DNA from: Eledone cirrhosa | Lineage: Eukaryota | Length of the DNA stretch: 64,000 nt | Assembly: GCA_964016885.1 (NCBI GenBank) | Contig: OZ024760.1 | Location: forward strand, 4,526,001 to 4,590,000 | Reading direction: 5' to 3' | Shown here: positions 1 through 64,000 of the stretch, piece by piece | Layout of the letters: every line of letters starts with the position of its first letter | How positions within the stretch are numbered: the stretch's first letter is position 1 | Translations under genes and position numbers: made by a program | Notes under the pieces: generated by a model | Databases searched by the model: none | What the model saw: only the letters and a program-made list of their open reading frames with translations | What the model was told of the DNA's origin: nothing

Positions 1-381
1 TAGTATTTACATTACTCTATATATACTATTGTATTTTTGTGGTAAAGGCTTTATCTTACATAATTCTCTCACATGATATCAAGTCTACGAGATTTTGATA
101 TTTATTTTGAGAACAATACCTAAACATCAATATGAGCGGCCAGTTACAGCTGGTTTGAATAGAAAGAGGTGAGACAATTCTGGACGAATATGGACGGTTT
201 AAATGCTAAAAGGTGAATGAAATAATTAAGTTTAGTAAATTCTTCATTAATTGAAATAGTATTTCATTAGAAATATTGCCAGGAAGGGGTTAAAGGATAT
301 CTACCATAAAGAAAACACTTAAATAGACGTACGTATGTTTAGTAGATGATGATAATGATATTTTGTTGTTTTTGTTTCCAG

Positions 382-423
382 GCAAATTAAATAAATCAAT
401 AGAACATTTAAAAGACAGTACAG
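382..423 (+). CDS. NASP: NASP exon (KLNKSIEHLKDST)
   Basis: ttccag|...|gtaagt; phase fits next exon. Confidence 0.8.
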
Positions 424-3400
424 GTAAGTTGTTTGTTTGCTGTTGTTCTATATGGGAATAAATATATATTTATATTTTATAATATAAATAAATATATATT
501 TTTTTATTTTACTATATTTATATATATGTATCATTTGATATTTGATATACTATTATATCATATATATATATATATATATACATACAATATTATAATAATA
601 TAAATAAATTTGTAGTATCCTCCCACCGCCCCATAGGCCTCAAGTGGTACCCCCACTTTGAGAACCTTTTGTCTAAACAATGTCTTTGTTCAAGTTTCAA
701 ATGAAATCTTGTTGGAAATATTCCTCTTTCATTGTTCTGGTGTCAATAAAACTCTGGTACCAGTTATATACTAGGTTATTGATGTAGCCAACTATAAACT
801 CTTCTACACCACTTTAAACAATTAGCCATGTTATTTAACATTTCTTTCGTTTTATTTTCCAGAAACTGCTGATGTTGAAACTGTATATAATGCTAGGACT
901 GAGATCAAAGAATTAGAAGAAATAATTCCAGATATCACACAAAAGGTAGAAGGATCTTTGGAGTGTTATTCACTTTAACCCTTTAGTATTTAAACTGGCT
1001 GTAGCCGACCGCAATTCTCTCGCCTCTTTCTTTTCAAAGCGGCTGTAACTGGTCACTCATACCAATGTTTAGGTATTGTTCTCAAAATAAATAACATCAA
1101 AATCTCGTAGCTTCGATAAAATGTGAGATAAAGCTTGTTGTATTTTATAGGTTTCTTGGGTGTTTTAATGATAGGGATCGCAGTCTATTTTAAAATTAAT
1201 TGAAACAAACGGTATATTTCATAAGAAATACAGTAATTAAAGTGTTAACCCATTTGCTTTTAAACGGCCATGTCCGGCCAGAATTCTCTCAACTCTTTCT
1301 GTTCAAACCGGCTGTACGTGGCCACTTATACTGATGTTAAGGTATTGTTCTCAAAATAAATTTCAAAATCTCATAAATTTAATATTATGTGAGATAAAGG
1401 CTTTACCATGAAAATACAATAGTATATATCAAGTAATGTAAGTGCTAAAGGGTTAAAATTAATTGAAACCCAAACAGTATTTCATAAGAAATACAGTAAC
1501 TAAAGGGTTGTCCCTTTAGCATTTATACCGACCATTCATACTGATGTTAAAGTATTGTTCTCAAAATAAATAACATCAAAATCTCGTAGCTTCGATATTA
1601 TGTGAGAATATAACAGTGAATATAACCATGAAAATTTAACAGTATATATAATATAACTGCTTAAGGGTTAAATGTGTACATTGTAATAAACATACACAAA
1701 AATTTATTTCTATTTTTCATTTCAGATTACAGATACAGTTGAAGAAAAGAAAACTGTTGCGGATTTGAAGGCTTTTGCTAAAAAGGAGGCTGCTGAGAAA
1801 ATGGTAGGTTGTTGTGGTTGTGGTATAACAAACAGTTGTCATTAATACCTTGTATGTCAGACATGACAACCTCCCTAGTGCTGCTGCCACAGTAAAATGC
1901 ACTTTAAACAAGTAAAGATACTATAAACATTTGAATTAATAAACCTGCTTTAAAATATTTTCTGCTAAATCATTACAGAATGTTAAGAATTAAATGTGAA
2001 AAATTCTCTCAGTGCTCTTATTCTCACTCTCTCTCAACGCTCTTCCCTCACTCAGTGCTCTCACTTTCTCTCTCAACGCTCTTCCCTCATTCAGTGCTCT
2101 CACTTTCTCTCTCAACGCTCTTCCCTCATTCAGTGCTCTCACTTTCTCTCTCAACACTTTTCCCTCACTCAGTGCTCTCACTTTCTCTCTCAACACTCTT
2201 CCCTCACTCAGTGCTCTCACTTTCTCTCTCAACACTCTTCCCTCACTCAGTGCTCTCACTTTCTCTCTCAACACTCTTCCCTCACTCAGTGCTCTCACTT
2301 TCTCTCTCAACACTCTTCCCTCACTCAGTGCTCTCACTTTCTCTCTCAACACTCTTCCCTCACTCAGTGCTCTCACTTTCTCTCTCAACACTCTTCCCTC
2401 ACTCAGTGCTCTCACTTTCTCTCTCAACACTCTTCCCTCACTCAGTGCTCTCACTTTCTCTCTCAACACTCTTCCCTCACTCAGTGCTCTCACTTTCTCT
2501 CTCAACACTCTTCCCTCACTCAGTGCTCTCACTTTCTCTCTCAACACTCTTCCCTCACTCAGTGCTCTCACTTTCTCTCTCAACGCTCTTCCCTCACTCA
2601 GTGCTCTCACTCTCTCACCATTAATTGTTGTCTTCTCTATTCAATTCAGATGTCCAGTGCTCTCATGGCTGGTACTAGTACCTCTGGGTTTGGTTGTCCC
2701 AGCAGCAGCAGTAGTGGTGCTAGTAGTAGTACCAGTGGTGTTGGGCTCTTAGGTACCAGTGGTGCTGCTGAGGATGTGTCTAGTTCCAGTGGGTCTGTTT
2801 TAGGTAGTACAACTGGTTTCAGCAGTATCCTCCCTGTAGACCCTAAAACTTCTTCAAAGGTAAAACAGCTTTATTTATTTATTTATATATACACGCACAC
2901 ACATGCATGTGCACACTTACAGGGTGTATCAAAAAGGATCATCTGATTTCAAAAGGGTATATATATTTTTTAAACAAATGACCATATAATCATGTGGTTA
3001 GTTGTACAATACATCATCACCGTTAAGGAAATTATAATTTTAGTAAATCCTTTCCAAATTTTTCATTTATCAATTTAAATATATCATCGTTTAAAGTCTA
3101 TCTTCCACACTAGCATGAGTTAGACGGGAATTGTCCCACTCGGGGCAAGATTGGTCGGGTGACCGTATCTCGCTTGTATAGGACTATCTGGCAGGTTTTC
3201 TACGGCTAGATGCCGTTCCTAATACCAACCACATTTACAGTGTGGACTGGGAGCCTTTTTACCGTGTCTCCTATATGACCACTTTACAGCGTGGACTGGG
3301 TGCTTTTTGTCATGACCCCTACACGACCACTTGGTATATTTAATTAGAAATACAGTAACAGTTAAAACATTTGTTATTGGTTGATATCTTTACCATATGT

Positions 3401-6400
3401 ATATTATTGTTTTATAGCCTGTGAAAACAACAGATATATCTCATCTTGTACGAAGAAAAGTAAGTGTTTTTGTTGTTGTTTTTATTAATGTATTTATTTA
3501 AATTTTGTTATGAATTAATACCGTTTTTATTTGTTTTATAATTATAATGGTTTACTATTTTATCTTAATTTTACTATGAAGTTTTCCTAACCACAGCGAC
3601 CTTACATCCTTCGTAAAGAATTGGCTAACAAATTCTTTGTTCCTAACCTTATTAAAATGAATTTAAAAAAAAAATTACTTTGAATATCAGAATTGTTATA
3701 GCAGCATACAAAATACCTTGTATTTATTTCCATCCTTTTAAATTCAATTTCTGCTGAAGTCAAGTTCACCTTTTGATATTTCTAGAATTCAGATTTTTTT
3801 ATATCTATCTAGCTAAAAGTGGTGCTGGTTCAATGAAACAACTGTCCATTTTAGTGTTCCTGGTAAAATAAAAATCTTCCAATGTAATTTATATCTTCTT
3901 TGTCCACTTATTCCTGGGAGGGTTGTGGGGGCAGTCCTCAAACACTCCTTCCAGCGCGTCCTGTCAGAAGCAACCATCTCCAACTGATCCAAACTCATGG
4001 CTGTTATCCAACAATCCTGCTCAAGGTCTACTCCTGGGTCTCTTGCCAGTTGGTTTTGTTCGTAAAATCTATCCAGCGTTTCTTTTCTGAGACATTCTAA
4101 CCACATGTCCATAGTATTGGAGCTGTGATCTCTCAATTCGGAGAAGTAGTGGCTCTACCTGGAGTGGCTATCTGATCTCTGAGCTACACACTTTATAATT
4201 TTATATAAAAATCATATATTCAGTTACTACTTTAGAAATGAAATAATTATTCTTGTAAATCCTTCAAAATTTATCATTGACCCTTTTTATATCAAACCGG
4301 CTTGTTCTGGTTCTATGAAACAAAACAACTCATTTTAAGAGTTCCTGTTTAACCCTTTAGCATTTAAACCACCTGTATGCGGCCAGAACTCTCTCGCCTC
4401 TTTCTGTTTAAACCGGTCGTAACCGGCTGCTTATACTGAGATTAAGGTATTGTTCTCAAAATAAATATGAAAATCTTATAGATTTGATATTATGTGAGAT
4501 AAAGCCTTTACCATGAAAATGCAATAGTAAATATTGTAGAGTAATGTAAATTAACATCTTGCAGTATAATTTTATATAAGAAACATATGTTAAGTTAGTC
4601 TCTTACAAATGAAATAAATGATTAATAATTTTAGTCAATCTCTTACAATATTTTTAATTAATGAAGAATTTTAACGAGATATGTTAATGAAACAGTACTG
4701 ATTGCTATTATTTACCCCCCCCCCCCCGGGCTTGTATCTGTTTTAAATTCCTATTTACATGGATACACACTTCAGTTTACCACAGTGGAAGTTTCTTTTG
4801 GTATATATATATAGTTGAGATCCCTCCTTGGTTTCATATCTATTTAGTTACCAGCCATGTTCTGGGTTTGATTAAATCAACTACATGACCCCTTCCCCAA
4901 TCTGACTGCTGCTTTCTTTGGTCACCCTCCATCTTCTCAAATCGGACTGCCTCTTTTCTACCACTTTCCTGGGTCCCTGGGGAAAATTTGTGACCTTGTC
5001 AGAATTGGAAACCACTTTCATGTTCTAAACTAAGTTTTAACTTATACAAAATAGAGGTGGAGCGGTAAGGGGGAGCACTATGTTGGTGGTTATCAAATGA
5101 TGTTCAGATTGATAGGAAAATATGGACTGGGTGTCGTGCTGTGTTCTTGAGCAACTTGCTTTCACGTTGCTTTTCATGATAGGTCTTAGGACCCCTATCA
5201 TTAAACCTCCTCAAGAAAGCTCCCATAAGATGCAACTTAAATGAGCTGTAATAATGGATAGCAGTGGGGCCCCTATCCTTGAAAACTCCCATGAGATTCA
5301 ACTTCATAGGGGACCAGCTAAACTTACATAGATGTGAGCTATACATGATAGGATTGGTGTTCATATCATTTAAAAACTCCCCATGAGATTCAACCTCATA
5401 GGGGACCAGCTATAACTTTAACTATTAACTAAATCAGCTAGGTTACCTTAACCATCTGGCTTGCTCTGTTGGCAGCGAAAACCTGATACAGAAGACAGTT
5501 CAGTGGAAAAAAAACAGAAATCTGAAAGTTCGGTTGATAACACAGTGTCATTGACATCAACTACAACAACGTCGCCATCATCATCATCATCATCTTCATC
5601 AAAAGCTGAACAGAAAGACTCTAACAGTGAGCCAGCCCCAAGCAATAAGGTAGTTTAAACTGTGACCACCTGTTATCAATATTGTCTCATTGTTGTCATC
5701 ACTTTAGCATTGCTTATATCTCTTACACTTCTTGCCAGCTTTCCATCTGTTGTCATCCTTTCTGTGTGTTTGTATTTTGTTTTAGTATTGTTTCTTTTTC
5801 ACTTATATCTTTAGTGTTGGTCATTTCTGGAGGGTATCACGTCTGTTTTCCTTCCCACCTCTTATAAAAAAAATTTTTTTTTTTTCCTTTTTCCTTTTTC
5901 CTTTTTCCTTTTTCCTTTTTCCTTTTTCCTTTTTCCTTTTTCCTTTTTCCTTTTTCCTTTTTCCTTTTTCCTTTTTCCTTTTTCCTTTTTCCTTTTTCTT
6001 TATTAATTTGCTCACTTATATTTCTCTGAATTACTACCATTTGTAAAATATAGGGTCTCTGGTTTTATCAGAAGTGCACTAGGGACCTTCTGCTCTTGTG
6101 GTCTAGTTTGATCTGTTGGTCAAAGCACATAGAGACCTTTCCACTATTGCCACTCAAGTCAGTAACTCATGGTTGACTGCTGGTCCTCATGGCTAGATCA
6201 CAATTGTCAGTATGTTCCATTATTCCAAGTTATGCTCTGTCCTTAGCCTGTCTATGTACCCCTAAATGTTTTAACATTTCCACATGCTAATTATTCCATC
6301 CTCATGGTTTATCTCTCCCTTCACATGAATCATTGCAAAATTTTGAGTGATTTAAGATTAAAATTAAAATAAAACACATTTTTAATATTTGTTACTAATG

Positions 6401-6402
6401 TT

Positions 6403-6439
<37 letters not shown>

Positions 6440-7852
6440 CTGTTGCCTTAATTAACTTTATCTAATCTCACACAATTAACTACAAAATTTTAATTGCAGT
6501 CACTTTTTTTTTTTTTTTTTTTTTTCATTAAAGAATTATTTTTTTTTTAACCCTTTAATTGCCATATTTTTGAGATTTATTTCATATACTTACAAATTAT
6601 TTTTGAATAAATCTGGGTGCATTTCATAAATGTTAGTAAGGTGGTGTTTGGAACATACCTTAAACACCTTAATATATTATGAGAGAAAATATGACAGTTT
6701 TAGTTTAAATCTACTAAATGAAATTGTGTTGTAGAACAATGGGGTTAAATGTAAACTGTCTAAAATAGGAAGTTTTGTTATTAAAAATGGGGCTAAAATG
6801 GGAAGTTGTATCATTAAAATAAAGGGCTAAATCATTTTAAAATGGAAAGTTTTGTCATAGATCAAGTGGTGGTTTTAGGCGGGTTAGTATGAAATGGGTT
6901 TAGTCACCACCAACAGTCAGTGGGGTATCATCTAACGGAATCTTATCACAGGAACTACGGTGTCCATGTCTGCAATCCATCTTACTGTCAATAGGTACTA
7001 CCATAATATGGTACATGTCACTGTTTAAGCTAGTGACAGTACTGTTCAAAGGATTAAAGGTCCCTGTTAAGTTGCAGACCAAGGGCCCTGATTGACCAGC
7101 AAGAGACGGGATGCCATTATTGTGTTCAACATTTAAACCGGCCGTATCTGGCCAGAATTCTCTCACCTGTTTCTGTTCAAACTGGCTGCCACTGGCCACT
7201 CATACCGACGTTAAAGTATTGTTCTCAAAATGAATATCAAAATTTCATAGATTCTATATTATGTGAGATAATTATATGCGATAAAGCCTTCACCATAAAA
7301 ATCCAATAGTAAATATAGAGTAATGTAAATGTTAAGCCCATGTTTTCATGAACAGGATTGAAATATGCAGCTGGGTTGGAAGTGGTATCATGACTGGCTG
7401 TGTTCACGAGTATTAGAAGGCGCAGCAACTGTAGCTGTGTAAAATATACGCAGCAGTCAGCTGATTAACCCTTTAGCATTTACATTCCTCTATATATATA
7501 TACTATTGTATTTTCAGAGATAAACACTTTATCTCGCATAATATCGAATCTACAAAATCTTGATATTATTTATTTTGAGAACAATAGCTTATCAGTATGA
7601 GCGGCTGGTTACAGCCAGTTTGAACAGGCAGAGGTGAGAGAATTCTAGTTGGATACGGCCGGTTTAAATGCTTGGGTTAAACAATTTAAAAAATATTTTA
7701 TCAGAGTACTGTTGCTATTTTTTTTTTAAAACTTTTATTTTTTAATACACTTGTTTATCGCTTTTTATTTTTTTAATTTTTTTATTAAGGAACCTGTTGC
7801 AAAGGAGACAAAACCATCTGGTGCCAATGGTGAAACACCTTCTACAACTTAG
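382..7852 (+). CDS. NASP: Nuclear autoantigenic sperm protein (H3/H4 histone chaperone), 3' part; 7 exons: 382-423, 863-945, 1726-1803, 2650-2859, 3418-3459, 5476-5649, 7790-7852; 5' exons lie upstream of the window
   Basis: All introns are GT-AG with matching phases. The translation includes EIKELEEIIPDITQKITD (NASP: EIEELKELLPEIREKIED), TSTSGFG and TDISHLVRRKRKP (NASP C-terminal signature/NLS TDISHLVRKKRKP). Confidence 0.93.
863..945 (+). CDS. NASP: NASP exon (ETADVETVYNARTEIKELEEIIPDITQK)
   Basis: ttccag|...|gtagaa; conserved coiled-coil motif. Confidence 0.92.
1245..1456 (+). mobile_element. piggyBac-type MITE (neighbouring copies 1-215, 976-1140, 1511-1671)
   Basis: TTAA flanks, TIR CCCTTTAGCATTTA. 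Confidence 0.8.
1726..1803 (+). CDS. NASP: NASP exon (ITDTVEEKKTVADLKAFAKKEAAEKM)
   Basis: tttcag|...|gtaggt, phase 0/0. Confidence 0.9.
2005..2617 (+). repeat. 39-bp pyrimidine-rich minisatellite, about 15.5 copies (CTCAGTGCTCTCACTTTCTCTCTCAACACTCTTCCCTCA)
   Basis: directly visible; 13-aa periodicity in the ORF track. Confidence 0.98.
2650..2859 (+). CDS. NASP: NASP exon (MSSALMAGTSTSGFG...PKTSSK)
   Basis: attcag|...|gtaaaa; S/G-rich region with SGFG. Confidence 0.87.
3418..3459 (+). CDS. NASP: NASP exon (PVKTTDISHLVRRK)
   Basis: ttatag|...|gtaagt; hallmark DISHLVR motif. Confidence 0.95.
5476..5649 (+). CDS. NASP: NASP exon (RKPDTEDSSVEKKQKSE...PSNK)
   Basis: ggcag|...|gtagtt; completes the bipartite NLS-like RRKRKP..KKQK. 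Confidence 0.88.
5881..5998 (+). repeat. (TTTTTCC)n heptamer microsatellite
   Basis: directly visible. Confidence 0.95.
7465..7680 (-). mobile_element. piggyBac-type MITE (also 4349-4553, 7130-7335, 9050-9232)
   Basis: TTAA + CCCTTTAGCATT TIR, shared core GGCCAGAATTCTCTCACCTC. Confidence 0.8.
7790..7852 (+). CDS. NASP: NASP terminal exon (EPVAKETKPSGANGETPSTT*)
   Basis: T-rich tract + aag acceptor, phase 0, TAG at 7850-7852; AATAAA near 8164. Confidence 0.75.
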   Translation, partial: EPVAKETKPSGANGETPSTT

Positions 7853-8111
7853 TGGAAAAACATTTAACTTGTAATTTCTTCCATCTTCTCCAACTCTGGT
7901 ATTTGGTTCTTTGTCACTTGTTGAGGTGGGAAGACAACCGGTTCCTCTCTGCCTTTGTTCTTGTTGTTGTTGTTATTGTGTTACCAGGCAATAACTGTTC
8001 CTCCACCCCAACCATTCTAGAAATATTTCACTAATGAAAAGAAAAAAAAAAGCTTTACACCAATTCACAATCATGTTTTCATCATTGCATCCAAAAACAG
8101 TTTCCTTGCAG

Positions 8112-8152
<41 letters not shown>

Positions 8153-10304
8153 TTCTTTAGATAATAAATGTTTTTTTTTTTTTTTTTTTTTTTCTTCCCA
8201 AAATTTCAATTTTGTTGCCCTTTTGAAATTTATTTTAGTTTATTTTGATTTCTTTTTAAAAAAAAAAAAAAAAAAAGGTTAATTTTCTGTTTCTTGAAGG
8301 TTCATGGCCTTTGTTGGTGTGACCCCTGGACTGGGTGATCTGTTTCAAGTTCCTTTTCATGATAGGGCCCTAACATTAATCCTCTTGGTGCTGTTGACGA
8401 CATAAGTAGGCAATAGAATAATCTCCCTTTAATACATAAGTGTCAAAGGGAAGCAATTCATAAAAACAAGTTCAGCCTTCTAATATGATGCATCTTCACA
8501 AGGTTAAGCTAAACCTGTATATATGTGAGCTGTAAATTTCAGTTTCAACGTTCTATGTTTATTGTTTATATATAATGTTGCTGTTTAAATTGTGATATAA
8601 TATGTAATATATTGCTGTTTAAATTGTGATGAAATTAATTAATACTTTTCATGTTTGGCTCCAGATTTCATAAAATGTATTTAATATAAATGGGGAAATG
8701 TGGTTTAAGTAATTTTTGGCTGTTATTATAGCTTGTTAGTTGTACAACTACATAGTTGCCTCACTCACTGCTAATAAGGGTGGCAAGAAAAACCTTGTAT
8801 AGTCAAACTTTAGAGTAGAATATTATTAGAGTATCACAATATGAATTGGACTTTATTGAAATGGCTATAAATGCATTGTTTGAGTTAGAAACAATTCTGA
8901 GTTATGAGGAGTCAAAATGTGAGTGCATTTTTGGGTGACACCAAAAGAGTAAGATTAAAAAACAAAAAGGAGCTTAACATTAGATAACCGAATGCCACAA
9001 GTTGTTTGGTCAAATGTTCTTGGCGTTTTTGATACTCGGTACCCTCAGATAACCCTTACTCTATATTTGCTATTGTATTTTCGTGGTGAAGGCTTTACAT
9101 AACATAATTATCTCACATAATATCAATCTCGGATTTAATATTATGTTGAGAACAAAAATGAGTTATGGCCAGTTTGACAGAAAGAGGTGAGAGAATTCTG
9201 GCCGGACACCTGGTTTAAATGCTAAAAGGTTGATCTGTAAAACATAATACATTGGGGTTGAGAAGTTCACTTCCAAATCCTGTCTTTCCTGGTTTGATCC
9301 TATTATGTGGCACCTTAGGCAAGTGCTTTCTACAACCTCAAGTTGACCAATACCTTTGTGGATGAAATTTGGCATATGGAAAACTGCCCAGTCTGTATGA
9401 CATCATTTTATGTCCATTTTTTTTTTCCATGCTGACATGAGTTGGACAGGTTATAACGGTCCTAATCAGTTATATTCAGGATAGATCATATCCTTATGTA
9501 CTAATTTGTTTGTGTGTGTAGGTATGTATTCACAAATGTTAGGAATCAAAACATCAAATGTTTGGTTTTTTTTTTTTTTTTGTTTTTTGTTTTTTTTTTT
9601 GTTTTTTTTGTGCTTCTCAATAGGCTTAGTCCAGAACCATAATTCATATCTTTTACATTTGTAAAGTGGTCGTGTAGATTACACAACAAAAAGCACCCAG
9701 TCCACTGTAAATGTGGTTGGTGTTAGGAAGAGCATCCAGCTGTAGAAAACCTGCCAGAAACATTTCTGTACGAGCGAGACAGTCTCCCTACCAAACTTGC
9801 CTCAAGTGGGACAATCCCATCTAACCCATGCTAGCGTGGAAGATGGACATTAAACGATGATGATATATATATAGAGGGAGAGCTTGGTCATAGGAAGGGC
9901 ATCTAGCCATAAAAAATTTGCCAAACAAAGTATTGGAAGGACTTTTCAGTTGTGTCAAAGACATAACTTCACTAGTGTTGACACTTTGTTAAAATGCATT
10001 TGGTAAATCACAGGATTATAATTCAGGGACCCTGGTTTGTCAGAACGATTCATAAAGTACAGGAACATATATAAGTGTGATGTATGGCCCTGCTTGAATA
10101 CTGACCAATCTATGACAACCTCTTCAAAACTTTGTTTAACTTTTTTTTTCTGCTAGCATTGATATATTTGTATGGTGTCACAGTAAAATATACGCAGTAC
10201 ACTCTGAAGTGGTAGTTCTGGTGTCATTAAAATGTACTCTGTAAAGTAGGATGTGTATCTATATGGATGGATACAAGTTGTAAATATAGGAGCAAAGTTG
10301 TATG

Positions 10305-10445
10305 TTAGTTTATTAAAGAACAACTACCCTGTCTCTCTCTTTGTATTTGGCTTCTTGAAATTTGGTTGAGTTCACCTGCTGGAGTTTCAGGGGGACTAAT
10401 TGATGGTGGTGGTAATGGGCCAGACTGGATGTCTTGTTGTGAGAC
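10305..10445 (-). CDS. CCDC17: CCDC17-like terminal exon ([15 protein letters not shown]...SLIN*)
   Basis: attcag acceptor, phase 0, TAA 10307-10305. Confidence 0.75.
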   Translation of the reverse strand, partial: VSQQDIQSGPLPPPSISPPETPAGELNQISRSQIQRERQGSCSLIN

Positions 10446-12064
10446 CTGAATTGAAAGAGTGGGGGAAAAAATAAATCTAGATAACTTCATACTATGTGTG
10501 AATGTATCTTGAAACACCAATCTACAAGGCTGAAAAGCTCATAAGCTAACTATGAAGAAATGGTGCTAGAGCTGTGAAATCTTGCATGCATTCATTTTAG
10601 ATCTTATTAACCCTTTAGCATTTGCTAAATATATACTATTGTATTTCTGCAGTAAAGGCTTTATCTCAAATATAGAATTTGAGATTTTGATGTTTATTTT
10701 GAGAATACCTTAACATCAATATGAGCAACCAGTTTCAACAGAAAGAGGTGAGATAATTCAGGCCAGATATAGGTGGTTTATATGCTAAAGGGTTAATAAC
10801 TGCATTGTTTCTTTCTAGTGATTGTCAAAAATTAAACCTCATTTGGTCATTCGATGAGAGTATCTTGGACAAGGTCAGCTTATGACCTTTTTAGCCAACC
10901 TTCATATATTATATCTCTATACAGCCCTTTAAGTGTCTCAGATGGTCTTGTCAACTTTTCCATGCTTGGAATAATTTGTGAAAATGCTTTATAGCCGGAT
11001 GCCCTTCCTGACAGTAACTCTTTCAGTTACTACTTACAACATGCAGGGATAAGGTTGCCTGTTCTAAAAACCTGGATACACACATCTATGTATCTGTACA
11101 GCCCTTTAGATATCTGCCCATCATGTGAATATTACAATCTTTTAAAAAAAAAGTTCTCACTTCTCTAATTCTTTCTCAAAGAGTTCAGGTGTGTTCCGAC
11201 CGAGAAAGTGACGAGCTATGTTAGGTTTAAAATGACCAAGATACACTGTCCAAGTAGGACCCACTACAACTTAATCAGGAGTTATGGGCTCTTTCCACAT
11301 AGCTTACCTGATAGAACTGCCTGTAGAGTGGTCTATCATAAAGGCTTTGGGATAAAATTTCTTGGTTCAAATTCTGAATCTCGTAGTAAAGCTCTGCATC
11401 TTCAAACTGTAAAGAAACAATAATATTAATGGTATAATATTGATTACTAACTTAGGCACACAATGAATTCATTGTTTAACCCTTAAGCATTTAAATCGGC
11501 CATATCTGGCCAGAATTCTCTCATCTCTTTCTGTTCAAACTGGCCGTAACCAGCCACTCGTACCGATGTTGAAGTATTGTTCTCAAAATAAATATCAAAA
11601 TCTCATAGATTCGATACTATGTGAGATAAAGTGTTTACTCTGAAAATACAATAGTAAATATAGAGTAATGTAAATGCTGAAGGGTTAATCCAGGAACCAA
11701 GGTATTTAAAATCATTAGCTCTCTTAATTTTACTTCCATCTCGTGGTTTGAGCAGATATATTTGAGATGTACTCGGTCTTGCTTTCAATGAAATGTTGGG
11801 CATTCTCCATGCCATCTACAAGTAATGTGGTAGATTTTAATTTGTTGCCAAGTTAACCCTTTCATGTATGTATGGTCCCATAATCCCTGATAGTTGTAGG
11901 GTCACTGTATTGACATACAGCATTTCTTGGGCATTTTAAGCTTGGCAGAGCCCATTCTTCTCTAGGCCTGAGTACAGCAGATATCTTCCAGAGAAAGATA
12001 GAAAGTGAGAGAAGGAATGAGGAATAGCTATAGAAGAAGAATCGACCCCAGTACTAGACTGGTA

Positions 12065-12101
<37 letters not shown>

Positions 12102-15100
12102 CGACCTCAAAAGGACAAAAGGCAATTTGTACTCAGAGAGCCAGAATGAATGCCATAAAGCATTCTATTCAACGTTCTAATGACTCTGCCAATTCGCCAC
12201 CTATAACCCTTTCATGACCATATTTCAAATAAAAGATCTTGCCTATAATTTTGACCACAATAACCAATAATTGTACCTGCTTCCGTGTTTCAAATTCTGC
12301 TGCTGACAACTTTGCATTGATGGGAAGGGTCTTCACAGGGACACTGAATTTACCAATCTGGGGTTGTTGGTATTCATTGAAGAAGTAAATCTGGGTCCAG
12401 CCCCGAGTATAGAGACTGTTTCGTTCCGCTGGTTGATTGGTTGTCATGGCAACCTGAACTTCCACCACAACTGACAGTTTAGAGCTGTAAATTTTTCTAG
12501 AAAGAAAATATATTGATAGTTAGTCAGTTGTGATTTCATATAACAAAAGAATGAGCTCTTGATATATAAACAAAGTATTTTATATATTTTAACCATTTAG
12601 CATTTAAACTGGCCATATCCAGCTAGAATTCTCTCACCTCTTTCTGTTCAAATTAACTAACCCGCTACTCATACTGATGTTAAGGTATTGTTCTCAAAAT
12701 AAATATCAAAATTTCATAGATTCGATATTATGTGAGGTAAAGCCTTTACTGCGAAAATATAACAGTAAATATGGAGTAATATAAATGCAAAGGGTTAATA
12801 CATATTGTCTGTATGGTCCTATAACTCCCAAGGGAGTTGTAGGGGTTTCATAATGACAATAGGGGAAAGAATATGAAGGAGGAGGGAGATGAAAACAGCA
12901 ATGATAATGGTGTTGGTAGGAAGAAACAATACTGTATGTATGGAGAGGAAAAACAAACCATAAACCAACTACACAAAGATCTAAAGCTAACCAACCTCGG
13001 AACAAATTGCTTGTTCCCAAATGTCGCAAATCCTTGGTATTTGATGTTGTCGTTCTGCTGATCTTGCCATTTGTTGCGGTAATCACAGACCACTGTTGGG
13101 GACATTGTGAGGTCTTCCTGTACAATTGCTGAACTGGTACCATTAAACCAGTGTAAGAGCAGTCTGCAGACAGTAACCTCTTCTGGTAGGCCATCAATGT
13201 AATTGTATTGAATATACAGACTGTCTCTGCAAAATAGTGAGCAAGAAAGAGGATTGTTATTCAAATACTGAATGAAAGATTTAGAGATACAGTAAATTTA
13301 TTCAATCCATTAACCCTTTAGCATTTAAACCAGCCATATACGGCCAGAATTATCTCACCTCTTTCAGTTCAAACTGGCTGGTCACACGACCAGCTAGAAA
13401 TAGCAACCAATGCTCCCTTAAATCACCTCCTACTGTCTTAACTATGGAGAAGATACATTAAATAATTTGAGGTTTATATGAAGACTTATATTTACATCTC
13501 GCTATGATTGCTTTAAGCTGTTATGTCACAGCTTTAGCATTTAAACTGGCCAGAATTCTCTCACCCCTTTCTGTTCCAACCAGCTGTAACCGGCCGTTCA
13601 TATCAAAATTTCATAGATTTGATATGTGAGGTAAAGCCATTACTGCAAAAATACAATAGTATATATAATGTAATGTAAATGCTAAAGGGTTAATGTACTG
13701 TGACTATCCAGTCAGCATTACACTGTGTTAATTTATCCAGTTGACATTGACACAATGTGTTAATCTATCTATTCGGTATTTACACACTGCTTCAATCTAC
13801 CTAGTCCGCTTACTACACATTGTGTTGATCTATACAGAGAGCTTTCTAGTGCTGTTTATGACAGTGGGGTGGCTAGCCTAGCTGAGTGGAAGAACCCCTT
13901 GATCGTCATCAAGCAATCACACGTTGCCTTTAGAGTATCTCAAACTGCTCAACCTCAAAGAAATGACACAAAGGAAGGAAAGCTGTGCAGGAAAGGACCT
14001 GTTCAAGCTATGGAAGAGTGAATGTAAAATGATGAATGATAAGGATGCATAAAGAAGCCATATTTGAATGAATAATACCTGCTTGACTGACCACTGGAGA
14101 TGGACCGCTTTTCTTTGCTTGGCTTCACAACCTGTTTGTTGTAAAAAGACAAAACTCTATGATCATATTAGCGTTGGTGGTTGTGGTGATATTATGTGTA
14201 AAATAAAGGTACACACCACTACTACCATAAATTCGGTATCCAGCAAGAATTCTCTCACTTCTTTTTGTTCAAACTGACTGTAATCAGTCACTCATACTTA
14301 TGTTAAGGTATTGTTCTCAAAACAAATAATATCAAAATCTCATAGATTCGATATTATGTGAGGTAAAGCCTTTACCGTGAAAATACAATAGTAAATATAG
14401 ATTTAATTGATCCCCAGTGCGTTACTGATACTTTATTTTATCAACCCCCGTAAGGATGAAGGGCAAAGCTAAACTCAGAACATAAAGGGCCGTAATTATA
14501 TGCCACAAAGCATGTCTGATGCTCAACCGATACTACCAATCCATGGCCCTTATAATAATCATCATCATCATCATCACCGTTTTACGTCCGGTCTTCCGCG
14601 CTAGCATGGGTTAGATGGGTTGTCCTGTTGTGGGCAGTGTCCGGTCGGCTGACCATGTCTTGCTCATACGGGAACTGATTCTGGCTTGGTTTCTACAGCT
14701 GGATGCCCTTCCTAACACCAACCTCATTTACAGTGAGTGCTGGGTGCTTTTTGCCATGTCACCTACACGACCACTTTACAGTGTAGGCTGGGTGCTTTTT
14801 TTTTTGCCATGGCACCTCCACGACCACTTTACAGTGGGAGGGTGTGGGGTATTACTATTGGCACAAGGCCAACAATTTGGAGTGAGAGGGGGGGGGAGTT
14901 GATTAAATTGACCCCAGTGTATTACTGCTGCTTTATTTTATCGACCCTGTAAGGATGAAAGACAAAGCTAACTTAGGCATGATTTTTAACTCAGAACGTA
15001 AAGGGACGTAACTCTGCCACGAAGCAGGGTGTCTGATGCTCTACTGATACTGCCAATCCACCGTGTTATGATAATGTTACTTACTGGCTGATCCGATTGG

Positions 15101-17750
15101 TTCCTGGACACAATCTTATCCAAGTCACGTTGATGTTTTTCTAGTTCTTTCTGTTGTTGAATGATTTCAGTTTTTTGCTGAAGAAGCAATAGGTTCTTTC
15201 GATGATCTTTCTCCATTGCTTCGATATCATCTTTGTGAATTGTTGTTGGGGTTGTTAGGAAATAAATTAATAATAATCGGCAAATAATATATATTATTAT
15301 TATATATGTTGTTGTACTAATGTATAATGTATTGTTCTCAAAACAAATATCAAAATTTCATAGATTCCATATTATATGAGATAATTATGTGAGGTAAAGC
15401 CTTTACTGTGAAAATACAATAGTAAATATAGAGTAATGTAAATGCTAAAGGTTTAATAAGGGTGGAAAGAGCAGTGTTCATGTCCCTTTTCAGAGTCTTT
15501 AACACAAGTTCTAAGGAGGAATTTAACCTCCAGCTGAAGACCTGCTCCAGATTCTTGCAACATTGTGTATTCCACCAGGAAGCACCCAAGGGCCAGCGTG
15601 TGTTAAACTGGGTGACAGATTAAATCTATCATCCAAGTACATCACAGTGGAATATTGTAAACCCAGAATACAAGGAATCAAAGCAAATTCTGCTGAGGTC
15701 AACTTTACCTTTCATCCTTTTAGGACTGATAAAATAAAATTCCAGTCCAGGATAGTGGTTTGGAAGAATGGATGGAGTGTTTGACAAGATGTTTTACAGT
15801 TGGTCTCGTTTGGAGATCCAGCCGAATCAATTAGAGACAGTTGCTTCTGACAGGACCCGCTAGGAGTGTTTGAGGACTCTGCCCCAACAACTCTCTCAGG
15901 AATAAGTGGGTGAAGAAGAGAAGAACCACTACTCGACAGAAACTAGATATTAAGGGCAATTGAGAGGAGATTTATTTATTATCCACTTCATAAAATAAAG
16001 CCACATCTAGACAATGGCTAAAGACTAAGCAGGTGTTTGATTCTTTTAAACCAGAGGTTCTCAAAGTGAACTACTTCCCTCTGGGGGATGTTGAGAAGGT
16101 CCAAGGGATGCTAAGACTTAAGGGGGCGGTAGAGATGATATAATAGTATATTAAATATCAAATGATACATATGTATAAATGTAGTAAAATAATAAATATA
16201 TAATATATATTTATACATACTATTTATTATATATAAATTAACGATTTTATTTATTATATGTTATTTGAAATTTGTGTGTAGACAGGTCTCTCTGGAAATA
16301 GGGTTGGGGGCGCTGAGGGTAATACGTGGCTGTAGCATGAAAAGAAATATAAAAATTGAAACAAAGATAAATCCTCCAAGAAATTTCATTTAACCCTTTA
16401 GCATGTAAACCGGCCATATCCAGCCAGAATTCTCTCACCCCTTTCTGTTTAAACTGGCTGTAACTGGCTGCTCATACTGATGTTAAGATATTGTTCTCAA
16501 AATAAATACCATCAAAATCTCATAAATTATCATATATATTATGTGAGGTAAAGCCTTTACCACAAAAGTACAATAGTATATATATAGAGAGTAATCTATA
16601 TATATATAAAATTTTAGTTCTTGTCTGTTTGTTTGTTCACGAACTCCTCCTATGGTTTTGGAGATACACCCCTATAACCATATATATTCTGAAACTACAT
16701 TGCCCAGGGTACTTGGATAAGTATATTTCATTTTAATCAAAGGGTTCCCCGGGACCACAAAGCCCCGCTGAAAATGTTTTCTCTTCGATGTATATGAAAT
16801 TTAAACCATAGGTAAATGACAAGACATGATGCCTATTCACAAAATTTCAGCAAATTTCAATAATATTAAGACACACGACCGTGACTTCTGGCGTCACGCA
16901 GTAATACAGGGTACCCGACCTCCCATGGGTACATGCTGAAGCATATAAACAATATGCCCCCCCCCCCCCCCCCCCCCCACCGCAAGGTGGCTGTGGAGGT
17001 GCCACGGCAAAAAAGCACCCAGCCCACACTGTAAAGTGGACGTGTAGGCGCCACGAAAAAGCACCCAGCACTCACTGTAAATGAGGTTGGTGTTAGGAAG
17101 GGCATCCAGCTGTAGAAATCAAGCCAGATCAGTTCCTGTATGAGCAAGGCATGGTCAGCCGACCAGACACTGCCCACAACAGGACAACCCGTCTAACCCA
17201 TGCTAGCGTGGAAGAACGGACGTAAAACGGTGATGATGATGATGATGATGATGACACCCTAATGGGGGTTAAACCCCCTATAGTGAAAATTTTGGAAGCC
17301 GTAACTTGAATATTGGAACCTCTATTATCACGGGGTTTTTCTATTAATTAAACGTAAATCAACAAAAAAAGCACCCCTCTTTTATAGTAAAATTTGGCTA
17401 ATTTAGACATTTTATCTATGGCAAAACATCACTAGAATTATAACAACAAAAATTATTAGTTAATGCCTCTACTTTTTTAACATTTTCCCTTTATTTTTTC
17501 TCCATAAATTATATCACGGATTTAAAATCAATCATCATTTTCTTACAAAAGAAATGTGTGGAACGCAGCAAGGCGCGGGTAATTCGGTTAGTGTAAATAT
17601 AAAATCTGGAATTCTTACCATCAGTCTGTGTATGCTTTACAAAATCACTGATTTGAAGCTGCAGCTTGTTTAATTCTGAAAGAAGCTGTTCATGTTTTAC
17701 TTCCATGTCACCAAGTTGTTGGTTCAATGTTGACGGTACACTGTCTAGAG

Positions 17751-17781
<31 letters not shown>

Positions 17782-19743
17782 ATATATAGTGTAGATATGT
17801 ATATATATATATATAGTGTAGATATGTATATATATAATGTATATATATGTATGTTTATATATAGTGTATATATATATAATGTTTATGTATGTTTATATGT
17901 ATATATATATAGTGTATATATGTATATATATATATAATGTATATGTATATATAATGTATATGTATATATATGTATGTTTATATATAGTGTATATATATAT
18001 ATATATAATATATATGTATGTGTATATATATATGTATGTGTATATATATAATGTATATGTATGTGTATATATATATAATCTATATGTATGTTTATATATA
18101 TATGTGCCTTTGTAGTATGAAATAATGAATACTCAATTTATGAACATAGAGGTAATTTGTATATTAATATAAATACTCGGGCATTCATATAGTGACATCA
18201 GGGCACCAAGAAGCTAACTATGAATCCAATACTCCTGCAGAACCTTCCCAGCAGGTCCCATGGAATGCGGTCATATGCCTTTTTGAGGTCTTCCAAAGCA
18301 AGAATACACCTCTTAGCAGTACTCACATGATTTCTCAAAGACCTGCTGCAATGTGAATATTTGGTCAGCTGTGCTGCATCTGGGGTGAAAACCAGACTGT
18401 TCATCAGAAAGCAGAATTCTCTCACTTCTTACTGTTGAAACTGGCCATAACCGGCTGCTCATACTGATGTTAAGGTATTTTCAATATAAATAATATCAAA
18501 ATCTCAGATATATATTATGTGATATAATTATGTAAGATAAAGCCTTTATCATGAAAATACAGAGAGTAATGTGAATGCTAAAGGGTTTGTGGAATGCTCA
18601 GCCACTTATATGTAAATTTCATGAGCACTTGTTCTATTCTAGTGAAGGTGAATGGCTGAGTGGTTAGATCGTGAGTTGCGAGTTCGATTCTTGGATGTGT
18701 TATGTCCTTGAGCAAGACACTTCATTTCACGTTGCTCTTTCTGCCAGGAGTTGCAACCGGTAGATAGTATCGCTAATGCAAACATTGTTTCTTTGGTTTG
18801 ATTTGATTTGTTTTGACGAGTTTCATCCCACTCGGTAAGCAAATGTGGTCTGGAAACTTGTCGATTGATTTGATCGATGTCTAACTGATCAAATAACTGG
18901 AACACTGATTATCAGGGCTGACAGGAGTCCATTCCATTCCATTGTAACAGTTACAATGTCAGGGAAAAACTCTGAGATATACTACCCCCTCCCTTTCTTT
19001 GATACTATGAAAACGTTCCTTAACCCTTTAGTGTTCAAACCGCCCAAAACCGGCCAGAATTCTCTACCTCTTTCTGCTGAAACTGGTCGCTCAAACTGGT
19101 GTTAAGGTATTGTTTTCAAAATAAATACTTTCAAAATCTCAGATTCGATATTATGTGAGTTAAAGCCTTTACCATTAAAATATAATAGTATATATAAATA
19201 ATTGTTTCTACTTTTGGCACAAGGCCAGCAATTATCAGTACATTACTGGTACTTTATTTTATCGACCTCGTAAGGATGAAAGGCAAAGTTAACCTTGGCG
19301 GGATTTGAACTCATATTGTAAAGGGACGTGAATGCTAAAGGGTTAAAGAAAATTTACCTCTCTTCAATGGTGGCTGTCTTGTTGTGTCTTGAAGAATTCT
19401 TTCCTGTTCATATTGTCTCATAGCTGTTAAATATATACATATATATGTATGTGTATATATATATATATATATATATGTACGGTAAACATTGATGCAATTC
19501 AGTTCAAGCACTCAACTTCCACATAGGAATGACGAAGTATATTTAGAATAAGAAAATGCAAAGTAGTTTCAGATGTTAAAGTCCTTTATTGATAAGGCTG
19601 TGATAGATATTTCGATGATGACAGTGGCCACGCGATCACACGAACCCAGTGAAATGACAAGGGATCGGGCAAAGGTGATGTTCTTGAAGCCTTCACTCAA
19701 AGGACTTTAACATCTGAAACTATACATTTTCTTATTCTTATTC

Positions 19744-19784
<41 letters not shown>

Positions 19785-20534
19785 GGGATTTTACTGAATA
19801 CTATACCAACTCTGTACCTAATTGAGTACGACCCTGATCTGTGATCTGCATATTGCAACCACTTCTTATATAATAGGTATATAAATATAGGCATGGAGGT
19901 GCAGTTAAGGATAAGAGCAGGCATGGCTGTGTTGTTAAGAAGTTTGCTTTGCAACCACATGGATGCAAGTTCACTACCACTGTATGGCTCCTTGGGCAAG
20001 TGCCCTCTAATATAGCCAGAAGTTGACCAATGCCTTGTAAGTAAAATTTAATAGACTAGGATTTTTTTCAACACGCTGACGTGTGTGTGTGTCTATATGT
20101 ATGGGTATTGAAATATAAACACCCAAACACAGACACACTTACAAAAGTGCATTCACACAAACGTTCACGCAAACACACATACATACATAAAAAAAAACAT
20201 ATATATGAACCCAAAGAGGGACACTGAATATCCTATGCTAGCCCCTCTCTCACCTAAAACAAAACCCTCTTCCTTGAATTTTGAGAAGAGGTACATCGAT
20301 GAATGTTGTCATTGGACCTTTATTAAGTGGCCTTTGTTCTCTGGTGTGATTACAGAAGATTGATCTTAAAAGAGATATGAAACCAATAACTGAATAAAAG
20401 AAGATATTTGTAAAGGGAGAGAACTACTTTACCTTGCAGTCTTGCTTCCATTTCTAACTTCTGCATCTGAGACAAAACATCAGCTCTTTGACCTCCATTC
20501 CTCACATATTCATCTTTTAGGTTTCTGCCAATAT

Positions 20535-20579
<45 letters not shown>

Positions 20580-23500
20580 CATATATATATCATCATCATC
20601 GTTTTACGTCCGTTGCTCCACGCTAGCATGGGTTAGACGGGTTGTCCTGTTGTGGGCAGTGTCCAGTCAGCTGACCTTGTCTTGCTCATATAGGAACTGA
20701 TTCTGGCTTGATTTCTACAGCTGGATGCCCTTCCTAACACCAACCTCATTTACAGTGAGTACTGGGTGCTTTTTTGCCGTGGCACCTCCACGACCACTTT
20801 GCAGTGGGAGGGGATGGGGGCATGTTGTTTATATGCTTTAGCTTCGGCTTGTCCCTGGGGGGGGGGTCTTCTGTGTTACTGCGTGACGCCAGAGGTCACG
20901 GTCGTGTGTCATTGCTCTTGAGAGGTGCAATTGGGTATGGGTAAGGTCGGCCTTTATCACCTCATCCCAGGTCTTCTTGGGTCTCCCCACTCCACAGCTT
21001 CCATCGACTTCTAGTGCTCTCAACTTTTTATGCAGCTGTCATCCTTCATATGCATCACATGTCCATACCAACGTCACCTCCTCTCCTGCACACAACATTT
21101 GATTCCTCTGATGCTCAGTCTCTCTCTCAATTCGTTTATACTTTGCTGTTCACGTATATTACTATTACACATTCATTGGAGCATGGAGAGATGCTGCGCT
21201 GAATAGGACCCGTCCAACCCTTGCAAGCAGGGAAAAGCGGATGTAAAATGATGATGATATATATATATATATATGTATGTAAAAGGTAAACAGAAATAAC
21301 AACACAACACACACATCTATATACACATATGTGTATAGACTGCCTGTTCCCCTGCACAGACACAGTCCACCATCTATTTCCTCCAAAAATTCTTTATATC
21401 AGATAACTCTGATAACCTTAGCTGCTCTATCATCAGTTATTTCAAACATTTACTTCTAAATACCTTGATGTGATTTGTCAACACTTTGTCCTTCCACATT
21501 CATACTCTAATTACTGTATTTCGTGTCCTTGAAGGTGCTTCGCCCACGAGGACGCACCCCAATGTTGTCAACGAAAAATTTGGGAACTTTAAAATAAGTC
21601 TTTTTTTTTTTTTTTATTAATATTTGCTGGTAAACCCTTTTAACATACTGCAATTTTACGTCTTTTGTCACTTAACTCTTTAGCATTTAAACTGGCCAGA
21701 ATTCTCTCACCTCTTTCTGTTCAAACTGGTTGTAACCAGCTGCTTATACTGATGTTAAGGTATTGTTCTCAAAATAAATAACATCAAAATTTCATAGATT
21801 TGAAATTATGTGAGTTAATTTATGTAAGATAAAGATAAAGCCTTTATCACAAAAATACAATAGTATATATAGACTAATGTAAATATATAGCTAAAGGGTT
21901 AATAATGTTCTCTTAAAATCAGGTTAATTGAAGAGAATGAAAATACACAGCATGTATAAACATCTCTCGTCAGTTGCCTCGTCTACCATACTCTGCCCAT
22001 ATGGGGATGAATTTTTGTGTTTGCGTATGTTTTAAAAATTTTTTATGATGCTTTTATTTATTTAATATTGTAACTAAGTATAATTTATCCACTTCATTGA
22101 GAGGCCATATACAGGAGTTCAGATTACTGTCTAACATAGATAATTTTCCTCTGGGGTTAGGATATGCCTATGAGAAATACAACCTTCGGCCTCCAAGGTG
22201 CATGGTAGATTTTTGAGATTTATCTTTGTCGCTGAGAACAACGGTACCTCCACCTCCTCTTTTGAGAATAAAAGTGCATCTTATAAGATGTCAATTACAA
22301 TATATATACATATTTATATATACTTAGACTGGTGATTATAACTGCAGCTGCAACACTCACTTAATGTGTTGGTACAGAGTCTCATCTGCTTTCAGCATCT
22401 TCCTTTCATCTCTAAAGGGGGAAAAATACATTTTCAGTGTTGGTAAAATAACACAACATTCAAGTAACTAGAATACATTTAAACCAGTCGTATCCAGCCA
22501 GAATTCTCTCACCTCTTTCTGTTCAAACCAGCCGTAACTGGCCACTCATACTGATGTTACGGTTTTGTTCTTAAAATAAATAACATCAAAATTTCATAAT
22601 TTCAATATTATGTGAGATAAAGCCTTTACCACAGAAATCTAAAAAAAAGTCTAAAGTCTGTCTTAAGCCAGAAGGCTCATTTGGCTGGTGCTTATCCCGG
22701 TTTCATGGCGTGAAGCAACTGAGAGCACAAGACACCCCCTGGACAGGAGGCCAGTCCGTCGCAGGGTTAAACCCCCAGCTGTTGCTGGTACTCATTTTTA
22801 GCTTAGTATAATGGAGCAACATGAAATGAAATGTTTTGCTCAAGAACACAACATGCAGCTCATGACATTATGATCATAATTTCAACACCTTTACCTCTAG
22901 GCCATATGACTCCACAAAAGTACAATAGTAAATATAGAGTAATATAAATGCTAAAGGGTTAAACCGGCCATATCCAGCCAGAATTCTGTCACCTCTTTCT
23001 TTTCAAACCGGCCATAACTGGCCGCTCATACTGATGTTGAAGTTTCTAATCGACTTTCCCCTCCCCCAAAATTGTTGAATTTGTGTCTAAATTAGAAACC
23101 ATTGTTATTAGGGTGGTGTATAGGCAGTATTGATAGAGCATCAGACAACATACTTTGCAGCATAGAGTTACAGACCTTTATGTTGTCAGTTCAAATTCCA
23201 ACAAGGTTAGCTTTGCCTTTCATCCTTACAGGATTGATAAAATAAAGTACCAGTAACGCACTGGGGTTGATTTAACCAATTTTTCCCTTCACCAAAATTG
23301 TTGGCCTTGTGCCTAAAGTAGAAACGATTATTATTATTATTATTATCCTGTATGGAAGCTCTAGCTGGATCATTCCTCTACCTCCATTTTGTCTAGGATG
23401 ATAGAGATAATCCACATTATTATCATTGAGCTACTACCTCTGTTGATGACAAAAGGTCTCTCTCTACAAAGAAGAGGCCAGCTGTGTGATGTTGTATGGC

Positions 23501-26500
23501 AGTGAGACATGGGCAGTAAATGCAGAGGACTGGAGAGAAATGAAGCATGCTTCGATGGATGTACTGAATATAAGAGGAATCAGCTGCATTAACCCTTTAG
23601 CATTTACATTACTCTATATTTACTATTGTATTTTCATGTTAACCCTTTAGCATTTAAACTGGCTATATCCGGCCAGAATTCTCTCACCTTTTTCTGTTCA
23701 AACTGGCTGTAACCAACCACTCATACTGATGATATGGTATTATTCTTAATATAGATAATATCAAAATTTCATAGATTCGATATTATGTGAGATAATTGTG
23801 GTTAGAAAAAGCCATCTCACTTACCGCTTTTCATAGGCGCCGCTAAACTCCACTGCAGGTTACTCCTCTTCCATGTGCGTCCAACTGCTTAACACCGGGA
23901 GCTGCCCAAAACTCGCGACCACACCGTTTGCTGGTCACCACTAGAGAGAGGCCCTCTGCATATGAAAGTCTGCTGTCCAGGTTGGTGGTCTACGACTTCG
24001 TTGCGATCTCCATAGTATTGGGGCTAATCGCTTCCAGTCGCGATCCACCGGGAGGCTTCCCGTTTCGTGTACACCCGGGGCGAGATCAATGGACTGACAT
24101 CGAACGCAGCCTCTAACCACCCCCCGAACACTGTGTCTGCTAACGTCCGAGTCGATTCTCCTGGCTAGGAACAGGCTCCTATCCACCCCCATGTGGTGCA
24201 TGTCATGCAACCCCTTCAGATCTGACTCGGTCAGCCGACACACGGCAGCTATCTCATCCTTTACCTCCTCCGGCGCTTCCATCCAGGCTTTCTTCACTCT
24301 AGTTAAGATGTCCGCCCTATTTTTCTCTGAGGGCACGAAAACTACGCTCAGCTTCAGGTTGAACTCAAGTTGAACTCAGCTCTCCTAACGTTCCCAGGCG
24401 GGGCTTTATCAGCATCTCCGCCGCGCCTCTCGTTCGCACTCTCTCTCACTGGTGAGCACTGATCTTACCCATCCGTGTACAGTAGCCGAGTCGGTGCGTA
24501 TCTCGATGGTGCGCAGCCCCCACCGCAGGGCGAGGTTCACCCCTCTCAACACCGCGTCCAGCTCAGCCACATTGATGTGGTTGCAGTCGTCCTTCTTTCT
24601 AAGCCAGGCTGCATCCTCGACCTCAACACCTATCTACAACGTGACACCCAGCGCTATGCTGCTGGCATCGCACCATACGGTCCCGCTCTGTGATTTGGGA
24701 ACATACCAGCGTCCCCGCACTTGGTCGTCGGCCTTCACCCTCCCCACGATCTCCTGCATCATGGCCACCGTCCTCTCTCCCACTCTGTCACTCCAAGTCA
24801 CCCCTCCCGCTCGTCTCTTGACATAGCTGCATGCCGTCCGGAGCCACCCAGCGATCGGGTAGTGACCCACCAGCTTTCCACACACCGAGAAAAGCTCCCG
24901 CCTACTCATACTTGGGCCCAGTTCCGGAACTTCGTTTCCCCTCTGGAATACCAAAACGCCCATCCTGTCTCACCGCAGCCTAAGTCCCAGCGCGGCTCCT
25001 CCCTCCAATGCTTCTGACGGCTTTGCAGTCAGTCCATACCTCCGTAAATGGCTCGTGACCTCCGCCGCCGACACCACCGACACCACCGACTCGTCCACTA
25101 GGACGTCGTCAATATAGGAGTTAGTAGCCCTCTTTATCTTGTCGGCACTCCCCAGAGCGGTCTTGAGGACCGCCGCCATGATCTTCGGTGCTGAGCTCAG
25201 CCCGAAACCGAGCCTGGTCAGGCAATATGTCCGGCCCTTATACCTGACCAGCTGATACCGCCAGAGCTTCTCATCTATATGTAACTGCAAGTAAGCCGAC
25301 TTTAGATCCACGATCGCTGAACCCCCCCGTCATGCGTCTCCACTCACGCAGGGTTTCCCCACAGACATCCGTGACCTCGCCACCTGTGTGGCATGACACG
25401 TGCTCGTTCAGCTCCCGATAGTCCAGCACCGGCCTCACCTTGCTCTTCGTGGGTTGCACCACCGCCATTAACGGCAATACTCCGCACTTCACCTCCTCCT
25501 TCCATGGAAGCAGTATGCCCTCTTCGATCCATCTCTCTACTTCTCGCTCGAACTCGCTCCTAGCGTTTCCCTTCAATGTGTGTTGATAGCAGCCCACTTT
25601 GGTCTTCAGTGTTGGTGGTTCTCCCTTCCAGTACCACTCAACAACCCATCACTGCCCATCAAACACGGCCTTGAAGTCTTTGTCCTGCACAGTGTAAGCG
25701 GGGTATTCCTCCTCGTGGGCCTTCTGGTTCTCATGACGTGCACTCACAGCGCATACCGATGCAGCGGCGCCAAACGACACACCGACATTGTTCACCATGA
25801 CACCCCCTAGACGGCCAATCGCGTCCATGCCCATAACCACGCCGATCCCATCCACCACACTGTCTACCACGATGGCGGATAGCCTTATCCTCCTTCCCCG
25901 TACCGCTATTTTCATCTCGCTGCGACCTCAGCATTCAATTTTCCTGCCGTCGACTGCCCTTACGCTGCTCTTCCCTCCCCACCTCTGCACCACCCCCGCG
26001 GTCACCAGTGTCGTCGTACAGCCCGTGTCCACGAGGGCTCGCTGTGGCTTCCCCCTCACGAAGACTTCCACCACGGGCAGCACCGCTACTCATAAGGGGC
26101 AGTAGTTCCCCTTGGATCGTTTCCCTGGTCGCAGTTAGTAGCGATGTGGGCTGGTCGCTTACACCAGTAGCAAATTATCTCCGGCTTCGACTCTCTACAG
26201 TCTCTAGCCATGGCACCGAAAACAGCGCCTTCTAAACGTTCGCGGGCGATCGCGTGCCGAGGTTGCCTCCCTTTCACCATTTCGCTGCCAGGTGTCCTGA
26301 GCCTCCGTAGTTTCTATCGCCGCAACACTCTTTTTGGCATCTTCCGCTATGATCCGGGCTTGTTCCACCAGTGAACGCATTTCCATCTCTTTATAACCCG
26401 GGACTTGCTGCAGTTTCACCGCTATGTCGTCTGGAAATCCATTGATGAACGCCAACCGCACCGTGCGTTCGCATTCCACCTGGTAACCGGCCAACATGGC

Positions 26501-29500
26501 CAACCGCCGTATTTTCGCTGCGAAAATGTCGACGCGCTCACCATTCCACCTGATTCTCGCCAGCTTAGCAAAAGCCGCCAACGGTCCCTCGGCGAATGCA
26601 TCCATCAGACGCCTCTCAATCTTCCGCGCATCTCTTTGGCTGTGCTCGTCCAACTCAAGGAAGAGTACCAACGTGTCGCCCTCGAGGTACAGTGCCATGA
26701 GGCCGGCCACGTCCTCTATCTTCTGCAAGCTTGCGACCAGCCGAACCTTCCGCAGCCAAGCGACATCACCTTCCCCGGTAAATGCCCTGATAGCTTCGTT
26801 CATCCGTAGTCTTGTCGCCATCTTCTGATTTGTCTTGCGGCAAGTGATATTTTTTTTTTTTTTCTTTTTTTCCAGTCGCCGAAATAGCTTGTGGTTAGAA
26901 AAAGCCATCTCACCGCTTTTCACAGGCGCCGCCGCTAAACTCCACTGCAGGGAACTCCTCTTCCACGTGCGTCCAACTGCTTAACACTGGGAGCTGCCCA
27001 AAACTCGCATCCACACCGTTTGCTGGTCACCACTAGAGAGAGGCCCTCTGCTGGCCCTTCCGGTCGAGCATCCTTCCGGCCAAGCACCCTTCCGGTCGAG
27101 CACTCCCCCGCCTCCGGCCACCACATGCCACACCATACCCACAGGGCAGTAAATGCAGAGGACTGGAGAGAAATGAAGCATGCTTCGATGGATGTACTGA
27201 ATATAAGAGGAATCAGCTGCATTAACCCTTTAGCATTTACATTACTCTATATTTACTATTGTATTTTCATGTTAACCCTTTAGCATTTAAACTGGCTATA
27301 TCCGGCCAGAATTCTCTCACCTTTTTCTGTTCAAACTGGCTGTAACCAGCCACTCATACTGATGATAAGGTATTATTCTTAATATAGATAATATCAAAAT
27401 TTCATAGATTCGATATTATGTGAGATAATTATGTAAGATAAAGCCATCACTGCGAAAATATAATAGTAAATATAGAGTAATGTAAATGTTGAAGGGTTAA
27501 AGGCTTTATCTCACATAATATCGAATTTATGAGATTTTGGTATTATTTATTTTGAGAACAATACCAATATGTATAAGTGGCCAGTTTCAAATGGTTTGGA
27601 CAGAAAGAGGTGAGAGAATTTTAGCTGGATATGGCTGGTTTAAATGCTAAAGGGTTAAAGAAGACTATGCTGGTATGGACACATATCACATCACATCACA
27701 TCAACATACTGTCACATACATGTATGCATGCACAAGCACCAACGAACCAATAGATCAGGTGATTTGAAAAGAATAGTGTCTACCTTGATCTGTGGCCATG
27801 CTTGCTTAGTTTCAATTTTTGACTGTTGACCAATTTCGGTTCCAGTTTGTTGACTGTCACAGGTTTACCTGCATTTGGTGTTTGATTAGTTGGCTCAACA
27901 GTTGTCATGGCAACAGGAAGAGACATCAAACCAAATTCAGCAAAACTTTTCCGAAGATCTGAAATAAATTTCACTTTGGTTATCAGCATCATCATCATCA
28001 TTATCATCATGAATGAGAACAAATGGATTTTTTCCTTAATATTATTATTGTTACTTCCAGGGCAGATTGGCAGTATCGGTAGAGTGTCGGACAATATGCT
28101 TTATGGCATTGGGTTACATTCCTTTACGACCTGAGTTCAAATCCCGCCGAGGTTAACTTTGCCTTTCATTCTTACGGGGTCAATAAAATAAAGCAGTGGG
28201 AGTTGATTTAATCGACTTTATCCGAAATTGCTGGCCTTGTGCCTAAAGTAGAAACAATTATTATTATTTCCATTATTAACGGCGGCGGATTGGCAGTATC
28301 TGTAGAGGGTTGGACGCCATGCTTTCCAGCATAGTTACGTCCCTTTATGATCTGAGTTCAAATCCCGCCGAGGTTAACTTTGCCTTTCATCCTTACGGGG
28401 TCGATAAAATAAAGTACCAGTAATGCACTGGGATAATTGCTGGCCTTGTGCCTAAAGTAGAAACAATTATTAACAATAAGGTAGATGAGGAACAATAAGG
28501 TAGATGAAGCAGTCAAGGCCAAGAGACAGGCATGGAAAGAATGGAAGAACGGGGGGAGCAGGGTACATTACATAGAGACCAAGAGGGAAGCTAGGCGACA
28601 AGTATACTTAGCTAGGAGGGAAGCAGAGGATAGAAAATTCAAGCATGTTTTACAACGTGAGGACCAGAAACAGGAGGTATTCAAGATTGCGAGGCAGTGT
28701 GTCAGAGATAGTTGTGATGTCATTGGAGAGAAGTGTATCCGGAATGATAAAGGTGAGCTTGCCCTCACAAGTGCTGAGAAGAAAGATGCATGGAAGAGTC
28801 ATTATGATAGATTACTAAATGAGGAGAATGCATGGGAAGAAGAGACCCTACCCCATGTAGACCCTATAGAGGGACCAGCAGTACAAGTCAGCGGCAGCGT
28901 AGTAAGTAAGGCAATCAGAGATATGAAGATGGGGAAGGCAACCGGTCCATCGGGTATAGCTGCCGAGATGCTGAAGGCATCTGGGTCTGTAGGTCACACT
29001 ATAACCACACGTATCGTTAACCAGGTAATACTAGAAGGGGCCATACCAAAAGATTGGTGCAGTAGCATCATTGTCAACTGCTACAAAGGTAAAGGCGATG
29101 CACTAGATAGAGGAAACTATAGAGGTATAAAGTTGATGGACCAGGTCATGAAAGTAACAGAAAGAGTTATAGCACAGCTGATTAGGGACCGGGTGAATAT
29201 AGACGAGATGCAATTTGGGTTTGTACCAGGGAGAGGCACCACTAATGCCCTCTTCCTTGTGAGGCAATTACAGGAAAAGTACCTAGCTAAAAGTAAGCCA
29301 CTCTACTTGGCATTTGTCGACCTTGAGAAAGCCTTTGACAGAGTTCCACGTGCGGTAATCTGGTGGGCTCTTAGAAAACTAGGAGTAGATGAATGGCTTG
29401 TGAAAGCGGTACAAGCCATGTATAGGGGAGCAGTCAGCAAAGTTAGGATTAGCAATGAGTATAGCGAGGAATTTAGCGTACAGGTTGGGGTCCACCAGGG

Positions 29501-32500
29501 CTCTGTTCTTAGCCCCCTCCTGTTCATCATAGTCCTGCAGGCAATAACGGAGGAGTTTAAGACCGGATGCCCATGGGAACTCCTGTATGCTGATGACCTC
29601 GCACTCATAGCTGAATCTATGGTAGAACTAGAGAATAAATTCCAAACCTGGAAGCAGGGACTAGAGAGAAAGGGCCTCAAAGTCAACATGACAAAGACTA
29701 AGGTCCTTGTAAGTAGACGAGAAAACAGAACCCAGATCCCCTCAGGGAAATGGCCTTGCTCAGTATGTAGGAAAGGTGTAGGTAGGAACTCCATTCTCTG
29801 CCCCAAATGCAAACAATGGGTACACAAGAGATGTAGCGGGATCTCAGGAAGCTTAATTAAGAATGTAGGATTCACATGCAGCAGCTGTGCTGAAACAGCA
29901 AGCAAACAGCCACAGGAAACAAGTACCACCAATCTCTGGGAGGGCCCTGTAGAAACAGTAGGCAGCTTCTGCTACCTAGGTGACCGAATTAGCAACGGAG
30001 GTGGGTGCTCAGAAAGTACAATAACTAGGGTAAGAACGGGATGGAAGAAGTTTAGGGAACTACTACCACTGCTAGCTGCAAAAGGCTTCTCCCTCAGAAT
30101 GAAAGGCAGACTGTATGATACGTGTATCCGAACAGCGATGTTGCATGGTAGTGAGACCTGGGCGCTGAAGGTGGAAGACTTACGTAGATTAGAGAGAAAC
30201 GAAGCCTGCATGCTCCGATGGATGTGTAACAGTAATATACGTGAACGACAAAGCATAAAGGAATTGAGAGAGAGACTGAGCATAAGAGGAATCAAATGCT
30301 GCGTGCAGGAGAGGCGGTTACGCTGGTATGGACATGTGATGCATATGAAGGATGACAGCTGCATAAAAAGGTGCAGAGCACTAGAAGTTGATGGAAACCG
30401 CGGAGTGGGGAGACCCAAGATGACTTGGGATGAGGTGATAAAAGCCGACCTTACCCAACTACACCTCTCAAAGACAATGACACACGACCGTGACTTCTGG
30501 CGTCACGCAGTAATACAGGGTACCCGACCTCCCATGGGTACATGCTGAAGCATATAAACAATATGCCCCCACTCCCCCCACCGCAAGGTGGTCGTGGAGG
30601 TGCCACGGCAAAAAAAGCACCCAGCCCACACTGTAAAGTGGACGTGTAGGCGCCACGAAAAAGCACCCAGCACTCACTGTAAATGAGGTTGGTGTTAGGA
30701 AGGGCATCCAGCTGTAGAAATCAAGCCAGATCAGTTCCTGTATGAGCAAGGCATGGTCAGCCGACCAGACACTGCCCACAACAGGACAACCCGTCTAACC
30801 CATGCTAGCGTGGAAGAACGGACGTAAAACGGTGATGATGATGATGATGATGATGATTGCACATCATTACTGTTTTTCTGAGCACAGCTCTATGTGCCTT
30901 GGGTATGAGCAGTTTAGTTTTTGCTGATGTTGTTTCTATTGTATTGAATGTACTTGTAGTAATATGTGTGCAGTGCCTAGTAGTGCTATTTTTGTATGCT
31001 GTATATATTTGTAAGTCCTGGGGTTTTGGCTATGTATTAATCTGTGTGTGTTTATCAATCCTAGAGCACCTATTATTATAGGTATTGTTTCTGTTTTCAT
31101 TTTCAACATTCGAGGCTGTTTTTATATCTTGTGGCCATGATAAAAGAGGTATGGTGAACACACTTGAAAGGTTTGAAGACGAGCACTTTCCTCTTTGAAG
31201 AATCCCTGATTAACTTCTTCAGATTCCACTTGAGGAGGAAAATAAGGGTAGAGAGAGAAGTGATACCTTCAAAGCAATTTGTTGAAAGGTGGGTGAGAGA
31301 AGCGAGCATGGTCCGAGTGAATGGGCCCACTCTGAGTGTAAGCCTGTAGATTGGAGGACTAGAACTGGGACAGGGCACTTGCCCTAAAGATCAGAGCATC
31401 TGTGGTTTTATGGGGTTTTTTCCATGAATGATCCTCAAAGTCTCCTCCCTATTGAGGAATCTTCTCTGTTATTTTTTTTTTAAACATTGTTGAAATTTAT
31501 TTACATGCAAAACTCACACACCAACACATACACACTCTATGTTTTCATCCTGTACTGTCATAAGGTTTTTCTTGATGTAAACCCTTTGTGGTTAATAAAG
31601 AAATCATTATTATTATTATTATTATTATTATTGGCAGATGTAAATAATTTTAGGGCAATGGATTGGCAGTATCGGTAGAGCGTCAGACACCATGTTTTGC
31701 AGTATAGAGTTACGGCCCTTTACATTTTCAGTTCAAATCCCGCCGAGGTTAGATTTGACTTTCGTCCTTATGTGGTCGATAAAATAAAGCACCAGTAATG
31801 CACCGGGGTCGATTTAATCAACTTTCCCCCTCCCCTCAAATTGCTGGCCTTGTGTCTAAAGTAGAGTAAGAAATTATAGCCAAATATCTGATAATACTTC
31901 ATATAAACTACATGGAAAATAGCTTACTTTGTTCTTCTTCTTGTAATTGTTGACTTCTGTGGAGGAGCTCCTTTAAAGCAGCATCAGATTCTTCTTTGAA
32001 GGTGCCTTCATTTCGAGAAACAACCAGTCTCTCAACCCCTGCCCTTTCGCCAAACTGGAAATGGTCCTTGACAGAACAAACAAAAAAAATTTTTAATTTT
32101 AAAATTTAAACCAGTTGATCAAGTAACAGTATAATGGTGATAGTGATAGTGGTGATTGTGATGGTGATGATGGTGATAGTGGTGATTGTGATGGTGGTGA
32201 TGGACATAGTGATAGTGGTGATTGTGATGGTGATGATGGTGATAGTGGTGATTGTGATGGTGGTGATGGACATAGTGATAGTGGTGATTGTGATGGTGAT
32301 GATGGAGTTAGTGATAGTGGTGATTGTGATGGTGGTGATGGACATAGTGATAGTGGTGATTGTGATGGTGATGATGGTGATAGTGGTGATTGTGATGGTG
32401 ATGATGGAGATAGTGATAGTGGTGATTGTGATGGTGATGATGGAGTTAGTGATAGTGGTGATTGTGATGGTGATGATGGAGTTAGTGATAGTGGTGATTG

Positions 32501-35500
32501 TGATGGTGATGATGGAGTTAGTGATAGTGGTGATTGTGATGGTGGTGATGGACATAGTGATAGTGGTGATTGTGATGGTGATGATGGTGATTGTGATGGT
32601 GATGATGGAGATAGTGATAGTGGTGATTGTGATGGTGATGATGGACATAGTGATAGTGGTGATTGTGATGATGATGATGGACATAGTGATAGTGGTGATT
32701 GTGATGATGATGATGGAGTTAGTGATAGTGGTGATTGTGATGGTGATGATGGAGATAGTGATAGTGGTGATTGTGATGATGATGATGGACATAGTGATAG
32801 TGGTGATTGTGATGATGATGATGGAGATAGTGATAGTGGTGATTGTGATGGTGATGATGGAGTTAGTGATAGTGGTGATTGTGATGGTGATGATGGACAT
32901 AGTGATAGTGGTGATTGTGATGATGATGATGGACATAGTGATAGTGGTGATTGTGATGATGATGATGGACATAGTGATAGTGGTGATTGTGATGATGATG
33001 ATGGACATAGTGATAGTGGTGATTGTGATGATGATGATGGAGATAGTGATAGTGGTGATTGTGATGATGATGATGGACATAGTGATAGTGGTGATTGTGA
33101 TGATGATGATGGACATAGTGATAGTGGTGATTGTGATGATGATGATGGACATAGTGATAGTGGTGATTGTGATGATGATGATGGACATAGTGATAGTGGT
33201 GATTGTGATGGTGATGATGGACATAGTGATAGTGGTGATTGTGATGGTGATGATGGAGTTAGTGATAGTGGTGATTGTGATGGTGATGATGGAGTTAGTG
33301 ATAGTGGTGATTGTGATGGTGATGATGGACATAGTGATAGTGGTGATTGTGATGATGATGATGGAGATAGTGATAGTGGTGATTGTGATGGTGATGATGG
33401 ACATAGTGATAGTGGTGATTGTGATGATGATGATGGACATAGTGATAGTGGTGATTGTGATGGTGATGATGGACATAGTGATAGTGGTGATTGTGATGGT
33501 GATGATGGAGTTAGTGATAGTGGTGATTGTGATGGTGATGATGGACATAGTGATAGTGGTGATTGTGATGATGATGATGGACATAGTGATAGTGGTGATT
33601 GTGATGGTGATGATGGACATAGTGATAGTGGTGATTGTGATGGTGATGATGGAGTTAGTGATAGTGGTGATTGTGATGGTGATGATGGACATAGTGATAG
33701 TGGTGATTGTGATGATGATGATGGACATAGTGATAGTGGTGATTGTGATGATGATGATGGAGTTAGTGATAGTGGTGATTGTGATGATGATGATGGACAT
33801 AGTGATAGTGGTGATTGTGATGGTGATGATGGACATAGTGATAGTGGTGATTGTGATGGTGATGATGGAGTTAGTGATAGTGGTGATTGTGATGGTGATG
33901 ATGGACATAGTGATAGTGGTGATTGTGATGATGATGATGGACATAGTGATAGTGGTGATTGTGATGATGATGATGGAGTTAGTGATAGTGGTGATTGTGA
34001 TGATGATGATGGACATAGTGATAGTGGTGATTGTGATGGTGATGATGGACATAGTGATAGTGGTGATTGTGATGGTGATGATGGACATAGTGATAGTGGT
34101 GATTGTGATGATGATGATGGAGTTAGTGATAGTGGTGATTGTGATGATGATGATGGAGTTAGTGATAGTGGTGATTGTGATGGTGATGATGGAGATAGTG
34201 ATAGTGGTGATTGTGATGATGATGATGGACATAGTGATAGTGGTGATTGTGATGGTGATGATGGACATAGTGATAGTGGTGATTGTGATGGTGATGATGG
34301 AGTTAGTGATAGTGGTGATTGTGATGGTGATGATGGAGATAGTGATAGTGGTGATTGTGATGATGATGATGGAGTTAGTGATAGTGGTGATTGTGATGGT
34401 GATGATGGAGTTAGTGATAGTGGTGATTGTGATGATGATGGACATAGTGATAGTGGTGATTGTGATGATGATGATGGAGTTAGTGATAGTGGTGATTGTG
34501 ATGATGATGATGGACATAGTGATAGTGGTGATTGTGATGGTGATGATGGACATAGTGATAGTGGTGATTGTGATGGTGATGATGGAGTTAGTGATAGTGG
34601 TGATTGTGATGGTGATGATGGACATAGTGATAGTGGTGATTGTGATGATGATGATGGACATAGTGATAGTGGTGATTGTGATGATGATGATGGAGTTAGT
34701 GATAGTGGTGATTGTGATGATGATGATGGACATAGTGATAGTGGTGATTGTGATGGTGATGATGGACATAGTGATAGTGGTGATTGTGATGGTGATGATG
34801 GACATAGTGATAGTGGTGATTGTGATGGTGATGATGGAGTTAGTGATAGTGGTGATTGTGATGGTGATGATGGAGTTAGTGATAGTGGTGATTGTGATGA
34901 TGATGATGGAGTTAGTGATAGTGGTGATTGTGATGATGATGATGGAGTTAGTGATAGTGGTGATTGTGATGGTGATGATGGAGATAGTGATAGTGGTGAT
35001 TGTGATGATGATGATGGACATAGTGATAGTGGTGATTGTGATGGTGATGATGGACATAGTGATAGTGGTGATTGTGATGATGATGATGGAGTTAGTGATA
35101 GTGGTGATTGTGATGATGATGATGGACATAGTGATAGTGGTGATTGTGATGATGATGATGGAGATAGTGATAGTGGTGATTGTGATGATGATGATGGACA
35201 TAGTGATAGTGGTGATTGTGATGGTGATGATGGACATAGTGATAGTGGTGATTGTGATGATGATGATGGACATAGTGATAGTGGTGATTGTGATGATGAT
35301 GATGGACATAGTGATAGTGGTGATTGTGATGGTGATGATGGAGTTAGTGATAGTGGTGATTGTGATGGTGATGATGGACATAGTGATAGTGGTGATTGTG
35401 ATGATGATGATGGAGTTAGTGATAGTGGTGATTGTGATGATGATGATGGAGATAGTGATAGTGGTGATTGTGATGGTGATGATGGAGATAGTGATAGTGG

Positions 35501-38500
35501 TGATTGTGATGATGATGATGGACATAGTGATAGTGGTGATTGTGATGATGATGATGGAGTTAGTGATAGTGGTGATTGTGATGATGATGATGGAGATAGT
35601 GATAGTGGTGATTGTGATGGTGATGATGGAGATAGTGATAGTGGTGATTGTGATGATGATGATGGACATAGTGATAGTGGTGATTGTGATGATGATGATG
35701 GAGATAGTGATAGTGGTGATTGTGATGGTGATGATGGACATAGTGATAGTGGTGATTGTGATGGTGATGATGGAGTTAGTGATAGTGGTGATTGTGATGG
35801 TGATGATGGAGATAGTGATAGTGGTGATTGTGATGGTGATGATGGAGTTAGTGATAGTGGTGATTGTGATGATGATGATGGACATAGTGATAGTGGTGAT
35901 TGTGATGGTGATGATGGAGTTAGTGATAGTGGTGATTGTGATGGTGATGATGGAGTTAGTGATAGTGGTGATTGTGATGATGATGATGGACATAGTGATA
36001 GTGGTGATTGTGATGATGATGATGGACATAGTGATAGTGGTGATTGTGATGATGATGATGGAGTTAGTGATAGTGGTGATTGTGATGGTGATGATGGAGT
36101 TAGTGATAGTGGTGATTGTGATGATGATGATGGACATAGTGATAGTGGTGATTGTGATGATGATGATGGACATAGTGATAGTGGTGATTGTGATGGTGAT
36201 GATGGAGTTAGTGATAGTGGTGATTGTGATGATGATGATGGAGATAGTGATAGTGGTGATTGTGATGGTGATGATGGAGTTAGTGATAGTGGTGATTGTG
36301 ATGATGATGATGGAGTTAGTGATAGTGGTGATTGTGATGATGATGATGGACATAGTGATAGTGGTGATTGTGATGGTGATGATGGAGATAGTGATAGTGG
36401 TGATTGTGATGATGATGATGGAGTTAGTGATAGTGGTGATTGTGATGATGATGATGGACATAGTGATAGTGGTGATTGTGATGGTGATGATGGACATAGT
36501 GATAGTGGTGATTGTGATGAGGATGATGGACATAGTGATAGTGGTGATTGTGATGGTGATGATGGACATAGTGATAGTGGTGATTGTGATGAGGATGATG
36601 GACATAGTGATAGTGGTGATTGTGATGGTGATGATGGACATAGTGATAGTGGTGATTGTGATGAGGATGATGGACATAGTGATAGTGGTGATTGTGATGG
36701 TGATGATGGAGATAGTGATAGTGGTGATTGTGATGGTGATGATGGAGATAGTGATAGTGGTGATTGTGATGATGATGATGGACATAGTGATAGTGGTGAT
36801 TGTGATGGTGATGATGGACATAGTGATAGTGGTGATTGTGATGAGGATGATGGACATAGTGATAGTGGTGATTGTGATGGTGATGATGGAGATAGTGATA
36901 GTGGTGATTGTGATGGTGATGATGGAGTTAGTGATAGTGGTGATTGTGATGATGATGATTGACATAGTGATAGTGGTGATTGTGATGATGATGATGGACA
37001 TAGTGATAGTGGTGATTGTGATGATGATGATGGACATAGTGATAGTGGTGATTGTGATGGTGATGATGGAGATAGTGATAGTGGTGATTGTGATGATGAT
37101 GATGGAGATAGTGATAGTGGTGATTGTGATGATGATGATGGACATAGTGATAGTGGTGATTGTGATGGTGATGATGGAGTTAGTGATAGTGGTGATTGTG
37201 ATGGTGATGATGGAGATAGTGATAGTGGTGATTGTGATGGTGATGATGGACATAGTGATAGTGGTGATTGTGATGGTGATGATGGACATAGTGATAGTGG
37301 TGATTGTGATGATGATGATGGACATAGTGATAGTGGTGATTGTGATGATGATGATGGACATAGTGATAGTGGTGATTGTGATGATGATGATGGAGATAGT
37401 GATAGTGGTGATTGTGATGGTGATGATGGAGTTAGTGATAGTGGTGATTGTGATGGTGATGATGGAGATAGTGATAGTGGTGATTGTGATGGTGATGATG
37501 GACATAGTGATAGTGGTGATTGTGATGGTGATGATGGAGATAGTGATAGTGGTGATTGTGATGGTGATGATGGAGATAGTGATAGTGGTGATTGTGATGG
37601 TGATGATGGACATAGTGATAGTGGTGATTGTGATGAGGATGATGGACATAGTGATAGTGGTGATTGTGATGGTGATGATGGGAGATAGTGATAGTGGTGA
37701 TTGTGATGGTGATGATGGACATAGTGATAGTGGTGATTGTGATGATGATGATGGACATAGTGATAGTGGTGATTGTGATGGTGATGATGGAGTTAGTGAT
37801 AGTGGTGATTGTGATGGTGATGATGGAGATAGTGATAGTGGTGATTGTGATGGTGATGATGGACATAGTGATAGTGGTGATTGTGATGGTGATGATGGAG
37901 ATAGTGATAGTGGTGATTGTGATGGTGATGATGGAGATAGTGATAGTGGTGATTGTGATGGTGATGATGGACATAGTGATAGTGGTGATTGTGATGAGGA
38001 TGATGGACATAGTGATAGTGGTGATTGTGATGGTGATGATGGAGATAGTGATAGTGGTGATTGTGATGGTGATGATGGACATAGTGATAGTGGTGATTGT
38101 GATGAGGATGATGGACATAGTGATAGTGGTGATTGTGATGGTGATGATGGAGATAGTGATAGTGGTGATTGTGATGGTGATGATGGAGTTAGTGATAGTG
38201 GTGATTGTGATGATGATGATGGACATAGTGATAGTGGTGATTGTGATGATGATGATGGACATAGTGATAGTGGTGATTGTGATGAGGATGATGGACATAG
38301 TGATAGTGGTGATTGTGATGAGGATGATGGACATAGTGATAGTGGTGATTGTGATGGTGATGATGGAGATAGTGATAGTGGTGATTGTGATGGTGATGAT
38401 GGAGTTAGTGATAGTGGTGATTGTGATGATGATGATGGAGTTAGTGATAGTGGTGATTGTGATGGTGATGATGGACATAGTGATAGTGGTGATTGTGATG

Positions 38501-41500
38501 AGGATGATGGACATAGTGATAGTGGTGATTGTGATGGTGATGATGGAGATAGTGATAGTGGTGATTGTGATGGTGATGATGGAGTTAGTGATAGTGGTGA
38601 TTGTGATGGTGATGATGGACATAGTGATAGTGGTGATTGTGATGATGATGATGGAGATAGTGATAGTGGTGATTGTGATGGTGATGATGGACATAGTGAT
38701 AGTGGTGATTGTGATGATGATGATGGACATAGTGATAGTGGTGATTGTGATGATGATGATGGAGTTAGTGATAGTGGTGATTGTGATGGTGATGATGGAG
38801 TTAGTGATAGTGGTGATTGTGATGGTGGTGATGGACATAGTGATAGTGGTGATTGTGATGGTGATGATGGACATAGTGATAGTGGTGATTGTGATGGTGA
38901 TGATGGAGATAGTGATAGTGGTGATTGTGATGGTGATGATGGACATAGTGATAGTGGTGATTGTGATGATGATGATGGACATAGTGATAGTGGTGATTGT
39001 GATGATGATGATGGAGTTAGTGATAGTGGTGATTGTGATGGTGATGATGGAGATAGTGATAGTGGTGATTGTGATGATGATGATGGACATAGTGATAGTG
39101 GTGATTGTGATGATGATGATGGAGATAGTGATAGTGGTGATTGTGATGGTGATGATGGAGTTAGTGATAGTGGTGATTGTGATGGTGATGATGGAGTTAG
39201 TGATAGTGGTGATTGTGATGATGATGATGGACATAGTGATAGTGGTGATTGTGATGATGATGATGGACATAGTGATAGTGGTGATTGTGATGATGATGAT
39301 GGACATAGTGATAGTGGTGATTGTGATGATGATGATGGACATAGTGATAGTGGTGATTGTGATGGTGATGATGGACATAGTGATAGTGGTGATTGTGATG
39401 ATGATGATGGACATAGTGATAGTGGTGATTGTGATGATGATGATGGACATTAGTGATAGTGGTGATTGTGATGGTGATGATGGACATAGTGATAGTGGTG
39501 ATTGTGATGATGATGATGGACATAGTGATAGTGGTGATTGTGATGATGATGATGGACATAGTGATAGTGGTGATTGTGATGATGATGATGGACATAGTGA
39601 TAGTGGTGATTGTGATGATGATGATGGAGTTAGTGATAGTGGTGATTGTGATGGTGATGATGGACATAGTGATAGTGGTGATTGTGATGATGATGATGGA
39701 GATAGTGATAGTGGTGATTGTGATGATGATGATGGACATAGTGATAGTGGTGATTGTGATGGTGATGATGGAGATAGTGATAGTGGTGATTGTGATGATG
39801 ATGATGGAGTTAGTGATAGTGGTGATTGTGATGGTGATGATGGACATAGTGATAGTGGTGATTGTGATGATGATGATGGACATAGTGATAGTGGTGATTG
39901 TGATGATGATGATGGACATAGTGATAGTGGTGATTGTGATGATGATGATGGACATAGTGATAGTGGTGATTGTGATGGTGATGATGGAGTTAGTGATAGT
40001 GGTGATTGTGATGATGATGATGGAGTTAGTGATAGTGGTGATTGTGATGGTGATGATGGAGACATAGTGATAGTGGTGATTGTGATGGTGATGATGGACA
40101 TAGTGATAGTGGTGATTGTGATGATGATGATGGAGATAGTGATAGTGGTGATTGTGATGGTGATGATGGACATAGTGATAGTGGTGATTGTGATGATGAT
40201 GATGGACATAGTGATAGTGGTGATTGTGATGATGATGATGGAGATAGTGATAGTGGTGATTGTGATGATGATGATGGAGTTAGTGATAGTGGTGATTGTG
40301 ATGGTGATGATGGACATAGTGATAGTGGTGATTGTGATGATGATGATGGACATAGTGATAGTGGTGATTGTGATGATGATGATGGAGATAGTGATAGTGG
40401 TGATTGTGATGATGATGATGGACATAGTGATAGTGGTGATTGTGATGGTGATGATGGACATAGTGATAGTGGTGATTGTGATGGTGATGATGGAGTTAGT
40501 GATAGTGGTGATTGTGATGGTGATGATGGACATAGTGATAGTGGTGATTGTGATGGTGATGATGGACATAGTGATAGTGGTGATTGTGATGGTGATGATG
40601 GAGTTAGTGATAGTGGTGATTGTGATGGTGATGATGGAGATAGTGATAGTGGTGATTGTGATGATGATGATGGACATAGTGATAGTGGTGATTGTGATGG
40701 TGATGATGGAGTTAGTGATAGTGGTGATTGTGATGATGATGATGGACATAGTGATAGTGGTGATTGTGATGGTGATGATGGAGTTAGTGATAGTGGTGAT
40801 TGTGATGATGATGATGGACATAGTGATAGTGGTGATTGTGATGGTGATGATGGACATAGTGATAGTGGTGATTGTGATGGTGATGATGGAGTTAGTGATA
40901 GTGGTGATTGTGATGGTGATGATGGAGATAGTGATAGTGGTGATTGTGATGGTGATGATGGAGTTAGTGATAGTGGTGATTGTGATGATGATGATGGAGT
41001 TAGTGATAGTGGTGATTGTGATGATGATGATGGAGTTAGTGATAGTGGTGATTGTGATGGTGATGATGGAGATAGTGATAGTGGTGATTGTGATGGTGAT
41101 GATGGAGATAGTGATAGTGGTGATTGTGATGGTGATGATGGACATAGTGATAGTGGTGATTGTGATGGTGATGATGGAGTTAGTGATAGTGGTGATTGTG
41201 ATGGTGATGATGGAGTTAGTGATAGTGGTGATTGTGATGGTGATGATGGAGTTAGTGATAGTGGTGATTGTGATGATGATGATGGAGTTAGTGATAGTGG
41301 TGATTGTGATGATGATGATGGAGTTAGTGATAGTGGTGATTGTGATGGTGATGATGGAGTTAGTGATAGTGGTGATTGTGATGGTGATGATGGAGATAGT
41401 GATAGTGGTGATTGTGATGATGATGATGGAGTTAGTGATAGTGGTGATTGTGATGGTGATGATGGAGTTAGTGATAGTGGTGATTGTGATGGTGATGATG

Positions 41501-44500
41501 GAGATAGTGATAGTGGTGATTGTGATGATGATGATGGAGTTAGTGATAGTGGTGATTGTGATGGTGATGATGGAGATAGTGATAGTGGTGATTGTGATGA
41601 TGATGATGGACATAGTGATAGTGGTGATTGTGATGGTGATGATGGACATAGTGATAGTGGTGATTGTGATGATGATGATGGAGTTAGTGATAGTGGTGAT
41701 TGTGATGATGATGATGGACATAGTGATAGTGGTGATTGTGATGGTGATGATGGACATAGTGATAGTGGTGATTGTGATGATGATGATGGACATAGTGATA
41801 GTGGTGATTGTGATGGTGATGATGGAGATAGTGATAGTGGTGATTGTGATGATGATGATGGACATAGTGATAGTGGTGATTGTGATGGTGATGATGGACA
41901 TAGTGATAGTGGTGATTGTGATGATGATGATGGAGTTAGTGATAGTGGTGATTGTGATGATGATGATGGACATAGTGATAGTGGTGATTGTGATGATGAT
42001 GATGGAGATAGTGATAGTGGTGATTGTGATGATGATGATGGACATAGTGATAGTGGTGATTGTGATGGTGATGATGGACGATAGTGATAGTGGTGATTGT
42101 GATGATGATGATGGAGTTAGTGATAGTGGTGATTGTGATGATGATGATGGACATAGTGATAGTGGTGATTGTGATGATGATGATGGACATAGTGATAGTG
42201 GTGATTGTGATGGTGATGATGGAGTTAGTGATAGTGGTGATTGTGATGGTGATGATGGAGTTAGTGATAGTGGTGATTGTGATGATGATGATGGAGTTAG
42301 TGATAGTGGTGATTGTGATGGTGATGATGGAGATAGTGATAGTGGTGATTGTGATGGTGATGATGGAGTTAGTGATAGTGGTGATTGTGATGATGATGAT
42401 GGAGATAGTGATAGTGGTGATTGTGATGGTGATGATGGAGTTAGTGATAGTGGTGATTGTGATGATGATGATGGAGTTAGTGATAGTGGTGATTGTGATG
42501 ATGATGATGGAGTTAGTGATAGTGGTGATTGTGATGGTGATGATGGACATAGTGATAGTGGTGATTGTGATGATGATGATGGACATAGTGATAGTGGTGA
42601 TTGTGATGATGATGATGGACATAGTGATAGTGGTGATTGTGATGATGATGATGGACATAGTGATAGTGGTGATTGTGATGGTGATGATGGAGTTAGTGAT
42701 AGTGGTGATTGTGATGATGATGATGGAGATAGTGATAGTGGTGATTGTGATGGTGATGATGGAGATAGTGATAGTGGTGATTGTGATGGTGATGATGGAG
42801 TTAGTGATAGTGGTGATTGTGATGATGATGATGGAGTTAGTGATAGTGGTGATTGTGATGATGATGATGGACATAGTGATAGTGGTGATTGTGATGGTGA
42901 TGATGGAGATAGTGATAGTGGTGATTGTGATGATGATGATGGACATAGTGATAGTGGTGATTGTGATGGTGATGATGGACATAGTGATAGTGGTGATTGT
43001 GATGAGGATGATGGACATAGTGATAGTGGTGATTGTGATGATGATGATGGACATAGTGATAGTGGTGATTGTGATGGTGATGATGGAGATAGTGATAGTG
43101 GTGATTGTGATGGTGATGATGGAGATAGTGATAGTGGTGATTGTGATGGTGATGATGGACATAGTGATAGTGGTGATTGTGATGAGGATGATGGACATAG
43201 TGATAGTGGTGATTGTGATGGTGATGATGGAGATAGTGATAGTGGTGATTGTGATGGTGATGATGGACATAGTGATAGTGGTGATTGTGATGAGGATGAT
43301 GGACATAGTGATAGTGGTGATTGTGATGGTGATGATGGAGATAGTGATAGTGGTGATTGTGATGGTGATGATGGAGTTAGTGATAGTGGTGATTGTGATG
43401 ATGATGATGGACATAGTGATAGTGGTGATTGTGATGATGATGATGGACATAGTGATAGTGGTGATTGTGATGAGGATGATGGACATAGTGATAGTGGTGA
43501 TTGTGATGAGGATGATGGACATAGTGATAGTGGTGATTGTGATGGTGATGATGGAGATAGTGATAGTGGTGATTGTGATGGTGATGATGGAGTTAGTGAT
43601 AGTGGTGATTGTGATGATGATGATGGAGTTAGTGATAGTGGTGATTGTGATGGTGATGATGGACATAGTGATAGTGGTGATTGTGATGATGATGATGGAC
43701 ATAGTGATAGTGGTGATTGTGATGATGATGATGGACATAGTGATAGTGGTGATTGTGATGGTGATGATGGACATAGTGATAGTGGTGATTGTGATGATGA
43801 TGATGGAGATAGTGATAGTGGTGATTGTGATGATGATGATGGAGTTAGTGATAGTGGTGATTGTGATGGTGATGATGGACATAGTGATAGTGGTGATTGT
43901 GATGATGATGATGGACATAGTGATAGTGGTGATTGTGATGATGATGATGGAGATAGTGATAGTGGTGATTGTGATGATGATGATGGAGATAGTGATAGTG
44001 GTGATTGTGATGATGATGATGGAGATAGTGATAGTGGTGATTGTGATGGATGATGATGGACATAGTGATAGTGGTGATTGTGATGATGATGATGGACATA
44101 GTGATAGTGGTGATTGTGATGATGATGATGGAGATAGTGATAGTGGTGATTGTGATGATGATGATGGACATAGTGATAGTGGTGATTGTGATGGTGATGA
44201 TGGACATAGTGATAGTGAGATTGTGTGATGATGTGACTGAGTGTGATGGACATAGTGATAGTGGTGATTGTGATGATGATGATGGAGCATAGTGATAGTG
44301 GTGATTGTGATGGTGATGATGGACATAGTGATAGTGGTGATTGTGATGATGATGATGGACATAGTGATAGTGGTGATTGTGATGATGATGATGGAGATAG
44401 TGATAGTGGTGATTGTGATGGATGATGATGGACATAGTGATAGTGGTGATTGTGATGATGATGATGGACATAGTGATAGTGGTGATTGTGATGATGATGA

Positions 44501-47500
44501 TGGAGATAGTGATAGTGGTGATTGTGATGAGTGATGATGGACATAGTGATAGTGGTGATTGTGATGGTGATGATGGATAGTGAGTGTGATTGTGATGTGA
44601 TGATGAGATAGTGATAGTGGTGATTGTGATGGTGATGATGGACATAGTGATAGTGGTGATTGTGATGATGATGATGGACATAGTGATAGTGGTGATTGTG
44701 ATGGTGATGATGGAGATAGTGATAGTGGTGATTGTGATGGTGATGATGGACATAGTGATAGTGGTGATTGTGATGATGATGATGGACATAGTGATAGTGG
44801 TGATTGTGATGATGATGATGGAGTTAGTGATAGTGGTGATTGTGATGGATGATGATGGACATAGTGATAGTGGTGATTGTGATGATGATGATGGACATAG
44901 TGATAGTGGTGATTGTGATGATGATGATGGACATAGTGATAGTGGTGATTGTGATGGTGATGATGGACATAGTGATAGTGGTGATTGTGATGATGATGAT
45001 GGACATAGTGATAGTGGTGATTGTGATGATGATGATGGAGATAGTGATAGTGGTGATTGTGATGTGATGATGGACATAGTGATAGTGGTGATTGTGATGA
45101 TGATGATGGACATAGTGATAGTGGTGATTGTGATGGTGATGATGGAGTTAGTGATAGTGGTGATTGTGATGGTGATGATGGACATAGTGATAGTGGTGAT
45201 TGTGATGATGATGATGGAGTTAGTGATAGTGGTGATTGTGATGGTGATGATGGAGATAGTGATAGTGGTGATTGTGATGATGATGATGGACATAGTGATA
45301 GTGGTGATTGTGATGATGATGATGGAGATAGTGATAGTGGTGATTGTGATGATGATGATGGACATAGTGATAGTGGTGATTGTGATGATGATGATGGAGC
45401 ATAGTGATAGTGGTGATTGTGATGATGATGATGGACATAGTGATAGTGGTGATTGTGATGGTGATGATGGACATAGTGATAGTGGTGATTGTGATGGTGA
45501 TGATGGAGTTAGTGATAGTGGTGATTGTGATGATGGAGATAGTGATAGTGGTGATTGTGATGGTGATGATGGACATAGTGATAGTGGTGATTGTGATGAT
45601 GATGATGGAGTTAGTGATAGTGGTGATTGTGATGATGATGAGATAGTGATAGTGGTGATTGTGATGATGATGATGGACATAGTGATAGTGGTGATTGTGA
45701 TGATGATGATGGACATAGTGATAGTGGTGATTGTGATGGTGATGATGGACATAGTGATAGTGGTGATTGTGATGATGATGATGGACATAGTGATAGTGGT
45801 GATTGTGATGATGATGATGGACATAGTGATAGTGGTGATTGTGATGGTGATGATGGAGTTAGTGATAGTGGTGATTGTGATGGTGATGATGGAGTTAGTG
45901 ATAGTGGTGATTGTGATGATGATGATGGACATAGTGATAGTGGTGATTGTGATGGTGATGATGGAGATAGTGATAGTGGTGATTGTGATGATGATGATGG
46001 AGATAGTGATAGTGGTGATTGTGATGATGATGATGGACATAGTGATAGTGGTGATTGTGATGGTGATGATGGACATAGTGATAGTGGTGATTGTGATGAT
46101 GATGATTGGGAGATAGTGATAGTGGTGATTGTGATGGTGATGATGGACATAGTGATAGTGGTGATTGTGATGATGATGATGGACATAGTGATAGTGGTGA
46201 TTGTGATGGTGATGATGGAGTTAGTGATAGTGGTGATTGTGATGGTGATGATGGACATAGTGATAGTGGTGATTGTGATGATGATGATGGAGATAGTGAT
46301 AGTGGTGATTGTGATGATGATGATGGAGATAGTGATAGTGGTGATTGTGATGATGATGATGGAGATAGTGATAGTGGTGATTGTGATGGTGATGATGGAG
46401 TTAGTGATAGTGGTGATTGTGATGATGATGATGGACATAGTGATAGTGGTGATTGTGATGATGATGATGGAGTTAGTGATAGTGGTGATTGTGATGATGA
46501 TGATGGACATAGTGATAGTGGTGATTGTGATGGTGATGATGGAGTTAGTGATAGTGGTGATTGTGATGGATGATTGTATGGAGATAGTGATAGTGGTGAT
46601 TGTGATGATGATGATGGAGATAGTGATAGTGGTGATTGTGATGCAGATGATGATGGAGTTAGTGATAGTGGTGATTGTGATGAGTGATGATGGAGTTAGT
46701 GATACGTATGGAGTTAGTGATAGTGGTGATTGTGATGGTGATGATGGAGATAGTGATAGTGGTGATTGTGATGATGATGATGGAGATAGTGATAGTGGTG
46801 ATTGTGATGGTGATGATGGAGATAGTGATAGTGGTGATTGTGATGGTGATGATGGACATAGTGATAGTGGTGATTGTGATGGTGATGATGGACATAGTGA
46901 TAGTGGTGATTGTGATGATGATGATGGAATAGTGATAGTGGTGATTGTGATGATGATGATGGAGATAGTGATAGTGGTGATTGTGATGATGATGATGGAG
47001 CTTAGTGATAGTGGTGATTGTGATGGTGATGATGGAGTTAGTGATAGTGGTGATTGTGATGGTGATGATGGAGATAGTGATAGTGGTGATTGTGATGGTG
47101 ATGATGGAGATAGTGATAGTGGTGATTGTGATGGTGATGATGGAGATAGTGATAGTGGTGATTGTGATGGTGATGATGGACATAGTGATAGTGGTGATTG
47201 TGATGATGATGATGGAGATAGTGATAGTGGTGATTGTGATGATGATGATGGACATAGTGATAGTGGTGATTGTGATGATGATGATGGAGTTAGTGATAGT
47301 GGTGATTGTGATGGTGATGATGGAGTTAGTGATAGTGGTGATTGTGATGGTGATGATGGAGATAGTGATAGTGGTGATTGTGATGATGATGATGGAGTTA
47401 GTGATAGTGGTGATTGTGATGGTGATGATGGAGTTAGTGATAGTGGTGATTGTGATGATGTGATGATGGACATAGTGATAGTGGTGATTGTGATGGTGAT

Positions 47501-50500
47501 GATGGAGATAGTGATAGTGGTGATTGTGATGATGATGATGGAGTTAGTGATAGTGGTGATTGTGATGATGATGATGGAGTTAGTGATAGTGGTGATTGTG
47601 ATGATGATGATGGAGTTAGTGATAGTGGTGATTGTGATGGTGATGATGGAGATAGTGATAGTGGTGATTGTGATGATGATGATGGAGTTAGTGATAGTGG
47701 TGATTGTGATGGTGATGATGGAGATAGTGATAGTGGTGATTGTGATGGTGATGATGGAGATAGTGATAGTGGTGATTGTGATGGTGATGATGGACGATAG
47801 TGATAGTGGTGATTGTGATGGATGATGATGGAGATAGTGATAGTGGTGATTGTGATGATGATGATGGAGTTAGTGATAGTGGTGATTGTGATGATGATGA
47901 TGGAGATAGTGATAGTGGTGATTGTGATGGTGATGATGGACATAGTGATAGTGGTGATTGTGATGGTGATGATGGAGATAGTGATAGTGGTGATTGTGAT
48001 GGTGATGATGGACATAGTGATAGTGGTGATTGTGATGGTGATGATGGAGATAGTGATAGTGGTGATTGTGATGGTGATGATGGAGATAGTGATAGTGGTG
48101 ATTGTGATGATGATGATGGACATAGTGATAGTGGTGATTGTGATGATGATGATGGAGATAGTGATAGTGGTGATTGTGATGGTGATGATGGAGATTAGTG
48201 ATAGTGGTGATTGTGATGATGATGATGGACTTAGTGATAGTGGTGATTGTGATGATGATGATGGACGATAGTGATAGTGGTGATTGTGATGATGATGATG
48301 GAGATAGTGATAGTGGTGATTGTGATGATGATGATGGACATAGTGATAGTGGTGATTGTGATGATGATGATGGAGCTTAGTGATAGTGGTGATTGTGATG
48401 GTGATGATGGAGTTAGTGATAGTGGTGATTGTGATGATGATGATGGAGATAGTGATAGTGGTGATTGTGATGATGATGATGGAGATAGTGATAGTGGTGA
48501 TTGTGATGGATGATGATGGAGTAGTGATAGTGGTGATTGTGATGGTGATGATGGAGATAGTGATAGTGGTGATTGTGATGGTGATGATGGAGCATAGTGA
48601 TAGTGGTGATTGTGATGATGATGATGGAGTTAGTGATAGTGGTGATTGTGATGGTGATGATGGAGATAGTGATAGTGGTGATTGTGATGATGATGATGGA
48701 GTTAGTGATAGTGGTGATTGTGATGGTGATGATGGAGATAGTGATAGTGGTGATTGTGATGATGATGATGGAGTTAGTGATAGTGGTGATTGTGATGATG
48801 ATGATGGAGATAGTGATAGTGGTGATTGTGATGGTGATGATGGAGATAGTGATAGTGGTGATTGTGATGATGATGATGGAGATAGTGATAGTGGTGATTG
48901 TGATGATGATGATGACATAGTGATAGTGGTGATTGTGATGGTGATGATGGAGATAGTGATAGTGGTGATTGTGATGATGATGATGGACATAGTGATAGTG
49001 GTGATTGTGATGATGATGATGGACATAGTGATAGTGGTGATTGTGATGATGATGATGGAGCATAGTGATAGTGGTGATTGTGATGATGATGATGGACATA
49101 GTGATAGTGGTGATTGTGATGATGATGATGGAGATAGTGATAGTGGTGATTGTGATGGTGATGATGGAATAGTGATAGTGGTGATTGTGATGATGATGAT
49201 GGAGATAGTGATAGTGGTGATTGTGATGATGATGATGGACATAGTGATAGTGGTGATTGTGATGATGATGATGGAGATAGTGATAGTGGTGATTGTGATG
49301 ATGATGATGGAGATAGTGATAGTGGTGATTGTGATGATGATGATGGAGATAGTGATAGTGGTGATTGTGATGATGATGATGGACATAGTGATAGTGGTGA
49401 TTGTGATGGTGATGATGGACATAGTGATAGTGGTGATTGTGATGATGATGATGGAGATAGTGATAGTGGTGATTGTGATGATGATGATGGAGATAGTGAT
49501 AGTGGTGATTGTGATGATGATGATGGAGTTAGTGATAGTGGTGATTGTGATGATGATGATGGAGATAGTGATAGTGGTGATTGTGATGGTGATGATGGAG
49601 ATAGTGATAGTGGTGATTGTGATGATGATGATGGACATAGTGATAGTGGTGATTGTGATGGTGATGATGGAGTAGTGATAGTGGTGATTGTGATGGTGAT
49701 GATGGAGATAGTGATAGTGGTGATTGTGATGGTGATGATGGACATAGTGATAGTGGTGATTGTGATGATGATGATGGAGCTTAGTGATAGTGGTGATTGT
49801 GATGTGATGATGGATAGTGATAGTGGTGATTGTGATGGTGATGATGGAGATAGTGATAGTGGTGATTGTGATGATGATGATGGACATAGTGATAGTGGTG
49901 ATTGTGATGAGTGATGATGGACATAGTGATAGTGTGATTGTGATGTGATGATGGACATAGTGATAGTGGTGATTGTGATGGTGATGATGGACATAGTGAT
50001 AGTGGTGATTGTGATGGTGATGATGGATAGTGATAGTGGTGATTGTGATGATGATGATGGACATAGTGATAGTGGTGATTGTGATGATGATGATGGACAT
50101 AGTGATAGTGGTGATTGTGATGGTGATGATGGACATAGTGATAGTGGTGATTGTGATGGTGATGATGGACATAGTGATAGTGGTGATTGTGATGGTGATG
50201 ATGGACATAGTGATAGTGGTGATTGTGATGGTGATGATGGACATAGTGATAGTGGTGATTGTGATGGTGATGATGGACATAGTGATAGTGGTGATTGTGA
50301 TGGTGATGATGGACATAGTGATAGTGGTGATTGTGATGGTGATGATGGACATAGTGATAGTGGTGATTGTGATGTGATGATGGACATAGTGATAGTGGTG
50401 ATTGTGATGATGATGATGGACATAGTGATAGTGGTGATTGTGATGGTGATGATGGACATAGTGATAGTGGTGATTGTGATGGTGATGATGGACATAGTGA

Positions 50501-53500
50501 TAGTGGTGATTGTGATGGTGATGATGGACATAGTGATAGTGGTGATTGTGATGGTGATGATGGAGTAGTGATAGTGGTGATTGTGATGATGATGATGGAC
50601 ATAGTGATAGTGGTGATTGTGATGGTGATGATGGACATAGTGATAGTGGTGATTGTGATGGTGATGATGGACATAGTGATAGTGGTGATTGTGATGGTGA
50701 TGATGGACATAGTGATAGTGGTGATTGTGATGGTGATGATGGAGTTAGTGATAGTGGTGATTGTGATGATGATGATGGACATAGTGATAGTGGTGATTGT
50801 GATGATGATGATGGAGTTAGTGATAGTGGTGATTGTGATGGTGATGATGGACATAGTGATAGTGGTGATTGTGATGGTGATGATGGACATAGTGATAGTG
50901 GTGATTGTGATGGTGATGATGGACATAGTGATAGTGGTGATTGTGATGGTGATGATGGACATAGTGATAGTGGTGATTGTGATGGTGATGATGGACATAG
51001 TGATAGTGGTGATTGTGATGGTGATGATGGACATAGTGATAGTGGTGATTGTGATGGTGATGATGGACATAGTGATAGTGGTGATTGTGATGATGATGAT
51101 GGAGTTAGTGATAGTGGTGATTGTGATGATGATGATGGAGTTAGTGATAGTGGTGATTGTGATGGTGATGATGGAGTTAGTGATAGTGGTGATTGTGATG
51201 GTGATGATGGAGTTAGTGATAGTGGTGATTGTGATGATGATGATGGACATAGTGATAGTGGTGATTGTGATGATGATGATGGACATAGTGATAGTGGTGA
51301 TTGTGATGGTGATGATGGACATAGTGATAGTGGTGATTGTGATGATGATGATGGAGATAGTGATAGTGGTGATTGTGATGGTGATGATGGACATAGTGAT
51401 AGTGGTGATTGTGATGATGATGATGGAGTTAGTGATAGTGGTGATTGTGATGGTGATGATGGAGATAGTGATAGTGGTGATTGTGATGATGATGATGGAC
51501 ATAGTGATAGTGGTGATTGTGATGATGATGATGGAGTTAGTGATAGTGGTGATTGTGATGATGATGATGGAGTTAGTGATAGTGGTGATTGTGATGGTGA
51601 TGATGGAGTTAGTGATAGTGGTGATTGTGATGGTGATGATGGAGTTAGTGATAGTGGTGATTGTGATGATGATGATGGACATAGTGATAGTGGTGATTGT
51701 GATGGTGATGATGGAGTTAGTGATAGTGGTGATTGTGATGGTGATGATGGAGATAGTGATAGTGGTGATTGTGATGATGATGATGGACATAGTGATAGTG
51801 GTGATTGTGATGGTGATGATGGAGTTAGTGATAGTGGTGATTGTGATGGTGATGATGGAGATAGTGATAGTGGTGATTGTGATGGTGATGATGGAGATAG
51901 TGATAGTGGTGATTGTGATGATGATGATGGAGATAGTGATAGTGGTGATTGTGATGGTGATGATGGTGATAGTGGTGATTGTGATGATGATGATGGAGTT
52001 AGTGATAGTGGTGATTGTGATGATGATGATGGAGTTAGTGATAGTGGTGATTGTGATGATGATGATGGACATAGTGATAGTGGTGATTGTGATGATGATG
52101 ATGGAGTTAGTGATAGTGGTGATTGTGATGATGATGATGGACATAGTGATAGTGGTGATTGTGATGGTGATGATGGAGTTAGTGATAGTGGTGATTGTGA
52201 TGGTGATGATGGAGATAGTGATAGTGGTGATTGTGATGGTGATGATGGAGATAGTGATAGTGGTGATTGTGATGGTGATGATGGAGATAGTGATAGTGGT
52301 GATTGTGATGGTGATGATGGAGATAGTGATAGTGGTGATTGTGATGATGATGATGGACATAGTGATAGTGGTGATTGTGATGATGATGATGGAGTTAGTG
52401 ATAGTGGTGATTGTGATGGTGATGATGGACATAGTGATAGTGGTGATTGTGATGATGATGATGGAGTTAGTGATAGTGGTGATTGTGATGGTGATGATGG
52501 ACATAGTGATAGTGGTGATTGTGATGATGATGATGGAGATAGTGATAGTGGTGATTGTGATGAGGATGGGGATAGAGGTAGTGTCAATGGTGAGTGAGGT
52601 GACGTGGATGATTGCGATTGTGATGATTTAATGGACCAAAGTACGATAAAATTATATATAATGCAAGGAAGGAGAAACATATCTCACCTTTTTTGCAGGA
52701 GATTGCCAAGGTCGGCTGTTGCTATGCTGTGTAGAGGGGTAACAGTTGGCATGGTAACCTTGTAAAGCTTCTTCAGCAGGGGCAGTCATTTCAAAACATT
52801 TGCATCTGGTAACCAGCTAGTGGAATAATATAGCATATACAGGTATATATGTATGTATGGGCACATAACTCTATCAAGAGTTATAGGGGGACTGAAGTGA
52901 CATACAGTGTATATTAGACATTTTTAAACCTGGAGGAACCCATCCCTTCACCAAGTCTGAACACAGCCAATTTCTTCCAGAGAGTTATAGAGAGGAAGTG
53001 AGAAAGAGATGTAGAGGAAGAATCAACCCCAGTACTGGATTGGTATATTTTTCATTGACCTCAAATGGATGATAGTATTTGGAGCAATTGTACTTATAAA
53101 ATCACGGTAAAAGAGTTTTAGAGAACATGTCAAAATTGAACATATGAGCAAGATAGTCATCATTTTATTGACTTCAAACGTATTAAAGGCAAAGTTTACC
53201 TTGGTGGGATTTGAACTGAGGGTGTAGCGAGAAGTTCTCACACATTTGTAGCCACTGCTCCACCCCTCACAGCCACATAATACCCTCAGCGCCTCCCAAC
53301 CCTATGTCTATCTAGATAATGCTTATCAAATATTATTATAATTTGAATACGAGGCGGTGAATTGGCAGTATCGGTAGAGGGTCGGACACCATGATTTGAC
53401 GCATAGAGTTACGGCCCTTGCCATTCTGAGTTCAAACCCCGCCGATGTTAACTTTGCCTTTCATTCTTATAGGGTCGATAAAATAAAGTACCAGTAATAC

Positions 53501-56500
53501 ACTGGGTAATTGCTGGCCTTGTGCCAAAAGTAGAAACATTTATTACTGTTGTTGAATGGCGGTAGATTGGCAGTATCGGTGGAGTACCGGACACCATGCT
53601 TTGCAGCATAGAGTTATGGCTCTTTACATTCTGATTTCAAATCCTGCCGAGGTTAGCTTTGCCTTTCATCCTTATGGGGTCGATAAAATAAAGCACCAGT
53701 AATGCACTGAGGTTGATTTAATTGACTTTCCCCTCCCCTACAAATTACTGGCCTTGTGCCTAAAGTAGAAATAATTATTACTGTTACTGTGAGTGTTTGC
53801 ATTCCCTGGGTGGTTGTGACATCCACCATGTCTTGAGCATTTAAAAAAAAAACTGTCAGAGCCCATCCTCTCTCTAAGTTTGAACACAGCCGATTTCTTC
53901 CAGAAAAAGAGAAATGGAGAGAGAGAAGTAAGAAAGAGATACAGAGGAAGAATCGACTCTAATGCTGGACTGGTACTTTTTTTTATTGACCTTGGAAGGA
54001 TGAAGGGCAAAGTTGACCTTGGTGAGACTGGAATTTGAGGCAGAACAAATAAATCAAAGGATTCTATCTGATGTTCTAATGACTCTGCTAATTCATCGCC
54101 TATTAAAATTTCTGAGGCAACTCAAAACACTCATGGCATTATCGCAAGTGATAGTGTTGCCGAGGTACTGGAACAGCCAAGCACCCTCAGAAGCATCAGC
54201 TGACATTTCAATAAGATAGCTTTTTAAAAAAGGTAAACAATATAAAATATGTGATGGTCATGGTTGGCACACCTTTAATAATAGCTTTGCTCTATTAGAG
54301 ATGACATAAGACAATACAACAACAACAATATTATTACTACTACCACCACCAACAACAACACAACTACCACCACAAGAATAGCAAAACATGCAAATCTTAC
54401 AGCTACAATACATAAATGCTTAGACATATATATAAATACCACAACATATACATATATATAGTCATCCCACACACATATATACATATATATATATTTTTCT
54501 GGGTATGTCAATATTTATTTCATCATCATCATCATCATTATCATTTTACGTCCGCTTTTCCCTGCTTGCAAGGGTGGGACGGGAACTGATTCTGGCTTGA
54601 TTTCTACAGCTGGATGCCCTTCCTAACACCAACCTCATTTACAGTGAGTGTTGGGTGCTTTTTTGCCGTGGCACCTCCACGACCACTCTGCAGTGGAATG
54701 ATAGGGACCCCAGTCCCTATCATCTCATTTCTACAGCTGAGTAAACTGGAGCAATGTGAAATAAAGTGTCTTGCTCAAGGAAACAACACATTACCTGGTC
54801 TGAGAATTGAACTCACAACCTTTCGATTGCAAGGCCAATGCTCTAACGACTAAGCCATGTGCCTCCAAATCTGTATTTTATCTGATGAAAGCGCACCATA
54901 ATTTACCTTGGTTGCCCTTGAAATATGTATAATAAAATAAATATGGTTTTATAAATATAGTTTCCATTTATTAATATATTGTGTATTTACTCCACTAACT
55001 TGTTGAGTGCTTTATATTAGTTATAACATTTTTAAGCTTGTTGAATTCCAACAAATTAAATACATCCTCTGCATATATATATATATTTATTTAGGTTTGT
55101 TGGTTCACCACTGGATAGAACTGGTCATTCCGTATGGTCAACTCGATGTAATATTATGGAGAGCACTCAACGTAATGCAACTCACTCGTCTTCGCTTGTG
55201 TAGTTGGTGGTGTGAGTACGGATTTAATTATTATAAAATAACAGGAGGCTGGACTGGTGTAATTCCTTAATATATATTCCTTAATACTGAACCCGGTCAT
55301 TGAAATGATCACAGTATAATAAACCCTTTAAGGAATTACACCAGTCCAGCCTCCTGTTATTTTATAATATATATATATATATATACACACTAACATATAC
55401 ATACACGTAGACATACTTTTTGCACATGTACATATACATGTACACACACACTTATATAAATACAGATATATACATCTACACATATCCCCCCCACCCCGCA
55501 TATATATGAATAAATATATATACACTTAAACCTGCACACATATACACACCTACACAACCCCCCCCCCCTGCATATATATATATGATGTTGATGATGTATA
55601 CACACACACACACACACTTAAACATGTACACATATACACACCTACACATACCCCCTGCATATATATATGATGTTGAGGATGTATACACACACACACTTAA
55701 ACATGTACACATATACACACCTACACATAACCCCCTGCATATATATATGATGTTGATGATGTATACACACACACATACTTAAACATGTACACATATACAC
55801 ACCTTCACATATCCACAAACCTGTTGTTGTTGTTGTTGTTGTCGTCCCAAGATCAGTGTAGTTTATATAGAAGACAAGGTGTCATGCAGTGTCTACCATC
55901 ACATGGAAAGGTGGTTGTGGGGTGGGACAGTAGCTATGCTGCTTGGCAACTAAAGACTTCCTGTGATAAATGACAACTCAGGCCAAGTTTTTAACGAATT
56001 TATTTTCATAGTGTTAACAACAACAACAACTATAAACCTCCAACAACATGAGCAACAATGATTACAACTTCAGTAACAACAAGAATATTACTAAATATTT
56101 TGTCCCAAAAGTAAAAGGACTGATTTTCCTATGTACGACATGGTCATGTAGCACCTCGTTGATCTATATAGGCATGTTGTTTATGATCCTGGCTGCATGT
56201 ACATACTTGCTTGAACATGATCTATTAAGGCTTTAGCATTTACGTTACTCTATATTTACCATTGTATTTTCACAGTAAAGTCTTTACCTCACATAATACT
56301 GAATCTATGAGATTTTGATATGATTTATTTTGAGAACAATGCCTTAACATCAGTATGAGTGGCCAGTTACAGCCGGTTTGAACAGAAAGAGGTGAGAGAA
56401 TTCTGACCAGTTTAAATGCTAAAGGGTTAAGACAGTCATGAGTTATTGTTATTGTAGATGTGTTTATAACCTCTGTTATGTTTGTGATGCAGGAAAATAT

Positions 56501-58777
56501 CAAATAATGGTACGTGATAGAATTTTGTGTGAAACTCAACGAATCTGCCACTGAAACATTTAATTCTGTAACACAAGCTTATGGAGAAGTAAGGTTTTTA
56601 AATGGCACAAAGCATTCAAAAAGGTCTGAGAAAATGTTGAAGACAAACTTCATTCCTGGAAGGCCAATTCCATCAACAAATAAACAAAATGTGAAAGTGG
56701 TGTGAGTGGTGATAGCAAAAAGATTGCTGATTATGTGTTAGAATGATTGCAGAAGAAACAAGCTTGGATAAAAATGCAGTTCATAGAATTTTGACAGACT
56801 ATTTACACATGTGAAAATTTTGTGCAAAACTAGTTCCCAAACACAGAATTTTCAATTAAAGAATTTCTGGCAAACATTCCCACTCTTCCACATCCTCCAT
56901 ACAGCCCAAATCTAGCTGTGTGTGATTTTTACCTCTTCCCTAAGTAGAAATCAAAGTTGAAGGGTGATCATTTTTGGACTGTGGAAAACATACAAGAAAA
57001 TTGTAACCAATGAACTAAGGACACTCACAGATAGTGATGTCTGGTACTGCTATGATCAGTGGAAGAAGCGTTGGTATTTTGAAGGAGATAACTTGGAATT
57101 TCATGTACATCTAATATACATTTAAATAAAACATCAGAACTTTTACTTTTAGGACAAACCTTGTAACTATCAGCAAGACCAATGATAGCAACAATTCTGG
57201 TTAAAGCAGTAATTATGATGATGATTGTCATTAGATCTGCCTCCCTCTGTATATTCAGCAGAATCAATAAAACAGTAAAGACATACCAATTGGTATAAGG
57301 CTGCATTTCTGTCGATTTTTCTGAGTTCAAATTCAGCTATTGACTTTATTTGTTGTTTTTTTTATATCCTTCATTGCTCAATAAAATGAAGTACCAGTTA
57401 TGTACTTGGTTTGATTTATTTGACTTGAAATCATGAAATGGCACCCTCTAAAATATTTCCCAAATATCTAAAACCTATACTGGATTGGTACTTTTGATCA
57501 ACCTCAAAGGATGAAAGACAAGGTTGACTGTGGCAGAAATTGAACTTGGAGCGCAGAAAGTCAGAATGAATAGTGCAAAGTATTTGATCCAACGTTCTCA
57601 CAACTCTGTCAATTTGGTTCCTTCACTATATAGGCGATCTAAGCGACACTGGGGGAAGAGGCCCTGAAAATGTGGTAGACTGAGTAAAAACCAATTGGAA
57701 ATAGTTTAAGAGGAAGAAAGGGTATATGAGAGTTTGAGTGCATCCTCTTTTCCAAAGTGGAATAATTCAAATTCATCTTCGTTCAGCAGCATATTGTTCT
57801 TTTCTGCCCATTGGATAACAAGATGGTGTAGGACAGAACAAAGGAGAGAGACAAAATAAGAAATCAGTCACTGATTGGTCACAGACTGTGTGATGAAAGA
57901 AATTTGATAATATATAAACAACCATCCGGTTATTGAATCAGCCAACCAGAAATTTATGATAAATTGAAGTGAAAACTAACAGGTGCGCGTGTTTTTATTG
58001 GCAGCATGACCCTCCCAAAGTATAACAATATGTTTCAACACACCATCTAACCCATGCTAGCATGGAAGAACGGACGTAAAACGGTGATGATGATGATGAT
58101 GACACGTTTTCAGATAAGAAATCTTGCAAAACAAATTTAAAAACAAAGTATGTATATATATATATATATATACATATATATACATTCTTACGGTAAATAT
58201 TGATGGAATTCAATTCAAGCACTCTACGTCCTTTTTCCATATAGGAATGACAGAGTATATTTAGACTAAGAAGATACGAAGTAGTTGCAGATGTTAAAGT
58301 CCTTTATTGATAAGACTGTGATACATATTTCAATGACAACAGTGGTAATGCAATTTCACTTAACCGGTGCCGTGATCTCATCAGACAGCTCTATTACATA
58401 ACAAGGTTACGTTCTAGAGGCAATCCAATGAAAGCAACAAAAGAACGGACAAAGATGATGTTTTTGAAGGCTTCAAAATGTAAAAGAGCAGTCTGATGAG
58501 ATAATTGTTTCTACTTTAGGCACAAGGCCAGCAATTACCCAGTGCATTACTGGTACTTTATTTTATCGACCCCGTAAGGATGAAAGGCAAAGTCGATGAG
58601 ATAATGGCACTGGTTAAGCAGAATTGATTTTGTGACCACTGTAGTCATTTTAATATGTATCACAGGACTTTAACATCTGCAACTAATTCATTGCCTTTCA
58701 TCCTTACGGGGTCGATAAAATAAAGTACCAGTAATGCACTGGGTAATTGCTGGCCTTGTGCCTAAAGTAGAAACAAT

Positions 58778-58809
<32 letters not shown>

Positions 58810-59219
58810 AGTATAAAAAAAAATACACAGTCCACGCTGTAATGTAGTCGTGTAGGTAACACGGTAAAAAGGCTCCCAGTCCACACTGTAAATGTGGTTG
58901 GTGTTAGTAAGGGCATCTAGCCGTAGAAAACCTGCCAAATAGTCCTATACGAGCGAGATACGGTCACCCGACCAATCTTGCCTCAAATGGGACAATTCCT
59001 GTCTAATCCATGCTAGCGTGGATGATAGACATTAAATGATGATATATATATATATGTGTGTGTATATATATATATATATACAAACATATATGTGTATATA
59101 TTTAGTTCTTCATACAGCTTGGACGCTACCATTAATTGGTGGATTTATCTGTGTGTATATATATGTATATATATATATGTGTGTATATATATATATGTGT
59201 GTGTGTGTATATATATATA

Positions 59220-59265
<46 letters not shown>

Positions 59266-59267
59266 CG

Positions 59268-59301
<34 letters not shown>

Positions 59302-60556
59302 CGCATACACATGACACGCACAGTAACATTTCCACCTCCACAATTCCCCGCCACCGTCGTCATTTACCTAATCTATCAGTTACTCAAATTATTGAAATTG
59401 TGTGGACTAGGATTTTTTTTTCTTAAGCGTCCTGGTGTAATATCATTGGTTACCCCATGGTGTACATATAAATATATATATAATATATATGTGTATATAT
59501 ATATACCACCATACCATTTGAAGGAGACAGGTTTAGCGTGCAGGTAAGTTGCTAAGAGACTTTTTTTTTTTACGTCAAACTTTTTTTTCCCGGTTACACA
59601 TTATTTTGGAAATTCTGATATCAAATACTTTAATAATAATTTGAACATTTCGGCATATACAGTCTTTCCTTTATCGATGTATTTATTTATACATACATTC
59701 ACACAAACATTAATATATATGTACAAATTATAGACGCATACATCCACTATATATATATATATTAGAATGTGATTAAAAATATCATTAACTGAATGGTTGT
59801 GATTTCGAAGTTTCAGTTTAGTCGCATCAAAATGACGGTTGTGTCGAGTTTTCTATACCATAGCAGAGATTCATACATTCTTTATTAAGGCCAAGTTAGA
59901 GGCTCGTTACACAGAGTAAGTTGGCCTTAAACAGGAATATACATATGGCCCACGACCCTCTCGGGAATAAGTGAGCGAAGAATATATATATATATATATA
60001 TATATGAATGATACTTCCTCGTCCGTGTTTTTCCCAATACCCAATACCCAATAACCTATATAAACACACTCTGTTTATTAATGATCTACTAGCGATTAAA
60101 AAATAAATATATATATATTTATATATATTGTTGAGTTTTTTACGTGGTCCCCAAGTGGACACGTTCTCGTTTAGATTTTAAAATGGAACTTAGGCTACTT
60201 TCGCCTTTGCCTTCATTCAGAGGTCGATAAAATAAAGTACCTGTCAGGTACTGGGTTTGACATAACCGAATGTGTGACCTATGTTAAAGGAACTTAATGA
60301 TCGAATTTCGTCTTTGTATAGGGCTCTGTGACCAAGTCCTAACTACCTGCCAGGTGTCAGCTCTATTGTTAATCAGTCCTCACACACACACACTTCTTTT
60401 TTTCATAACTTTTTATTAACAGCATGACCCTCCCAAAAGTATAACACATATATATAATTAGAATATGTGTTTGAAATATTAAAACATTATCTGAATAAGC
60501 ACTCGATACTTGTGGGTAGGGTGTAACAGTTTATTTTCTGATTAGAAAGGTGTCGT

Positions 60557-60591
<35 letters not shown>

Positions 60592-60894
60592 GTTATTCCG
60601 GGTTGAATCGGAGGTAACCACAGTAAGTAAGGTACTCAATACATTGCAGAGTATAAAAGTTTTAATATAGATGAGATTCTACAAGACTAGAACCGTTTCA
60701 TTCTTTAGAAATCATCAGGAATCTCTGAGATTCCTGATGATTTCTAAAGAATGAAACAGTTCTAGTCTTGTAGAATCTCCTCTCTCTATATATATATGTG
60801 TGTGTGTATATAGTGTAGTAACTGTTGTACTTGTAACTTCCTCTCACCACCTTCCGTGGGTTTCTTACCTGGTTAAAAACCTGCCATTGTTCAT
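10305..60894 (-). CDS. CCDC17: Coiled-coil domain-containing protein 17-like, about 556 aa, 14 exons: 60894-60869, 52805-52688, 32054-31928, 27958-27784, 22411-22361, 20524-20433, 19423-19358, 17744-17619, 15230-15085, 14131-14079, 13226-12996, 12496-12277, 11406-11308, 10445-10305
   Basis: GT-AG exons join in phase with no stop. Motifs match my recollection of human CCDC17: [29 protein letters not shown] vs [29 protein letters not shown]; [19 protein letters not shown] vs GLVIFYDFLRGL..SRQPVPR; [28 protein letters not shown] vs [34 protein letters not shown] vs QAELFL. The first exon is tentative. Confidence 0.85.
10607..10796 (-). mobile_element. piggyBac-type MITE
   Basis: TTAA|CCCTTTAGCA...TGCTAAAGGG|TTAA. 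Confidence 0.85.
11308..11406 (-). CDS. CCDC17: CCDC17-like exon ([13 protein letters not shown]...RQFYQ)
   Basis: tttacag|...|gtaagc. Confidence 0.88.
11476..11688 (+). mobile_element. piggyBac-type MITE (also 12589-12798, 13310-13693, 16389-16594, 18410-18587, 19020-19346)
   Basis: same TIRs, TSD and core. Confidence 0.83.
12277..12496 (-). CDS. CCDC17: CCDC17-like exon (C2-like domain, [14 protein letters not shown]...ETRKQ)
   Basis: ttctag|...|gtacaa; GW..F...GKF.VP motif. Confidence 0.9.
12996..13226 (-). CDS. CCDC17: CCDC17-like exon ([16 protein letters not shown]...KQFVP)
   Basis: ttgcag|...|gttggt; homology to the CCDC17 C-terminal domain. Confidence 0.9.
14079..14131 (-). CDS. 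CCDC17: CCDC17-like exon ([17 protein letters not shown])
   Basis: aaacag|...|gtatta; phase 0/2 bridges its neighbours. Confidence 0.72.
14560..14850 (-). mobile_element. RTE 3' UTR fragment (related pieces at 3085-3330, 9660-9865, 54520-54695, 58040-58102, 58825-59045)
   Basis: similarity to 30570-30857, CAT tail. Confidence 0.8.
15085..15230 (-). CDS. CCDC17: CCDC17-like exon ([21 protein letters not shown]...DQP)
   Basis: coiled-coil; donor gtaagt. Confidence 0.83.
16595..17591 (+). mobile_element. Non-autonomous Helitron-like element
   Basis: 5' TC(TATA)n start, 3' TTAG end with a GC-rich subterminal motif (17563-17580). Inserted between A and T of the MITE sequence GAGTAA|TGTAAAT, no TSD. 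Confidence 0.72.
16871..17253 (+). mobile_element. RTE 3'-end fragment nearly identical to 30480-30857
   Basis: same 3' UTR and (GAT)n tail. Confidence 0.92.
17619..17744 (-). CDS. CCDC17: CCDC17-like exon ([24 protein letters not shown]...)
   Basis: ctctag|...|gtaaga; coiled-coil. Confidence 0.83.
17750..18107. repeat. TA/TG-rich compound microsatellite (similar 59040-59305, 62039-62099)
   Basis: directly visible. Confidence 0.95.
18647..18910 (+). mobile_element. Second tRNA-derived SINE family (related minus copies 22650-22915, 54720-54870; CORE-like SINEs 9255-9385, 19915-20060)
   Basis: TGGCTGAGTGGTTAG A-box, GAGTTCGATTC B-box, GTCCTTGAGCAAGACACTT core. Confidence 0.7.
19358..19423 (-). 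CDS. CCDC17: CCDC17-like exon ([21 protein letters not shown])
   Basis: taacag|...|gtaaat; phase 1/1. Confidence 0.78.
20433..20524 (-). CDS. CCDC17: CCDC17-like exon ([30 protein letters not shown])
   Basis: tggcag|...|gtaaag; Y..NGG motif typical of CCDC17. Confidence 0.92.
20590..21190 (-). mobile_element. RTE 3' fragment (older copy)
   Basis: [26 protein letters not shown] plus 3' UTR. Confidence 0.88.
21672..21902 (+). mobile_element. piggyBac-type MITE (also 22478-22962 split by a SINE, 27272-27500, 27500-27658, 56230-56430, 63929-64000)
   Basis: same TIRs, TSD and core. Confidence 0.83.
22361..22411 (-). CDS. CCDC17: CCDC17-like exon ([16 protein letters not shown])
   Basis: ctttag|...|gtgagt; phase 2/2. 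Confidence 0.85.
23511..23796 (+). repeat. Left copy of the 286-bp direct repeat flanking the Gypsy element
   Basis: matches 27144-27429 with 2 substitutions seen. Confidence 0.95.
23797..27143 (-). mobile_element. Ty3/Gypsy LTR retrotransposon, degenerate (5' LTR 26890-27143 TG..CA; partial 3' LTR 23797-23959)
   Basis: Gag from 26821 with CCHC knuckle [14 protein letters not shown], protease ALVDTG (about 26030), RT (DLKSAY, YIDD), RNase H (WCDAS, AELDA), integrase HHCC start. Order PR-RT-RH-INT; frameshifted; integrase core deleted. Confidence 0.93.
23960..26821 (-). pseudogene. Frameshifted gag-pol of the Gypsy element
   Basis: domains split across ORFs 26204-26923, 26086-26280, 25649-25915, 25271-25597, 24970-25311, 24634-24963, 23941-24336. 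Confidence 0.88.
27144..27429 (+). repeat. Right copy of the 286-bp direct repeat flanking the Gypsy element
   Basis: matches 23511-23796. Confidence 0.95.
27784..27958 (-). CDS. CCDC17: CCDC17-like exon ([14 protein letters not shown]...HGHRS)
   Basis: tttcag|...|gtagac; phase 1/2. Confidence 0.8.
28060..28471 (+). mobile_element. Two tandem tRNA-derived SINEs
   Basis: A-box TGGCAGTATCGGT, B-box GAGTTCAAATCC, central GCCTTTCATCCTTACGGGGTCGATAAAAT, (ATT)n tail. Confidence 0.85.
28472..30857 (+). mobile_element. 5'-truncated RTE-clade LINE with (GAT)n tail
   Basis: intact 687-aa RT ORF, 3' UTR and GAT microsatellite tail; no endonuclease domain. Confidence 0.95.
28485..30548 (+). CDS. RTE LINE reverse transcriptase (partial ORF) with PHD-like Zn finger
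   Basis: [59 protein letters not shown]. Confidence 0.9.
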   Translation: MRNNKVDEAVKAKRQAWKEWKNGGSRVHYIETKREARRQVYLARREAEDRKFKHVLQREDQKQEVFKIARQCVRDSCDVIGEKCIRNDKGELALTSAEKKDAWKSHYDRLLNEENAWEEETLPHVDPIEGPAVQVSGSVVSKAIRDMKMGKATGPSGIAAEMLKASGSVGHTITTRIVNQVILEGAIPKDWCSSIIVNCYKGKGDALDRGNYRGIKLMDQVMKVTERVIAQLIRDRVNIDEMQFGFVPGRGTTNALFLVRQLQEKYLAKSKPLYLAFVDLEKAFDRVPRAVIWWALRKLGVDEWLVKAVQAMYRGAVSKVRISNEYSEEFSVQVGVHQGSVLSPLLFIIVLQAITEEFKTGCPWELLYADDLALIAESMVELENKFQTWKQGLERKGLKVNMTKTKVLVSRRENRTQIPSGKWPCSVCRKGVGRNSILCPKCKQWVHKRCSGISGSLIKNVGFTCSSCAETASKQPQETSTTNLWEGPVETVGSFCYLGDRISNGGGCSESTITRVRTGWKKFRELLPLLAAKGFSLRMKGRLYDTCIRTAMLHGSETWALKVEDLRRLERNEACMLRWMCNSNIRERQSIKELRERLSIRGIKCCVQERRLRWYGHVMHMKDDSCIKRCRALEVDGNRGVGRPKMTWDEVIKADLTQLHLSKTMTHDRDFWRHAVIQGTRPPMGTC
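31652..31866 (+). mobile_element. tRNA-derived SINE, same family (also 23110-23345; minus copies 14400-14550, 14855-15062, 19200-19330)
   Basis: A/B boxes and central domain. Confidence 0.85.
31928..32054 (-). CDS. CCDC17: CCDC17-like exon ([10 protein letters not shown]...[13 protein letters not shown])
   Basis: ttccag|...|gtaagc; phase 0/1. Confidence 0.82.
32134..52570 (+). repeat. 36-bp satellite, about 565 units: GGA[CAT/GAT/GTT]AGTGATAGTGGTGATTGTGAT[GGT/GAT/GAG]GATGAT
   Basis: directly visible; 12-aa periodicity; fills CCDC17 intron 32055-52687. Confidence 0.99.
52688..52805 (-). CDS. CCDC17: CCDC17-like exon ([23 protein letters not shown]...PAKK); alternative acceptor at 52816
   Basis: donor gtgaga, phase 0; weak resemblance to the N-terminal Zn-finger-like motif of CCDC17. 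Confidence 0.72.
53350..53780 (+). mobile_element. Two tandem tRNA-derived SINEs
   Basis: as 28060-28471. Confidence 0.85.
55480..55815 (+). repeat. about 85-bp CA/TA-rich minisatellite, about 4 copies
   Basis: recurring CACTTAAACATGTACACATATACACACC. Confidence 0.85.
56098..57165 (+). mobile_element. Decayed Tc1/mariner transposon interrupted by a MITE (56230-56430)
   Basis: [20 protein letters not shown] and [19 protein letters not shown] motifs; TIR-like TTTGTCCYAAAAGTAAAAG at both ends. Confidence 0.85.
58506..58594 (-). mobile_element. 5'-truncated SINE with 11-bp TSD GATGAGATAAT
   Basis: TSD at 58495-58505 and 58595-58605. Confidence 0.85.
60869..60894 (-). CDS. CCDC17: Candidate first coding exon of the CCDC17-like gene (MNNGRFLT)
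   Basis: ATG..CCAG|gtaaga strong donor; phase 2 fits the acceptor at 52805. Confidence 0.5.
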
Positions 60895-61024
60895 CTTGAG
60901 GAAGTAGGACGTCAACAAAAAAAGAAAAGAAAAACTCAAAGAGAGAGAGAAAAACACAATCCGCACCCCTCGCTATCTTTAGAATTAATACACATACATG
61001 TATGTATGTATATATATATATATA

Positions 61025-61181
61025 CAGGTAAAATTCCGTTATAACGGATTTTTCAGTATAACAAATTTTTTTTAAATCCCCGGCCACACGCTCGATGTGT
61101 TAGGTCGATCTCGTTATAAAGAATTTTTTGTTACAACGAATTTTTTGATACCGTGAATTTCGTTATAACGGAATTTCACTA
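61025..61181. mobile_element. Tigger/pogo-like MITE; inverted sister copy at 62098-62257
   Basis: TIRs AAATTCCGTTATAACG, TA context, shared internal sequence. Confidence 0.7.
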
Positions 61182-61388
61182 TATGTATGTAATTACAGCA
61201 GTGACAGAAGCAGGTACTTAAGTTTCGTTGGGTTCTGGACCCCAACTTATTCAGCCTGTCATGAGTTGGGGTCCCAGAACCTAACGAAACGTAAGTACCT
61301 TGTTTATGTCACTGCTGTAATTATTTATACAAAACTCATCCTATGGACTGAGTGCTCTTATCCTTGGATATTTCTACAAACTTTTACT

Positions 61389-61426
<38 letters not shown>

Positions 61427-61443
61427 TATGTGAGTGTGTGTTT

Positions 61444-61484
<41 letters not shown>

Positions 61485-62033
61485 TATGTGTTTGTTTATA
61501 TATGGAGTTGCGACCGGTAGATAATATTAGCAATTGGAAATACCTACGGAAACATTGTTTCCTCGGTCCGATTTGACGAATGTCGATCGACAAAAAATAT
61601 ATATAGCAAAGGTAAATATATATACAAAAAACAAATGTATGAATAGAATTATATATGATAGTATATAATAGTTTCAGAATTAGCTGAATGTGTTTATATA
61701 TTATTGGTCTGAAGAAAAGTTAGTTTTTTTTGTTTAGGGAGAAAAGTTGGAAAGACAGACATAAACACAGACCAAATATGTGTGTGTACGCGTGTGTGTG
61801 TGTACGTGTGTGTACGTGTGTGTGATGTTCGTAAATCAGTCTGTCACTACTCGAAGTTTTTTTGTTTTGTTTTTTAACCTGTGCGCGATAATATTTGGAA
61901 ATGGGAACACCCTTGTTACACGTTTTAAATATTTAAACATATTGCCTCAGAAATTATTAGAGGGAAGCTCCACCGCCCCTTATGGTGTATGTGCTAGCCT
62001 TGTCACCCCTTCGTTTTTAGCACTCTCTCTCTC

Positions 62034-62103
<70 letters not shown>

Positions 62104-62304
62104 AATTCTGTTATAGCGAAATTCACGGGGTATAAAAAAATAATTTGTTATAATGAAAAATTATTTATAACTAGATCGACCTAACACATCGAGCGTGTGG
62201 CCGGGAATTGAAAACATTTTCGTTATAATGGTATTCGTTATAACGGAATATTACCTGTGCATGTATGTATATATACACACATATATATATATATATATAA
62301 GTTT

Positions 62305-62606
62305 ATCTCGGGTTCAATCGGGGGTAACCACAGTAAGTAAGGTACTCAATACATAGCAGAGTATATTTAATACAGAAATGGCTTCTACAGGACTAGAACT
62401 GTTTCATTCGGGAGAAATCAGCAGGGCTTCCTGGTGATTTTTTTCCGAATGAAACAGTTCTAGTCCCGTAGAAGCCATTTCTCTCTTTCTCCCCCCTCCC
62501 CTCTCTGTATATAAAACAAAATTTAATATATTAAATTGTGTTGTATACACTCTACTAATGTATTGAGTACCTTGCTTACCGTGGTTATCCCCTATTGAAG
62601 CCGGGA
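62305..62606. mobile_element. Palindromic (foldback) element; partial sister copy at 60592-60780
   Basis: outer inverted repeat 62308-62355/62558-62606 and inner inverted repeat 62374-62482. Confidence 0.75.
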
Positions 62607-63454
62607 CACTCGCACACACACATCAATAAAAACCCAAGGCCATATTCATTTTGTTTTGGTTTATTAAAATCCGTAATGTACATTTCACGGAGGGCTCTCA
62701 TTGCATTGACAATGTGTTAATTAAATTTAGGGGTATTTTACCTGATCTTCTCAGATTATTTATAGCGATCGGTTGTTGTTAGAGTTTCTTTTTCCGTTTG
62801 CTATTCATACATTTTCAAAAAGCTTTATTATGATTAATTAATTTCCTTTTTAATAAATATCTAAAAAAAAAAATTCAATTCAGGTTATAAAATATTTATT
62901 TTGGATGAAAATCCAAATTTGGGTGAATGTTAGTGTGTACCCTTATCTGATGCATTTGAACATTGAGCGTTCACCTTTCACCTATCTACAGTATCCAACT
63001 ATAGATATACTAGCAGCTCTCTCTCTCTCTCTCTAGCTTGACGTTGACTCTGAAGGACAACATTATTCGACGTGTCCTTCATTTCTCAAGCGGTAAGGCG
63101 GGGATTTCTGTGAGATTCGGCTTCTATTTCTAGCGAGGTCGAGCGACCACGTAATGACTTACTATTTCGTTCAACCGTTCTCTCTGTATGCGCCATCCCT
63201 CCGCCGGTCTCGACTTATCCAAGACAAAATTAGGTTATTTTACAGGTATGACTTGGCTTCTATCACTCACACACTGACAGTTATGCCGCATTCTTATCGA
63301 GACTTTTTATTTTTTTAATGTGTTCCACGCCGTGATACAAAAGACACACGTGGCTTTTGGATCCTGATGACACTTCAAATTAATTATTTCTTCTCCTCCA
63401 CCTCCATCACCTTCTTCTTTGACTTCGTCTTCTTCTTGGGAAAAGGAAAGAAAG

Positions 63455-63740
63455 AGTGTGTGTGTGTTACATGTGTAACTGAATGTGTCACTGTCTATGT
63501 TGAGGGTGTGTGGGTGTGTGTTACATGTGTAACAGTGAATGTGTCACTGTCTATGTTATGTGTGTGTGTTACATGTGTAACTGAATGTGTCACTGTCTAT
63601 GTTGAGGGTGTATGTGTGTTACATGTGTAACAGTGAACGTGTCACGGTCTATGTTGTATGTGTGTGTGAGTGTGTGTATTACATGTGTAACAGTGAATGT
63701 GTTACTGCCTATGTTATGTATGTAACAGTTAGTGTGTCAC
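63455..63740 (+). repeat. about 45-bp minisatellite containing the palindrome GTTACATGTGTAAC
   Basis: about 6 copies visible. Confidence 0.85.
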
Positions 63741-64000
63741 GTTTTATTAATTGTTTAAAAAATTCTTTTGAGAGCAGGTTTTTTTTTTTTTTAGTAAATG
63801 ATTTCTTTTTACAACAATTTAAAGGCAGAAGGTGTGGCAACAGCTATTAGCTGTATACACCCACTGGCAGGTGGTAATAAAAGCTGATCCAAAGACCTAG
63901 TCTTCAGCAATGTCAGCAGGGCTGATTATTAACCCTTTAATGTTCAAACCGGCCAACACCGGCCAGAATTCTCTACCTTTTTCTGTTGAAACTGGCTGTA

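Follow-up and report, generated by a model that had tools for sequence, protein, structure and literature searches.

Which 3′ splice site does an intron use when a tandem repeat in front of the exon offers an acceptor-like site in every one of its units? The question is raised by the gene of the histone chaperone NASP in the octopod Eledone cirrhosa (genome size 3.0 Gb), in which a 39-bp minisatellite directly abuts an exon. The gene was analysed in a stretch of 64,000 nucleotides (G000:C21:4526001-4590000, hereafter the window; positions are counted from its first letter). The original prediction, made from the sequence, left two answers side by side: either the repeat supplies VNTR-encoded isoforms by adding 16+13n amino acids to the protein, or the spliceosome passes over 15 decoys on its way to the normal acceptor.

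By similarity of the encoded protein the host gene is NASP, with the 3′ end of the gene inside the window. The name, which the original prediction had already given, is borne out by a Pfam SHNi-TPR (PF10516) match of 23.1 bits (cut-off 21) on L011:7948-8121, among the open frames of the 10 kb upstream, and by the human NASP chains that are the three best PDB matches for the exons just upstream (E 6.9e-07, and 0.093 for a further piece). The exon piece preceding L011:7948-8121 scored 15.7 bits and covers positions 4-18 of the SHNi-TPR profile. The exon at 2650-2859, compared with longer proteins among 5.8 billion, gave 2037 candidates, none of them at E <= 0.001.

Four sequencing runs of one study (X1-X4), none of which is on record as RNA, bear on the structure of the transcript. 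X1-X3 derive from one DNA sample, possibly the source of the assembly, and were judged to be DNA because their contigs over 800-5800 cross exon borders (e.g., 1578-1888 and 2574-2947). X4 (one sample, tissue unspecified) was judged cDNA-like from its spliced contig and is kept as contigs, in which rare variants are lost. The spliced contig, record 25/9, is 1651 nt long with a depth of 18.3 and connects 860-943, 1724-1802, 2649-2859 and, after further letters, 5476-5542; in the X4 contigs the NASP transcript continues past its stop codon to at least 5800. The features of the gene and of the array are compiled in Table 1. Between exon 2650-2859 and the exon that begins at 5476 the contig holds 42 nt (its letters 176-217), for which three open candidates of the form AG, 42 nt, GT were found; only 3418-3459 has a gtaagt donor, and this candidate is likely a 42-nt micro-exon of NASP. 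Its PVKTTDISHLVRRK motif is similar to the DISHLVRKKRK stretch in the C-terminal part of human NASP.

Table 1. Exons, intron and repeat segments of the NASP locus (positions in the window; a slash marks an exon-intron border).
Feature	Position	Strand	Evidence
NASP exon (TADVETVYNARTEIKELEEIIPDITQK)	863..945	+	X4 contig piece 860-943 and translation; AG before, gtagaa after
NASP exon with phase-0 borders on both sides, donor ATG/gtaggt	1726..1803	+	X4 contig piece 1724-1802, neighbouring exons contiguous in the record; translation
Intron, 846 nt, contains the array	1804..2649	+	X4 joint 1802->2649, skips 846, GT..AG (cut +1); the joint does not occur in DNA run X1
Degenerate 5′ edge unit, 43 nt, ends in the first in-frame decoy AG (2054-2055)	2013..2055	+	unit alignment score 56, 4 extra bases
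Fourteen units of 39 nt (acceptor register) that all end in CTCAG or TTCAG	2056..2601	+	Tandem Repeats Finder, AG listing, unit map
Last, diverged 48-nt segment with the authentic 3′ splice site	2602..2649	+	first 10 nt plainly array; unit map
NASP exon, 210 nt (MSSALMAGTSTSGFG...), phase 0-0, donor AAG/gtaaaa	2650..2859	+	X4 contig piece 2649-2859; translation
16th copy of the junction 11-mer CAGTGCTCTCA, 6 nt inside the exon	2655-2665	+	window-wide match count
Proposed micro-exon, 42 nt (PVKTTDISHLVRRK), ttttatag before, gtaagt after	3418..3459	+	42 X4 contig letters
Last coding exon (RKPDTEDSS...SNKVV), stop TAA 5656-5658	5476..5658	+	X4 pieces 5476-5542 and 5621-5800; translation

The 39-bp minisatellite that had been described at 2005-2649 was recovered by Tandem Repeats Finder at 2028-2616 with a period of 39, 15.1 copies, 98% matches and no indels (score 1122). 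All 15 of its units match the consensus with at most two mismatches, ten of them exactly, compared with 0.00 expected in 100 shuffles, and the repeat itself is far beyond chance. Ten identical units stand in a row (2173-2562), and the CpG variant CAACGCTC is confined to the edge units of the array. Elsewhere in the genome at least 59 matches were found, 69-78% alike (a lower bound, as the search skips simple repeats). The idea that the array belongs to a genome-wide family or is the tail of a transposon was rejected, as the five loci examined (L005-L008 and L010) are CT/GA-rich arrays with periods of 12-52 and a different unit. One of them, L006 (G000:C1:322828077-322831332), is a CT-rich minisatellite that extends over nearly 2 kb (period 47, 42 copies, 85% matches) and is one among many CT/GA-rich arrays in the genome that match the query weakly.

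We regard it as highly improbable that the array, or its length, is an artefact of the assembly. No contig of any run spans 2151-2478, which could be taken as a sign of such an artefact, but in 31-mer graphs a gap over a repeat is to be expected and carries no information on the array. In X1 the contig depths follow the assembled copy number: 8.82 at the edge, 16.8 for a variant present in two copies and 100.4 for the homogeneous unit, where the 31-mers of the same contigs occur 1.00, 1.87 and 10.33 times in the window. The depth per copy is ~9-9.7 against 8.5-8.8 in the single-copy flanks (in a run that is possibly the assembly's own sample), and since the X1 depth per 31-mer copy is close to the depth of these flanks, the reads carry roughly the copy number that was assembled.

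The array seems to have grown from the intron-exon border itself, where a short segment would have slipped or been exchanged unequally. The 11-mer at the junction of the units, CAGTGCTCTCA, occurs 16 times in the window (0.04 expected), 15 times in the array and once more within the exon, so that homology to the repeat picks up again there. The last 48 nt before the exon can be aligned to the unit if three small insertions are allowed, but when their first 10 bases are removed the likeness of the remainder (2612-2649) to the unit is marginal, with a score that was reached in 224 of 5000 shuffles; it is therefore mainly the recurrence of the 11-mer inside the exon that suggests an origin at the border. 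A slip between the two CAGs at 2647-2649 and 2655-2657 would yield the form of the decoys. The ten identical consecutive units, together with the CpG variant at the edges, point to a recent expansion, in which an A-variant unit, a CpG-to-CpA derivative of the CpG-bearing unit, would have multiplied to ten identical copies.

The acceptor ladder is present as predicted. Fifteen AGs at 2054+39n would start exons at 2056, 2095 ... 2602, and every one of these starts lies a multiple of 3 from 2650, while the AGs at 2011 (start 2013) and 2656 (start 2658) fall outside the frame. The stop-free frame that had been given as 1996-2946, running into the exon, is part of a frame that is open over 1987-2946 and reads CSHFLSQHSSLTQ repeats. 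Each unit contains a single yUnAy match, the branch-like CTCAC of the original prediction, 31 nt before its AG, and the pyrimidine tract, also noted there, is 82% pyrimidine. All three plus-strand frames of the unit are free of stops. Shuffled units were open in a named frame in 83% of cases and shuffled 48-nt spacers in 61%, so that an in-frame open ladder is expected by chance at 1/3 (period) x 1/3 (offset) x 0.83 x 0.61, i.e., ~0.06 or about 1 in 18. With a chance expectation of this size the openness of the ladder is no evidence of selection.

Two further readings were rejected. A Pfam match of the read-through frame 1987-2946 to Lysostaphin_N reached 24.4 bits against a cut-off of 60 and was put down to a coincidence of two 13-residue repeats, and recursive splicing was ruled out, the decoy AG being followed by TGCTCT rather than by GT. 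On the opposite strand of 2028-2616 each unit reads ...CTGAGTGAGGG..., with a donor-like GTGAG, and one minus-strand frame is likewise open through the array; an antisense transcript through this stretch would meet a donor-like ladder.

Across 1700-2900 (differences listed from 1 in 100) the sole X4 joint is 1803->2650, which is of the GT..AG type, is carried by one contig and is absent from the DNA run X1. The spliced contig confirms the donor at 1803 and the acceptor at 2650 that had been named as the normal pair, and it shows the canonical junction to be the assembled form. No X4 contig lies on 2028-2642, within the stretch bridged by this joint (contigs, one sample), and no transcript joined at any ladder acceptor is present in X4, a weak test with one sample and contigs. 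In this one X4 transcript contig, splicing is normal in spite of the repeated signals. The proposed VNTR-encoded isoforms are thus unsupported by the only joint seen in that one sample of contigs, and the alternative that the spliceosome passes over the 15 decoys fits the same joint. We consider it probable that a young minisatellite in the intron has come to lie against the acceptor of a NASP exon, and that its 15 acceptor-like units likely act as silent pseudo-sites, the exon-proximal authentic site being preferred. Two points stand against silence of the units: in-frame products would escape nonsense-mediated decay and would be neither hidden nor purged, and a single cDNA-like run in the form of contigs leaves room for minor or tissue-specific use of the ladder.

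Such use, whether weak or restricted to particular tissues, would yield NASP isoforms with 16+13n extra residues, their range set by the repeat number. We hold it to be quite unlikely, although several properties of the ladder speak for it: each of the 15 sites is in frame and open, with its yUnAy 31 nt upstream and its 82% pyrimidine tract, and since every rung is in frame the isoforms would avoid the degradation of nonsense transcripts. Repeats are also reported to be able to make acceptors that get used (PMC10614865). These properties are set against 1803->2650 as the sole X4 joint, with no contig on the array or on 2602-2642, against an in-frame openness of ~6% by chance, and against a peptide that is a low-complexity by-product of CT-rich DNA, open in three plus-strand frames. 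NASP matters most in gonad or embryo. Use of the ladder in some tissue or stage of this kind, with graded isoforms that would carry 16 to 198 extra residues in the disordered C-terminal tail, is in our judgement very unlikely. Any leakage of the ladder would reach the protein, because the ladder is in frame.

If the units are indeed silent pseudo-sites, what sets the authentic acceptor apart from them? In the four used acceptors of the gene the tract has a U fraction of 0.36-0.68 and a C fraction of 0.09-0.27, with 0.43-0.67 purine downstream, compared with 0.32-0.36 U, 0.45-0.50 C and 0.20-0.30 purine downstream in the six in-frame decoys scored. The low downstream purine content of the decoys (20-30%) arises because the sequence that follows them is more repeat. 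With four acceptors the yardstick is small, and its weakest member (5476, U 0.36) does not exceed the decoys in U content. The authentic site at 2650 has 0.59 U and 0.18 C, with yUnAy matches at 40, 32 and 25 nt; its segment (2602-2649) offers A2609, A2617 and A2624 as branch candidates and continues with the U-rich tract TTGTTGTCTTCTCTATT and TTCAG. The decoys (...CCCTCACTCAG/TGC) and the authentic site (...TATTCAATTCAG/ATG) are not identical.

The choice of acceptor would then be made when the branch point and the pyrimidine tract are recognized, and the upstream elements would be left unengaged. Scanning for an AG cannot explain the choice of 2650, since in every unit the branch candidate is followed by an AG of that unit. 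It is established that U2AF prefers U-rich to C-rich tracts and that enhancers in an exon promote use of the acceptor next to it. The real site would be favoured by its tract, U-rich like those of the other acceptors of the gene, and by the true exon that lies behind it with a donor 210 nt away, and the decoys, which are backed merely by more CU-rich repeat with dense PTB-type motifs, would be disfavoured. RNA structure was rejected as a means of hiding the decoys, as almost no pairing is predicted for the array (20% paired; -0.061 kcal per nt compared with -0.237 in a control intron stretch).

Within the array there are 89 YUCUYY/YYUCUY motifs, against 33.2 +/- 7.5 in shuffles; their density is 151 per kb, that of the window 6.8 per kb. 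None was found in the rest of the array intron or in 2860-3417. From this motif content, PTB-type repression of the CU tracts in the array is plausible. In human cells such motif arrays are described as binding PTBP1 multivalently, and those before CHEK2 exon 8 as a PTBP1 sensor (PMC6224606). The NASP array is like the CHEK2 case in its dense YUCUYY/YYUCUY run directly upstream of an exon, but in NASP binding and regulated inclusion would be predictions.

Another reading would make the array a regulatory platform, on which a multivalent PTB-type protein tunes the inclusion of the 210-nt exon or the rate of splicing, with the repeat number as the dose. The motifs, at six per unit and ~22 times the density of the window, and the almost unstructured RNA would suit such a platform, as would the CHEK2 sensor and a reported correlation between the length of an intronic VNTR and exon skipping in ABCA7 (PMC5954066). 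We nevertheless judge it unlikely: the X4 contig includes the 210-nt exon, no skipped form is found among the joints listed, up to 2900, and the ten identical units indicate a recent expansion and not a conserved element.

Silent pseudo-sites next to an authentic splice site have precedents. In amphioxus, tandem repeats across exon-intron borders have been called 'mirages' and are described from Adh3 (units of 10-72 bp), the globins BflGb6 and BflGb9, troponin C and PGBD5; they are reported to leave splicing undisturbed though many units carry AG/GT signals (PMC3087553, PMC3902484). The NASP array resembles them in its position at an intron-exon border inside a gene, in its many splice signals with normal splicing kept, in its homogenised interior with diverged edge units, and in a unit of 39 bp that falls within the range of the Adh3 units. 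It departs from the mirages in that its unit shares just 11 nt (CAGTGCTCTCA) with the exon, its authentic acceptor (TTCAG/ATG) differs from the decoys (CTCAG/TGC), its host is an octopod and not a lancelet, and its whole ladder is in frame and open.

In human F7, the 37-bp VNTR of intron 7 presents 5-9 consecutive consensus donor sites, of which the exon-proximal one alone is reported to be used while the pseudo-sites are silent (PMC1557585). F7 intron 7 and the NASP intron share a minisatellite at an exon border and a nearly equal unit length (37 vs 39 bp), whereas the F7 sites are donors identical to the authentic one and the NASP sites are acceptors that differ from theirs. The 5′-to-3′ scanning proposed for F7 cannot explain why NASP uses the most downstream of 16 acceptors. 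A minisatellite studied in 1995 is said to carry a splice site in each unit, with in-frame consequences and several donor sites really used; unlike in that case, no use of the NASP units is seen in X4. Expanded CAG repeats can create acceptors for upstream donors and were shown to be used (PMC10614865). The NASP repeat likewise supplies AG acceptor sites to an upstream donor, but in contrast to the trinucleotide its 39-bp unit has its own tract and branch candidate, and its use is unseen in X4. Apart from the 'mirage' papers, our literature searches for an acceptor-side minisatellite ladder gave only donor-side or trinucleotide cases.

The NASP array is likely a tolerated repeat of a kind that has already been described. 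If its units are silent, it adds another tolerated minisatellite that bears splice sites, and an octopod joins lancelets and humans as hosts. It also makes a natural test case, in which 15 consensus-like acceptors with their own branch candidates are passed over upstream of the real one. Because these 15 upstream sites are passed over, it would be the quality of the tract, the exon context or repression that selects the acceptor, rather than a scan for the first AG.

Other repeats surround the exons of the gene. At 1905-1986, directly upstream of the array, lies a short high-copy fragment whose summed depth in X1 reaches 78,150; loose ends are numerous there. Very-high-copy interspersed repeats occupy 967-1634, 3138-3471 and 3806-4640 (summed contig depth 10^4-10^5 in the DNA runs); they have relatives within the window (families D2-D6), and much of the NASP introns is filled with them. 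A perfect (TTTTTCC) microsatellite of 16.9 copies (5881-5998, 100% matches) begins ~220 nt past the NASP stop codon and is probably part of the NASP 3′ UTR.

Follow-up and report, generated by a model that had tools for sequence, protein, structure and literature searches.

A 36-bp minisatellite fills the first coding intron of an octopod CCDC17 orthologue and is probably a tolerated single-locus expansion

The first coding intron of the CCDC17 orthologue of Eledone cirrhosa is filled almost from end to end by a minisatellite of known kind that is confined to a single locus. In the window analysed here (the whole stretch of 64,000 nucleotides from contig OZ024760.1), the array runs over 32134..52568 on the minus strand as about 568 copies of a 36-bp unit, with 94% matches and six interspersed main variants. 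The array is probably a tolerated expansion that arose from a decayed (ATC/ACC)n microsatellite and persists because it likely does little harm. An earlier note on this DNA had interpreted the lack of AG and the wealth of YCAY motifs on the transcribed RNA as marks of a KH-protein scaffold, a sponge or a transcription timer. Analysis upheld the identity of the gene and its intron, the motif counts and the view that binding is physically possible, but it did not support the features as marks of such a device, since they follow from the (ATC/ACC)n origin and recur in unrelated arrays.

Results

The gene that hosts the array was recognised, in agreement with the earlier note, as a CCDC17 orthologue by its homology to Octopus proteins and by the CCDC17 Pfam domains found on its homologues. 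The coding span extends over 10308..52789 on the minus strand and comprises 13 coding exons, some with approximate boundaries, starting near 52789, 32066, 27958, 22411, 20524, 19427, 17745, 15231, 14152, 13228, 12497, 11406 and 10445. Exons were placed by Octopus proteins; for the two near 14152 and 10445, a short scan and translation were used. A tblastn comparison of the O. sinensis protein P0005 with the locus gave 11 segments at 60-86% identity. Precomputed annotation places PF28454 and PF28455, which correspond to CCDC17_middle_coil and CCDC17_C (first Atlas match 0.92, 210/256 features), on the homologues P0001 and P0002, the former having been found by exhaustive protein search. Use of the local Pfam copy returned no match for the CCDC17 domains, single exons gave nothing above cut-off against Pfam and no match in a word-indexed protein database, and P0005 had no matching solved structure. 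An upstream search for the alternative first exons of P0002 and P0006 found neither.

The first coding exon (52688..52789, minus strand) ends in ...SPAKK at a phase-0 donor, AAG followed by GTGAGA, and aligns with residues 1-34 of P0005 at 60% identity (E 1.7e-5). The second (31928..32066, minus strand; (DHFQ)...EEEQ, phase-1 donor GTAAGC) aligns with residues 38-82 at 67% identity (E 1.4e-12). Between them, the array leaves a 5' flank of 119 bases on the donor side (52569..52687, minus strand) and a 3' flank (32067..32133, minus strand) holding a U-rich tract and the first AG, which at 32068-32067 is likely the acceptor; another AG, also in frame, is found at 32056-32055. The acceptor had been set at 32055: the intron stands, but its end is probably 32067, the first AG after the U-rich tract, 12 bases upstream and in frame; with this end, agreement with the O. 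sinensis protein is slightly better (score 214 vs 204). The array makes up 20,435 of the 20,621 intron bases (99.1%) and approaches to 119 bases from the donor and 66 bases from the likely acceptor, both much as described before. We counted two observations here against a tolerated expansion, namely the reach of the array to within 66 bases of the acceptor and the disagreement of the O. sinensis gene models P0002 and P0005 at the array-proximal junction. Positions 31837-32133 are covered by a short-read contig (run X1), possibly from the assembly's own sample, with 0 differences and 35 further letters. The splice signals outside the array are intact, as is the reading frame of the gene in which it sits. 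Among the matches listed for run X9, which was dominated by repeats, none joined two exons, and a search for RNA data on the locus returned none; neither outcome bears on expression.

Two variable sites generate the six main variants, to which 496 of the 563 delimited units belong, and these are interspersed along the array with no short higher-order period. A 17-unit block carrying a rare variant (37871..38482) recurs exactly at 43059-43670, 144 units or 5.2 kb away, with different flanking units at each copy (local score 34; the highest value reached in 100 shuffles was 16). A head-to-tail unit with a period of 36, within the range of about 10-100 bp, and interspersed variant repeats place the array among the minisatellites. 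It had been called a satellite; it is indeed a tandem array but belongs to no satellite family, which would form very long or multi-locus arrays of one unit, as it is one 20-kb array. Its chromosome measures 35 Mb, and the array is 4.5 Mb from the end; no Rfam family was found within 30500-55000.

We also considered the array as coding sequence and rejected this. Frames are Asp-rich or Val/Ile/Met-rich on the plus strand, and on the minus strand they are rich in His, Ser/Pro or Ile/Thr; the common variants cause a residue change whichever open frame is read, the 136 AAC-type units put a stop into the His frame, no clean acceptor leads into the array, and read-through from the donor stops after 12 codons.

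The earlier note asked whether the repeat occurs elsewhere, and the answer from the assembled genome was against it. All 261 exact matches of a 31-mer across the 3.0 Gb assembled genome fall in the window, as do 564 of 573 matches of a 21-mer, the remainder being scattered at the level of a reversed control (7). The unit differs from (ATC)12 by ten changes, with 6 of its 12 triplets reading ATC, and is on this comparison a decayed (ATC)12; (ATC)8 has 131,384 overlapping matches in the genome. About 60 bases of the 5' flank adjoining the array form a decayed ATC/ACC-like tract, which is likely the seed of the array.

The motif counts of the earlier note were confirmed for the sense (minus) strand of 32055-52687, which carries 4,523 YCAY, or 8 per unit, and 139 ACTAAC. 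Only 302 of its 20,633 bases are G, and the array sense strand is C/A-rich (G 1.5%), its clean units having no G-rich stretch. The scarcity of AG is also real: there are 8 (1 at the donor, 5 in the array, 2 at the 3' end), and clean units are AG-free. This array contains an AG-free run of 12.2 kb, longer than any other in the 1.26 Mb scanned (at most 4.2 kb outside the array), and we counted this against a tolerated expansion. Nevertheless, plain (ATC)n or (ACC)n holds 0.33 YCAY per base against 0.22 in the array, and plain (ATC)n is AG-free as well. The motif features can therefore be attributed to the (ATC/ACC)n origin; because one unit copied 568 times represents one event, the AG lack and the YCAY density are no more than the origin of the unit gives.

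Similar features were found in other repeats. In 1.26 Mb sampled, 50 of 70 other YCAY tracts are AG-free. Three arrays longer than 16 kb lie within 464 kb, and one of these matches the CCDC17 array in YCAY density, with 25 AG per kb on that strand. At a distance of 119 kb from the CCDC17 array there is a 28.5-kb array of equal YCAY density; its flanks hold transposon domains, with a glutathione peroxidase gene 35 kb off (148 of 348 filtered frames scanned). An intron of an unrelated PDZ gene holds an array of 2,348 bases whose sense strand has 680 YCAY and no AG. The odd look of the CCDC17 array is common to many ordinary repeats of this genome, which makes a tolerated expansion likely rather than an RNA device. 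Array and tract counts leave out one block at C21:30.0 Mb, where the whole 200 kb sampled is taken up by an (AATGT)n array.

We next consider whether selection has acted on strand. An array without a job could still be subject to a filter by which long intronic arrays are permitted only if their sense strand lacks acceptor AG, so that orientation and AG-free variants would be selected and not due to chance. The opposite strand of the array has 2-3 AG per unit and a predicted folding energy of -105 kcal/mol per 501 nt (0 for the sense strand), and the AG-free strand is the sense strand in both multi-kb arrays known to be intronic, as such a filter would have it, but two cases reach p 0.25 at best. 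Orientation was examined near 91 exons of known strand (267 kb, few long tracts): 106 of 151 loci were entered, most long-frame and overlapping loci were dropped by eye, and the 91 loci kept had open frames of <200 aa, their flanks being assumed intronic. An orientation bias, which the earlier note had named as a point to check, did not appear among the YCAY tracts (26 sense vs 29 antisense, p 0.79), and tracts with at least 8 sites gave 5 loci vs 5. Longer tracts (at least 15 sites) gave 5 sense vs 1 antisense at few loci (p 0.22); this result, like the strand of the two multi-kb arrays, was counted against a tolerated expansion. On the other side, ten other inter-exon intervals of CCDC17 hold 45-77 AG per kb, and a random change in the unit creates an AG in 11-12% of cases, so that about five variant events would all be AG-free by chance about half the time. 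These data make a splice filter unlikely.

A bolder proposal is that octopod genomes grow multi-kb, AG-free, unfolded sense-strand YCAY arrays as landing strips for Nova and other KH proteins. In the present case, the first coding intron would be covered by hundreds of proteins up to its acceptor, these would produce a visible nuclear spot and restrain the splicing of CCDC17 in cells rich in Nova, and microsatellite-derived minisatellites would be fast-evolving splicing regulators in cephalopods. We regard this as very unlikely. The simpler version, in which the intron, as nascent RNA, is bound by hundreds of Nova, STAR or hnRNP proteins, forms a nuclear spot and tunes the splicing of its own or other RNAs, seems hardly probable either. 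Binding itself is physically possible, as had been proposed, with the YCAY and ACTAAC motifs on RNA predicted to be unpaired and Nova and STAR-family genes in the genome. A Nova-like three-KH frame at C1:294.37 Mb has its best matches in Nova-1 and Nova-2 (best PDB match Nova-1, E 3e-47); we counted the presence of both genes against a tolerated expansion. As in Nova elements, YCAY is clustered in predicted-unpaired intronic RNA 66 and 119 bases from splice sites, in an organism with a gene for a Nova-like protein; enrichment on the sense strand over background is not seen, the density being below that of plain (ATC)n, the same density recurring in other arrays and tracts having no preferred orientation. 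Nova is mainly a neuronal protein and would be expected mainly in neurons. Human CCDC17, by contrast, marks ciliated cells in the accessible part of one report (10.1101/672626). A precedent is hTERT, in which seven YCAY of an intronic direct repeat steer splicing (excerpt of PMC6079032); this repeat, DR8, resembles the array in having YCAY within an intronic repeat, but its binding and splicing effects have been shown (same excerpt), whereas the 4,523 motifs here appear to be a by-product of base composition. Similarly, Pasilla is found at fly Y-loops, yet the passages available from that study describe its knockdown or mutants as having no Y-loop phenotype (PMC6508621).

The quality of the assembled array bears on another explanation, namely that a shorter real array was lengthened, or two alleles mixed, in the long-read assembly. 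The 3-base period is broken in 30 of 179 units within 44031..50570, whereas 4 of the 330 units on the left and none of the 54 on the right break it, so that 30 of the 34 period-breaking units lie in this noisy part. Of its small indels, 26/30 fall within 2 bases of variable columns (p 3e-10 against 11/36) and mix letters there. All 5 internal sense-strand AG are in this part, in odd units resembling consensus errors, the likely cause. The noise leaves the exact array length and these AG uncertain, and the exact 17-unit repeat could reflect two joined alleles. However, the 330 units left of 44 kb and the 54 at the right end are almost clean, the variant order is aperiodic, the duplicated block has different neighbours, and the left flank up to the array is confirmed by the short-read contig, with the reservation on its sample given above. 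We therefore hold assembly inflation to be highly improbable.

That the intron serves as a timer, delaying CCDC17 mRNA in ciliated-cell or sperm differentiation or blocking it in short cell cycles, is extremely unlikely: a 14.9-kb intron prevents completion of knrl in short embryonic cycles and Y-loop genes have been proposed as timers (both in the accessible text of PMC6508621), and the array occupies 20.4 of 42.5 kb (48%) of the coding span, nearly doubling it, but 20 kb adds minutes whereas kl-3 takes about 90 hours, any filler would serve, and similar-sized arrays are common on the chromosome.

Discussion

The array is probably best explained as a tolerated expansion, for which we propose the following course. 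Slippage and unequal exchange likely enlarged a decayed (ATC/ACC)n microsatellite into the array; the unit would have arisen from one 36-base stretch of this seed, and point changes at two sites would have spread through repeated copying. The spliceosome may locate the exons by exon definition, the array presenting no decoy acceptor. With elongation at 1-4 kb per minute, the cost of the array would be some minutes' extra transcription. Wherever KH-domain proteins meet the unfolded array RNA they would probably bind it, and such binding would be incidental and would not account for the array.

Comparable repeats are known. The array differs from TRACT of human CACNA1C in that its unit derives from (ATC)n, it is strongly strand-skewed and it fills 99% of its intron; TRACT lies in a much larger intron. 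TRACT is a 30-bp intronic VNTR of 3-30+ kb (PMC13131567; 10.1101/311795, each as far as accessible), and like the array it is single-locus and intronic, with a short unit, a length of tens of kb, few variants one base apart, and copying followed by mutation (PMC13131567). Its allele lengths and expression effects are known (PMC13131567), whereas our knowledge of the array comes from one assembly. Among human-specific VNTRs, 287 of 467 are intronic, and the array shares their unit size, single locus, variant interspersion, intronic site and enrichment towards chromosome ends (available portion of PMC8327921); the trait that defines such VNTRs is length polymorphism, and the array was read in one assembly only.

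The parallel with Drosophila giant introns, drawn in the earlier note, fails on scale. The Y-loop genes kl-3 and kl-5 resemble the present locus in having an intron that is almost all tandem repeat in a cilia- or flagella-linked gene, and satellite makes up >99% of the kl-3 locus, which extends over at least 4.3 Mb and takes about 90 h to transcribe (PMC6508621, in part). The array, at 20 kb, is about 200-fold smaller than the fly Y-loop genes; it takes up about half of the coding span, has a single-locus unit and no known special expression programme, and sits in a 20.6-kb intron rather than a megabase one. Searches of the open-access literature returned no work dealing with this locus or with cephalopod intronic minisatellites; such arrays may be covered by the repeat tables of cephalopod genomes.

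The locus provides a large, clean example of an intronic minisatellite, which could be used as a candidate polymorphic marker and as a test of long-read consensus quality. It also carries a warning that motif counts over a tandem array tally one event many times. If the Nova/KH landing-strip reading were true, the array would be a natural, non-pathogenic counterpart of repeat-RNA sequestration diseases such as SCA37, for which sequestration of NOVA2 by repeat RNAs is described (10.1101/2025.09.03.673996, in the part available), and simple repeats could rewire cephalopod splicing. For the octopod genome, the finding means that its small chromosomes carry single-locus arrays of 16-28 kb, in places every few hundred kb.

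Structure and genomic distribution of the array

Tandem Repeats Finder resolved window positions 32134-52568 as a single array of period 36, with 568 copies and 94% matches. Six variants built from two variable sites account for 496 of the 563 delimited units, and three rarer variants for 24 more. Units of different variants are mixed along the array with no short higher-order period, and a 17-unit block carrying a rare variant has an exact second copy 144 units away (score 34, against a maximum of 16 in 100 shuffles). On the minus strand, which is the sense strand, 32055-52687 contains 4,523 YCAY and 139 ACTAAC motifs, G makes up 302 of 20,633 bases, and AG occurs only eight times: once at the donor, five times in the array and twice at the 3' end. 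The earlier note had described the array and its intron accurately, down to the motif counts and the lack of AG in canonical units.

Its view of the repeat as a satellite did not hold. All 261 matches to an exact 31-mer of the unit in the 3.0-Gb assembly fell in the window, as did 564 of the 573 matches to the constant 21-mer; among the matches listed, eight lay elsewhere, scattered over six contigs, against seven for the reversed control. The repeat is therefore not dispersed, and being confined to one locus it does not form a satellite family. Its anatomy is that of a variant-repeat minisatellite. The same chromosome does carry a true satellite: (AATGT)n filled all 200 kb sampled at C21:30000001-30200000, broken here and there by short insertions, and is a candidate centromeric or pericentromeric block.

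Three arrays longer than 16 kb, including this one, were found within 464 kb. One, ACC/ATC-derived, spans 28.5 kb (C21:4410838-4439380; period about 33), 119 kb from the CCDC17 array; its + strand carries 215 YCAY and 25 AG per kb. The other, of 16.4 kb (C21:4665464-4681892), is built from 179 copies of a 92-bp unit, with 97% matches, and adjoins an apparent LINE fragment. The longest array in the other 800 kb analysed reached at most 8.4 kb, so 20-kb arrays are locally common, not general. Tandem repeats covered 19-46% of four C21 blocks and 6% of one C1 block. Two smaller repeats also occur in the window: a 39-bp minisatellite of 15 copies (98%) at 2028-2616 and, at 5881-5998, a perfect (TTTTTCC)17 tract.

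The host gene and its intron

An exhaustive protein search with a 33-residue exon retrieved one protein, P0001, annotated as uncharacterised in Octopus bimaculoides (87% identity), with further orthologues in O. sinensis, O. vulgaris and Argonauta; these relationships place the genome among the octopods. PF28454 and PF28455, named CCDC17_middle_coil and CCDC17_C in the Atlas (first hit 0.92), are present on P0001 and on the O. sinensis model P0002; the two best Atlas structural rows were CCDC17 clusters with weak TM-scores (0.42 and 0.39). A 542-residue O. sinensis isoform aligned by tblastn in 11 minus-strand segments from 52789 to 11299 (60-86% identity), and scanning with translation located two additional small exons. 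The array lies between coding exons 1 and 2, an assignment based on homology to predicted proteins. The first AG past the U-rich tract (32068-32067) is in frame, lies 12 bases upstream of the acceptor proposed earlier and matches the homologue slightly better (score 214 versus 204). With this acceptor, 66 bases from the array end, the putative intron measures 20,621 bases, of which the array makes up 99.1%. Splice signals are intact beyond the array.

Intron 2 contains a LINE-like stretch (28500-30700) matched by contigs from two sequencing runs labelled as other organisms (1-9 differences in 210-450 bases), one of which contains little else of the region; either recent horizontal spread or contamination would account for this. 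Intron 3 carries an LTR-retrotransposon remnant with several broken frames (23900-26980, minus strand; RVT_1 E 5e-5). Neighbours include a glutathione peroxidase gene with an in-frame TGA (C21:4474103-4475800) and an exon near C21:4655800 that we take to be ribosomal protein L10.

Origin of the motif content and orientation of YCAY tracts

Read in triplets, the unit is ATC at 6 of 12 positions and stands 10 changes from (ATC)12. About 60 bases past the donor-side array end form a decayed tract of ATC/ACC-like kind, and the genome holds 131,384 overlapping (ATC)8 matches. Plain (ATC)n or (ACC)n is AG-free and has 0.33 YCAY per base, against 0.22 in the array, so the array holds fewer YCAY per base than the sequence from which it probably arose. 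Its motif total, in the thousands, comes from counting a single unit 568 times. In 1.26 Mb sampled, with the two giant arrays excluded, 50 of 70 YCAY tracts lacked AG on the YCAY strand. Since 11-12% of random changes to the unit create a sense-strand AG, about five AG-free variant events have a chance of 0.53.

Selection for an AG-free sense strand in long intronic arrays is an unlikely alternative, though one with an observation in its favour: in both known intronic multi-kb arrays, this one and a 2,348-base array of period 51 in an intron splitting one PDZ domain (C12:6479094-6481441; 680 YCAY in sense, with AG absent), the AG-free strand is the sense strand. Against it, the ten other inter-exon intervals of the CCDC17 gene hold 45-77 AG per kb, so AG-free introns are not required by the gene. 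Orientation was assessed around matches to KH, STAR, WD40, SH3, PDZ and RRM domains whose strand was known; 106 of 151 loci were entered and 91 with short open frames retained (267 kb). Tracts of at least 6 sites were sense in 26 cases and antisense in 29 (p 0.79), those of at least 8 sites in 12 and 9 (5 loci each), and those of at least 15 sites in 5 and 1 (p 0.22). AG was absent from all 21 tracts of at least 8 sites, in either orientation. The orientation bias raised earlier is thus absent for ordinary tracts, in a sample too small for multi-kb arrays.

Possible RNA function and assembly quality

A 501-base piece of the array was predicted to be unpaired in sense (0 kcal/mol) and folded in antisense (-105 kcal/mol). 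The genome encodes one STAR-domain gene and a three-KH frame (C1:294370803-294372323) whose closest matches among solved structures are Nova-1 and Nova-2 (E 3e-47). Given these, binding to the array RNA is plausible where protein and transcript meet. The three KH domains lie in one 559-residue open frame with no intervening intron. At C14:31.60-31.65 Mb, C21:9.16 Mb, C7:42.14 Mb and further sites, several genes carry three or four RRM domains within a single long open frame, which suggests intronless copies of RNA-binding protein genes.

Of the proposed KH-protein scaffold, plausible binding is what stood; the array's features are generic. We consider a scaffold or splice switch improbable, and hardly less so the bolder reading that AG-free YCAY intron arrays are Nova/KH landing strips regulating splicing in octopods. 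Nova is mostly neuronal. Human CCDC17, by contrast, marks ciliated cells (10.1101/672626, in part), and fly Pasilla located on Y-loops gave no knockdown phenotype (PMC6508621, in part). In favour, a few YCAY in an intronic repeat can steer splicing at hTERT DR8 (PMC6079032, extract), the array approaches the acceptor closely, and two O. sinensis gene models disagree at the exon 1/exon 2 junction.

Inflation of the array by the assembly is equally improbable. Units off the three-base period numbered 30 of 179 at 44.0-50.6 kb, and 26 of 30 small indels lay at variable columns, mixing letters of two variants (p 3e-10); the left (4/330) and right (0/54) parts were nearly clean, and a short-read contig, possibly from the assembly's own sample, matched the left flank up to the array without difference. 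All five internal sense-strand AG fall in odd units, which we attribute to faulty consensus; the real array probably lacks AG on that strand, and its length is less certain than the assembly implies.

A transcription timer is barely credible: 20 kb takes minutes at usual elongation rates, although a 14.9-kb intron matters in very short cell cycles (PMC6508621, in part). The Drosophila giant-intron parallel also falls away, the array being no Y-loop, in contrast to kl-3 (4.3 Mb, about 90 hours; PMC6508621, in part).

A probable tolerated minisatellite expansion

The array groups with large intronic minisatellites on three features: a short tandem unit, a single locus and interspersed variants. 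CACNA1C TRACT is one such (30-bp unit, 3-30+ kb; PMC13131567, in part), and among human-specific VNTRs 287 of 467 lie within introns (PMC8327921, in part). In the literature, supplements aside, we found no account of the CCDC17 locus or of such arrays in cephalopods. The confinement to one locus, the derivation of the unit from ATC, the mixing of variants, the duplicated block, the generic composition and the intact splice signals outside the array lead us to favour, with fair confidence, tolerated single-locus expansion from a microsatellite seed. Slippage and unequal exchange would have built the array, which may be tolerated because its sense strand offers no decoy acceptor and only weak GT context; proteins would bind its RNA passively.
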